From assembly GCA_030390025.1 (NCBI GenBank), contig CM059432.1, forward strand, positions 17,114,001 through 17,178,000: a DNA stretch of 64,000 nt, in the 5' to 3' direction. Positions 1 through 64,000 of this stretch are shown here, piece after piece. The stretch's first letter is position 1; each line of letters opens with the position of its first letter. The DNA is from Squalus acanthias (Eukaryota). The position numbers and the translations under genes are program-made. Below the pieces are notes generated by a model. It was not told where the DNA came from. It worked only from the letters and a program-made list of their open reading frames with translations, and did no database searches.

Positions 1-2530
1 AGATATTACATCTAGTTCCCTTGTCGAGATCATTAATATATATTGTGAATAGCTGGGGTCCAAGGACTGATCCCTGCGGTACCCCACTAGTCACTGCCTG
101 CCACTCGGAAAAAGACCCGTTTATTGCAACTCTTTGCTTTCTGTCTGCCAACCAGTTCTCTATCCAAGTCAATACCTTGCCCCCAATCCCATGTGCCTTA
201 ACTTTACAAGCTAATCTCTTATGCGGGACCTTATCAAAAGCCTTTTGGAAGTCCAAATACACCACATCCACTGGTTCTCCCTTATCTATTTTACCAGTTA
301 CATCCTCAAAAAATTCCAGTAGATTAGTCAAGCATGATTTACCTTTTGTAAATCCATGTTGACTTTGTCCAATCCTGTCACTGTTTTTGAAGTGCTCAGC
401 TATTACATCTTTTATAATGGACTCTAGCATTTCCCCCACTACCGATGTCAGGCTTACCGGTCTATAATTCCCCGTTTTCTCTCTACCACCCTTTTTGAAT
501 AGTGGGGTAACATTAGCTACCATACATTCCATGGGTACTGGTCCAGATTCCATCGAATGTTGGAAGATGATCAGCAATGCATCTACTATTTCTAGGGCTA
601 CTTCCTTAAGTACCCTAGGATGTAGATTATCAGGCCCTGGGGATTTATCGGCCTTCAATTTCCCTAACACCATTTCCCTACAAATACTGATTTCTTTCAG
701 TTCCTCCCTTTCATCAGACCCTATGTTCCCCAACATCTCTGGGAGGTTATTTGTGTCTTCCTTTGTGAAGACAGAACCAAAATATGTATTTAATTGGTCT
801 GACATTTCTTTGTTCCCCATTATAAGTTCCCCTGATTCTGACTGCAAGGGACCTATGCTTGATTTCACTAATCTTTTTCTCTTCACATATCTATAAAAGC
901 TTTTACAGTCAGTTTTTATGTTCCCTGCAAGCTTACTCTCGTATTCTATTTTCCCCTTCTTAATTAATCCCTTTGTCCTCCTTTGTTGAATCTTAAGCTG
1001 CTCCCAATCCACAGGGTTACTGCTTTTTCTGGCCAATTTATATGCCCTCTCCTTGGATCTTATGCTGTCCCTAATTTCCCTTGTTAGCCATGGTTGAGTC
1101 ACCCTTTTTGTTTTATTCTTATGCCAAACTGGGATGAACAAATTCTGTAGTTCGTCCATGCGGTCTTTGAATGTTTGCCATTGCCTATCCACCGTCAACC
1201 CTTTGAGTGACATTCCCCAATCAATCCTACCCAACTCGCACCTCATACCATTGTAGTTTCCTTTATTTAAATTCAGGACCCTAGTCTCTGAGTCAACTAC
1301 TTCACTCTCCATCCTAATGAAGAATTCTATCATATTATGATCACTCCGACCCAAGGGGCCTCGCACAACAAGATTGCTAATTAATCCTTTCTCATTGCAT
1401 AATACCCAGTCTAAGATGGCCTGATCTCTGGTTGGTTCCTCGACATATTGGTCCAGGAAACCATCCCGTAAACACTCCAGGAATTCCTCCTCCATAGTAT
1501 TGTTACTAATTTGGTTAGCCCAATCTATATGTAGATTAAAGTCACCCATGATGACTGCTGTGCCCTTATTGCACGCTTCTCTAATTTCCCTTTTAATGCC
1601 ATCCCCAACCTCCACATTACTGTTTGGAGGTCTATATATCACTCCCACTAACGTTTTCTGCCCCTTGTTATTTCTCAGTTCAACCCATACAGATTCCACA
1701 TCATCAGAGCTAATATCCTTCCTTTCAATTGTGTTATCCCCTCTTTAACCAGCAATGCTACCCCACCTCCCTTTCCTTTTTGCCTATCTTTCCTGAATAT
1801 TGAGTACCCCTGGATATTAAGTTCCCAGCCTTGGCCACCCTGGAGCCATGTTTCTGTAATCCCAATCAAATCATATTCGTTTACCTCTATTTGCGCAGCT
1901 AATTCGTCCACCTTGTTCCGAATGCTCCTTGCATTAAGACACAAAGCCTTCAGGCTTGGTTTTTTTAACGCTCTTAGACCTATTAGAATTAGTATTTACT
2001 GTGGCCATGTTTGATTTAAACCGTTGTTTTCTCTGACTGCAACTTTTGTTTTTCTCCTTCCTATCTTTTGCTTTTATCCTTGTTTCCCTTTCCTCTGTCT
2101 CCCTGCTCAGGTTCCCAACTCCCTGCCATTTTAGTTTAAACCCTCCCCCAGAGCACTCGCAAACACTCCCCCTAGGACATCGGTCCCGGCCCTGCCCAGG
2201 TGTAGACCGTCCGGTTTGTACTGGTCCCACCTCCCCCAGAACCGGTTCCAATGCCCCAGGAATTTGAATCCCTCTCCCTTGCACCATTCCTTTCGCCACG
2301 TATTCATTTGAAATATCCTTCTATTTCTACTCTGACTAGCACGTGGCACTGGTAGCAATCCTGAGATTACCACCTTTGAGGTCCTATTTTTTAATTTACC
2401 TCCTAACTCCCTATATTCTGCTTTTAGGACCTCATCCCGTTTTTTTACCTATATCGTTGGGACCTATATGCACCACGACAACTGGCTGTTCACCCTCCCC
2501 TTCCAAAATGCTCTGTAGCCGCTCTGAGAC
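1..2530 (-). mobile_element. CR1/L3 LINE: partial ORF1 (SGNH esterase-like) plus ORF2 endonuclease and RT, frameshifted; continues off the left edge
   Basis: Minus ORFs VISGLLPVPRA...FWGRWDQYKPDGLHL (SGNH) and CLNARSIRNKVDEL...ITETWL (APE endonuclease); [12 protein letters not shown] near 50-90. Confidence 0.92.
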
Positions 2531-2927
2531 ACTGAAAATTACTTTTTAAAAACTATACTAAACCATTTACGAGTTTCATTGGTGTGTACTAGTCAGTTTA
2601 TTAGTAAATTAGATATATTTTTTGACCTGAAAATACTTTTAAATCGTTCCTACTAGTGCCTGTACGCCCAAGAAAATGAGTGCAGTGAGGGCAATTTGAA
2701 GAGCTTTCCTTAACCAGCGCAGTCGGAAGAATCTCTCAGTATCGACCCGGGGGCATGGCCAGTTTTGTGGGAGGGGCCTGATTTGGACACATTGAATCTT
2801 AAACTAGCATAAAAGATCACGGAAAAGCACAAATGCAAGTGGTTTTGGGCGTAACTCGCGTCTATAATTCCCCGATCTTTAGAGCTGGTTCGGCCAATTT
2901 CGCCCAGATTGCGCTGATATTACCCCC
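2531..2927. mobile_element. Partial GC-rich MITE end (Harbinger-like), probably truncated by the CR1
   Basis: Ends in GATATTACCCC, similar to the termini of other MITEs in the window; CpG-rich. Confidence 0.4.
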
Positions 2928-2989
2928 ATGTTTTGTTAGTAAACTTACTTTTGGTGCTTGGTGAAGTAGGTATCATTGAAAACTTGATA

Positions 2990-3200
2990 CTTGATGTCCC
3001 CTATTACGTTTCAAGGTGATTCTCACATATATGTCCTTGATTGTTCACGATGTGACCGTATATTGTTACTTCTGACACCACCACTGGCTTAATTTCTGTT
3101 CTTTTCAGTAGTTCTATTCTTTTCTCAATGTGCATAGTTGTAGCTCCAGGGAGGCAACTCACTATCTTTGTATTATCTTTGACACACACAGCTGTCCAGT
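2990..3200 (-). mobile_element. Degraded CR1 ORF1 (SGNH) relic
   Basis: Minus ORF IVSCLPGA...PVVV, typical of CR1 ORF1. Confidence 0.55.
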
Positions 3201-3753
3201 TTTATTAGCAATAAACGCCGTACAACTGCTCTCTCACTATGCCTCATTTACTGCTTCCTTGCCTTGTCACACTTCTTCTCTGGCATTCTGCCAGTCTTAT
3301 CCTTACATTCTAATTTGTACTTCGTGAGGGTAGGAGTCTGATATCTGTTTGTTACAGTAACATCTTGAGTAACCATTCTGATCTTCTTTCCTCTCTCTTG
3401 AAACGTCTTTTAACTTTGACCCATCCAGCTCCCTATTTTTTTCCCTTCAACTTAGGCTTTTCCTTTTCACTGACTAATGCCTCACCTAGCCTCATCGAGT
3501 CCGACATTACCCAATTTATTGCATTTGGAGGAATTATCAGTTTGCTCTCTACATACGTTGATCCATTGGGCATGGTGGATTTTTTTCCTTTCCTTTCTTG
3601 AAATAAAATTTACCTCACTAGGGAGTGGGTAAGTCGATTATGCAGTTTACAAATTCAGCCATAGGATAATTCTGCATAAATTAGTTTTATTACAAAATAT
3701 AAATTTCAATAAATGTTACTTTTTAAGATGAGTAATACATTCTTTATTCACAG

Positions 3754-3896
3754 GAAGGAAATAGTTTCCAACATGGACAAACACATTGGAATGCAACTAT
3801 GCACAACCCTAGGATGTCCATGCTGTATGCTCCCTTCAGTGTTTGTGTGATATCCAAATTCCCTTATTATACAGCCTTTAAGGATTGCCTCTCCTG
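3754..3896 (+). CDS. DENND3: DENND3 internal exon (window exon 1), EGNSFQHG...PFSVCVISKFPYYTAFKDCLS
   Basis: CAG acceptor 3751-3753, GTAAG donor 3897; 143 nt, ends phase 2; resembles recalled human DENND3 [21 protein letters not shown]. Confidence 0.93.
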
Positions 3897-4359
3897 GTAA
3901 GCACTAGCATATGGTTGTGTTTTTTGTTTTTGAACTGAGCTCATACCCTGTGCATTTTAACTGCTGGTAGTTTACTTTGCGCTGTGAAATGACAGCTGGT
4001 TCACCTGCATGTGTGCAAAACAGCTAGAGCTTGACTGAATGAAGACAGTATCTGGCTCCAACAGGTTGTTCAAAGTCCTTCTCTGGGATTTGCACCATCA
4101 TTTCTTTTTCTGACTACTTTTTTGTTCAAAAGAAATTCTTCAATTTTGTGGGTTTTTTTCTCCAACAAGCTCATTAAATGGCAACACAGATCCTGCTTGC
4201 TCACTGACTTGCTTGTAACTAACTTTGGGTGGCACCAGTGCTCCTTTGTAATAATTTACTGCATTGTCAGTACCAGGGAGAAAGAACTGGCCATGACTTT
4301 AGCAGAGGAGAAGAGAGTGGTTCTGTTATGTGAGGTGCAGCCTGGCTCTAAGGTACCAA

Positions 4360-5109
4360 GGGGGAAAAATTCGGTATCGCCCATTTTGGGGCGCTAATAT
4401 CGGCCGAGCGCAAAGCTTAGCGCCTGGCGCTAATTATCACCTCTGACTGCAAAATTTGCCTCTATCGCCCCTGGAGGTGATTTGAGCGTTAAATCAGGCG
4501 CTGCACACCTCTCTTAAGGCGCAAACGAGGCGCTACCTCAGAACGCTACTGTAGCTCAGGCGATGCCAATTACCATGGAAGCCAGACAGACTGGCGCCGT
4601 CCAGTTCTTGCTGGCTAGCCACTCCCTGCTCATTGCAGCCTTGAATCTTGGCCTGGAGAGTCCTCAAAAGCAATTGTGTTGGAAGCACTAATGGATAGGC
4701 CCATGGAAAGAGCTCAGCACTTGGGAACCTCAAAAGTGGTGCTGAGGGCCAAAACTCCTTAGGGCAGCGTTTAAAACCAAAAATTTTACCAACAAGAAAA
4801 GGCAGGAAGCGCCCGCCTTTAAATAGCGCTCCCCCAGCCCCTTCCCGACTTGAAAACGTTCCCCTCTACCTGTCGTCCCTAGCGGCAGGCGCTGAGACTC
4901 AATATCTGGTCTGGGGCGCTACCGGGGCGTTGCACGCTTGACTGACGTCACGATCTGCGGGCGCAGGAGATTGTGGCGGTAGTGTTTAGCGCTGCTGCAA
5001 AACGACTGATCAATTTCGTGAGCGGCACTAACATCGCTGCGCCCGGGTGCTAGCTGCTTTGCGCCCTGTTAGTGCCCTCTTAGGCGCAAAGCAACTGAAT
5101 TTTTCCCCC
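4360..5109. mobile_element. Non-autonomous DNA transposon (PIF/Harbinger-type MITE), copy A
   Basis: 13-bp TIR GGGGGAAAAATTC/GAATTTTTCCCCC; 3-bp TSD CAA (4357-4359, 5110-5112); many GCGCC subterminal motifs. Confidence 0.85.
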
Positions 5110-5130
5110 CAAATGTCTTTTATGAGATTT

Positions 5131-5705
5131 TGAGGCTGTGGCTTGGATCTCTGTGTGTACAGTTCTGGCCGCCATATTCTAAAAAGGATATAGAGGCACT
5201 GGAGAGGGTGCAAAAAAGATTTACAAGGATGATACCAGAAATGCTGAGGTTATACCCATCAGGAAAGGATATGAACAGGCTGCATCTCTTTTCTCTTGAA
5301 AAGAGAAGGCTGAGGGATGACCTAATAGAGGTTTTTAAAATTATGAAAGGTTTTGATAGAGTTGGCACAGAGAGAGTGTTTCCACTTGTGGGGAAGGGCA
5401 AAACTAGAGGCCATCAATATAAGATAGTCACCAAGAAATCAAATAGGGAATTTAGAAGAAACTTCTTTACCCTGAAAGTGGTGAGAATGTGGAATTCACT
5501 ACCATAGGGAGTGGTTGATGCGAATAGTATAGATGCATTTAAGGGGAGGCTAGATAAGCATATGAGGGAGGAAAGAATAGAGGGTTATGCTGATAGAGGT
5601 AGATGAAGAAGGATGGGAAGAGGCTCAAGTGGAGCTTAAACGCCGGCATGGACTGGTTGGGCTGAATGGCCTGTTTCTGTGCTGTATATTTTACGTAATT
5701 CTATG
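5131..5705 (+). mobile_element. CR1 3' fragment
   Basis: ORF CVQFWPPY...LERVQKRFTRMIP...RLRDDLIEVFK...VVRMWNSLP; CR1 tail GGGCTGAATGGCCT...TTCTATG. Confidence 0.92.
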
Positions 5706-5889
5706 TTTTTCACACTTCCTTCTCCCAGGTGGATTCTCGTAACAAGGGTAGGTTTTGTGAGCAAGATACTGGAAAGCATTGTAAGAGACGTGATTTATAA
5801 TCACCTGGCTAGTTTGGCAGTTAAAAGCAAAACATCAGTCCTACCTTGTCAATATGATTGAATTTGTTGAGGAAGTGACTAGGTAAAAT

Positions 5890-6450
5890 GCCTATCCCTA
5901 ATTACTCTGAGAAGGTGGTTTTGGGTCTTCTCCTTGAACCATTGCCGTCTTGTGTTGACAGTCTTCCCACAATGGAGTTAGGTTGGGAATTTCAGGATAT
6001 TAACTCTGCATTGATTGAGAACTAGCGTTCTATGTCCAAGGAAGTAAGGTGTGTGATTTGGAAGAGAACTTGAAGGTGATGGTGATCCCATTATCTTCGT
6101 GCTTTTGTTCTCCGTGGTAGAGATTGTGTAGCTGGGAAGTGGTGTTAAAGTAAATTTGGAGAGTTTTAAGATAATGTATATTGCACTGATAGTGCACCAG
6201 TGGTAGAGAGGGTGGATATGAGTTCAGTGACTGGTGCTGTTCAAGAGGACTGCTTTGTCCTGGAAGGTATTGAGTTTCTTGAGTGTTATTGCAGCTGCAT
6301 CCACCTACATAAATGCTGAGTATTCTATCACACTTCTAACTTGAGCATTATGAATGGTGGAGAGGCATTGAGTGGTATGGGGAGGTGATCTTGTTAAGAG
6401 TATAGAACCTCTGCCCTGCTCTTGTATGTACGTCGTATATGGCTGGTCGA
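5890..6450 (-). mobile_element. Old 3' fragment of the LINE family seen at 23487-26362
   Basis: Diverged similarity to 23540-24110; AQVRSVIEYS in the minus ORF. Confidence 0.65.
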
Positions 6451-6761
6451 TTCTTCTAGCAGGGGTAGCAGCTTGGAGTAGAAATACTGGCTGACTTGTT
6501 TTCGCCTGTCTCTTACCCAGGGTTGATGTCCTAAGTGTTGCTGTTGCTGGGGTCAGCCAATGTAGCACAAACCTGGAATTGGACCTGTGTTTTCCCAGTG
6601 TGAATTTCTTGGTTAATCATTCTATGATGTTGCTGACCAATTTTTTTTTTAGATTCCTCAAATCTAGCATTTTTTGTTATTATACATGTTCATTTAGGAG
6701 GTGTTGGAAATTGCATTGTTTATTTCATATTGTTTACAAGGAATGCGATCTTCTCTTTTAG

Positions 6762-6873
6762 TCTGACAGTGCACATGAAATCGTGTCGTGAGATGGATTT
6801 TGATCATAAAGTTAGACAATTTGCAGCAAAATTAGCTTTGATGCCCAGTCCACCGCCTGGCACGCTCCATTTG
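6762..6873 (+). CDS. DENND3: DENND3 exon (window exon 2), LTVHMKSCREMDFDHKVRQFAAKLALMPSPPPGTLHL
   Basis: Pyrimidine tract plus TAG acceptor, GTAAG donor; phase fits the previous exon (TG+T=Cys); FAAKLxLxPSPPPGxLHL motif. Confidence 0.95.
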
Positions 6874-7149
6874 GTAAGATGTTGTGCATTTACCATAAAT
6901 TTATACTTCCAAAAATCAGACCGACTGAGTTTTCTATGGTTTCAAATGCTTTACTGGAAATTAATATGCAAGCACAGCAGCTCTTGTATTACTAGAACAA
7001 GAGAAGACGACAATAATCAATCTCTGGGTGGAAATAAATTTTGTAATAACTGAAGTTGCCAATCATAACCAAGTCTAACTTTCCTGCTTTTCTGCATTCT
7101 TGCAACAGGGCTCAAATGTGATTAGCAAGCCCGGAGCTGAATGAGTGGG

Positions 7150-7590
7150 TTTAAAGGCTTAAATTAGGAGGACAGGTTGTATAAACTTGACTTGTATTCC
7201 CTTTTTAAAAGGTTGAGTGGTGATCGAATTGATGTGTTTAAAATAATAAAGGGATTTGCAGAGGTAGATACAGAGAACCTATTTCCTCAGGTCGGAGAAA
7301 TCCAGAACAATGTGGCACATTTTAAAAATTACAGCTAGGCCATTCGGGAGTGAAATAAGGAAGCACCTTTTCACAGCTAAGGGTACTGGAAACCTGGAAA
7401 GCGCTCCCTGAAAAGGCTGTGGATGCTGGATCAATTAACATTTCAAGACTGAGATCGGTTTGTTAGGGAAAGGTATCGAGGGATACGGATCAAAGGTGGG
7501 TAAATGGAGTTGAGGTGCAGATCAGCCATGATCTAATTGAATGGTGCAACAGACTCAATGGGCTGAATGGACTTCTCATGTTCCTATGCT
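7150..7590 (+). mobile_element. Diverged CR1 3' fragment
   Basis: CR1 tail motif GATCAGCCATGATCTAATTGAATGG...GGGCTGAATGG. Confidence 0.75.
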
Positions 7591-7899
7591 CTTTGTGATG
7601 GAAAGGATATGAGGTCAGAAGCTCAGCTCGGGATCGAGTAGGATGCCGAGGTCGTGAACATTCTGGTTGAATGGTCTACTCCTGTTCCTATGTAATCCAA
7701 GAATTTATTATGATAGTGGAAGTGGGTGAACAACAAGACCCATCTTTTTTGATAGTTATTGACCCAATATACTCAATACTAAGAGTGCATACTTTTCTAC
7801 TGCCTTTTCAATTCTGCATAGATCTGCTCAGCTATTTTGTTGCCTTTTGTATTCCAGACGGGTAGTTGAATACTCTATATGGAGGGTGGCAACATCAAC

Positions 7900-7922
7900 A
7901 TATATATGTGTGTGTGTGTATG

Positions 7923-7953
<31 letters not shown>
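7900..7953. repeat. Compound (TA)n/(TG)n microsatellite
   Basis: Directly visible. Confidence 0.95.
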
Positions 7954-8404
7954 TATGGTTGGTTGGTACCCTCTGTACAAGAGAGGACCTTCATCACACG
8001 GACTGCAGCGGTTCAAGAAGTTGTCCCACTGCCACCTTCTCAAAGGCAACTAGGGGTGGGCAATAAAATGGCAGCCTTGCCAGCGATGCCCATTTCCTGG
8101 AATTATTAAAAAAAAATTGTTATCCTGTTGAGTTGCTGACCAAATATGCTAAATTAGCCATGCCCTGATGGAGTCTTTATAAATGCCAGATGTTTTTTTA
8201 ATATTATGTCACATATAGAGAGAATTGGTCTATTTCCTGTGATATTAGACCGAGGTTGAAAATATCCGTCGCCTAATAAGAAGCTGGACAGTGATGTATC
8301 AGCCAATGACAACAACCCCCCATCACCACCACAACCACCACCACCAACCATTGGTTTAATTATGATTTGTGTATCTTGTAGAGCTATTTCCTGGTGTATT
8401 AGAG

Positions 8405-8803
8405 AGTTGTAGAACTCTGACCTCTGAGTCAGGAGGTCATGGGTTCAAGCCCCACTCTGAGCACATAATCTGGGTTGATACTTCAGTGCAGTTCTTGGGA
8501 AGTCCTGCTTTTTTGCATGAGATGTTAAACAGAGATCCTAACTCTCCTTAGGTGGACGTAAAAGATCCTGTGCCACTAATTGAACAAGAGCATTGGAGTT
8601 CTGATGTCATGCCCAATATTTAATCCTCAACTAATATCGTTAAAACAGATTATCTGGTCATTTATCTCATTGCTATTCACAAATTGGCTGTCGTGTTTCC
8701 CTATATTGCAATAGTGACTACACTTCAAAAGTACTTCTTTGACTGTAAAGCACTTTGGGACAACCTGAAGTCATGAAAGGTGCTATATAAATGCAAGTTC
8801 TTT
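8405..8803 (+). mobile_element. tRNA-derived DeuSINE-type SINE (SacSINE1/AmnSINE-like) with an L2-like tail
   Basis: B-box GGTTCAAGCC; central GGTGGACGTAAAAGATCC...CAGATTATCTGGTCATT; tail GCTATATAAATGCAAG. Confidence 0.8.
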
Positions 8804-9003
8804 GTTTCCATACCATTAACTCCTGGTGTTTGAGTGACTGTTTTTACAACAGTGCACACTGTTGAATCCTTTAATGTTGAAGATTTATTCACCTTGTTTG
8901 AAGATAACTCTTTTTCTGCTGATTCTCCAAAATGTCTAGTTTCATTTATTGATAAATTGAAATGACTTCAATTTGTAATAAAGCATTTTTGATATTTTCT
9001 CAG

Positions 9004-9123
9004 GTATTTAACATGAAACCTCTGCAGGTTGTGTTGCCTTCAAGAGAGGACCCCAAATACCCTATAGTAGATTTGGACCTTCACACCCCTTTTCTCTGCT
9101 TCAAACCGAAATGTATCCTTCAG
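9004..9123 (+). CDS. DENND3: DENND3 exon (window exon 3), [40 protein letters not shown]
   Basis: CAG acceptor, GTAAC donor, 120 nt phase 0-0; DENN core sequence. Confidence 0.95.
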
Positions 9124-10722
9124 GTAACTAGTGCTCCATAATTTGGAGTTGTATTTTCCAATCTGTCTAAGCTTCAGACTTTCATTTATGCACTTTGTGT
9201 TCTCTGCATTAACATTTTAAGGTGATCATTCTATTATTTGTTTTATTAATGTTGTTTGTCTCTTTTTATTTCAATTCCATATCCTCATTCTGATTATCAA
9301 CAGAATACTCGAGCTCAGTTCACCCAATAGACGCTGTTAGGATTATTGTTTTGGTAGGCTTCTTAGAAGGTATGCTTGAGTGTTACAAGAAGGGTTGCCT
9401 TCCAAGCTAATTTTCTCTCTGGGCTGATCGGTGCTGGGTGTTGGAGAGGCGGAAATTGAGGGCAAAGGAAATGCCAGTGGGTTGTCAAGCCAGAGAGAGG
9501 GGCTGGGAAACTGATGGTTGTAGGATGCAAGTTGTGTGTAATTGGGTGGTTTTAACTAATCGAAGATAAGCATGGATGGAAAGTATGCTGTCGGAGAAGA
9601 GCAAATGTGAAGCCTGTAGTGGAGCTTGGGAGGGGAAGAGGAGTGACTATCTGGCCTGTAGGGGAGCTACTGGAATGGTTTTTGGTTCAATAATGGGGAA
9701 TGGAGGAACAGGGCGAGTGCTAGTTGAGGAGGTTAAGAAGCAGAGTTGGTGAGGGTGGGGCTGACGAGAGGCAAGATTTGGAGTTAGGTTCCTTGGATAA
9801 GAGAATGAATATAATGGGTCTCTGTAATTTAGGTTTCTACTTTCAGATGTACCTGGTTGTGCAGAGCTGTCTTTCCTCATTCGCCCACTCCTCTGAAGCT
9901 TGAAAACTTGGAAGATTCACTTTTTTAAAGTTCCTAGCCTGGAGATTACGAAGGTTGATTGCAGATTTTTTTGAGGGAATTGGATATATACTTGAAGGAG
10001 CAAAAATTGCAAGGATATGGGGAAAGAGCGGGGAACTGGGACTAACTGGATTGCTCTTCGAAAAAGCCGGCGCAGACTCGATGAGCCGAATGGCCTCCTT
10101 CTGTGCTTTACTATTCTATGATTGGTCAAAATTCACCAAACATGGAGTGGCCTTTTCTAGTCCTCCAGGTCTGGGAGAAAAAAAGTGTGCAAAGGAGAAA
10201 GGAACCGAAGGGTCTTCGTGGGCTGGATCAGTGGGACTTTGTGGGCCACATATGGCCAGAAGGCAGCAACCTGGGCGCCCCACCCTGAATTATTGTTGCT
10301 GAGTTCCGTACTGCAGCCTCTTTGGTCAGACACAAACCAAAGTCACAAGTGCCACGTTCAGGGATGTCAATATGTACAATGCCTCATCATTAAATAAAAA
10401 CACCATATGCAACCAAAATCTCAGTTTTTAATTGTAAACTCTAAACCTCATCCAACAAAAGTTGTAAAAGAAGAATATTGCAGTTATTTGCTGTTACTAA
10501 ATTGATTTGATTTAATACAGCTGATGACCATGGTTTCCTTATGGCTGTCACTCATAAGTTATACAGCCTTTGTCATATTTTAGGAAAATATATTCATCTA
10601 ATCTCATTAATCTCATCCTCTCTTTGTCCCACTCATCCATAATTCAGGAGATTTTACGGTACAATCTGGATACCTTAAAACTGTTCCCCATTCCTTCATT
10701 CACTGAGTAGCTGTGGGACACT

Positions 10723-11616
10723 GGGGGAAAAATTCAGTTGGTTGCGCCTCCCATTAGCGCCTTAAGAGGGCGCTAATGGGGCGCAAATCAGCTAGCGCCC
10801 AGGCGCGGCGATGTTTGCGCCGCTCGCGAAATTAACTAGACATTTTGCGGCGGCGCTAAACACTACCGCCACGATCTCCTGCGCCGGCAGATCGTGACGT
10901 CAGTCAAGTGCGCAACGCCCCGGTATCGCCCTGGAGCGGATATTGAGTGGCGCCCCCTGCCTTACCGCCTGACGCTAGCAACGACAGGTTGAGGGGAGCG
11001 TTTTGCAGTCATGAAGGGACTGGGGGAGCGCTATTTAAAGGCGACCGCTTCCTGCCTTTTATTGTTGGTGCCATTTTTGAACCACGCATTCTGAGAGAGA
11101 GGGAGAGAGACTTCTGGAGAGATTCAACGCTGTGTGAAGGAGTTTTGGGTACTGAGCAGCACTTTGCAGGTTCATTTTAAATCTGCCATTCCTTGTATCG
11201 ATTTAGAAGAGACTGTGGGGGCTGCACTCTGAGCTCTTTCCCTGGTACTCTCCATTTTTCTTTACAGCAGATTTGATGTGCAGGTCTCTCCATGCCGAGA
11301 TTCAAGGCTGCAATGAGCAGGATGTGGAAGGAAAGCAAGATCAACCATCCCCTTTAAGAACTGTCCCGTGCCATTGTGTGTGTGTTCCATTGCTGACTGA
11401 CATCACATGAGCTTTGCCAGCGCTCTGAGGTAGCGCCTCGCTCCTCGGCCTTTGCGCCTTAAGACAGGTGTGAAGCGCCTGATTTAGCGCTCCAATCGCC
11501 TCCAGGGGCGATAAAAGTCAAGTTTGCAGTCGGTGGCGATAATTAGCGCCAGGCGCTAATCTTTGCGCCCGGCCGATAATTGCGCCCCAAATGGGGCGAT
11601 ACTGAATTTCTCCCCC
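10723..11616. mobile_element. Harbinger-type MITE copy B, inverted relative to copy A
   Basis: TIR GGGGGAAAAATTC/GAATTTCTCCCCC; its right end is the reverse complement of the left end of 4360-5109. Confidence 0.85.
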
Positions 11617-11788
11617 TATAACTTTGTACATTGATTTAATGCAAACGTTTTCCTTGTTTGATTCCTCATTTTATAAAATGATTGCCATACCTAGTAGCAA
11701 CTGAGTATATACTTCTTGCACTACTAGCTTTGACATCTTTATTAGAGCACTGTGAAATGAAAATCAATTATGTAATTAGTGACTATAA

Positions 11789-12433
11789 GCCCGGAATTTG
11801 CAGTGAGTAATAACAGCAAACGAACAGCATTCCTTGTAATTACCCCTTTGAAACTGACTGCAACTTCAGGATTTAGCGTATGTGCATCCTAATGTGGAAA
11901 TCCTGAAGTCACGGTCAGTTATTCGCTGCTCCGACACTGGCTGCGCTGTGGCCGCCCCCCCGCCACCCGCATAGCCATAATCGATGTAATCAGGGAAATC
12001 TGACGAAAACCTGGGCTTTTCTGCGGTAAAATAGCTGTTAAATACCTCATTGAAAGTTAGACTTTGTTGGATTAGGTGTAACTGGGGTTTTAACAGAGTA
12101 TTGACTGCTAAACAAATGTTATGGCCCTGAAAAACTGATTTTAATTTTGTGGAGTGTCAACTTTCTCCATATTGATGATAAATTACAATTTTTAGGACTC
12201 TTTTTAAAAAAAAAAAAAATTTTTTTTTTTTTTAAATTTAATATTTATTTCAGGTTTACTGTTTCCCCATGTGAAAGCCCTAATCTTTGTTTTGCTCTCT
12301 AACATTTTTAAAAAGTCAGAATAAAAGGAGCTTCTTCACTTCCTGGTTCCTTGTCTGTGGGAGTTCTGCATTCTGGTTGGCTGCTCAGGCAGCTTGTTGA
12401 CGTCACAGCAGCTCGCGCTATGGAATTCCCGCT
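11789..12433. mobile_element. Left part of a MITE-like element that probably resumes at about 15790-16130 after nested LINEs
   Basis: Starts GCCCGGAATTTGC; related in reverse to the MITE end at about 55130-55295; AT-rich core like other MITEs here. Confidence 0.55.
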
Positions 12434-15400
12434 ATAGAACCATAGAAATTTACAGGACATAAAGAGGCCATTCGGCCCAGTGTGTCTGTGCCAGCTGAAA
12501 AAGAGCTATCTGGCCTAATCCCATTTTCCAGCTCTTGGTCCATAGCCCTGCAGATTATGGCACTTCAGGTGCATATCCAAGTACTTTTTAAATGCGATGA
12601 GGGTTTCTGCCTCTACCACCCTTTCAGGCAGTGAGTTTCGGACCCCCGCCACTCTCTGGGTGAAAAAAGGTCTCCTCAACTCCCCTCGAATCCTTCTACC
12701 AATTACTTTAAATTTATGTCCCCCGGTTATTGACCTCTCTGTTAAGGGAAATAGGTCCTTCCTATCCACTCTATCTAGACCCCTCATAATTTTATACACC
12801 TCAATTAAGTCACCCCTCAGCCTCCTCTGTTGCAAAGAAAACAACCCCAGCCGCCGACCCAACCTTTCCTCATAGCTAAAATTCTTCAGTCCTGGCAACA
12901 TCCTCATAAATCTCCTCCGTACCCTCGCTAGTGCAATCCTGTAATGTGACCAGAACTGTACACAGTAATCTAGCTGTGGCCTAACTAGTGTTTTATACAG
13001 TTCAAGCATAACTTCCCTGCTCTTGTATTCTATGCCTGGGGTAATAAAGGAAAGTATCCAGTATACCTTCTTAACCACCTTATCTACCTGTCTTGCTACC
13101 TTCAGGGATCTGTGGACATGCATTCCAACAACAACTTGTATTTATATAGCGCCTTTAAAGTAGTAAAACGTCCCAAGGCGCTGCACAGGAGTATTTTAAG
13201 ACAAAAAATTTGACACCGATCCACATAAGGATAAATTAGGGCAGGTGACCAAAAGCTTGGTCAAAGAGGTAGGTTTTAAAGAGCGTCTTAAAGGAGGAAA
13301 GAGAGGTAGAGAGGCGGACAGGTTTAGGCAGGGAATTCCAGAGCTTAGGGCCTAGGCAACAGAAGGCATGGCCACTAAAGGTTGAGCAATTATAGTCAGG
13401 GATCCTTAAGAGGGCAGAATTAGAGGAGCACAGATATCTCGGGGTGGGGTGGGGGGGGGCGTTTGTGGGGCTGAAGGAGATTAGAGAGGTAGGAAGGGGC
13501 GAGGCCACGGAGGGATTTGAAAACAAGGATGAGAATTTTGAAATCGAGGCACTGCAAACCGGGAGCCAATGTAGATCAGCGAGCACAGGGGTGATGGCCG
13601 AACGAGACTTGGTGCAAGTTCGGACACGGGCAGCTGAGTTTTGGATGACCTCAAGTTTACGTAGGGTGGAATGTGGGAGGCCAGCCAGGAGTGCATTGGA
13701 ATAGTCAAGTCTAGAGGTAACAAAGGCATGGATGTGGGTTTCAGCAGCGGATGAGCTGAGGCAAGGGCGGAGACGGGCAATGTTACGGAGGTGGAAGTAG
13801 GCGGTCTTTGTTATGCTGCGGATATGTGGTCAGAAGCTCATTTCAGGGTCAAATATGCCACCAAGGTTACGAACAGTGTGGTTCAGCCTCAGACAGATGT
13901 TAGGGAGAGGGATGGAGTCAGTGGCTAGGGAACGGAGTTTGTGGCGGGGACCGAAACAATGGTTTCGGTTTTCCCAATATTTAATTGGAGAAAATTTTTG
14001 CTCATCCAGAACTGTGTCGGACAAGCAGTCTGACAATTTAGACACTGGAGTGGTCGAGAGAAGAAGCACTGAGGTAGAGCTGGGTGTCGTCAGCATACAT
14101 GTGGAAACTGACGCTGTGTTTTCGGATGATGTCGCCATGGAGCAACATGTAGATGAGAAATAGGAGGGGGCCAAGGATAGATCCTTGGGGGACACCAGAG
14201 GTAACAATGCGGGAGTGGGAAGAGAAGCTGTTGCAGGTGATTCTCTGGTTACGATTAGATAGATAAGAATGGACCCAGGTGAGTGCAGTCCCACCCAGCT
14301 GGACGACGGTGGAGAGGCGTTGGAGAAGGATGGAGTGGTCAACCGTGTCAAAGGCTGCAGACAAGTCAAGAAGGACAAGGAGGGATAGTTTACCTTTGTC
14401 ACAGTTACAAAGGATGTCATTTGTGACTTTGATGAAAGCTGTTTCGGTACTGTGGCAAGGGCGGAAACCTGATTGGAGGGATTCAAACATGGAATTGTGG
14501 GAAAGATGGACACGGATTTGGGAGGCAACAACACGTTCAAGGACTTTGGAGAGGAAAGGGAGGTTGGAGATGGGGCGGTAGTTTGCAAGGACGGAGGGAT
14601 CAAGGTTTGGTTTTTTGAGGAGAGGGTTGATGACAGCAGATTTGAGGGAGAGGGGGACAGTACGGGAGAGGGGGACAGTACCTGAGGAGAGAGAACCATT
14701 AACAATATCCGCTAACATGGGAGCCAGAAAAGGAAGTTGGGTGGTCAGCAGTTTGGTGGGAATAGGGTCGAGGGAGCAGGAGGTGGGTCTCATAGACAAG
14801 ATGAGTGCAGAGAGGTCATGAGGGAAGATTGGAGAGAAACTGGAGAAAGATGTGAGTTTAGGGCTAGGGCAGGGGGAACCTTAGAGGAAGTTTGGCCCAG
14901 TGGGCTAGGGGAAGGAAGGGAAGTGGCAGAGGCAGCTGAACTGATGGTCTCAATCTTAGAGACGAAGAAGTCCATGAGCTCCTCACATTTGTTATCAGAG
15001 GTGAGGGTGTCGGAGACGGGAGAGGGGTTTAAGAAGACGGTTAGAGAATAGGAACCGGGGTTTATCTTTGCATTCCAGAATGATTCTGGAATAGTGAGCA
15101 ATTTTGGCAGACAAGAGCAGGGCCCAATAGTGCTTTATGTGGTCCAGCCAGATCTGGCAGTGAATGGCTAGACCAGTTGTCCGCCATATCCGTTCAAGTC
15201 TGCGTCCCTTGGACTTAAGGGAGTGAAGATGAGAGCGAAGACCAGGGGGAACGGCCAGGATGAGAGAGGGTAATTGTTTTAGTAGGGACTAGGGCATCAA
15301 AGATAGTGGTGAGGGTGTGGTTGAGCAGATTGGTAGCTGCAGCAATGTCATGGTGAATGGAGGGCCAGAGGCTGGACAGTTGGGATTTCATAAGTGCAGT

Positions 15401-15790
15401 TGGGAGAGAGTTTTTTCCAGGGGCGGACACAGAAGGAAGTAGGGTTGGGGGGGCGGGGGTGGGTCCCTCTGTTCTTCTACACTACTCAGTTTCCCACCAT
15501 TTATTGTGTACTCCCTTGCCTTGTTAGCCCTCCCCAAATGCATTACCTCATACTTCTCCGGATTGAATGCCAATTGCCACTTTTCTGCCTAACTCGCCAG
15601 TCCATTGATATTTTCCTGCAGTCTACAGCTTTCTTCCTCACGATCAACCACACGGCCAATTCTTGTATTATCTGCAAACTTCTTAATCGTGCCCCCTACA
15701 TTGAAGTCTACGTCATTGCTTTATACCACAAAAAGCAAGGGACCTAGTACTGAGCCCTGCGGAACCCCGCTGGAAACAGCCTTCCAGTCA
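12434..15790 (-). mobile_element. CR1 3' portion split into 12434-13127 and 15462-15790 by an L2 insertion
   Basis: ORFs ...SVEEQRD and MHVHRSLKV...WNSLP-like join across the insert to give RDLGMHV. Confidence 0.9.
13128..15430 (-). mobile_element. L2-clade LINE, 5'-truncated, RT region to (TTG)n tail
   Basis: ORF 14038-14799 NYRPISNLPFLSKVLE...[13 protein letters not shown]...[10 protein letters not shown]...YADDTQLY; LHWLPV; CAACAACAAC tail on +. Confidence 0.93.
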
Positions 15791-17187
15791 TAACATCTCC
15801 AACAGTAATTAAAACTTTATGGAATGAGACGCCACCCTTGCAATAGTTAATTTTCAGTGCCAGAAGAGGTTGTTTGGCAGTAATTAAAACTTATTATGTT
15901 GTTAAAAGGGTACTTGGACTGAAATGGAAAAGACTCAACTTTCTGTGGCAAGATTAGTTTGTATCTACCGTGCAAGTACAGCAACTTCATGCCGTTCAAT
16001 GTACTTGACTGGTGAGGCAGACCACGAGATGCCGTTTTCGTGAAGCTAATGGTGGAGAGGCGCATCTTGGACAGCAATTTTTGGATTTCTGTGTTTAACC
16101 ACACATCTGCCCTCGCCTGAAGTTGCTATAGCATATTGGGTGCTACAGGGCCTCACTCTCCTCTACCAAAATTGCTGACTATTCCAGGATCATTCTTGGA
16201 AGCCAAGATAGTGCCCAGTTTTTCTCAACTACTAAATATCTCCTTATCCCCTCTTCCCTGCCCCCTTCATTCTACCTGCAACAACAAGTGCAAGAACCTC
16301 AAGAACTTCTTTGTCACTAAGAATGAGTCCATCTATTGAGCTGCCGCTACTGCTTCCTTCCTTCCCCTTCTCCTTTTGCCTAAGCTTGAACCTGTGTCTC
16401 TCATCAGCTTGTCTTCATTCTCCCTCCATGCCCTCTCTGAGTTTATCTTGTCCATGAGAACCACCTCCTGCTCCTATGACCCCTTTCCCACTAAACTGCT
16501 GACCACCCAACATCCTTCCTGGCTCCCAGACTAGCTGACATTGTAAATGGTTCCCTTTCCTTGGGTACTTTCCTCTTCCATTTCAGAACTACTATCATCA
16601 CCCCCCTTAAAAAAAAAAAAACCACCCTCGACCTTCTGTCCTTGCAATCTATTGCCTATTTCCAACCTCCCTTTCCTCTCAAGTACTTAATATGTTGTAT
16701 CCTCCTAAACCCATGTTTATCTTTCCCTCAACTCTGTTTGAATCTCTCCGATTAAGTTTCCGTCTCTGCAACAACACCAAAACGGCCCTAACCAAAGTAA
16801 CAAATGACATTCTCTGGGATTTTGACTATGATAGCGTTATCCCTCCTATTCTCTTGCCTTTCTGTAGCCTTTGTCACAGTCGACTTTGCTATCCTCCAAC
16901 GCCTCTCCTCCATTGTCTAGCTCAATAGGACTGCCCTTGCTTGGTTCCATCTTACCTATCCTATTATTGCCAGGACGTCTCCAGAAATGGCATCTCTTCT
17001 CACTTCTGCACCATTATCTCTAGAGTCCCCCAAGGATTTATCCTTGGCTCACTCCTCTTCCCCATCTACATGCTGCCCTGTGGCAATGTCACCCACAGAC
17101 ATGGGGGTCAGCTTCCATATGTAGGCTGAGGACACCAGCTCTACCTCTGCACCATCTCTCAACCCCTCCACTGCCTTTATACAGTCA

Positions 17188-17566
17188 TGATGTGGAGATA
17201 CCGGCGTTGGACTGGGGTGGACAAAAATGAGAAGTCGCACAACACCAGGTTATAGTCCAACAGATTTATTTAAAATTACAAGCTTTCGGAGCTGTCGCCC
17301 CTTCCTCAGGTAGAGTAGCTGTGAGAGAATCTCCCAGAATTCACAATATAAACACAGAAAAAATGTATTCAAATCTTTCCCTACATCAAAGATGTGTCTT
17401 TGATGTAGGGAAAGATTTGAATACATTTTTTCTGTGTTTATATTGTGAATTCTGGGAGATTCTCTCACAGCTACTCTACCTGAGGAAGGGGCGACAGCTC
17501 CGAAAGCTTGTAATTTTAAATAAATCTGTTGGACTATAACCTGGTGTTGTGCGACTTCTCATTTTT
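17188..17566. mobile_element. Penelope-like mini-insertion: perfect inverted pseudo-LTR arms (17223-17392 and 17397-17566) plus a 35-nt one-sided tail
   Basis: 170-bp perfect inverted repeat with TGTG spacer; 12-bp direct repeat TTTATACAGTCA at 17176-17187 and 17564-17575; hammerhead-like core in each arm. Confidence 0.85.
17477..17512 (+). ncRNA. Minimal type I hammerhead ribozyme-like motif (mirror copy on - strand at 17277-17312)
   Basis: UAC-CUGAGGA-A-GGGGC(GACA)GCUCC-GAAA-GC-UU-GUA: core boxes, 5-bp stem II, palindromic AAGCUU stem III, 3-bp stem I. Confidence 0.65.
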
Positions 17567-18912
17567 ATACAGTCAGGCAGCCTGTCTGACATCCAGTCTT
17601 GGATGAGCTAGAATTTCCCTCCGTTAAACATCAGGAAGACTGCAGCCATTATTTTTGGCCTCTACCACCAGCTTGCCACCGATTCCATCTCCCTCTCTGA
17701 CCTCGCACTCAGGCTGAATCAGACTGTTAGCAACTTTGCTGTTTTATTCGACTCCGAGCTCCAACCCCAAGTTCTCTCCATCACAAAGACTGCCTACTTC
17801 CTCCTCACTTGCCTCTGGCCCTATTTCAGCCTGTCTGCTGCTGAAATCCTCTTCCATACCATTGTCACCTCCAGGCTCAACTATTTCAATTCTCTCCTGG
17901 CCTGTCTTTGATCCTCCACCTCTGTAAATTTCAGTTCATCCTAAACTCTCCTCCCTGTATCCCATCCTGCACCAAGTCCTGCTCACCCGTCATCCCTGTC
18001 CTTACTGACTTACATTGGTTCCCGGTCCCCCAATACCTCAAATTTAACCTTCTCATCCCCATGTTGAAATCCCATGTGCATTGCTCACTTTGCGCCAACA
18101 TTGGTGGCCTTGCCTCCAGCCATCTATGCCCCATGCTCTGTAATTCCTTTCCTAAACCCCACTGCTTCTAAACCCCTCTTTCCTTCCTTAAGACCCTCCT
18201 TAATATCCACTTTTTTGATCACCCCTCCTTTTCCTTTCGAAGAGCCTGGGATTGTTCATTATGGAGAAGAGAAAACTCTGAGGAGATTTGTTCAAGTATT
18301 CAAGATTCTTAAGGGACTAGATGAATTGAACCCTGATCATGTTTCTGAGATTGCCACAAGTCAGCAAACATGGGCTCAAGCATAGAAGAGGGAAGGTGCA
18401 CAGACAGTTTAGATTTAACTACTTTCGGCAGAGAGTGGTGGACATGTGGAAAAGAATGTCCAAGGTGACTTTGCAGGTAGATTGCGTGAATTTTACAGCA
18501 CAGAAAGTAGCCTTTATCCTGTCACATCTGCTCCAGCTGGCTGAAAAAGCTATCCACTTAATTTCATTTCCCTGCCCCTTCTCTTCTCTCTCTAAAACAT
18601 TCCCTTAAAGAGCTTACATTTAGAGTATACTTCCTTTTACTGTCTTTTTCCCCCCAAAAAATACTGCATGTTTCACTACATTGAACTGCATCTGCCACTT
18701 ATCTGCTCACTCCACTAAGTTGTTGATGCCCAGCTGCATTTTTCCTTTCAGTTTACCATGCTGTCTAATTTGATATCGGTAGTAAATTTTGATATTATTC
18801 TTCTACCTGTGTCCAAATCATTTATATAAGTAGGTCAGAATCACACACGCACCAACTATGCACATATTGAGAATATCTAATGAATCTATTCAGAAGCTGT
18901 CACTAATATAAT

Positions 18913-19627
18913 GGCCCGGGATTTATGGGGACTATGAGTCGTAAGCTCTGTGAATGGCCCTGCAAGTTCCGGGTTTCCAGATGCGATGCGCATGCACGAG
19001 AACCCGGAACTTGCGATCTGCCAAGTTTCTCTTGACAGATCGTCCGCATCCACTGTAAATTCACTTTCGCTGGTGCAGAGTTGGGCTATTTGCCCACCTA
19101 CTGCCCAGCGAATACCCACGAAACCTTTACCCCTGGTAAAAGCAGGTGTAAGGCCGCCTTTTCCCAGCGTAAGGGTTAAAATAACATTTTTAAATGATTT
19201 AGACATTCACTTACATTTAAAATTAGTTTCGGTAAATTTTGTCCCGTTTTAAAAATGTTAAAATTTATTTTCCAAAAAGTTAAATGTTTTATTAAAAGGT
19301 ATCTTAATAAATTTTGAACCTGTGATCATTTATTTTTATTTCAGTGGTGTGAAATTTATTTATTAGGTGATTTCTATTATGCTTATGGGGATTCGGTACG
19401 TAAATGGAATCTCCATAAGCATAATAGGAATCCCCCTTTGTCATTGGTTGGCCTGGCCCACGTGATCCTTGGAACACTTGCCACCCGCATGCGCCCCTGG
19501 AATGCGTGAGCCTTTATGCAGGCGTACGCAAGAGTCCGAAGCTCCGGAGACACAAGGTGAGTACGTAGTTTTCTTTCGGTTTGGAGGCGTACGTGGGCGG
19601 CAAGCCTCCGACCACAATTTCCAGGCC
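18913..19627. mobile_element. Harbinger-type MITE
   Basis: Imperfect TIR GGCCCGGGATTTATGG/CCACAATTTCCAGGCC; 3-bp TSD AAT on both sides. Confidence 0.8.
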
Positions 19628-19957
19628 AATACTTTTCCTGGAGGAAAAATTTTGATTTTTTTTAAGCTTAATGCTGCAAGATCCCATGGAAGGTGCAGTT
19701 GACATGATTTAAATGCTTTTTTTAAAATCATAGTTTTAAGGCTGCACGGCACTCAAATCCGCCAGCTATGCTATGCACAGAGAGTTTTCTACCTCATCCA
19801 TCAGACTGGACAATATGACGAGCCTAATTTTAGTCAAAAGACTATATTAATGCAGAGTGATGTGCATAAGTGAAGAGATTTGAAGGATAAATAAAGTGTG
19901 GAGAGGGATAAATGCCAAGAGTTGATAATTATCTCAAATTTTCTCTTTTCCTCGTAG

Positions 19958-20176
19958 ATCCTGACATGTATTTTAATTGAACAGAGGATCGTCTTTCTGT
20001 CAGCTGATTGGGCTTTGCTGACACTCATTGCAGAATGTTTTATTCTCTATCTTCACCCGCTCCAGTGGCAACATACTTATGTGCCTATCCTGTCCAAAGG
20101 AATGATGGATTTTCTGATGGCACCAACAGCTTTCCTCATGGGCTGCCACGTTGATTACTTTAAAGAAGTTAACTCT
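19958..20176 (+). CDS. DENND3: DENND3 exon (window exon 4), [23 protein letters not shown]...[15 protein letters not shown]...[11 protein letters not shown] (DENN core)
   Basis: TAG acceptor, GTAAGT donor, 219 nt; hallmark DENN motif PLQWQHxYVPIL...APTxFLMG. Confidence 0.97.
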
Positions 20177-21355
20177 GTAAGTATTATATAATTACTGAAA
20201 AAAATGCATGATTAGTGGAACCTCAATTAACCACAGAGATATTTCGTCCCCTATTCCTGATATCCATGAGTAGTAGGAGACCAGCAGGAATTAAGGCTGG
20301 CAGCATGTTTTTTCACTTACCTCTGTCCTGGTCCTGCTGGCATGATTTGTTGGCTCAAAGTTTCCTCCAGGGACCCACTTGGAACTGCATCTGCCACAGG
20401 CTTGAGACCTAACCAGAAGTTCTTCTTGATGCCATTGCTAGCTTCCCAGGGGTGAGCGGCAAGTGGAATTTTCACTCACTTCCAGTGATCCAGTCTGCAG
20501 CATTGATCTCAGCAGAGCTACCGATGTTACAATCAATACAGAACTGTTTTAATGTTGCTGATTGGTGTAAGTGTCCAGTAACATAGAAGCATAGAAGATC
20601 GGAGCAGGAGTAGGCCATTTGGCCCCTCGAGCCTGCTCCGCCATTTAATGAGATCATGGCTGATCATCCAGTTGGTGATCATGCTTAATGTCACAGCAGC
20701 GCCTGCAGTGCCAATCTTGGGGATGGCTGCTACAGTATGTCTTTGGCGCTCCCCACTGTATGGGGGTGATGATGGAGTGGGGTGGCTATGGCTGACAGGA
20801 GAGCAGCATTTTACACTGACTTGCTTGAGTCTGGCAGCTGGAATCAAGAGCAAATGTCGTGAAGGAGCTTCAAGCCATTATATCAGTTGTTCAAGCTGCA
20901 GCTGATCTTGCTGCTAGGAGCAGGGAAATAGTGAGGAGTGTTGCTCAAGTGTGCTGCATTGGGCATTTGAAGAACTGCAACTCATTTAAAATTCAGAATA
21001 GCAATTAGCAGTGTAATTTGGGGATTCTTGATTATTTGGGTTAATTTCCATTATCTGCTGGACAGATCCCTATATGCAATTAAAGTTTCAGTGTATTGTA
21101 AATTGAGATTGCAGGATATGATATCATCATTGGTTTGAGATCCATCTGAAATGGATAACCCAACAGCCTTTTCCTGTTCCTAAAAGTTCTTGTGCTCTAA
21201 TTTAAAAAAAATCAAAACGATAGGAAAATGTATTTAAACTATTGCAATCTAGAAAATGTTTAAATATAATTGCATTACATCATACAGTAAACGTTTTAAT
21301 CCACTTAAAACTTAAGCCTAAAGGTAACCTTGTTTATTTGTCACTGATTATACAG

Positions 21356-21477
21356 GAAGTTGAAGGATTAATATTGGTGAACATTGATGAAGGAACGATT
21401 AAATTCTCAAACTTGGCAGATACCGAACCAGAAATACCTGAAGTTCCTTTAGAAGCTGCAGAATGTTTTACACAAAG
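21356..21477 (+). CDS. DENND3: DENND3 exon (window exon 5), EVEGLILVNIDEGTIKFSNLADTEPEIPEVPLEAAECFTQ
   Basis: CAG acceptor, GTAAA donor, 122 nt ending phase 2. Confidence 0.94.
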
Positions 21478-22014
21478 GTAAATGCAGTATATTGAACAAG
21501 GTTTCACTTAGCACATACAAAGCATCAGTAAATCAGACAAACTTTATAATGCTGTTTTGAGACTTGCTAAAACAAAGAATTTTGAAAAGTATAATTTTCT
21601 TTTAATTTTTAGTAGATATGTGTTACGGGCATGTCTTTGAGACTCTTTTGAGGTGTTTTAGTAATATAGTTAGTTGGTACAATAAAAAGTAATTTATATT
21701 GGTGAAATAATTATTATAGCATTCTCCACATACTATAGAAATAATTTCAGGCTGATGTAGTCCCTTTAAGACAATTTTAAGCTTTTCACATGATCGTTCG
21801 CATGCCATATAACTGCACTGCTACAAGGTTGAAACTAATTTTTTCCCCATTGTTAGCAACCGAGCAAATCTAACATCACTGTACAGGAAACACACTTTTT
21901 CCTGTGTGCTTTTTGTTTTACTGATTAAGGATGAAAAAAGTCATAAACTTTCTGAAATTATCAAAATAGAAGTTGAAAGCTCCAAGCTGTTGTATTAAGC
22001 GATTGAGGTCTTTA

Positions 22015-22945
22015 AGAAAGAAAGACTTGCACTTATATGCAGGAAACTCTTTGGTATCCGGCACCGACGGGACCGGCGTGGTGCCGGTTGATCGAAAGTT
22101 CCGGATAACAGAGAGTTATATCTACCGAGGCTATTTTTAACAAAGAAAAATAAAAAAAATCAAGAAATGTGCAGTATACAGTATTTGGGTACTCACCTAC
22201 AGAATGTTGTGTTAAATGGATGGTGGAAGATGCTTGATTAAGTACAGTACTGCCAGTTGAGAGTAATCCATAACTCTTTAATTACTTAACAGTAAGTGAG
22301 ACTCCCGGCAGCGCGGGAGAATCAACTCCTGCTACTGCAGTGTTTCGGACTTCCGACAGCGCCAGGAGGCCGAGTAGTGGCACTTTTGAAAACTACCCCT
22401 ACTGACTAAATCGGCGTTCGGGGACTCGGGATCGGCAACATTGCCGGTTATTTGAGAGGAGTTTTCGGAGTACTCGGCGTTCGCGGAGACTCGGACTGCG
22501 ACTCGGCAACGTTGCCGGTTATTTGAGAGGAGTTTTCGGAGGATGATTTTTGCCGGTTAAGCGAGAATTCCGGATATTTGGGTGCCGGATAAACGAGAGT
22601 TTCCTGTAGTGCCTTTCATGACCTCAGGACATCCCAAAGTGCTTTACAGCCAATTGTTGGAAGAAATCTAGTACTTTTGAAGTGTTGTCACTGTTGTAAT
22701 GTAGAAAACGTGGCATCCAATTTGAGCACAGCAAGATTCCACAAACAGCAATGTGATAATGACCAGATAATCTGTTTTAGTGATATTGGTTGAGGGATAA
22801 ATGTTGACCAGGACATTGGGGAGAACGGCCCCTGCTTTTCTTCGAATAGTGCCGTGGGATCTTTTACGTCCACCTGAGAGGACAGGCAGGGCTTCGTTTT
22901 AACGTCTCATCCAAATGACGGCACCTCTGACAGTGCAGCACTCCA
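22015..22945 (-). mobile_element. DeuSINE copy interrupted near its tail by a DNA transposon
   Basis: Reverse complement of the 8405-8803 family on both sides of 22040-22606. Confidence 0.8.
22040..22606. mobile_element. Tc1/mariner-pogo type MITE
   Basis: About 25-bp TIR CAGGAAACTCT..TATCCGGCACC/GGTGCCGGATA..AGAGTTTCCTG; flanks TG and TA at a TA site of the host SINE; internal 37-bp direct repeat. Confidence 0.8.
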
Positions 22946-23486
22946 CATTATTATACCAGTTCTTGTGATGTCTGACACCTTGCAAAGATCACTAAGTTAT
23001 TTGTGGATTGATCGCTTCTAACATAGATGTTTTTCTGAGGTAGCACTGATGGTTGCCAATGATAAAGCAAATTCATTGGCAACTGGGATTGAGCGTTCCG
23101 CTTCTACTTCCCCTTCACTTTTCATTGGACCTGATTTTGTCTTTGCCCTTTTGTAAGTTGTCTTATGGAATGCATCAAAACATCTGTTGAATACCAAACC
23201 TTTGCCCGTGACACTGTTAAGAAAATGAGAAGGTTTGTGGCTCTATCTGGCATTGGTGTCGCTGCAAAGATAAGACTGGTATAAGTACACTATAACTAAG
23301 TGGTTCTTGTGAACTTCATCAATTGAAAATAATTGTTGTGGAGGTTTGACGAGGTGGCACATGTCTTTTCTTAAAGTCTTGGGCTACTCCTGAATGACAC
23401 TGTTGTAAGGCAAGATGGAAAGTATGCACAGTAGTAGGCTGTCATTCCCACATGGGTTATTACCAGCTCCACCCCTGCTCTATGGA

Positions 23487-26362
23487 TTTTTTATTTATTC
23501 GATCCTGGGATGTGGGCGTCGCTGGCAAGGCCAACATTTATTGCCCATCCCTAATTGCCCTTGAGAAGGTGGTGGTGAGCCGCTGCAGTCCTTGTGGTGA
23601 AGGTACCCCCACAGTGCTGTTAGGGAGGGAGTTCCAGGATTTTGACCCAGCGATGATGAAAGAACGACGATATATTTCCAAGTCAGGATGGTATGTTAGT
23701 TGGAGGGGAACTTGCTGGTGATGGTGTTCCCATGCGCCTGCTGCTCTCATCCTTCTAGGTGGTAGAGGTTGCGGGTTTGGGAGGTGCTGCCAAAGAAGCC
23801 TTGGCGAGTTGCTGCAGTGCATCTTGTAGATGGTACACACTGCAGCCACGATGCGCCGGTAGTGGAGGGAGTGAATGTATCATATGGTGGATGGGGTGCC
23901 AATCAAGCGGGCTGCTTTGTCCTGAATGGTGTCAAGCTTCTTGAGTGTTGTTGGAGCTGCACTCATCCAGGCAAGTGGAGAGTATTCCATCACACTCCTG
24001 ACTTGTGCTTTGTAGATGATGGAAAGGCTTTGGGGGAGTCAGGAGATGAGACACTCGCTGCAGAATATCAAGCCTCTGACCTGCTCTTGTAGCCACAGTA
24101 TTTATGTGGCTGGTCCAGTTAAGTTTCTGGTCAATAGTGACTCGCAGGAAGTTGATGGTGGGGGATTCAGCGATGGTAATGCAGTTGAATGTCAAGGTGA
24201 GGTGGTTAGACTCTCGCTTGTTGGAGATAGTCATTGCCTGGCACTTGTGTGGCGCGAACGTTACTTGCCACTTATCAGCCCAAGCCTGAATGTCGTCCAG
24301 GTCTCTCTGCATGCGGGCATGGACTGCTTCATTATCCAAGGAGTTGTGAATGGAACTGAACACTGTGCAATTATCAGCGAATATCCCCACTTCTGACCTT
24401 ATGATGGAGGGAAGGACATTGATGAAGCAGCTGAAGATGGTTGGGCCTAAGACACTGCCCCAAGGAACTCCTGCAGCGATGTCCTGGGGCTGAGATGATT
24501 GACCTCCAACAACCACAACCATCCTCCTTTGTGCTGGGTATGACTCCAGCCGGTGGAGACTTTTTCCGCTGATTTCATTGACTTCAATTTTACTAAGGCT
24601 CCTTGATGCCTTACTTGGTCAAATGCTGCCTTGATGTCAAGGGCCGTCACTCTCATCTCATCTCTGGAATTTAGCTCTTGTGTCCATGTTTGGACCAAGA
24701 CTGTAATGAGGTCTGGAGCCGAGTGGTCCTGGCGGAACCCAAACTGAGCGTCGGTGAGTAGGTTATTGGTGAGTAAGTGCCACTTGGAAGGTGTCGTCGA
24801 CAGTGCTTTCATCACTTTGCTGATGATTGAGAATAGACTGATGGGCAGTAATTGGCCGATTGGATTTGTCCTGCTTTTTGTGGACATGACATACCTAGGC
24901 AGTTTTCCACATTTTCAGGTAGATGCCAGTGTTGTAGCTGTAGTTCTGGAGCACAAGCCAGGATGTTGTTGGGGCCCATAGCCTTTGCTGTATCCAGTGC
25001 GCTCGGCTGTTATTTGATATCACATGGAGTGAATCGAATTGGCTGAAGACTGGCTTCTGTGATGGTGGGGACCTCAGGAGGAGGCCGATACGGATCATCC
25101 ACTCGGCACTTCTGACTGAAGATGGTTACACACGCTTCAGTCTTGTCTTTTGCTCCGCCATCATTGAGGATGGGGATATTCATGGAGCCTCCTCCTTCCG
25201 TTAGTTGCTTAATTGTCCACCACCATTCACGACTGGATGTGGCAGGACTGCAGAGCTTTGATCTGATCTGTTTAGCAGTAGTGCCACACAACATGATGGA
25301 GGGTGTCCTCATTGTGAAGATGGGACTTCGTCTCCACAAGGACTGTGCGGTGTGGTCACTGCTAACACTGCTGTCATGGACAGATGCATCTGCGACAGGT
25401 AAATTGGTGAGGGCGAGGTCAGGTAAGTTTTTCCTCTCGTGTTGGTGTTCTCACCACCTGCCGCAGTCCCAGTCTGGCAGCTATGTGCTTCAGGACTTGG
25501 CCAGCTGAGTCAGTAGTGGTGTTAATGAGCCACTGTTGGTGATGGACATTGAAGTCCCCCACCCAGAGTGCATTCTGTGCCCTTGCTACTCTCAGTGCTT
25601 CTTCCAAGTGGTGTTCAATGTGGAGGAGTACTGATTCATCAGCTGAGGGAGGGCGGTAGGTGATAATCAGCAGGAGGTTTCCTTGCCCATGCTTGACCTG
25701 AAGCCATGAGACTTGGGGTCCGGAGTCAATGTTGAGGACTCCCAGGGCCACTCCCTCCCAACTGTATACCACTGTGCCGACACCTCTGTCCTGCTGGTGG
25801 GACAGGACATACCCAGGGATAGTGATGGAGGTATGACTCTGTGAGTTTGACTATGTCAGGCTGTTGCTTGATTAGTCCGTGGGACAGCTCTCCCAATTTT
25901 GGCATAAGTCCCCAGATGTTAGTCAGGATAACTTTGCAAGGTCGACTGTTCCGTTGTCATGCCCGAAGCTGGTGCCTAGGTCGATGCCAGGTGGTCCGTC
26001 CGACTTTATTATTTTTATTGTTTCTTGTAGCGGTTTGTTACAACTGAGTGGCTTGCTAGGCCATTTCAGAGGGCAGTTAAGAATCAACCACATTGCTGTG
26101 GGTCTGGAGTCACATATAGGCCAGACCAAAAAAGGATGGCAGATTTCCTTCCCTGAAGGGCATTAGTGAACCAGATGGGATTTTATGACAATCTGATAGT
26201 TTCATGGTCACCATTACTGACACTAGCTTTTTATTCCAGATTTATTTAATTAACTGAATTTAAATTCCCCAGCTGCCATGGTGGAATTCGAATGTCTCTG
26301 GATCATTCGTCCAGGCCCCTGGATTACTGGTCCAGTAACATAACCACTATGTTACCGTTCCC
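23487..26362 (-). mobile_element. Non-LTR retrotransposon (APE endonuclease plus RT, decayed) with a tRNA-like 5' head
   Basis: YRPPSADES...VGDFNVHH (endonuclease); QFGFRQDHS...LDIKAAFD, GVPWGSVLGP, FADNC (RT); A/B-box-like head at 26281-26362. Confidence 0.85.
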
Positions 26363-27210
26363 AGTTTGGTTAAGGAGCTTTCCACCTACTCTGATACTTC
26401 TAGAGTTGCTAATGATTATGACAATGCCACATGGATTGAGTGGGGGCAGAGATGAGTTAGTGTCTCCATCTTCTCCCAGTTGTCAGGAATTCATGATGAG
26501 TTCCTCTGGATCAATAATTTTCATCATATGCTGACAGGAAGAAGTATTGCACTCATACTTTCTACATGTGGGTTCCTGCTTGATGTTCACTAGCGGTAGG
26601 CTTTATTGTTAAATTCTGTGCTATATTTCATGCCAGGATAATCAAGCTATCATCTGATCTTAGCCTAAATTATTCTGACGTGTTTAATTTAAAATAGTTA
26701 GCTGCTATTTCTTGTTTTAATGAACCTTTGTGTAAGTTAGAATTAGATTACGGATTATGTTATGCTAATCGGAATTTGTTGCATTGCATAAACAGGGTAA
26801 AGTATATCCATAAATCATGGCAGCTACTAACTCCTATGTAAGATAAGTCCAGTTATACCATCTCAAAACCAAGACTGACAAATGTATACCAGAATGCACA
26901 TCATGAGGATAACATTGGACAGTAAGCCTATCTATAGAGAATTGTGATGCTATTATAACTTACATTATTTACTGTTTGTTCTGTCTCCTGTAGACTGATA
27001 CTATTTATTTGGGGTGGGAGAGAAAGGTTGTATGCATGACATCACGAACGTAATATGTTTTAAATAATCTGCATCCTTTGTGTATTTCCCCATTGTTAAC
27101 CTGAGCTTATACCTGTAGTATCTGAAGGATGCTTCCTTTTAAAGAAGACCTTACAAAGCTTAATTCTATTACCAGAAAATTAATTTATATTAAAACTTTA
27201 TTTTTTCCAG

Positions 27211-27366
27211 GGTTGAAAGCCTACAGTTGCATTATGATCTGGAACTATCTCACTTGGGCTCCTGCACAGATATTTCAGATTTACGAATACGCAGAAGGGA
27301 CTGGCAGCGGAATCTGAACTCGCAGATTCAGGAAATATCCTTGGAGCTGATTGTTAATATCTTCAG
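27211..27366 (+). CDS. DENND3: DENND3 exon (window exon 6), VESLQLHYDLELSHLGSCTD...RRDWQRNLNSQIQEISLELIVNIF
   Basis: CAG acceptor, GTATG donor, 156 nt phase 2-2. Confidence 0.95.
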
Positions 27367-27713
27367 GTATGAATGGCAACTTCATGGACACATCTTTTAT
27401 GGGGTTCACCATTGGACTCTTACTTAACTTTTCAATAATTTTTTTAAATTTAAAAATAAAATTGAAGCACCTAGTTTAGATGTTATGATTCAGGTGCTGT
27501 GCAGTGGGGTGGGGACTTCCATCCACTCGTTTGCCCTTGCCTTGACCAGTTCCAAATCATTTGCATATTGAGGGCCTATCTATATGATTAATGGTGTTAC
27601 TGGGGTGCTCGCCTTGCAGACCCAGTGGGATTTTGGAGCAGCATCCTTCTGGTTGATTGGGTGGTGTGGGGGTGTGGCACAGGCCAGTCTACTACTTTGA
27701 TGGTGGAGAAATG

Positions 27714-28748
27714 ATTCACGTACGGACCGGGGTCAAGCAAGGCTGTGTCATCGCACCAATGCTCTTTTCGATCTTCCTGGCTGCAATGCTCCATCTCGCC
27801 CTCAGTAAGCTCCCCGCTGGAGTGGAGCTAATCTACAGAACAAACAGGAAACTGTTCAACCTCCATTGCCTCCAGGCCAGATCCAAGGTCGCCCCATCCT
27901 CTGTCATTGAATTACAGTATGCAGACGACGCTTGCGTCTGCGCACACTCTGAGGTCGAACTCCAAACCATCGTCAACACCTTCACCGAAGCGTACGAGAG
28001 CATGGGCCTTACATTAAACATCCGTAAGACAAAGGTCCTCTATCAACCTGCCCCCGCCACACCGTACTGCTCCCCGATTATCAAAATCCAGGACGAGGCC
28101 TTGGACAACGTGGACCACTTTCCATACCTCGGGAGCCTACTGTCAACAAAGGCAGACGTCGACGATGAAGTCCAACACTGCCTTCAGTGTACCAGTGCAG
28201 CCTTCGGTCACTTGAGGAAGAGAGTGTTTGAAGACTCAAACCCAGCACCAAGCTCATGGTCTACCAAGCAGTATTGATACCCGCCCTCCTGTATGTTTCA
28301 GAGACATGGACCATGTACAGCAGGCACCTCAAAGCACTGGAGAGGTACCACCAACGCTGCCTCCGCAAGATCCTGCCAATCCATTGGCAGGATAGGCGCA
28401 CCAACGTCTGTGTTCTCGCTCAGGCCAACATCCGCAGCACCGAAGCTTTGACCACGCTCAATCAGCTCCGATGGACGGGCCACATCGTCCGCATGCCTGA
28501 TACGAGACTCCCAAAACAAGTGCTCTACTCTGAGCTCCGACACGACAAGAGAGCCCCAGGTGGGCAGAAGAAATGCTTCAAGGACACCCTCATAGTCTCC
28601 TTGGAAAAAGTGCAACATCCCCACCGACACCTGGGAATCCCTGGCCCAAGACTGCACAAAGTGGAAGAGAAGCATCCGGGAAGGCGCCGAACACCTCGAG
28701 GCTCTTCGCCGGGAGCAAGCAGAAGCCAAGCGGAAGGAGCGCACACAA
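27714..28748 (+). mobile_element. RTE-clade LINE fragment
   Basis: TGVKQGCVIAP...LQYADD...FPYLGS; LRWTGHIVRMPDTRLPKQ. Confidence 0.93.
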
Positions 28749-29820
28749 TTTGCATGCTGTCATCACAGATGTCATATACCTGTGTCCCTGGACCTGATCT
28801 TTAAGTAGACAATTGAGAAATTTCTGTTTTTCCCTCAAATTCAGGAGGAAATTTTTTTTTTAATAAATTCACCACGTGAAAAAAAATTGGATTTTATTGG
28901 TGGAAATTGGTTAAAAATTAGTGTTAATGATCCCTAGATGTTTTTCATGATTATCATGGCAAAATAGTTGGTTGAATATAACCCACATTATTATCTATAT
29001 GGGAAACCTGAACTGGTGGGGGTGCCTCTCCACTTAATTCACTCCTTTTTAAAAGCTCACTTTAAATAGGGCTGCTACTCGAGTAACTGCAGTATTTTCA
29101 GTGAGTATTATCAGATAGAACTACAATTGGAAGCTCTGTTCAGGTTAGATACTCTGCCTTATTCCTTGTTACTACAGATTCAGATTCCTGCAATACATGG
29201 GGAATGCTAGAATGAAGATATTTAGATGATTCTTTGGTGGGATCTTGATTTGTTGGAAACAACCTCTACCTACCAAGTTTGCAGCCAGCCACATTCCCTC
29301 TTCTTGGGAAATATAAATTATTGTATCTTTTTTTTGGTGGAAGAAAAAGTATGACCGTCAGCACAGGGAAAAGTGCCATGCATGGGAAGCAACAGTCATT
29401 TCAGTAATGTCATAATTGTTTAAGTGGACTTGCTTAAAATAAAATGATTGCCTCTGAACTGTTTTTTCATCTCTACTGCAAATTAATTGAAAAGAACTTC
29501 CTCTGGTAAACCAGCATGGAAAAATACAAAATAGCATCATAGTATTGTACAAGACATCACTCTGCTAAATTTCTGATACTGCAGTTTTACTATGAAATGC
29601 AGTGCATCTTTAACTTAGCCACCGTTACATGAAAGCAGAGTTCTTGTTTTTAAAAAAAATAAAACTTGTGTAGACCATGCACTGAAATATTTTGTCTTCA
29701 GTCCATGTTCCATAATTTTAACTTTCTTACATTCTGGGTACCAAAATGATGCCGATCCATTAAAATTTTAAATTGCCAAAGACTTCACTACAGAATTCAC
29801 AAAAACCATTATTATTGCAG

Positions 29821-29917
29821 GGAAGTGTCAGACCATCTCAATTATGAATATCGCGTCTTTAACAGTGAAGAATTTTTGAAGACCAGAACAGTTTCTGATC
29901 GGCCTTTTTACAAAAAG
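29821..29917 (+). CDS. DENND3: DENND3 exon (window exon 7), [32 protein letters not shown] (dDENN)
   Basis: CAG acceptor, GTAAT donor, 97 nt; [18 protein letters not shown] motif. Confidence 0.96.
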
Positions 29918-31499
29918 GTAATCACTTATATACAGTTTGCACCTGTGAAAGTTATACTGGTACAAATTTCAGTACAGTCGGAAATCATTTGGTCCATCCT
30001 TACTGTGCTATCTCACGCAATGAAGTTATCTGCTCTAATTTGATTTCACTGCTGTTTTCCTGTCCCTTCTAGTGTATCTTGAAGTGTTTATTTAATTTCT
30101 TCTTCATTGTCAAGAATGACTGTCTGCAATACCCACTTGTGATAATGCATTTCATATTCTAAAAGTCCTTTTTACGGAAAAAAGACCTTGTGATCTCCCC
30201 CCTTTATTTTTCAAGTGCTAATTTGAAGTTTATGCTCATTGTTGCCATTTCACTGATGAGTGGAAAATCTTTCACTATTTACTCTCTGAAACACTTTCAT
30301 AATCTTGAACACTTGTGTTCGATTCTCTTATTTCCCCTGTTCCTCACTTAATCTTTCCTGCTCATTCCATTGACCCCAGTACCAGTCTAGTGAATCTACA
30401 TTGCACATTTTCAATGGCTGCAAGATGCTTTCTATAATGTATGCTGAAAACTTCACACAATACCCATAACTGTGTGGCCTAACCAAGGTCTTTTACAGAT
30501 TTGTCACCACTCATCACCACATTGTACTTGGTGCCCCAATATTTAAAACCCACTTGCTCTTCTTATCGCTTTTCTCACCTTCAGTCCTGTTTTTTTCAAA
30601 ATACGTGTATCCACAATCTTAGATCTTTCTATTCCTCCACTCCTTTCAATATTATACCATTTAGGGTATGTTTCCATTTTTGCTATTTTTTTTGTAGAAT
30701 ATAGCTCCTAACAAAATATGATGAGATTTCCAGTACAATTATTCAAAATGATTTAAAATTAAAAATGTTCAACATTCTACAAGAATGATTTATATTTTGA
30801 CATTTTTTAGATACTGTTTGGAAAAAAAAACAAGAATGTAATGGAGATATGATCCCAGTTTTTAAATTAATGAGGGATATAAGGTGGACACGAACATGCT
30901 TAGTGCAAAACCATGGTAGAAAATCCCAGAGGAAATGTTTATATTGAGGAAACAAAAACCTAAACCTGGTGTAAAGGGTAACCTTATCATGTTTTATCAT
31001 TTATATTTGAGAATAAAATGCTACCCAGGGGAATGTTGTTCTTTGCGTGTGTGTAATGAAATCATAAACCTGTTTTTAAAGAATGGACTCGCAGTTTGAC
31101 TACAAATGGTTTACAGAGTAAAGCTTTATGCCTAGTGTAGTAATTAATGAGACTGTTCAAGCATTCAAAAAGGAATTGGATTAATTACTAATTTTTGTTT
31201 AACTTTCTCAGGTCATAAATTCCCTGTTTCCCTGTCATAGCTTTGCACAAATATCTCTCTATCCACTTCATACGTTACCTTCATCTTGATTTAAAGGAAA
31301 GTATGAATTTGAGGTAGGAGGTTACAGAATAATGCAAAGTGGTGAGATGGGGTCCTGGATGCTAACTGGCCTTGTGTTTTTAAATCTGCAGAGGGTATTT
31401 TAAGACCTTCCTAGCTCTGGTTTTGCATTAGAACTAGATCTGCTATTCACTTATTTAAGATGCACATATTTAAGATGGTTTTATTATTACAAATTATAG

Positions 31500-31603
31500 G
31501 TATTGGAGACCTATATATTCCATTCTTTCCTTAAAGCTCGTTTGAGTGGAAAGATGGATGCGTTCGGCCACATGGAACTCCGCATTTACTCTGATAATGA
31601 CAG
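31500..31603 (+). CDS. DENND3: DENND3 exon (window exon 8), [34 protein letters not shown]
   Basis: TAG acceptor, GTAAA donor, 104 nt; [12 protein letters not shown] motif. Confidence 0.96.
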
Positions 31604-33646
31604 GTAAAACTCTGAAGGAACATCATGTTTTAGTAATTGCAATTCTTCAAAAAAGTATGTAGAAAATTGTAGACCATTAAAGTAAATCCTGAATTAACTG
31701 TTAAATTGAAAATAATTGAGGAATGTTCTGGTGGTTGCAGCAGTGGAGTGTTGGATTCCCATCCAGAGAACCCTGAGCAGGATTTCAGCCTGAACTGTTA
31801 TTTATACATATCTCTGCCAGATAGGGAGATGAGGTATTTCACCTAAGAGTGAGTTATGTCATTCAGATGCATGTCTCCTCTCCTGTCCAATCAATGATGG
31901 CAATGAAATTTGTGCAAAGATATTGCCTGTGTGTCCAAAGTAAATGGTATGGGGAGTTTAAAAGCGATAGAGGAGAATGAACTTCACAACTTTACTCCTC
32001 TAAACTGCACAGACCTGCTATGCAACTTATTTGTGCTCTAGTTCTGTAAAGTTTTGTTTCTTCACTTTTCTGTGCTTCGAAATTAAGAGTTGATTACTAC
32101 AGAATTTTCACATTTCAAGCCATGTTGCCTTCAATTCCTTTTTTAAACTAGTCCCGAGGAGGTGTAAACAAGTGCTACAGGTGACTTTTTTTTTTCTCTT
32201 CTCCCTTCCTGTGGGGATTATTGACCAATGCTTGGAACCCATGCATGGCACCATTGCTGATATTGGGAATTTAGCATCTAGGAGATTGTGGTTGTAAAAC
32301 CAGTTCCCATCACTGACATGGTGCATTGTTGTTGCAACATGCTGGGCTTCTAGTAGGACAGTTGAGCACTTGTTTGTTTGGAGTTTCAAATTGAATGCGC
32401 TAATTTGCCACTAATGTATTCAGATGCTAGGATATGGGTTACAATCTACAGTTATGAATAACTTGTGAATTACACTTCCTGTAATGAGCTGCAATGGTGA
32501 TTCGAGTCATTTCAGTTGCGGTGTCATAGGAAATTAAATCTTGCATGGCAATTTATCATGGTGCTACCTCAGAAAAAAACCTTCAGTTTTCTCTCTCTTG
32601 TCTTCTTACTCTTTTCTCTTCCAGGAGGAGGATGGGGGGTCCAGCTTTTTCCAACAGGATTGGTCTAAATCAGTGACTGCACCCTTCAGTGCCTGAATGC
32701 CCCCGACAACATTCTCTTCCACATCTCCTCTACACTGTCTTCTCTACTTTTCCTAGGTCGTCATCTGGTTATATGGCACTGAGCCTTTTTAGAACAAAGC
32801 GATGTGTGTTTTATTTTGTTTAATTTTGGGGAGGAATATAGTCATACCATTGCATAAATTGAGCATTTATTTATTGGTTTGGTTTGGTTTCAAGCCCATG
32901 TCAGTGTCTATCCAGCATTCTGTTAATTTTTGTAGGTTGAATTGTTTCATCCACCTAGTGGTAATTACTTTTCTATGTATAATATATTTAGCATCCCATA
33001 ATTTGGAATGCTATCCCCCTCAAATTTCTAATGTAATTGATGCCTTTCTGCTGATGTGCTAAGTTTCAATAGCCCATGATATAACTGTTACAGAAAACTT
33101 AATAATTCAAATTAACATTTAAAACAAAATCATCTAGCTATTACAAACAGAATCCTACATAATAAATCATAATCTATCACTTTCGTCTTGAGCTGCGAGA
33201 GGCCAGTGGAGTGCAGAACGCCAGAAGAGTGTGGAGTTGAGCTTCATCAGTAGTTATAGGAGCATCAGTATTCAACTTATTTTATAGTTTGGGTTTATTT
33301 TAATTTACTTCATTTTAGCAGTGCAGTACTACTGCCTGTTTAAACTTTTTTTTGGTGGTTTACCATGGACTGGTTTGAGCCACTAATTGGTTAATCAATT
33401 GGTTACATAAGTGTTGTGATTAGCTATTGCCTGCCTATTTTCTTCTTTGGCATTTGGACTATTGTCAGTTTAGGCAGTATAAATTTGAATTTATTAGGGC
33501 GCGATTAAACTTGAGTAGCAAGAGGTCAGTGGAGAGCGAAAGGTCAGGGGAGTTTTAAGTTTAGTTTCAGCAGGTGTTCTATCTTAAGAGTGAGCACAGC
33601 CCTGAAGTTCATTTGGCTTAAAATTAAACTTGATGAGGGTTGAACC

Positions 33647-36597
33647 AACAACAACTTGTATTTATATCGCGCCTTTAATGCAGTAAAATGTCCCAAGATG
33701 CTTCAAAGGAGCGTTATCAAACAAAATTTGACACTGATCCACGTAAAAAGATATTAGGGCAAATGACCAAAAGCTTGGTCAAAGAGGTAGGTTTTAAGGA
33801 GCGTCTTAAAGGAGGAAAGAGAGGTAGAGAGACGGAGATGTTTAGGGAGCAATTCCAGCACTTAGGGCCTTGGCAGCTGAAAGCAAGGCTGCTAATGGTG
33901 GAGCGATTTAAAATTGGGATGCTCAAGAGGTCAGAATTGGAGGAGCGCAGCTATCTCCTGAGGAGATTTCAGAAATAGGGAGGGGTGAGGCCTTGGAGAG
34001 ATTTGAAAACGAGGAGGAGAATTTTTAAATCAAGGTGTTGCTTAACCGGGAGCCAATATTGGTCAGTGAGCACAGGGGTGATAAGTTAATGGGACATAGT
34101 GCGAGTTAGGGCAAAGGCAGCAGAGTTTTGAATGACCTCAAGTTTATGGAGGGTAAAAAATGGGAGGCTGGCCAGGAGTGCGTTGGAATAGTCAAGTCTC
34201 GAAGTAACAAAGGCATGAATGAGGGTTTCAGCAGCAGAGGAGCTGAGGCGGGGTGGAGTAGGGTGATGTTACGGAGGTGGAAATAGGCGGTCTTAGTGAT
34301 GGCGCGGATATGTGGTCAGAAGCTCATCTCGGGGTCAGATATGACCCCAAGGTTGCGAACAGTCTGGTTCAGTCTCAGACAGTTGCCAGGGAGAGAAATG
34401 GAGTCAGTGACTAGGGAACGGAGTTGTGGCGGGGAAATTTCTGCTCATCCAGTACTGCATGTCGGACAAGCAGTGACAATTTAGAGACAGTGGAGGGGTT
34501 GAGCGAGCTGGTGGTTAGGTAGCGCTGGGTGTCGTCACCGTACATGTGGCAACTCGCGCTATGTTTTCGGATGATGTCGCTGAGAGGCAGCAGGTAAGAA
34601 CATAAGAAATCGGAACAGGAGTAGTCCATTTGGCCCTTCAAGCCTGCTCCGCCATTCCATAAGATCATGGCTGATAATCTACCTCAACTCCATTTTACTG
34701 CACTATCCCCATCTCCCTTGATTCCCTTAATATACAAAAATCTATCGATCTCTGCCTTGAATATACTCAACGACTGAGCCTCCACAGCCCTCTGAGGTAG
34801 AGAATTCCAAAGATTCACTACCCTCTGAGTGAAGAAATTTCTCCTCATATTTGTCCTAAATGGCCGACCCCTTATTCTGAGCCTGTGACCCTGTGTTCTC
34901 GACTCCCCAGCCAGGGGAAACATCCTCCCTGCATCTACCCTGTCAAGCCCTGTAAGAATTTTGTATGTTTCAATGAGATCACTTCTCATTCTTCTGAACT
35001 CCAGAGAATATAGGCCTAGTCTACTCAATCTCTCCTCATTGGACAATCCACCCCCATCCCAGGAATTAGTCTGGTGAACCTTCATTGCACTCCCTCAATG
35101 GCAAATATATCCTTTCTTAGGTAAGGAGACCAAAACTGTACACAATACTCCAGGTGTGGTCTCATCAAGGCCCTATATAATTGCAGTAAGACGTCTTTAC
35201 TCTTATACTCCAATCCTTTTGTAATAAAGGCCAACAGACCATTTGCTTTTCTAATTGCTTGCTGTACCTGCATATTAACTTTCAGTAATTCGTGTACAAG
35301 GACACCCAGGTCCCTCTGAACACCAACATTTCTCAACCTCTCACCATTTAAAAAATACTCTGCTTTTCTGTTTTCCCTCCCAAAGTGGACAACTTCACAT
35401 TTCTCCACATTATATTCCATTTGCCATATTCTTGCCCACTCGCTTAACCTATCTATATCACCTTGCAGCCTCTTTGCATCTTCCGCACAACTTACATTCC
35501 CACCGAGCTTTGTATCATCAGCAAACTTGCTCATCCAAATCATTGAAATAGATTGTAAATAGCTGAGGCCCAAGCACTGATCCTTGTGGTACCCCACTAG
35601 TTACAGCCTGCCAACCCGAAAATGACCCGTTTATTCCTACTCTCTGTTTTCTGTCCGTTAACCAATCCTTAATCCATGCTAGTATATTACCCCCAATCCC
35701 ATAAACCCTAATTTTGCTTAATAACCTCTTGTGTGGCACCTTATCGAATGCCTTCTGAGAATCCAAATACACTACATCCACTGGTTCCCCCTTATCTATT
35801 CTGCTAGTTTCAACCTCAAAAATCTCTAACAGATTTGTCAAACACGATTTCCCTTTCATAAATCTGTGCTGACTCTGCTAAATTCTATTATTATTTTCTA
35901 AGTGCCCTGTTACCACGTCCCTAATAATAGATTCTAGCATTTTCCTTACTACTGATGTCAGGCTAACTGGTCTGTAGTTCCCCGTTTTCTCTCTCCCTCC
36001 TTTCTTAAATAGTGGGGTTACATTTGTTACCATGTAGATGAGTAATAGGAGGGGGCCAAGGATAGATCCTTGGGGGACCCCAGAGGTAATGGAGCAGGAA
36101 GAGAAGCCATTGCAGGTGATTCTCTGGCTACGACTGGATAGATAAGAATGAAAACGGGCGAGTGCAGTTGCGCCCAGCTTGACGACGGTGGAAAGGCATT
36201 GGAGGAGGATGCTGTGATCAACCATGTCAAAAGCTGCAGACAGGTCGAGAAAACGAGGAGGGATAGTTTACCTTTGTCACAGTCATATAGGATGTCATTT
36301 GTGACTTTGATAAGAGCTGTTTCGGTACTGTGGCAGGGGCGGAAACCTGATTGGAGTGATTCAAAAATGGAGATCGGGAAAGATGGGCACAGATTTGGGA
36401 GGCGACAACACGTTCAAGGACTTTGGAGAGGAAAGGGAGGTTGGAGATAAGGCGGTAGTTGACGAGGATGGAGTGGTCGAGGGTTGTTTTTTTGAGGAGA
36501 GTGGTGACGACAGCAGATTTGAAGGAGAGGGGGACAATACCTGAGGAGAGAGAACTGTTAACCAGATCAGCTAACATGGGAGCCAGGAAGGGAACCA
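33647..36597 (-). mobile_element. L2 LINE split into 33647-34596 and 36031-36597 by a CR1
   Basis: Same family as 13128-15430; CAACAACAAC tail; GAACCA at both outer junctions. Confidence 0.9.
34597..36030 (-). mobile_element. CR1 RT to 3' end, nested in L2
   Basis: [36 protein letters not shown]; flanked by CAGGTA/CATGTA. Confidence 0.92.
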
Positions 36598-36654
36598 CTA
36601 AGTTTTTGTGTTGATTTTATCAAAACTCTTCAGGTTAGTGTGGGGGGAAAGCAG

Positions 36655-36736
36655 GGATGGAGAGAAGGCAGCTAAAGCCCATAATGTGTGGTACCTGCAT
36701 GACGTGGGAGGTCCTGAATACTTTGTGTGTCCACAT
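36655..36736 (+). mobile_element. Old CR1 ORF1 N-terminal relic (zinc-finger start); likely continues at about 40148-40400, with 5' UTR at about 33190-33645
   Basis: MERRQLKPIMCGTCMTWEVL resembles the CR1 ORF1 CxxCxxWE motif; VSESEEQLAT-like continuation after 40147. Confidence 0.55.
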
Positions 36737-36739
36737 GCA

Positions 36740-39700
36740 CTAGAGGAGAAGTACTAGGCAAACTAATGGGACTAAAGGCTAACAAGTCCCCTGGACTTGA
36801 TGGTCTGCATCCTAGGGTCTTAAAAGAAGTGGCTGCAGAGATAGTAGATGCAGAGGTTGTAATCTTCCAAAATTCCCTAGACTCTGGAAATTTCCCAGCG
36901 GATTGGATTGGAAAACCGCAAACAAAATGCCCCTATTCAAGAAAGGAGGGAGACAGAAAGCAGGAAACTACAGGCCAGTTAGCCTAACATCTGTCATTGG
37001 GTAAATGCTGGAATCCATTATTAAGGAAGTAGTAGCAGGGCATTTAGAAAATCATAATACAATCAAGCAGAGTCTACATAGTTTTATGAAAGGGAAATCG
37101 TGTTTGACAAATTTGCTAGAGTTCTTTGCGGATGTAACGAGCAGGGTGAATAAAGGGGAACCAGTAGATGTAGTGTGTTTGGATTTCCAAAAGGCATTCG
37201 ATAAGGTGCCACATAAAAGGTAACTGCTCAAGATAAGAGCTCACGGTGTTGGGGGGAATATATTAGCATGGATAGAGGATTGGCTAACTAACAAAAAAGA
37301 GAGTCGGGATAAATGAGTCATTTTCAGGTTGGCAAGCTGTAACTAGTGGGGTGCCACAGGGATCAGTGCTGGGGCCTCAACTATTTACAATCTATATTAA
37401 TGACTTGGATGAAGGGACCGAGTGTATTGTAGCCAAATTTGCTGACGATACAAAAATAGGTGGGAAAGCAAGTTGTGAGGCGGACACTATGGCTGGAATT
37501 TTGCCGGCGCTCAGAGGGTGGGTTTGGAGGTGGGTCCGCTGTCAAAATAGCAAAGATTGACCGGATAGCAAACCTGCTTTCAACACACTTCCACGTGAGT
37601 CTTCCAGGTGTCTGGTCTGTAAGCGGAGAACTGACCCGACACCAAGCAGCGGGGGAGACAATTGAGCTCATTAAATGGCTGTTTAAGAGCCAATTTAATG
37701 GTTTTTTGAGGCTTCCTTCCAATTTTACGTGCTCCCCCACAGGTTACCCGCTGCTCGGGGAACATGCCAGCTCACCCTGGTGTGAGTTGAGTCTGCTTTG
37801 ATGTATCTGAGAAGCTGACAGCTGCAGAAGTGGTGTAAAGGATGCCATGTTACAGGTGGTCAGTTTCAGAGCGCAGAAACTGTTGGTTACTGCATTTGAA
37901 ATACATATAGAGATTTCTTTAGCTTGCAAGTGTTTAGAGTCAACTGTGCGTCCAGTGCCACCTCATTGGAACAACCTCTCTCACCATTGACAGATCGCTT
38001 CTGTCATCTCATCTGTAGCTGCCATCTATTGCAGCAACATCGGTGCCCTTGGAAAAAATCAGACCTTGCTCCTCTGAATCGTTCCACGATTAGTTCCAAC
38101 ACCAACATCACCAGGCACAACAACATCACAACATCACCAAATTTCTCTGCCAACACCTGATGCTGCACAGGACACGGCATCAGCCCCTGACAACATTGCT
38201 GCCCGTGAGGCCAGCGGTGGCATCATCATGGTCAGATTTACTTCACTTGACGCTGTACAACCTGGCTGGCACATGATGAGCCAGGTTGACACCATCCCAC
38301 ACCAGCACCGTAAAGCATTCCTTTAATGTCCAAGCCATTCCATGCACACTCATCACTATAGTGGGTGGGGGGGAAGTTATGTCTCAACATTCAATGGAAC
38401 TCAGTGAGACACTTCTCAAGGTGCGCACAGACCTGTCCAATAAGGGGTAGTGTTGAAAATATAGATTTCACTGTATGACAACACATTAGCAGAAACTTCA
38501 CATGGACATTGGCTAAACCTCTCAAGTTCCTACCCTTGTGTGTTGTTAGTTGGTATGCTTGCAGTAGGATGAGGGTGAGTGTGAGGGGTGGCTAGTGAGA
38601 TGGGGAAGTGATAATGTAGATAGAGAGGGCTGGGTGGAGGTGCAAGGTAAGTTGGTGTTAGTAAGGATGTGCAGGAGAAGGGTATGCAAGGCAGAGTGAT
38701 GGTGATGTGTTGAGTGGCACAGCAGGGTGAGTTTGAGTGTGGCTTTGCAGTAACGTTTCGTGATCCACTGAGATTATTAAAAGGTTGGCGCCACTGCAGC
38801 CAGGGATCCCTGACGGCATCCCTGCTTTTGCCCTCCTGTGCAATGTGCAGCCAGGCTGCGTTGGTGTCCTGGGGAGATCTCCCGCCCTTGGAAGGGAAGA
38901 GAACCTCCCTGCGTGCTGTGACTCCCTCCATAAGCATAAGGAGGGAGTCATTGGAGAGTCTAGGTGCAAGCATCCACCTTTGTGCAGTGCTTGTTAGTAT
39001 TTGCAGCACCTCAATGTTGTCAAACACTGATGGAGCAACTGTCAAACTCAATGTCGCCGTGGTCCCTTTAAGGAAACCGGCCGATGACGCGTCATCAAAT
39101 GACATCATCAGACCCACTTCCTGTTAATTGGCCGGGAAGCCCGCAGGGTGGGCTTAACTAGGCCAATCAAGAGAAAATCCCTTTGACAGAGCGGCTGCAG
39201 CTGGGAGCGAGACTGGAACCCGGAAACCAGCTCTCCCACCACCATCCCGACACCGCTGAGAAAATCGCAGCCAAAGAGTCTGCAAAGGGATATAGATAGG
39301 TTAATTGAGTGGGCAAAAATTTAGCAGATGGAGTATAATGTGGGAAAATGTGAGGTTATCCACTTTGGTAGGAAGAATAAAAAAGCAAAATATTATTTAA
39401 ATGGAGAGAGACTACAGAATGCTGTGGTACAGAGGGATCTGGGCGTCCTTGTACATGAAACACAAAAAGTTAGCATGCAGGTACAGCAAGTAATTAGGAA
39501 AGCAAATGGAATGTTGGCCTTTATTGCAAGGGGGATGGAGTATAGAAGTAGGGAAATCTTGCTACAACTGTACAGGGCATTGGTGAGACCGCACCTGGAG
39601 TACTGCGTACAGTTTTTGTCTTTTTATTTAAGGAGGGATATACTTGCATTGGAGGCAGTTCAGAGAAGGTTCACTAGGTTGGTTCCTGAGATGAAAGGGT

Positions 39701-40147
39701 TATCTTATGAGGAAAGGTTGAGCCTATAGTCATTGGAGTTTAGAAGAATGAGAGGTGATCTTATTGAAACATATAAGATTCTGAGGGGGCTTGACAGGGT
39801 AGATGCTGAGAGGATGTTTCCCCTCGTGGGGGAAATCTAGAACTAGGGGGCATAGTTTCATAATAAGGGGTCGCCCATTTAAGACAGAGATGAGGAGGAA
39901 TTTCTTCTCTGAGGGTCGTGAATCTTTGGAATTCTCTACCCCAGAGAGCTGTGGAGGCTGAGTCATTGAATATATTCAAGGCTGAGATAGACAGATTTTT
40001 GAACTTCAGAGGAGTCAAGGGTTATGGGCAACAGGCAGGAAAGTGGAGTTGAGGCCAAGATCAGATCAGCCATGATCTTATTGAATGGCAGAGCAGGCTA
40101 GAGCGGCCGAATGGCCTACTGCTGCTCCTATTTCTAATGTTCTTATG
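36740..40147 (+). mobile_element. CR1 RT to 3' end, split by a Harbinger element (36740-37490 and 39273-40147)
   Basis: [36 protein letters not shown]; resumes SLQRDIDRL; CR1 tail. Confidence 0.92.
37491..39272 (-). mobile_element. PIF/Harbinger-derived element with a Myb/SANT-like ORF remnant
   Basis: TIR GGCTGGAATTTT/AAAATCGCAGCC; minus ORF APRLSNDSLLMLMEGVTARREVLFP...AWLHIAQE...WLQWRQPFNNL. Confidence 0.8.
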
Positions 40148-40734
40148 AAAGATCTGACAGCCTGCACTCAAGTTCATGGTGTCTGAGTCTGAGGAGCAGC
40201 TGGCAACAGTCTGTTGATTTTTGGATGCACATTTCTACAGGTGGTCATGCCACAGATAGAACAGGTTAGTGAGGAAGGGAAGTAGGTGACCCCATCAGAT
40301 TAAGAAGAGGAGACAGAAGGCAGTGCAGGGAACTTATGTTAGTGTTGAATTGACAAGCAGACATTCAGTGTTCGAGACTCGAGTGATGATTTTTGTCTTG
40401 TTTGATTACTCTTCCATTTTCTGTTAGTTTCTTCTGCACATTAAGTCACCAATCCAAATCTTTAAACCAGTTATTAGGAGGTAGATGAGAGTAATGCAGA
40501 CTAGTGTTTCCTTTCGGTACAATTTTCAAAATTACTTCCTGGGTTCTATTACTTTGGAATACATCAGTCTGATGTACCACCATATCATTGTATTCTGATT
40601 CCTTAAAACCCATTTGTGTTACCTCAGAGGAAAAATATGTGATTTCACGTCTCTTATCTTATTCATTAGCATACTGACTTGTTGTAAATTCTCAATTGTT
40701 ATAAGCAATAGCTTATTGGTTGACATTGTTCTAG

Positions 40735-40919
40735 GCCGAAGATGCTAGATAGTCCACGGAGGCCCACAATGGAAGAGATGGCTATGAGGAAGGAACATAA
40801 CTATGACTTCTTGATGGTTAAGCGATTGGCTGCAAGCATGCCAAATCTACCAGTGGATATCATGCATGATATTCCAGTTGAGCATCTATCCATGAGGAAG
40901 AACAAACCTGAAAATGGTA
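40735..40919 (+). CDS. DENND3: DENND3 exon (window exon 9), linker PKMLDSPRRPTMEE...KRLAASMPNL...NKPEN; 3' end at 40916 or 40919
   Basis: TAG acceptor 40732-40734; SPRRPT and SMPNL motifs; two in-frame phase-1 GT donors 3 nt apart. Confidence 0.9.
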
Positions 40920-41799
40920 GTAAGAATTATTGCTAAAGATTCAGTTAAAAGTTATATTATTCCTTTTCCAAAGTTTGCTGTTAACCTAAGTAAAGAATGT
41001 TTTTTTTTAATAGTTTCCCATTTATGTTCCTATAATTTAATTCTAATGGCTTTTTCCAATTAACTTTTGATGTTTTTTTTAAACTAACATCTTGACAGGT
41101 TTAAGTTCCTGCCTTGGCACTCATTCAAACTTGGCTGGTTTTCAAATGGCTCCTCGGATGCCAGTTTTGTAGTAGTGGAGTATTCTATCATTGGCGGATA
41201 CTAGGAGCTAGTCCCAAATCGAACTACAAAAATATCCTATGTAACACTTGACAGTTTTAAAGAAGTCAATGACTCAGGCAGTTCATCCACACGCCTTGCT
41301 TGAGAGGATGGAGGAGTAGTGGATTGCAGCAATAGGAAAATGTATTGGTTATTGCAGTGTGTATTGGTGGATTGCAGCATTGATTTAGGTTACCAATCTT
41401 AAACTGGTTATCTGTGGAGTGTGATGTACAGTCAGTAGACCACAATTGTACTGCAAATTGCACTGAGGTTCGTGACTAAAGAGTTCTTTGCATTTGTATC
41501 TTAACACATCTGTTCCCTTGGCATTTAATATTAACAGAGTTAATTTAATATTAGCAGATCCAATTTCATATTAGCAGGAGGGTAGTTCACTTTTTCTCCC
41601 AAGATTAATAAATTGAAACAAGTTTATAAAGTGTCCAGGAGGTCCAACCAGCTCTTGCACTGCACCTGATGCAAACTGGTACAAAATGGTCTCAAACCAT
41701 TTAACTTTAGTGCACCGAGTCAGATTGAGACCTGACTCTTGAGTGTTACTGCCACCTTTACTCTGATGTGAAACAAGATGGTGTAGTGAATAAAAAAAG

Positions 41800-42870
41800 T
41801 GGCAGAAGAAATTAAATGTGGGATGGTATAATTTGGTTTAAAAAAAGTACAAGTAGTACTTGTACATTGAATGAGGGAAAGCTGGGTAATGTGGAAGAGC
41901 AGAGGGATTTGGGGATTCAGGTTCACAAGATGTTAAAAGCAGTACCTCAAGTGGATAAGGCCATTTAAAAAAAAAAAAGCTGATAGAAGATTTGTTCCAA
42001 GAGGTGTAGAATATAAAAGTTCAGATGTCATTGTGAATCTATGTAAAACCTTTCAAAAGGGAATTGGATATATACTTGAAAAGGAGAAATTTGCATGGCA
42101 ATGGGAAAAAAAGCAAGGGAGTGGGACTAGTTAACTGGCACAAAAAAAGATGGGACGAATGGCCTCTTTCTGTGCTGTCTGAATCTATGAAGACCACAGT
42201 TGGAGTACTGCGTGTTGCAGTTTTGGGCTCCATACTATAGGAAGGATGTTAAGGCAATATTTGCTAGGATGCTGTCTGGTATGAGGAAATACAAAGAAAA
42301 ACTTGGGGCTGTTTCTGTTAGCACGCAGGATGTTAGGGGATGATTTGATAGATCTGTTTAAAATTATGAAGGGTTGGGACAGAGTAGATAGAAACAGACT
42401 GTTTCCGGTGGTTGATGAATCTAGAATAAGGGAATTTAAATATGGATTAAACGTAAGAGATTTGGGTCAGAGACCAGGAGAAACTTTTTTACACAGAGGG
42501 TTGTAAGGTTGTAGAATGCACCACTGGAGCTCGTGATTGAAACAGAGACCATGTCAACATTTAAGAATTTATGGTTAGGTAGCAATGTTCCTGCTAAGCT
42601 GCACAGTTGTCTGGAGGTGCTGCGCAGGCCGTTCACCGGCTTTTCAATGCCTGCGCAAAATTTTGAATGGGCTGCAAAGCTCGTTAAAGGGACCGCACAC
42701 CCAAAAATAAATTAGGGGGAACATTGTTGGGTAGGTGATTGAAGGAAAGGGAATAAAGGGATATAGAAACAGGGTTGACACATGGATTAGGACAAATCTC
42801 GTATGGAGGATCAACATCAGCACAGACTGATTGGGATGAACAGCCTATTTCCATGTTACAATTTCTATAT
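41800..42870 (+). mobile_element. Old CR1 3' fragment(s)
   Basis: LGDDLIDLFKIMKGWDRVD remnant and CR1-like tail. Confidence 0.7.
42583..42726. mobile_element. 144-bp hAT-type MITE inserted in the old CR1
   Basis: TIR CAATGTTCC..CTAA/TTAG..GGAACATTG; 8-bp TSD TTAGGTAG/TTGGGTAG. Confidence 0.8.
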
Positions 42871-44004
42871 AACTTTAGCTGCACATCAGTGATGGTATAA
42901 CTGCATCCAAAGATAGACTCCATAGATGGATTTAACTTACTTTGACTAGGAACAACATGATTCAAATTATGTACACATAACTTCATTTGCAATATAATTT
43001 AATTGGTTACTTTTTTAATTGAATGTTGATTCATACCACGGTTTTGTCAATTATCATGACCTTCTGTAATAGGTCATAGGAGAAAAGATAATGAATAAAC
43101 GTCTCCTGGATTAGGATGGCATTTTTACAACAACGCGTGCCTCTGCATTGTATCTCATCCATATCTGATGATGGAGATTTGATGCTGTTACTGAAATATG
43201 AAGCAGTGAAATTGACTCTTGTCTTCAGTTCTTTTTGTGGTCATCAAAGTGAGAGATGTTAATGCTTGAGTTCAGACACCCAGCATCAAGCTCTCCCAGA
43301 TTAGGTACAACAGGCAAATACAGAATAAAGCTCCCTCTACTCTGCTGCAACATATGCCTCAGCCCCAACCTTATAGTACCCCTTACTGCATCAACGTGGC
43401 ATTTTTCCATTTCCCACACCACTCACCCGTGGGCTTTTTGAGTAGCCTTGCCAGTTAGTGCTTAATTAGGGCAGTTGTATGCTGTAGGGCCATGCCAATC
43501 AGCAACTGAATTGAGTCTGTCCAAACTCAATTAATATAGTTGTGGCCCTCTAAAAAAGGGGGCACTTGTGTTTGTTTGATGACACTGTGATAACCCAGTG
43601 TCCCCTTATTGGTTTATTTAGAAAAGGAATAGGACCTTACAGCCAGCTGATAGAGGAGACTTTCATCAACTATCTTTTCTGAGAACTATGCTATCATATT
43701 GCAAAATGCTAGCGCTGTATATTGACAAAATGTATAGGCATATCTCCAAAAGTAATAGTTTATTTGTCTTAAAAGACAACTGCAATTCAGATAGTTGTCC
43801 ATCATACAACCTCATGTCATGGTTTAAATGAAATGAAAGAATTTTTCTAAGATTAGAGTACTTTTCAAATAAGAAACCTTACTTTCAGAGATTTTTGGGC
43901 ATGCTTAGCAAGTGCATTGCAAAAATAGATGCAATGAGATGAGAAATACTTAATAGACATTGTATTGAATGATCTCTTGCCAATTTAAAATGCATTTCTT
44001 TCAG

Positions 44005-44526
44005 CTGTGAAGAGAAGCACAAAATCAATAAGAACATTCAAGCTGCCGGAGTTTAGCTCCCCACTTATTTATTCCAGTGTAATTGCATGGTATACAGATT
44101 TCATCAATCTGCTGAGCAGAGCCATAAATGCCACAGGACCAGAAAGCTCAAGCCTATTGGCAAGATATTACTATCTCCGTGGGTTGGCTTATTTGATGCA
44201 GGAAAAATTTCTGGAGGCACTCTCGGACTTCCAGAACCTTTACAAGACTGACCGTGACATTTTCCCGAAAGAACTTGTGAAGAAAGTGATAGACGCAATG
44301 CCTCCAGATCAACGCAACCATGCAGGTCGGAAGCCGGAACTAAAACGACTTATTAGCATAATGTTAGAGAAAGAACGAGATGTGACTGTATCTGATGAAC
44401 ATGTCAAAACCTTTGAGCTGCCTAAAACACACATGCACCAAGAAGATTTTATGAAACGGATCCAGGAATCTGGAATTGTGAAGGATGCTGACACCATTCT
44501 TCGGCTCTTTGATGCCCTAACTATAG
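44005..44526 (+). CDS. DENND3: DENND3 exon (window exon 10), VKRSTKSIRTFKLPE...LLARYYYLRGL...DFQNLYKTD...RLFDALTI
   Basis: CAG acceptor, GTTAGT donor; 522 nt open frame (ORF 44007-44531), strongly similar to recalled DENND3. Confidence 0.97.
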
Positions 44527-45389
44527 GTTAGTGATGCACTTTCCATAAATGTCTCTCTTGTCCATATAATTTTTCACTTGGTAGAAAATGTAGTGAACTG
44601 AAGCGCCCTTTTTTGGTACCCCTATCCTAATTAACTGACTATAACTTGGCTATTAGAGTAACCTTGGGTTTCAAGTAGAATCCCTGATTCGATTAATCAA
44701 GAAATCAGCAAACCAAAATCAATGGATGTTATGTAACGAATATGGCCACTTGATTAAAGGCTGCATCGCCATTAAATAAAATAGTGCTTTTAGGATCTCA
44801 TGGTCTCTGCATTCCATAATCAAATCCGGAAATCTATCTGGATTATCCAAGGTGAGCCTCAAATATTTTTACCTATTTTGCCTCAGAGGGATTTTAGGGT
44901 AGTTTGTGTTATGATATTGCTATGAATTTAAATTCGATTCACAAGGAAGTAACTCCCAGAAACACACAAGTTATTCAGGATGTTATTTAGGACAAAGTTA
45001 ACTGGAATACCAGGTGTCTTACAATTGTGTTTCTTACACACCAGATTAGTTTGAGACAATGGAAATTGTCAGGCATCTACTAGAGATTTTTGCATCTCTA
45101 ATGTTGAATTGGTTTCCATCCAGAGACACCAACCGGGGTCTTGACTAAACAGGCAATGTAGTTGCCATGGATGACATACCAGCAGCGAGCTGGGGAAGGG
45201 GTTTAAGGCTAATCTTTTTGGTGTAATTTTAACCTTACCCACTCAGCGTGAAACTGATGTGACTGGATCGGCACCCTGTTTTGCAACCCACCTGATTTTA
45301 TTTTCCATCTTGATCTTGATCTCGATCTCTCGCTCTCTATCTCTCGCTCTCTCTCCTTTTTCTGTCTTTTTTTCCTCTGTCTTTCTCTC

Positions 45390-45900
45390 TGTTGTAGGGG
45401 CTAATCGGAGCCTTAAGCGGACTAACCGTGAAGGAGAGTCGACGCGTTACCCGACTTAGCCCGACTGAGCAATTAAAACTCAGACACCAATTTACACGGT
45501 TAAATGCGGGAGTACACTTTATTCAGAGCGCTCTGGGAGAGAATTGATGCACCTGCGTGCAGTCACCGACCTCTCAAATAAGTCACTCTGGGGCACAGTA
45601 TTTTATACATCCATCATTGATTACATCGTGCTCACATGAGCATGTGATAGTCATTAGAATCCAATCAATTTTATGTATACAATTGTTAAGCATAGTAAAT
45701 CAATTAACGTCAGGATACAGTTGATGTGATCAGCCTCGTCTATGTGACAGTGTTATCTCGAGCCCTGTATGTTGCAACGTTGTCTGACAAGGCAGACTGC
45801 CAACCCATTGCAGAAAAGTCCTGTGTCAGCGAATTTAAAGTTCATTAACTGGATGAGTTTTTCTTCTCCGACATTTCTTTAATAATTTTCTTCTCCAACA
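45390..45900 (-). mobile_element. Solo LTR (ERV1- or Gypsy-type), antisense to DENND3
   Basis: TGTTG...CAACA termini, 4-bp TSD TCTC; minus-strand TATAAAA (45601-45607) and AATAAA (45518-45523). Confidence 0.8.
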
Positions 45901-48900
45901 TCTCTTTCTGTCGATCGATCTCTATCTCTCTCCCTTCGTATATTGCATGTAAAATAAATATTTCTCCAAATCTTTTTTTTTAGGAATAAAGTGCAAGGAT
46001 CTAAATTGCACATCAGTTGCTAACTGGAAAAGGAGATTTTGATTAATGAAGCTGGGATGTTTGGGTGCATGGTCACACTTTAACACATGACTTTAAGTTT
46101 AGTTGAAAGTTTAACAATTCTTTTGCCAAACATGAAATGATGCTTTAGCTCTCTTTTGAGCAAAATAGTTAAGTTTTGTTTTAGCCTGTTTTTTTAAAAA
46201 AAAACTGAAAATTGCATCTTCTATTTCAGCTGTTTAATTAGAGATTCAACAACTTGAAATTATTAGCACTTTTCACAAAAAAGAATGTCTCAAAGCATTT
46301 GACAAGAGCGAGAAATGGACCGAGCAAATGTGTGGGGGGTGGGGTTGTAGGCAGGGAGAGAGATATCAAGGTAAAGTCGTTTTCTAGAGGATAGGGATCT
46401 AATGGCTGAAGGATTAGCTTTTGATGGTAGTGAACATGAGGAGCGACACATCAGTATTCTAGTGCTGAAGGAATGGAGAGTGCGGCCTGAGATGTATGAC
46501 AAGATTTCCCAGGTAGAGTTCCAATCTACATATGTCCTCGACTCCCAGTTTATTTTTCCAAACAGTTTTGCCTTCATCTTGAACTTTGGTAGAATTAACC
46601 CTCCCATTGTTATTTGAAAAGAATATTCATCAATGTTGCCAATAACATTTCCTCTAAATGCAGTAAGCGTTTATTTGGTGACATATCAGAGACAGTAAAA
46701 TTAGCTTCCACTTATGGTTAGAAATTAGGATGGTACTTCTCCAAGAATTTAATAACAAAGAAATCAACACAAAATCTAATTTGGATTGTTCGGAACATGT
46801 TTAGCATCCATTTACTTAAACAAATTTCTGAACTTACAATTTTCTTTTGTTGTCCTTAATTTGAAACTACGACTCCTTGTTCTTGAATTTTATATCCCCC
46901 ACAAAAGAAACCAGTCTGGATCCAAAATCTTCACACCCTTCAGTCTTGCCTAATTACCTGTACTGCTGATTTTAGTGACTTGTTCACCAAAAGATCAAAA
47001 TCTTTTCCTTGTCACACTAAGCATATTTGCATTTAGTACATACTCCACACTATCTTTCCCTCTGTCCAATCTCATAACATTACACTTATAATTGTATGTC
47101 ACTTCTCTGCTCAGAAACCCAACTTTTCTGTTTCTTTTTGCGTTTATTCACATTGACGACATCTAGGAGTAGTGGCAAATAATGCTCCTCATTTGCAAAT
47201 TTAGGCACCTTGGGCATAGTTCCATCCTACAAGTCATTCATAAAAATAATAAACCAATAGTGGTCATAAAACAGACCCTCATGACACAGCACTGGCAACC
47301 ACCTGCCACGCAGGTATCTCCCCACGCACCACAACTTGCTGCTGTCTATAAAGCTGCCAAATGCCATCCATGGAATACAACATCCACTATCTTACCCCAG
47401 CTACTATATCTGTAATTGCCTCAAAGAAGTCCAATAAATTGGTTAAGCATGAACTATTGCTCCTAAAATCTTGCTGCCAATTTGCTACTTGCCAATCGTC
47501 TAGGATATGATTCGACTCTTGTGAGCTCCAGAAAATGTTTGTTAGAGCATTCACAATCCATCATATCCTCCCTAGTGAATTTAAACATTACTAGTGCACA
47601 CTCACAGTTCAACTGTTTCCTCAATTATGGCAATTTCCTCCTGTTTCAACTGTGAACATTATTTCAGCAACTCCCTGTCCTCAGACTCCATCTCCCCATT
47701 TTCATTTCTAAGTGACACAGTGTCTCTAACTTTTCTGACATATTTGACGAAAACTTTGTTCTTTCTTTGCAGCTATATTTTTCTCATGTTCTCTCAGTGT
47801 CTTGTTTCAATTTCTTCACATTTCTCAGTTTGTTTTAATAGATCTCCCTATACTGTTTCTTTCTTGAACATTTAAAACTGTTGTACATTTCTACTTCTCC
47901 CTAATTCCTTCCATACTTTATCATCCACATTTTACTCAACTTATTTCAGCATAAATTGCTTTGTTTTTTTTAAAATCCCTTAAGATTTTCCCATTTTTCC
48001 TCCATATCCTTTCCTTTAAATGTGTCCTTTCATTTTAATGTTTTCATGCATTCTCTCATCAGCTCCTGGTAAGCTTGGCTAAAATTGACCTTGATAGGGC
48101 TTCTTTTATATTTCCATCATCATTGCTACCTTGAAAATAAAAATATTATGGTCACTAGATCGCACTTGTTAATTCCTACTTGTGCTTGGTTTATCACTGC
48201 CTCGTCATTAGTTAATTCCAAACTACTGTCGTAGTTACTCTGCAGCTTCCCTCACATGCTGTTTCAGAAATGAGTCTTTCTTACAACTTCAAGAAATTCT
48301 TGCTTACATGCAGACTGTCTGCAATTTACATCCCAATCAATGGGGGTAATTTTCACCTTCAATGCTGGGGCAGTAAACCGTCAGAATGGATCATCCGCCT
48401 GCTAACGATCCCGCCCGATTTTCATTTCCACAACGGAAATGAAAATCGGATGGGTTCTACAACGGGCGACAATCCACTTGCCAGTTTACTCCTCAGATAA
48501 TGGAAAGATTGTAAACCCCCATGATCACCTCGTACTTATCTGTTCAGTGGCCTCCCATTTGCCACGTTTACCTCCTTTTTGTTGTCTGGTGGTCTATAGC
48601 ATATTTGTATCACTAACGCTTTTTCTTTTCTATTTTCCAACTCTAACTGGAAAGAATAAAACTACATAACTCTTCATTTGCTATTTATATTGTACTTGTA
48701 TTAATTCCTGTGTCATAGGTGTTCGGTACTACATGTATTGGGGACTCTGAATTATCTGTTAATATTACTTAGGAGGTTGGGTCCCTTCATTCTTCTGGTT
48801 AGAATCATAGAATTTTGCAGCATAGAAAGAAAAAAAGAACAAACTTGATTTATTTTTCACAACCTCAGCATATCCGATATGTTAAAGGCAAATCGTCTTT

Positions 48901-48907
48901 AACTATT

Positions 48908-49648
48908 GGCCCAGAAATTGATCTCGCTCTGTTCCCGCGGGGGTAAGGCTTCCCCACGATCTCTCACTCCGCTTGTGCTTTTTCAGATCCAGCTCGCACG
49001 AACTTGATGTTCCAGACATCAGCTGGGCAGTGTTTGCGTATCCCAGCGGCGTAATGAATTCGGGCGAGCTGTGGGATCACGTGACTCAGTTAGAGCCAAT
49101 GGCAGCACACCATCTTCCATTCATAAGTTTCACATACGTGCTGTGAAATCTATGAATCTTACACCCCCCCAAAATAACAGCTAAACCTCAATTAAATAAA
49201 AAAAAAACCATCACATTAATAAAATAAGTATAGTTAATTAAATTAACCATTTTAAATAAAAAATTAAATTTTTGAAAAAATTTAAAATCTTTTAAAAAGT
49301 TATAAAAATAAACTTACCTGTCTTTAAAGTCTCTAAAAAAGATATACCTGTTAAAAAAAAATTCAAAAAAATACTTAATTCACTACTTACCTTCTTAAAA
49401 GTGGGTCTTACTCCTTTTTTCCATTTCTAAAATCTTCCGTACTTACCTGCGCGTCCAAAGCATGAAGTGCACAGCGTGCGCGCAGCCTGTAGCGCGCACG
49501 CGATGCACCGAGGAACCGCCCCCTTTTCAAAAGAGCAATTGCCGGTTTTCAGCGCATGCGCAGGGCATGCAGAAAACCGGCAATTGGAGAGAGAATACGC
49601 GAGAGTACGCAGTGCGTACTCTCGCGTCGCGGGATCAATTTCTGGGCC
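48908..49648. mobile_element. Harbinger-type MITE
   Basis: 16-bp perfect TIR GGCCCAGAAATTGATC/GATCAATTTCTGGGCC; flanks ATT/AAT; GC-rich arms around an A-rich core. Confidence 0.85.
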
Positions 49649-49651
49649 AAT

Positions 49652-50085
49652 ATCTTTCTATTAGGCACTTTACAGCCTTCTGGACTTAACATCGAGTTCA
49701 ACAATTTCAGACTATAACCACGGCCCCTGTATTTCTTTTATATATTTTTTTCTCTCGTTTTCTCACATGGTAGCTGTTGATGACACTGCCATCATCATTC
49801 ACACCTCATCTAGAGCCATCTTTTGTTTCTTAACTTGTCCCATTACCTCTCCTTTTGCCTCGCACCATCATCCCTTTTGTCAGTCAATCTCTCCTGCCTT
49901 CCATCCTATCACAGACCTTCTCTTTGTTCTTTCCTCCCCTCCTCCATGCCCCTGCTTAAAAATCTCTCTTCCCTAACCTTTTCCAGTTCTGACGAAGGGT
50001 CCCCGACTCGAAATGTTGACTGTTTCTCTCTCCTCGATGCTGCCTGACCTGCTGAGTGTTTCCAGCATTTTCTGTTGTTATTTTG
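49652..50085 (+). mobile_element. Penelope-like 3' fragment: GIY-YIG C-terminus plus pseudo-LTR
   Basis: 49652-49717 translates IFLLGTLQPSGLNIEFNNFRL*; downstream hammerhead-like motif and GATGCTGCCTGACCTGCTGAGT end. Confidence 0.8.
49984..50022 (+). ncRNA. Minimal type I hammerhead ribozyme-like motif
   Basis: CAGUU-CUGACGA-A-GGGUC(CCC)GACUC-GAAA-UG-UU-GACUG: 5-bp stem I, core boxes, stem II. Confidence 0.65.
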
Positions 50086-51330
50086 TGTTTAACTAACTTG
50101 ATTGAGTTTTTTGATGCGGTAACAGAGAGGGTTGATGAGGGTAATGCAGTTGACATGGTGTATATGGATTTCCAAAAGGTGTTTGATAAAGCACCACATA
50201 ATAGGCTTGCCAGCAAAGTTGAAGCCCATGGAATAAAAGGGACAGTGGCAGCACGGATACGAAATTGGCTAAGTGACAGGAAACAGAGAGTAGTGGTAAA
50301 CGGTTGTTTTTCGGACTGGAGGAAGGTATACAGTGGTGTTCCCCAGGGGTCGGTACTAGGACCACAGCTTTTCTTGATATATATTAATGACTTGGACTTG
50401 GAAGTACAGGGCACAATTTCAAAATTTGCAGGTAACACAAAACTTGGCAGTATAGTGAACAGTGAGGAGGATAGTGATAGACTTCAAGAAGACATAGGCT
50501 GGTGGAATGGGTGGACATGTGGCAGATGAAATTTAATGCAGAAAAGTGCAAAGTGATACATTTTGGTAAGAAGAACGAGGAGAGGCAATATAAAATAAAG
50601 GGTACAATCCTAAAGGGGGTGCATGAACAGAGAGACCTGGGGGGTGCACAAATCGTTGAAGATGGCGGGGCAGGTTGAGTAAGCGGTTAAAAAAGCATAC
50701 GGGATACTGGGCTTCATAAATAGAGGCATAGAGCACAAAAGCAAGGAAGTTATGATGAACCTTTATAAAACACTGGTTTGGCCTCAACTGGATTATTGTG
50801 TCCAATTCTGGGCGCCGCACTTTAGGAAGGATGTGAAGGCCTTAGAGATGATGCAGAAAAGATTTACGAGAATGATTCCAGGGATGAGGGATTTCAGTTA
50901 CGTGGATAGACTAGAGAAGCTGGGGTTGTTCTCCTTAGAGCACAGAAGGTTGAGAGGAGATTTGATAGAGGTGTTCAAAATCATGATGGGTCGAGACAGA
51001 GTAGATAGAGAGAAACTGTTCCCATTGCCTGAAGGGTCGAGAACCAGAGGACACAGATTTAAGGTGATTGGCAAAAGAACCAAAGACGAAATGAGGAAAA
51101 ACTTTTTTAAGCAGCGAGTGGTTAGGATTTGGAATGCACTGCCTGAAAGGGTGGTGGAGGCAGACTCAATCGTGACTTTCAAAGGGGAATTGGATAAGTA
51201 CCTGAAGGAAAAAAATTTGCAGGGCTACGGGGAAAGGGTGGGAGAGTGGGACTAGCTGAAGTGCTCTTGCAGAGAGCCGGCACGGGCTTGACGGGCCGAA
51301 TGGCCTCCCTCTGTGCTGTAACCATTCTAT
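50086..51330 (+). mobile_element. CR1 RT to 3' end
   Basis: CLTNLIEFF...DFQKVFDK...[20 protein letters not shown]...WNALPE; CR1 tail. Confidence 0.93.
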
Positions 51331-51599
51331 GATATCCCAAAGTGCTTCGCAGCCAATGAATTACTTTCCAGGTGTAGTCACTGTTGTAATATAGAGAAAT
51401 ACAGCAGCCAATTTGCACAGTAAGCTTCCACAGAAATAAATGACCAGTTCATCTGTTTTAGGTTTTAGTTGAGGGATAAATGTTAGCACAGAATTGCCCA
51501 CTAAAAATGATGGATTATTCTATGGCTCTGCAGATCCAAACCTGGTCCCTCTTCATATTATATAAGGACAGTTCTGTGGTAAGTTAGTTAGCATGGTGG

Positions 51600-54220
51600 T
51601 TCTTCTCTTCTTCTTAGGCAGTCCCTTGGAACCGAGGATGACTTGCTTCCACACTAAAAATGAGTTCTCAGGTGACTGATGAGTCCAATGCGGGACCGAC
51701 AGTCTCTGTCACAGGTGGGGCAGATGGTGGTTGAAGGATCGGGCGGGTAGGGTGCTTGGGTTGACGTGCGCTCCTTCCGCTGTTTGCGCTTGGCTTCCGC
51801 TTGCTCCCAGCGAAGAGACTCGAGGTGTTCGGCGCCTTCCCGGATGCTTCTCCTCCACTTTGTGCGGTCTTGGGTCAGGGATTCCCAGGTGTCGGTGGGG
51901 ATGTTGCACTTTTTCAAGGAGGCTTTGAGGGTGTCCTTGAAACGTTTCCTCTGCCCACCTGGGGCTCTCTTGCCGTGTCGGAGCTCCGAGTAGAGCGCTT
52001 GTTTTGGGATCTCGTATCGGGCATGCGGACGGTGTGGCCCGTCCATCGGAGATGATCGAGCGTGGTCAAAGCTTCGACGCTGGGGATGTTGGCCTGAGCG
52101 AGAACACTGACGTTGGTGCGCCTACCCTGCCAATGGATTTGCAGGATCTTGCGGAGGCAGCGTTGGTTGTGCCTCTCCAGTGCTTTGAGGTGCCTGCTGT
52201 ACATGGTCCATGTCTCTGAAGCGTACAGGAGGGCGGGTATCACTACTACTCGGTAGACTATGAGCTTGGTGCTGGGTTTGAGGTCCTGAGTTTGAGGTCC
52301 TGATCTTCGAACGCTCTCTTCCTCAGGTGACCGAAGGCTGCACTGGCACACTGAAGGCGGTGTTGGACTTCGTCATCGACGTCTGCCCTTGTTGACGGTA
52401 GGCTCCCGAGGTATGGAAAGTGGTCCACGTTGTTCAAGGCCTCGTCATGGATTTTGATAATCGGGGAGCAGTACTGTTTGGCGGGGGCAGGTTGGTAGAG
52501 GACGATGGTTTGGAGTTCGACCTCCGAGTGTGCGCAGACGCAAGTGTCGTCTGCATACTATAATTCGATGACAGAGGATGGGACGACCATGGATGTGGAC
52601 TGGAGGCAACGGAGGTTGAACAGTTTCCCGTTTGTTCTGTAGATTAGCTCCACTCCAGCGGGGAGCTTACTGAGGGTGAGATGGAGCATTGCAGCCAGGA
52701 AGATCGAGAAGAGCGTTGGTGCGATGACACAGCCTTGCTTGACCCCGGTCCGTACGTGAATTGGGTCTGTGGTGGATCCGTTGGTCAGGATCACTGCTTG
52801 CATGTCGTCATGAAGCAGGCGGAGGATGGTGACAAACGTTTGAGGGCAGCCGAATTTGAGGAGGACACTCCATAATCCCTCACGGTTGACTGTGTCGAAG
52901 GCCTTTGTGAGGTCAAAGAAGGCCATGTACAGCGGTTGGTGCTGTTCCCTGCATTTCTCTTGGAGTTGACTCGCGATGAAGATCATGTCCGTTGTGTCCC
53001 TTAGTGGGCGGAATCCGCATTGCGACTCTGGGAGGAGCTCTTCAACCACTGGGAGAAGTCGATTGAGGAGAATTCTTGCGATGACTTTCCCTGTGACGGA
53101 CAGCAGGGTGACTCCTCTGTAATTACCGCAATCGGACTTGTCACCTTTCTTGAAGCTGGTCACAATTACGGCATCTCTGAGATCCCCTGGCATGCTCTCC
53201 TCCTTTCAAATAAGAGAAATGAGTTCATGTATTCGCGCCAATAGTGCTTCTCCGCCATGTTTTAGCACCTCGGCAGGGATTCCATCTGCTCCTGAGGCCT
53301 TGTTGTTGTTCAGTTGTCGGATGGCCTTTTCAACCTCATGTCAGGCTGGGGTTGTGCTGAGGTGGTGGCGGGTAGCATGCTGCGGGATGGAGTTGAGGAC
53401 ATTCGCATCAAAGACAGAGTCTCGGTTAAGGAGATCTTCAAAGTGCTCCTTCCAGCGGGCACTGACTGCCTCTCTGTCCTTGATGAGTACCTCTCCGTTC
53501 TTGGCCCGCAGTGGGGTAGGACCTTGGGTGCTTGGGCCGTAGGTGATCTTGACTGCGCTAAAGAATTCACGCACGTCGTGGTTGTCGGCTAGCTGCTGGA
53601 TCTCCTGCACTTTCTCCACCCACCATCTGTTCTTTAGGTTGCGAGTTTTTTTTTTGGACCTCTGCCTTCAGGCGTCTGTAGAGCTGCTTTCTTGCTCTCG
53701 AGTTCTGCTGCTGTTTCCAGATCAGGAATGCCTTGCGCTTGCGGCTTATTAGCTCTTGGATCTCCTGGTCGTTCTCTTCGGACCAGTCTTGGTGTTTCCT
53801 GGTCGAGTGACCGAGCGTCTCTTCACAGGTGCTGATTATGGAGGCCTTGAGTGCAGACCAGGCGCTGTGGACACTCTGTGTCTCTGCATCACTGGGAGTC
53901 GTCAGGTTGGTTGTGAGGCGCAGGCTGAATAGGGCTTTCTTAGCAGGGTCTTTGAGTGCTCCAGTGTTGATTTTCCTGCTTCTGTTGTCGCCGCTGTTTT
54001 GGGGCTACGTTGATGGAGATGACAGAGCGGATTAGGTGGAGGTCTGTCCAGCAGTCGCCAGCTCCTGTCATGGCGAGGGTGATGCGGACGTCCTTGCGGT
54101 CCCTCGCTCGGACGATGACGTAGTCCAGCAGATGCCAGTGCTTGGAGCGAGGGTGTTGCCATGAAGCCTTGTACTTGTCTCTCTGACGGAACAAGGTGTT
54201 GGTATGACAAGGCCATGTTC
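51600..54220 (-). mobile_element. RTE-clade LINE, 5'-truncated, with C-terminal zinc finger and (GAA)n tail
   Basis: WHLLDYVIVR, NYRGVTLLS, QCGFRP, FFDLTKAFDTV, CPTCDRDC..LISHLRTH; TTC repeats at 51600. Confidence 0.94.
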
Positions 54221-55804
54221 TAAGTTAGTGGATGGGTAAATGATGCAAGAGGCTGCACCATTAGATGGAGCTAACTTGATGGGCCTAATCTTTTCGTATG
54301 TATATGTATGAACCAAGAGAACAGGAGATCGTTCCACTAACAGAATTATAAATATCTGGACTGGTTGAGGGTTTTTAAACTAACCTCTTCATGCTGTTGG
54401 TACCCAATGCTGCTATAATAATCTGCTGTCATCTAGTGGATATGCTTGATAATAGCAGTTTGTGGATCAAAAATGTAGGAAACACACCATTTTGTTACAC
54501 CCAAAAACCTACATACCCAAACAGCCCCTTTTCCTAAAAAAAAAACCAAATTCCTCAGGGTGTGAGATTAATGTATCATTATCTGTGCCTAGTTGTTTGT
54601 TCATTAAGGAATTAGGCCCAAACACCAACATTGCAAATAAAGTTTTCTAGATTTGCAAGCTTATGGCTGGCCATACTAATTGAGTAATGAGCCAGACTTG
54701 GTTAATAATCTAACAGTAAATGAGCATTTATCTAACAGTGATCATAATATGATTAAATTCAATGTTAAGTTTCTCCTTTTCAAACCTAACACAATTACTA
54801 AGGTTCTAGATTTTGGTAAGGCTAACTTTAATGGGATGAGAATGACGACAGCAAACTGGTCAAAACAGTTATCAGCTAAAACTACAGATGAACAGTGGCG
54901 GTGTTCAAAAAGGAATTTTGTTTAATACAGGACCAATATATACCCCGAAGGGAAAAGAACTCTACTTACCAAATAAAAGAGCCATGGTCGACAAAAGAGG
55001 TGAGAGATCACATAAAACTGAAGGAAAGAGCATATAAAAGTGCAAAGAATGGTGTAAACTCAGGGGACTGGGGGAGAGAGAGAGAGAGCAACTCCATGCG
55101 TTTGAATGCCGAGTCTCTCGGTGATGTACCAGTGTAGCGAAGCTTGTGGAGGAGCAGGGCAAATCGAACAGCATCTTCCTGATTTCCACATTTAACTGCG
55201 CATGTGCGGTCACCAGAAGTTGCTGTCCGATTTACTCCATAATAACGGTGAGCGCCGATAGCCTCACCATTATTCCTACCACAAAATCTCGGGCCATTAA
55301 TGATATATTTATGGTCTATGATTTCCAGGTATATCGCTTCATCCTTGTCAGTCAAAGCTTCACCAATATCAGTTCCCATCTCCTTTAAGTTACACACATG
55401 CTGAATCGTAGATGTTGGACCTGAGATATTACTATAAATTAGATTCAGAATAGCTTCTGACTGCATTGGCTTTTCAACAGGCTAAGTAGGGAGGTAATCC
55501 TTCACCCACTTCTAGAAACATGCACTTCTTTGTTTTACCTCTATTGTTTTCCCTCAGTCAAATCTGAAAAGAACAACCTTAATTATCGTGACATGACATC
55601 GGAGCAATTTCCAACGCCTAAAGTGGTTTCAAGATCAGTATTTTACTTATCGGCTGAGACTGGTAAGCAGAATGTAACGCTGGACCATCTCCAAAAACTA
55701 ACAATGCTAACATCCATGCTGATGCCTTTTTACTTTTTAACAACATTGTCATGCTAGAGTGCTGCAGAATCTTCACAAACTCATCCACTGTTATAAAGAT
55801 TGAA

Positions 55805-56615
55805 TTTTATTCATTCTCGTTTTATGGGCATTGCTGGCAAAGCAGGCTTTTATTCCCCATCCTTAGTTGCCCTTAAAGTGGTGGTGGGCCGCCTTCTTGA
55901 ACTGCTGCAGTCCTTGTGGTGAAGGTACTCCTACAATACTTTAAGGAAGCGAGTTCCAGGATTATGACCCAGTGACTATGAAGGGATAGCGATGAATGTT
56001 CAAGTCAGGATGGTATTTGACTTGTAGGGAAACTTGGAGGTGATGGTGTTCCTATGCACCTGCTGCCCTTGTCTGTCTAGGTGGTGGTGGCTGTGCATTT
56101 GAGAGGTGTTGCCGAAGAAGCCTTGGCGAGTTGCTGCAGTGCATCTTGTAGATAGTGCATACACAGTACACTGGTGGTGAGGGAATGGATGCTTAATCTG
56201 GTGAATGGGGTGCAGATCAAGTGGACTAATTTGTCCTTGTTGTTGCAGCTGCACCCATCTAGGCAAGTTGAGATTATTCCAGCACACTCCTGATTTGTGC
56301 GTTATAGGTGGTGGAGAGGCTTTGGGGAGTTGGGAGGGGAGCCGCATGCCGCAGAATACCCAGCCTCTGACCTGCTGTTGTAGTCACAGTATTTATGTGG
56401 TTGGTCCAGTTAAGTTTCTGGTCAATGATGACCCCAGGATGTTGATAGTGGGGAATTTGGTGATGGTAATGCCATTGAATATCAAGGGGAAATGGTTAGG
56501 CTCTCTCTTGTTGGAGATGGTCATTGTCTTGTGTGACATGAATGTTACTTGCCACTTATCAGCCCAAGCTTGGATGTTGTCCAGGTCTTGTTGCATGCGG
56601 GCATGGACTGATTCA
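55805..56615 (-). mobile_element. 3' fragment of the LINE family at 23487-26362
   Basis: MQQDLDNIQAWADKWQVTF; colinear with 23490-24335. Confidence 0.85.
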
Positions 56616-56619
56616 TTAT

Positions 56620-57268
56620 TCTAACTCGCACCAAGTCCCGTTCACCCCTCACCTTGTGCTTGCTGACCTACATTGGCTCCCAGTCTGGCAATGGCTCGAT
56701 TTTAAAAATTCTCCTTGTTTTCAAACCCCTCCACGGCTTCGCCCTTTCCTATCTCTCTAACCTCCTCCAGCCCTACATTCCTCTGAGATCTCTGCACTCC
56801 TCCATTTCTGGCCTCTTGCGCATCCCCGATTTTAATCGCTCTACCATTTGGTGGCTGTGCTTTCAGCTACTTAGGCCCTAAGTTCTGGAATTCCCTCCCT
56901 AAACTTCTCTGCCTCTCTCCTCCTTTAAGATGCTTTTTAAAACCTACCTCTTTGACCAAGATTTTGGTTACCCTCTCTTTCCTCCTTTTAAGAAGCTCCT
57001 TAAAACCTACCTCTTTGACCAAGTGTTTGGTCACCTGCCCTAATTTATCCTTATGTGGATGGGTGTCAAATATTTTGTCTCAAAACACTCCTGTGCGGTG
57101 CCTTGGGACGTTTTACGTTAAAGGCGCTATATAAATACAAATTGTTGTTACCTGTCCTAATAGCTCCTTATGTGGCTTGGTGTCAAATTTTGTTTGTTAA
57201 CGCTCTTGCGAAGCACGTTGGGGCATTTTACTACGTTAAAGGTGCTGTATAAATGCAAGTTGTTGTTG
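56620..57268 (+). mobile_element. L2 3' end with duplicated terminal segments
   Basis: LADLHWLPV; two TATAAAT(A/G)CAA..TTGTTG tails. Confidence 0.88.
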
Positions 57269-58277
57269 AAATGTTGAAATTATGTATAGTATCAAAATTG
57301 AATAATGACAAGTAACTTAATGATGTGAACAAAAGGAAACCTTTTGCTTTATGTAGTTTCACTTGTCAGTTAACTGAACTATAATGGCAGAATTACTAAT
57401 CCATTTACATTTAGAAAAATTGGGCACCACTTAGTTTTGGAAAAGGAAAAACAGAAAATAACTTTATTTTTCAGGAGTTGCATAGTGGGTACTGTGTGTT
57501 GGAGCACTGACGCTCAGTACCATGAAATAGGGCCAATAGAAGTTTGATCCCATTCCATTCTGTTTCTGAGGTGAGTTATGTTGAGCAAATGCTGTGACCG
57601 CCGCCCCCCCCCCCCCCCCCCCCCCCCACAAGACTTCTTTGAGCATGATTGATATTACAAGGTCAGGTATCAATTTTGTGATTTTCATGCAGCAGTCGAG
57701 CCTAGGAAGGCCCACGGTTTTCTCTCTCGGTTAGCTGAGCTCTGCCAGTAGAGGCACTACATTGGGCATCAACAGCTTCTGGGCCAAGGAGGACAAAAAA
57801 ATACGGCTTGAATTCCAATCACTATCCATTGATACCAGATTAAAAAGTGTGCATGTGTGAATGAATGTTAGGCAACGACAGAATCAAGCAATAGGGTGTT
57901 AATGTTTCATTATCTAAATGCCTGGCAGAATTTGTTGTGTGGACTTACTCATGAAGAATGGCTACTTGGATTAGGTATTAGAGGGCTACCTGCACTCATG
58001 GAACCATATTTATCAAGAGTCAGCACCTTCAAAAGAGGAGGGGAGAAGGGGGGAAGAAAAGAAAATGGAAGAAAAGTGAAAGCAAGCTCATCCTGGATGG
58101 TGGTTCTTTTTCGCAAAGCTAGCTCAAACTACATCTCTGCAGCTTCTCTTATCAGTAAAAGTGACTAGTTGTCTCCCATTACTTGAATTTAGACCTTATT
58201 GACTGCAAGGAAATCTTTAGTAACCGATCTTATAAATTGGTAGAAATTTGTGGTAACAGAACTGGGAACACCATCAG

Positions 58278-59501
58278 CATAAGAACGTAAGACGTAGGAG
58301 CAGGAGTAGGTCATTTGGCCCCTTGAGCCTGCTCCGCCATTCAGTAAGATCATGGCTGATCTGATCTTGGCCTCAACTCCATTTCCCTGCCCGCTCCCCA
58401 AAATCCTTGACTCCCTTACCTTTCAAACATCTGTCTATCTCCACCTTAAATATATTCAATGACCCAGCCTCCACAGCTCTCTGGGGAAGAGAATTCCAAA
58501 TATTCACAACCCTCTGAGAGAAGAAATTCCTCCTCATTTCCAATTTAAAAGGGTGAAATTATGCCCCCTAGTTCTAGATTCCCCCACGAGGGGAAACATC
58601 CTCTCTGCATCTACCCTGTCAAACCCCTTCAGAATCTTATATGTGTCAATAAGATCCCCTCTCATTCTTCTAAACTCCAATGAGTATAGGCCCAACCTGC
58701 TCAACCTTTCTTCATAAGACAACCCTTTCATCTCCGGAATCAACCTCGTGAACCTTCTCTGAACTGCCTCCAATGCAAGTATATCCTTCCTTAAATAAGG
58801 AGACCAAAACTGTACGCAGAACTCCAGGTGTGGTCTCACCAACGCCCTGTACAGTTGTAACAAGATTTCCCTACTTTTATACTCCATTCCCTTTGCAATA
58901 AAGGCCAACATTCCATTTGCCTTCCTAATTACTTGCTGTTACCTGCATGCTAACTTTTTGTGATTCATGTCCAAGGACCCCCAGATCCCTCTGTACCTCA
59001 GCATTCTGTAATCTCTCCCCATTTAATTTAATAATTTGCTTTTTTATTTTTCCTACCAAAGTGGATAACCTCACATTTTCCCACATTAAACTCCATCTGC
59101 CAGATTTTTGCCCACTCACTTAGCCTATCTATATCCCTTTGGAGATTCTTTGCGTCCGCCACACAGTTTGCTTTCCCACCTATCTTTGTATCATCAGCAA
59201 ATTTGGCTACATTGCACTCAGTCCCTTCATCCAAGTCATTAATATAGATTGTAAATAGTTGAGGCCCTAGCACTGATCCCTGCGGCACCCCACTAGTTTG
59301 CCAACCTGAAAATGACCCATTTATCCCGACTCTCTGTTTTCTGTTAGTTAGCCAATCCTCTATCCATGCTAATATATTACCCCCAACCCCGTGAGCTCTT
59401 GTGTAGTAACCTTTTATGTGGCACCTTATCGAATGCCTTCTGGAAATCCAAATACACGACATCTACTGGTTCCCCTTTATCCTCCCTGCTCGTTACATCC
59501 T
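58278..59501 (-). mobile_element. CR1 RT to 3' end
   Basis: [34 protein letters not shown]; same subfamily as 36740-40147. Confidence 0.92.
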
Positions 59502-60604
59502 CATTTGGATATAGTAGTTTTTTTAATATGTATTCATTGGGACTGCTGCGGTTCGAGGAGAAGGGCCACCACCAACTTCTCAGGCTAATTACAGCTTTGC
59601 CCCCGTTCTGAGAATACATTTTTAAAAACTACTATATTCAAATGGGTAAAGACCATTTATTTCTGTTCTGGTAATTGGTAATAAGGTGTTACCAATTTAC
59701 AGTTGTTGCTAAAAGTGAGGAGAGTAGTTAGGAAAAAAATTCTTTGTACAGAAGGTTGATGGGATGCTTTGCCACAGGGAGTAGCTGTAGCAACTTTTAA
59801 GGGAAAATTGGATAAATATTTGAAGCAGGGTTGATAGAGCTATGGGGTGATTTGTACGAAGCAGTGGGATTAGTTTTGGATTGGTCTAGCAAAGAGCTAG
59901 TATAAACATAATGGGCCGAATAGCCACCTTCTGTGCTGTAAACATTTATGATTTTATGGTTCTATATATTGCACAGATCTGGTTGTTGAAATTTAGTGCA
60001 CTTTTAAATACCAACCTAATGTGTTTTCTCAATCCTGACGGCAAATGGGCCCTGTAATAAGGACAGACATAGCAAATGTAAAAGCAGGCCAAGGGTCTCG
60101 AGACTATTTTAAAACATGTATTTAGCAAAATTTAAGAACCTTGGGGAGGGACAAGGGGAGAGAGATTTTACTTAGGTGTTGCATTATGTCTCCGTAATAG
60201 GTTAAAGGTCAAGACTTCCACTGCAAAATGATGAATTAACAGGGAGATTAAAAGTTTGATATTGCCACAGTAATTAGAGTACCTCCATTTAATACTGAAA
60301 ACATTTAATGCTTCTCAAAGTTGTGTGCCTCCGTGCCTCTTTATTCCGCCTTTTTAACCATTTTCAAATGGCTGTCTGGATTGGTGCACTTCCTTCAACC
60401 CTGTGATTTCAGTTTCATTTTTTTTTCCTGCCTTTGTCCCCATTGGGAATCAGCTCCAGGTTATTCATTCCTTCCACCACATGCCACTAGGTTTCATAGT
60501 TTTTGTATGAGCAGTTGCAGTTCATTATTGTTTTGAGTTGAACAGAAGATGTGAGAAGCACAAGTGGCTGAGTTGAAACCTATGACTTCTACAGAGCTCA
60601 ATGA

Positions 60605-60870
60605 CTAGATTATCTATCTTAGTGACGTTGGTTGAGGCATAAATAATGGCTGGGGCATCAGGGAGAACTCCCCTGCTCTTCTCTGAATAGTGCCATGAGA
60701 TCTTTTACGTTCACCTGAGGGCAGATGGGGCCTTGGTTTAACGTTTCACTCGAAAGCCGGCACCTTGGACAGGTGCAGCACTCCCTCAGTACTGTACTGA
60801 AGTGTTGGCATAGATTATGTGCTCAAGTCTCTGGCGTGAGACTTAAACCCATGACCTTCTGGCTCTGAGG
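60605..60870 (-). mobile_element. DeuSINE 5' and central fragment (another piece at about 51331-51485)
   Basis: Reverse-complement similarity to 8405-8660. Confidence 0.75.
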
Positions 60871-61852
60871 CTACCCCTGAGCCAAGGTAGACACCCCAGA
60901 GTTGTTCAGAGAGAAGGATGAATAAAATTTTAAGTTCATCAAATATTGAGTTTCGTAATTTCTTGAAGCAAAACGTTTTTGCTCGGAGGCAGAAATGGAT
61001 AAATGAAAAAGAAAGCATGTATGGGGAATGGGATGAAGTGGATAGCTGTTTGAGAGATCTGGCACAGGATCGATGGGCCGGATGGTCGTCTCCTATGCTG
61101 TATAGTTATATGATTTTACACATAGGAATTGTGGTTAGCAATTTGGGTTACTAGGTTTCAGGTGGTTCTTATGGCTTCAACTGTTGCTTTGCTTTAACTA
61201 ATAGTTTCTCCCTTTACCTGCCTGTGGGGAAGAGCTGCTTTGCATTTGGTAGCTTTACACAGTAATGCAGCAAAATTGATAATTCAGCTAAGGAGGATTG
61301 ACCTATTACTTCACTGTGTCTTGGTGCTTCAACGTGCTGTGCCAACATGCCACATTATTAAATTGCCAGCACAATACATTTTTTACAGTCAGTTTTATGA
61401 ATTTGAGTTTTGCCTGCTGGGAGCACATACCAGGAAATCTTGGCAGTGCTTCCCACAATTTTGTACCCATTAATTTTAATGGATGGGAAATCTTGGGACG
61501 AATGCCTCTATTTCCCAATAAATGTTCCATATGGGTGAGGCTTGCTACTGGAAGCACACATTTGTAAAATTGGTCCTTGTGTTTTTTAACCCAAATATTG
61601 TAAATGTGGAACAATCAGTCAAGTTCATTTTCATAGCTGTTTTGAATATTGCGTGAAAGAAAAACTAATATTGGCTTTGCTTTCTTGCTTTGTGTGAATT
61701 TTATCTTCCGCCTTAAAGGACAGGCATTGCCTTCAGGATGTCTTTTAATATCCATTTAGAAGGAATTCTAATTTTTGAAAGGAGTACTGGTTGTCAGTTT
61801 CTTGTTTAATGTAAGTCATGCAATAAGAATTTCATTTTTTTTCATATTTAAG

Positions 61853-62112
61853 GGCATCTGAAACAGATTGATCCTGAGACGTTTAAAGACTTTTACAACT
61901 TTTGGAAGGAATCAGAGACTGAGGCTCGGGAAGTTAACCTGCCTCTGGAAGTGATAGAACACCTGGACAAAAATGAAAGTGTCTATAAATTGTCGTCGTC
62001 TGTGAAGACCAACTATGGTGTGGGTAAAATTGCATTGACACAGAAGCGACTGTTCCTTCTTATAGAGGGAAGACCTGGCTATGTTGAGATTGCCAAATTT
62101 AGAGACATACAG
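61853..62112 (+). CDS. DENND3: DENND3 exon (window exon 11), [19 protein letters not shown]...[25 protein letters not shown]...FRDIQ
   Basis: AAG acceptor after a T tract, GTAAT donor, 260 nt phase 1-0. Confidence 0.97.
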
Positions 62113-62260
62113 GTAATGCTTTGGAATAGTTCATACGATTTAGGCTTTTTCTGAATGCTTTGTAATTCTTTTGTCTTTTTTAAAAAGCTCGACACAGGTA
62201 GTGTGAAGCAGGGAACTGAAGCAGGGCCACTGCCCAATTATATAAGTTCAAGTTCTTCCG

Positions 62261-62782
62261 TCTTCTTCTTCTTCTTCTTCTTCTTCTTAGGCAGTCCCTC
62301 GGAACCGAGGATGACTTGCTTCCACATTAAAAATGAGTTCGCAGGTGACTGATGAGTCCAATGCGGGACCTACAGTCTCTGTCACAGGTGGGGCAGACGG
62401 TGGTTGAAGGAGCAGGTGGGTGGGTGCTTGGGTTGACGTGCGCTGCCTGCGCTTGGCTTCCGCTTGCTCCCGGTGAAGAGACTCGAGGTGTTCGACGCCT
62501 TCCCGGATGCTTCTCCTCCACTTTGTGCGGTCTTGGGCCAGGGATTCCCAGGTGTCGGTGGGGATGTTACACTTTTTCAAGGAGGCTTTGAGGGTGTCCT
62601 TGAAGTGTTTCCTCTGCCCACCTGGGGCTCTCTTGCCGTGCCGGAGCTCCGAGTAGAGCGCTTGTTTTGGGAGTCTCGTATCGGGCATGCGGACAATGTG
62701 ACCCGTCCATCGGAGCTGATCGAGCGTGGTCAAAGCTTCAATGCTGGGGATGTTGGCCTGAGCAAGAACACTGACGTTGGCC
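62261..62782 (-). mobile_element. RTE 3' fragment with (GAA)n tail
   Basis: Nearly colinear with 51600-52120; (TTC)n at 62261-62288. Confidence 0.93.
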
Positions 62783-63188
62783 AGAGTTGACAGGTTATTT
62801 CATATGTAAATCAGCCAAGATACAGTAGCTTTGTTCTAAAGGGAGAATTTAATTAATCGCCCCTGAAAGAACAATGGATATTTTATCTGTAGAATCTAGT
62901 CAGACATTTAAAAAAAAAGAATGGTTTCTTCTGTTGTCAAAAGAAAACACCAGATATGTGTTAGAAATGGTTCATATCTTAGTTGGTTGACCATTGAGAT
63001 CCTTTGATCTTTAGATAAACATATAATTGGGCTTCCAGAGATGGGAAGTAAAGAAATTAGTTTAAAAAAAGCTCAATCACCCCTGTAGTCACTTTTGATC
63101 AGATGGAGGTGAGAGGAGATTTGATGTTTTACTGTCCCTTTATGCTTTTTATATGATTCTTGATAGCACAAATTAATATTAGCTATAT

Positions 63189-63636
63189 GGGCAACACGGT
63201 GGCATAGTGGTTAGCACTGGTGCCTCACAGCGCCAGGGACCCGGGTTCGAATCTGGCCTCGGGTGACTGTCTGTGTGGAGTTTGCACATTCTCCCCGTGT
63301 CTGCGTGGGTTTCCTCCGGGTGCTCCGGTTTCCTCCCACAGTCTAAAAATGTGCGGGTTAGGTTGATTTGGCTATGATAAATTGACCCGTAGTGTTAGGG
63401 GGGGATTAAATATGTGGGGTTACGGGGATAGGATGGGATATGTTAGGGGGAACTAAATACGTGGGGTTACGGGGATAGGGTGGGATATGTGTCGGTGCAG
63501 GCTCGATGGGGATTCTGTGTGAGAAAGCAGGGACAGGGTACTGGATTTGGATGATCAGTCATGATCGTATTGAATGGTGGAGCAGGCTCGACGGGCCGAA
63601 TGGCCTACTCCTGCTCCTAGTTTCTATGTTTCTATG
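63189..63636 (+). mobile_element. HE1-type V-SINE (tRNA head, V domain, CR1-like tail)
   Basis: A-box TGGCATAGTGG, B-box GGTTCGAATC; V domain GTGTGGAGTTTGCA..TTCTCCCCGTGTCTGCGTGGGTTTCCTCCGGGTGCTCCGGTTTCCTCCCACA; (TTTCTATG)2 tail. Confidence 0.9.
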
Positions 63637-63704
63637 TCACCGCTGAAGTGTTTCATTGAACAATGTCTCTTTTTTATTGTCATTTTTTTCCTCTCAATTG
63701 TTAG

Positions 63705-63872
63705 GACCTTGAAAACATATCAGTGATGTTTTTCCCACTTCGAATCCCTGCTCTAAAAATTAAAACCACTCTGAAGGAGCCATTTGTAGGAAACCTGAAG
63801 AATGAACGTGACCTTTGGCAACTAATTGTGAAGGAAATGTGGGCTGGGAAAACAATGGCAGATAAGCACAAG
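63705..63872 (+). CDS. DENND3: DENND3 exon (window exon 12), DLENISVMFFPLRIPALKIK...DLWQLIVKEMWAGKTMADKHK (PH-like region)
   Basis: TAG acceptor, GTTTG donor, 168 nt; DLWxLxVKEMWAGK motif. Confidence 0.96.
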
Positions 63873-64000
63873 GTTTGATAGTCTTTTTGAAATGCTTGGT
63901 ATTTTAAATTTGTTTTATGACACTTACATAATCCAAATCCCTAATTGACTCCAATGGATATACCAACTATCCTCATTTGGCAAGAATCTCATGCGAAGTT

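Follow-up and report, generated by a model that had tools for sequence, protein, structure and literature searches.

Head-to-head Penelope-like insertion in a DENND3 intron of Squalus acanthias and its probable origin by twin target-primed reverse transcription

The inverted repeats of Penelope-like elements (PLEs), which carry a tail at one end, have so far been explained by conjecture, with self-priming and endonuclease resolution as the suggested steps. In LINE-1 twin priming both strands of the target prime cDNA and the two products are joined through short microhomology, giving an inverted product flanked by a duplication. The inverted part of such a product copies an upstream stretch of the RNA. 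This differs from the shark PLE family described here, whose arms both start at one of two fixed sites and cover the same part of the RNA, so that a palindrome results.

Several described PLEs share features with the shark family. Pen2a of Adineta vaga and Penelope of Drosophila virilis have inverted pseudo-LTRs with promoter motifs, a target duplication and a tail of 31–34 bp at the ORF start, as they are presented in the consulted portions of PMC3846280 and PMC2377424. The shark insert differs from both in having no ORF body between its inverted ends and a duplication of 12 bp rather than 8–10 bp. Neptune-clade EN+ PLEs, as outlined in the available sections of PMC8557442, encode a reverse transcriptase (RT) followed by a CX2-5CxxC linker and a GIY-YIG endonuclease and form partial tandems. 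The same sections depict a 5'-truncated inverted copy, a 30–40 bp tail at one end and a hammerhead in the pseudo-LTR, all of which are seen in the shark. Opposite-strand pairs of hammerheads 100–700 bp apart were already noted in the accessible text of PMC4209133.

Biochemical data come from PMC11167929, here cited from part of the article, which reports that purified PLE protein nicks and extends both strands in vitro. Reverse transcription begins at two sites, the interval between them is the tail, and the protein is predicted to be a dimer. For Poseidon PAc of Anolis carolinensis, insertion proceeds without need of the hammerhead or its cleavage. The shark family resembles PAc in having two internal RT start sites with the tail between them, AT-rich targets (73% AT in the shark family) and an AC-rich start region. 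The distal start site lies 92 nt past the predicted ribozyme cut in the shark and 85–92 nt past it in PAc, and neither shows 5' ends at the cut. PAc belongs to a different clade, and the ORF start of the shark family lies at the end of the tail rather than in the ribozyme. In vitro, the two strands did not differ in start site and no homology was seen where synthesis began, unlike the shark junctions, which show 1–4 nt matches to the RNA. The consulted text of PMC11167929 offers no model of inverted insertions, and neither a twin-priming model for PLE inversions nor the present shark family was found in the literature searched.

The window analysed here is a 64-kb stretch of the S. acanthias genome, and the features discussed are listed in Table 1. 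An insert in a DENND3 intron consists of two arms that are exact reverse complements over 170 of 170 positions (17223–17392 and 17397–17566), as the preliminary description had stated. Its account of a 35-nt extension on the left arm only and of a 12-bp target-site duplication also holds. The four letters between the arms were described as a loop, however 17393–17396 are element sequence belonging to the right arm, as the whole of 17393–17566 is identical (174/174) to the full-length family copy L039. The right arm therefore extends 4 nt beyond the left at its 5' end, and the head-to-head join between the two shows no overlap and no microhomology. Element coordinates are counted from the last base of the tail, position 0, which is also the first base of the ORF start codon. 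On the minus strand, the left arm and tail cover element positions -204 to 0 and differ by a single substitution, which lies in the tail and is private to this copy. The palindrome folds with a z-score of -44 against 100 shuffles. Among the 25 longest of the 93 inverted repeats in the window it is the sole near-perfect, short-range one. The window also holds inverted pairs of dispersed repeats at 79–95% (27714–28744, 35055–40147, 51778–62780) within DENND3 introns, some of them flanking exons.

Table 1. Features at and around the insert (window coordinates)
Feature	Position	Strand	Remarks
DENND3 exon upstream of insert	9004-9126	+	aa 247-287 of P0001; tblastn 90% identity; GT donor next
Host LINE, left part (old, broken; insertion target)	16929-17187, left bound approximate	+	RT fragment, L2/CR1 group
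Target-site duplication, left copy, 12 bp	17176-17187	+	last 4 letters match element continuation; microhomology at distal start site
Penelope "tail", 35 nt	17188-17222	-	spans gap between the two family 3' ends
Left arm	17223-17392	-	element 3' region, sense on minus strand, reaches -204
Minimal type I hammerhead, mirror copy	17277-17312	-	motif search
Putative promoter, mirror	17322-17350	-	points towards upstream DENND3 exons
Right tail-less arm	17393-17566	+	element -208 to -35; blunt join to left arm
Putative pseudo-LTR promoter	17439-17467	+	TATA-like 17439-17443, likely RNA start near 17467
Minimal type I hammerhead	17477-17512	+	3-bp stem I, bulged A, 5-bp stem II, GAAA, palindromic stem III seed
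Target-site duplication, right copy	17564-17575	+	first 3 letters are also the arm end; microhomology at proximal start site
Host LINE, right part	17576-17930, right bound approximate	+	paralogous-copy alignment
DENND3 exon downstream of insert	19958-20176	+	aa 287-359; DENN exon, 99% identity to shark DENND3 proteins

Removal of the insert and one duplication copy restores the interrupted host repeat, and the reconstructed empty site aligns without gaps across the joint to seven of nine paralogous copies. The rejoining claimed earlier is thus borne out. The host's label as L2, rather than another LINE of the CR1 group, is presumptive and based on RT motifs. Twelve DENND3 stretches were located on the plus strand by tblastn, and the exons ending at 9126 and starting at 19958 hold consecutive codons, so the insert is intronic, as first described. 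The intron is in sense orientation and measures 10.8 kb, and 2.4 kb separate the insert from the closest exon.

On sequence grounds the insert is the 5'-truncated 3' end of a PLE, probably of Neptune type, that encodes RT, a CX4CxxC linker and GIY-YIG. All 40 scored genomic copies match the left arm and tail at 99.5–100% over 205 nt in the 3.7-Gb assembly, and longer copies continue into an ORF with an RT domain (PF00078, E 1.5e-8). The GIY-YIG domain of this ORF (PF01541, E 1.7e-4) scores 22.2 bits, just under the Pfam cut-off of 22.6. The ORF is 44% identical over 501 aa to a related protein (P0152) whose GIY-YIG passes that cut-off. The C-x4-C-xx-C linker lies between RT and endonuclease (in P0122), and a PDB sequence search with the PLE protein returned no meaningful match. 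L039 is a full partial tandem with a 3035-bp unit and a 132-bp repeat at both ends, and L125 is similar. L039 places the start codon at the last base of the tail and carries frameshifts. These features uphold the Penelope-type origin proposed in the preliminary description, along with its view of a protein-free insertion with inverted pseudo-LTRs and a one-sided tail, as the coding domains are absent from the insert. The linker between RT and endonuclease is common to Neptune and Nematis in the part of PMC8557442 consulted. The Neptune assignment is suggested by the linker and by the best protein relatives of the ORF (sharks first, then turtles and alligator) rather than by a tree.

Full- or near-full-length copies of the family lie at L039:249–3415, L125:771–4449 and L182:339–3676. 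At least two co-active subfamilies are present, and most of their differences lie in the 3' untranslated region. L036:1939–4182 holds a related PLE ORF in which a deletion separates RT from endonuclease, adjoined by 67-bp tandem arrays (L036 650–1226 and 4509–5409) with hammerhead motifs nearby, a retrozyme-like arrangement.

The family is abundant. For a 46-nt stretch covering the hammerhead, the genome gave 1031 exact matches, and for its reversed control none. The first 100 matches listed (all 66 on contig 1 and the first 34 on contig 2) were sampled as arms selected by this stretch, with the bounds of inverted copies set by hand. They represent 77 insertions, of which 44 are inverted, extrapolating to ~790 insertions genome-wide and ~450 inverted copies. 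The whole 379 bp matches 16 other places at 83–99%, all palindromes of 362–394 bp. Two of these are one duplicated insertion, leaving 15 other independent palindromes of about the same length. Perfect stems of at least 80 bp occur in 21 of the 34 inverted copies examined (10 of the 44, longer than 1400 bp, were skipped). Three sampled palindromes have a perfect stem of 159–186 bp with a loop of at most 7 nt, and stems longer than that of the DENND3-intron insert are found in L105 (186 bp) and L027 (177 bp). The insert is consequently not special but ordinary, and belongs to a known class with many other head-to-head insertions.

The perfection of the arms had been taken to show a very recent insertion. 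Paired arms diverge by 0.93% on average (65 pairs), at which zero differences in 170 bp are expected with a chance of 0.21, about 1 in 5, and 28 of the 65 pairs likewise show no differences over their shared columns. The youth of the insertion follows from that of the family, and arm perfection adds little. Near-identical target sequences within other repeats have been reused in the flanks of L002, L010, L043, L135, L145, L167 and L178, and likewise in L021/L023 and L030/L099/L172, which suggests preferred sites.

The ends of the copies follow a strict pattern. The 3' ends of the 100 sampled arms are bimodal, almost all lying near 0 or at -30 to -43, giving two fixed ends ~37 nt apart. Among the 44 inverted copies, 43 have one tailed and one tail-less end (p 2.6e-12 if ends chose freely). 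The exception, L146:397–634, is tail-less at both ends with no duplication identified. Single copies use either end (15 of 33 tailed, 18 of 33 tail-less), and 19 of the 33 have their own target-site duplication. A duplication and a tailed end were found in 65 of 70 inverted copies examined, with 61 of the 65 duplications measuring 12–14 bp. Matches between junction and RNA average 1.61 nt at one junction (61 clean of 65) against 0.77 in shuffles, and 2.03 nt at the other (62 of 66) against 1.07, averages reached by none of 2000 shuffles.

The 5' ends of paired arms are coupled, lying within 15 nt of each other in 22 of 43 pairs against 5.1 expected by permutation. With the short class removed, 12 of 28 pairs still stop within 40 nt against 2.9 expected. 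The tail-less arm is the longer in 20 pairs, the shorter in 19 and equal in 4. In 12 of the 43 it outreaches the tailed arm on the 5' side by more than 20 nt, with the reverse in 9, and in the DENND3-intron insert it does so by 4 nt. Both subfamily tags were in reach in 36 pairs, of which 29 were scorable (23 BB and 6 AA); none was mixed, against 9.5 expected.

A cluster of 5' ends points to a probable start of the RNA. Thirty of the 100 sampled arms end at -127 to -140 (17461–17474 on the plus strand of the window) against 2.6 expected from the neighbouring plateau, while none ends at -141 to -149. The pile-up persists in the 47 arms not chosen by motif, though older subfamilies may stop aligning there. 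An apparent spike at exactly -128 proved to be an alignment artefact of a sister subfamily, with three references giving -127 to -140. A TATA-like stretch precedes -134 by 28 nt, and the pile-up falls just before the hammerhead. We take the sequence at -134 to fit the initiator consensus. These ends are probable run-off copies from an RNA 5' end at about -134. As the DENND3-intron arms reach past this start motif, each may hold a putative outward-facing promoter. The sequence at this position also resembles a splice acceptor; in D. virilis an intron terminates at helix I, according to the available text of PMC4209133.

The hammerheads themselves are of minimal form. The preliminary description placed a core with a palindromic stem III in each arm, which was recovered at 17480–17509 on the plus strand (core 17480–17486, predicted cut between 17509 and 17510) and as its mirror on the minus strand. 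Like the minimal PLE hammerheads in the consulted section of PMC4209133, the motif has an extra base after A9, G10.1–C11.1, a palindromic 15.2/16.2 pair and no stem III loop, whereas its stem I is 3 bp rather than 4–5 and position 17 is U. Across 47 distinct variants, stem I covaries as three Watson-Crick sets (20, 8 and 8 variants), a pairing not demanded by the motif descriptor. The palindromic pair is GC in 33 and CG in 9, and position 17 is never G. The hammerhead is therefore constrained at the level of the family. Rfam hammerhead models gave no match at E values up to 10 over the region or a single arm. This is expected as the motif is without stem III and loop I, and lowers only the case for a canonical hammerhead. 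The model scan called for earlier thus failed as an Rfam match, while a minimal hammerhead with compensatory changes stands.

As noted at the outset, any one transcript carries one sense motif together with its antisense. The twin motifs cannot act as a dimer in cis as they lie on opposite strands, and they are predicted to be masked, with a stem II probability of 0.0 in the plus-strand pre-mRNA context against 0.98 alone. Every pre-mRNA prefix tested was already zipped to the mirror in folding predictions. Stem II is predicted to reach only 0.17 even in RNA from the putative start without the mirror arm, and cofolding predicts a 6-bp intermolecular helix with stem I not formed. Among the 47 arms not chosen by motif (one a duplicate and one cut by the locus edge), none has its 5' end at the predicted ribozyme cut, and the cut site is intact in all 1031 exact matches. 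In these folding models, the hammerheads of the DENND3-intron insert are likely passive cargo masked by the hairpin. A second hammerhead repeat family, distinct in both stem I and stem II, occurs at window position 49983 (+) and in L103, L165, L035 and L020; in the copy at 49983 the stem III palindrome is broken.

Taken as a whole, the insert is probably a 5'-truncated head-to-head insertion that arose through twin target-primed reverse transcription, with both cDNAs likely copied from one RNA and the hammerheads likely inert. The element protein, probably as a dimer, would cut both target strands 12 bp apart. The left target end would prime at the distal start site, position 0, through a 4-nt match to the RNA, and the right target end at the proximal site, about -38, through a 3-nt match. 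Synthesis of both cDNAs would then halt near -204/-208, probably where the RNA ended or a shared stall occurred, and host repair would join and fill them in, leaving the hairpin as a by-product. Both 3' sites would be priming sites, as each of them also terminates single copies that have a duplication of their own. The one-of-each rule, the unmixed subfamilies and the 12 of 43 pairs that do not fit a fold-back together favour twin priming on one RNA, as read from the genomic copies. For the family as a whole we lean slightly towards a one-step origin in which a dimer on a single RNA would nick 12–13 bp apart and make an obligatory one cDNA per start site through 1–4 nt of pairing. Run-off copies would then map the likely RNA start to about -134, and Penelope activity would go on seeding perfect hairpins by the hundreds.

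Some observations weigh against twin priming. The mechanism is suggested by end products alone, and no arm leads (20 longer, 19 shorter), which a leader and follower on one RNA might predict; L146 is tail-less at both ends. The in vitro results of PMC11167929, in which the strands shared their start-site use and began without homology, also speak against it. Subfamily concordance could alternatively reflect two RNAs of one active locus or gene conversion between arms. An endonuclease preference could account for the T-first, A-last bias of the duplications and the excess of junction matches.

A doubtful alternative is that one cDNA snapped back and copied itself, with endonuclease resolution leaving the one-sided tail. 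Self-priming on an antisense template was proposed for PLE inverted junctions in the consulted part of PMC3846280, and the available sections of PMC8557442 ascribe the tail to EN-mediated resolution. Such a fold-back accounts for identical arms and concordant subfamilies and suits the nine pairs whose tailed arm is more than 20 nt longer. In the 12 opposite pairs and in the DENND3-intron insert, however, each arm holds sequence that the other lacks, which excludes either arm as a fold-back copy of its partner. Single copies, which use both end sites and bear a duplication in 19 of 33 cases, also argue against it, as does a centre junction in the insert that offers no microhomology for the snap-back.

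It is unlikely that the insert is functional, its hairpin feeding Dicer, ADAR or dsRNA sensors and silencing the family in trans, or its promoters altering DENND3 expression. The hairpin anticipated in the DENND3 pre-mRNA is indeed predicted to be very stable (170 bp, -330.5 kcal/mol, mean pair probability 0.996), it lies in a sense intron, and both arms appear to retain the TATA-like and start motifs missing from most short copies. Nonetheless, nothing singles this insert out from the inverted copies estimated above and their perfect stems; it lies deep in the intron and shows no sign of selection. None of the Rfam miRNA matches reached its gathering score, and they are due to the shape of the hairpin. 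No function is required to explain the hairpin, and Dicer, ADAR or silencing roles, if real, would belong to hundreds of such loci.

An artefact, in which a fold-back chimeric read created the palindrome during assembly, is unlikely on structure alone and very improbable overall. The listed read contigs include no piece spanning the centre or the right junction. The left junction is crossed by one contig of run X1 (17112–17199, 0 differences) reaching only 12 letters past it, an overlap below the 31-letter bar of the mapping, and the assembly may itself have been built from X1. A fold-back read would mirror the flank, but the actual flanks differ, bear a direct 12-bp duplication and rejoin one LINE. 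Moreover, the arms terminate at the family's two natural end sites, and the same anatomy recurs at 15 other independent loci, each with different centres and duplications. Joints skipping the insert (406 and 411 nt; depth 24–94) are best read as paralogous LINE copies and not an empty allele.

Least credible of all is a self-mobilising, MITE-like or retrozyme unit spreading as a palindrome, despite the near-identical palindromes at 16 other places and the derivation of animal retrozymes from PLE pseudo-LTRs (in the portion of bioRxiv 10.64898/2026.07.22.740005 consulted), as centre junction and arm lengths differ from one look-alike locus to the next, the outcome expected of independent truncations. 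No tandem array is present, a junction and duplication are shared only by L066/L068, a segmental copy, and no second copy with the DENND3-intron centre occurs among the 40 scored candidates.

The locus itself, one of an estimated 450 inverted copies, matters little; the family it exposed matters more. With ~1% divergence, sharp duplications and a near-absolute rule of one end of each kind, this shark family provides a direct genomic test of the inversion mechanism. If some of the perfect intronic hairpins do yield small RNAs, the triggers for silencing the element would be of its own making.
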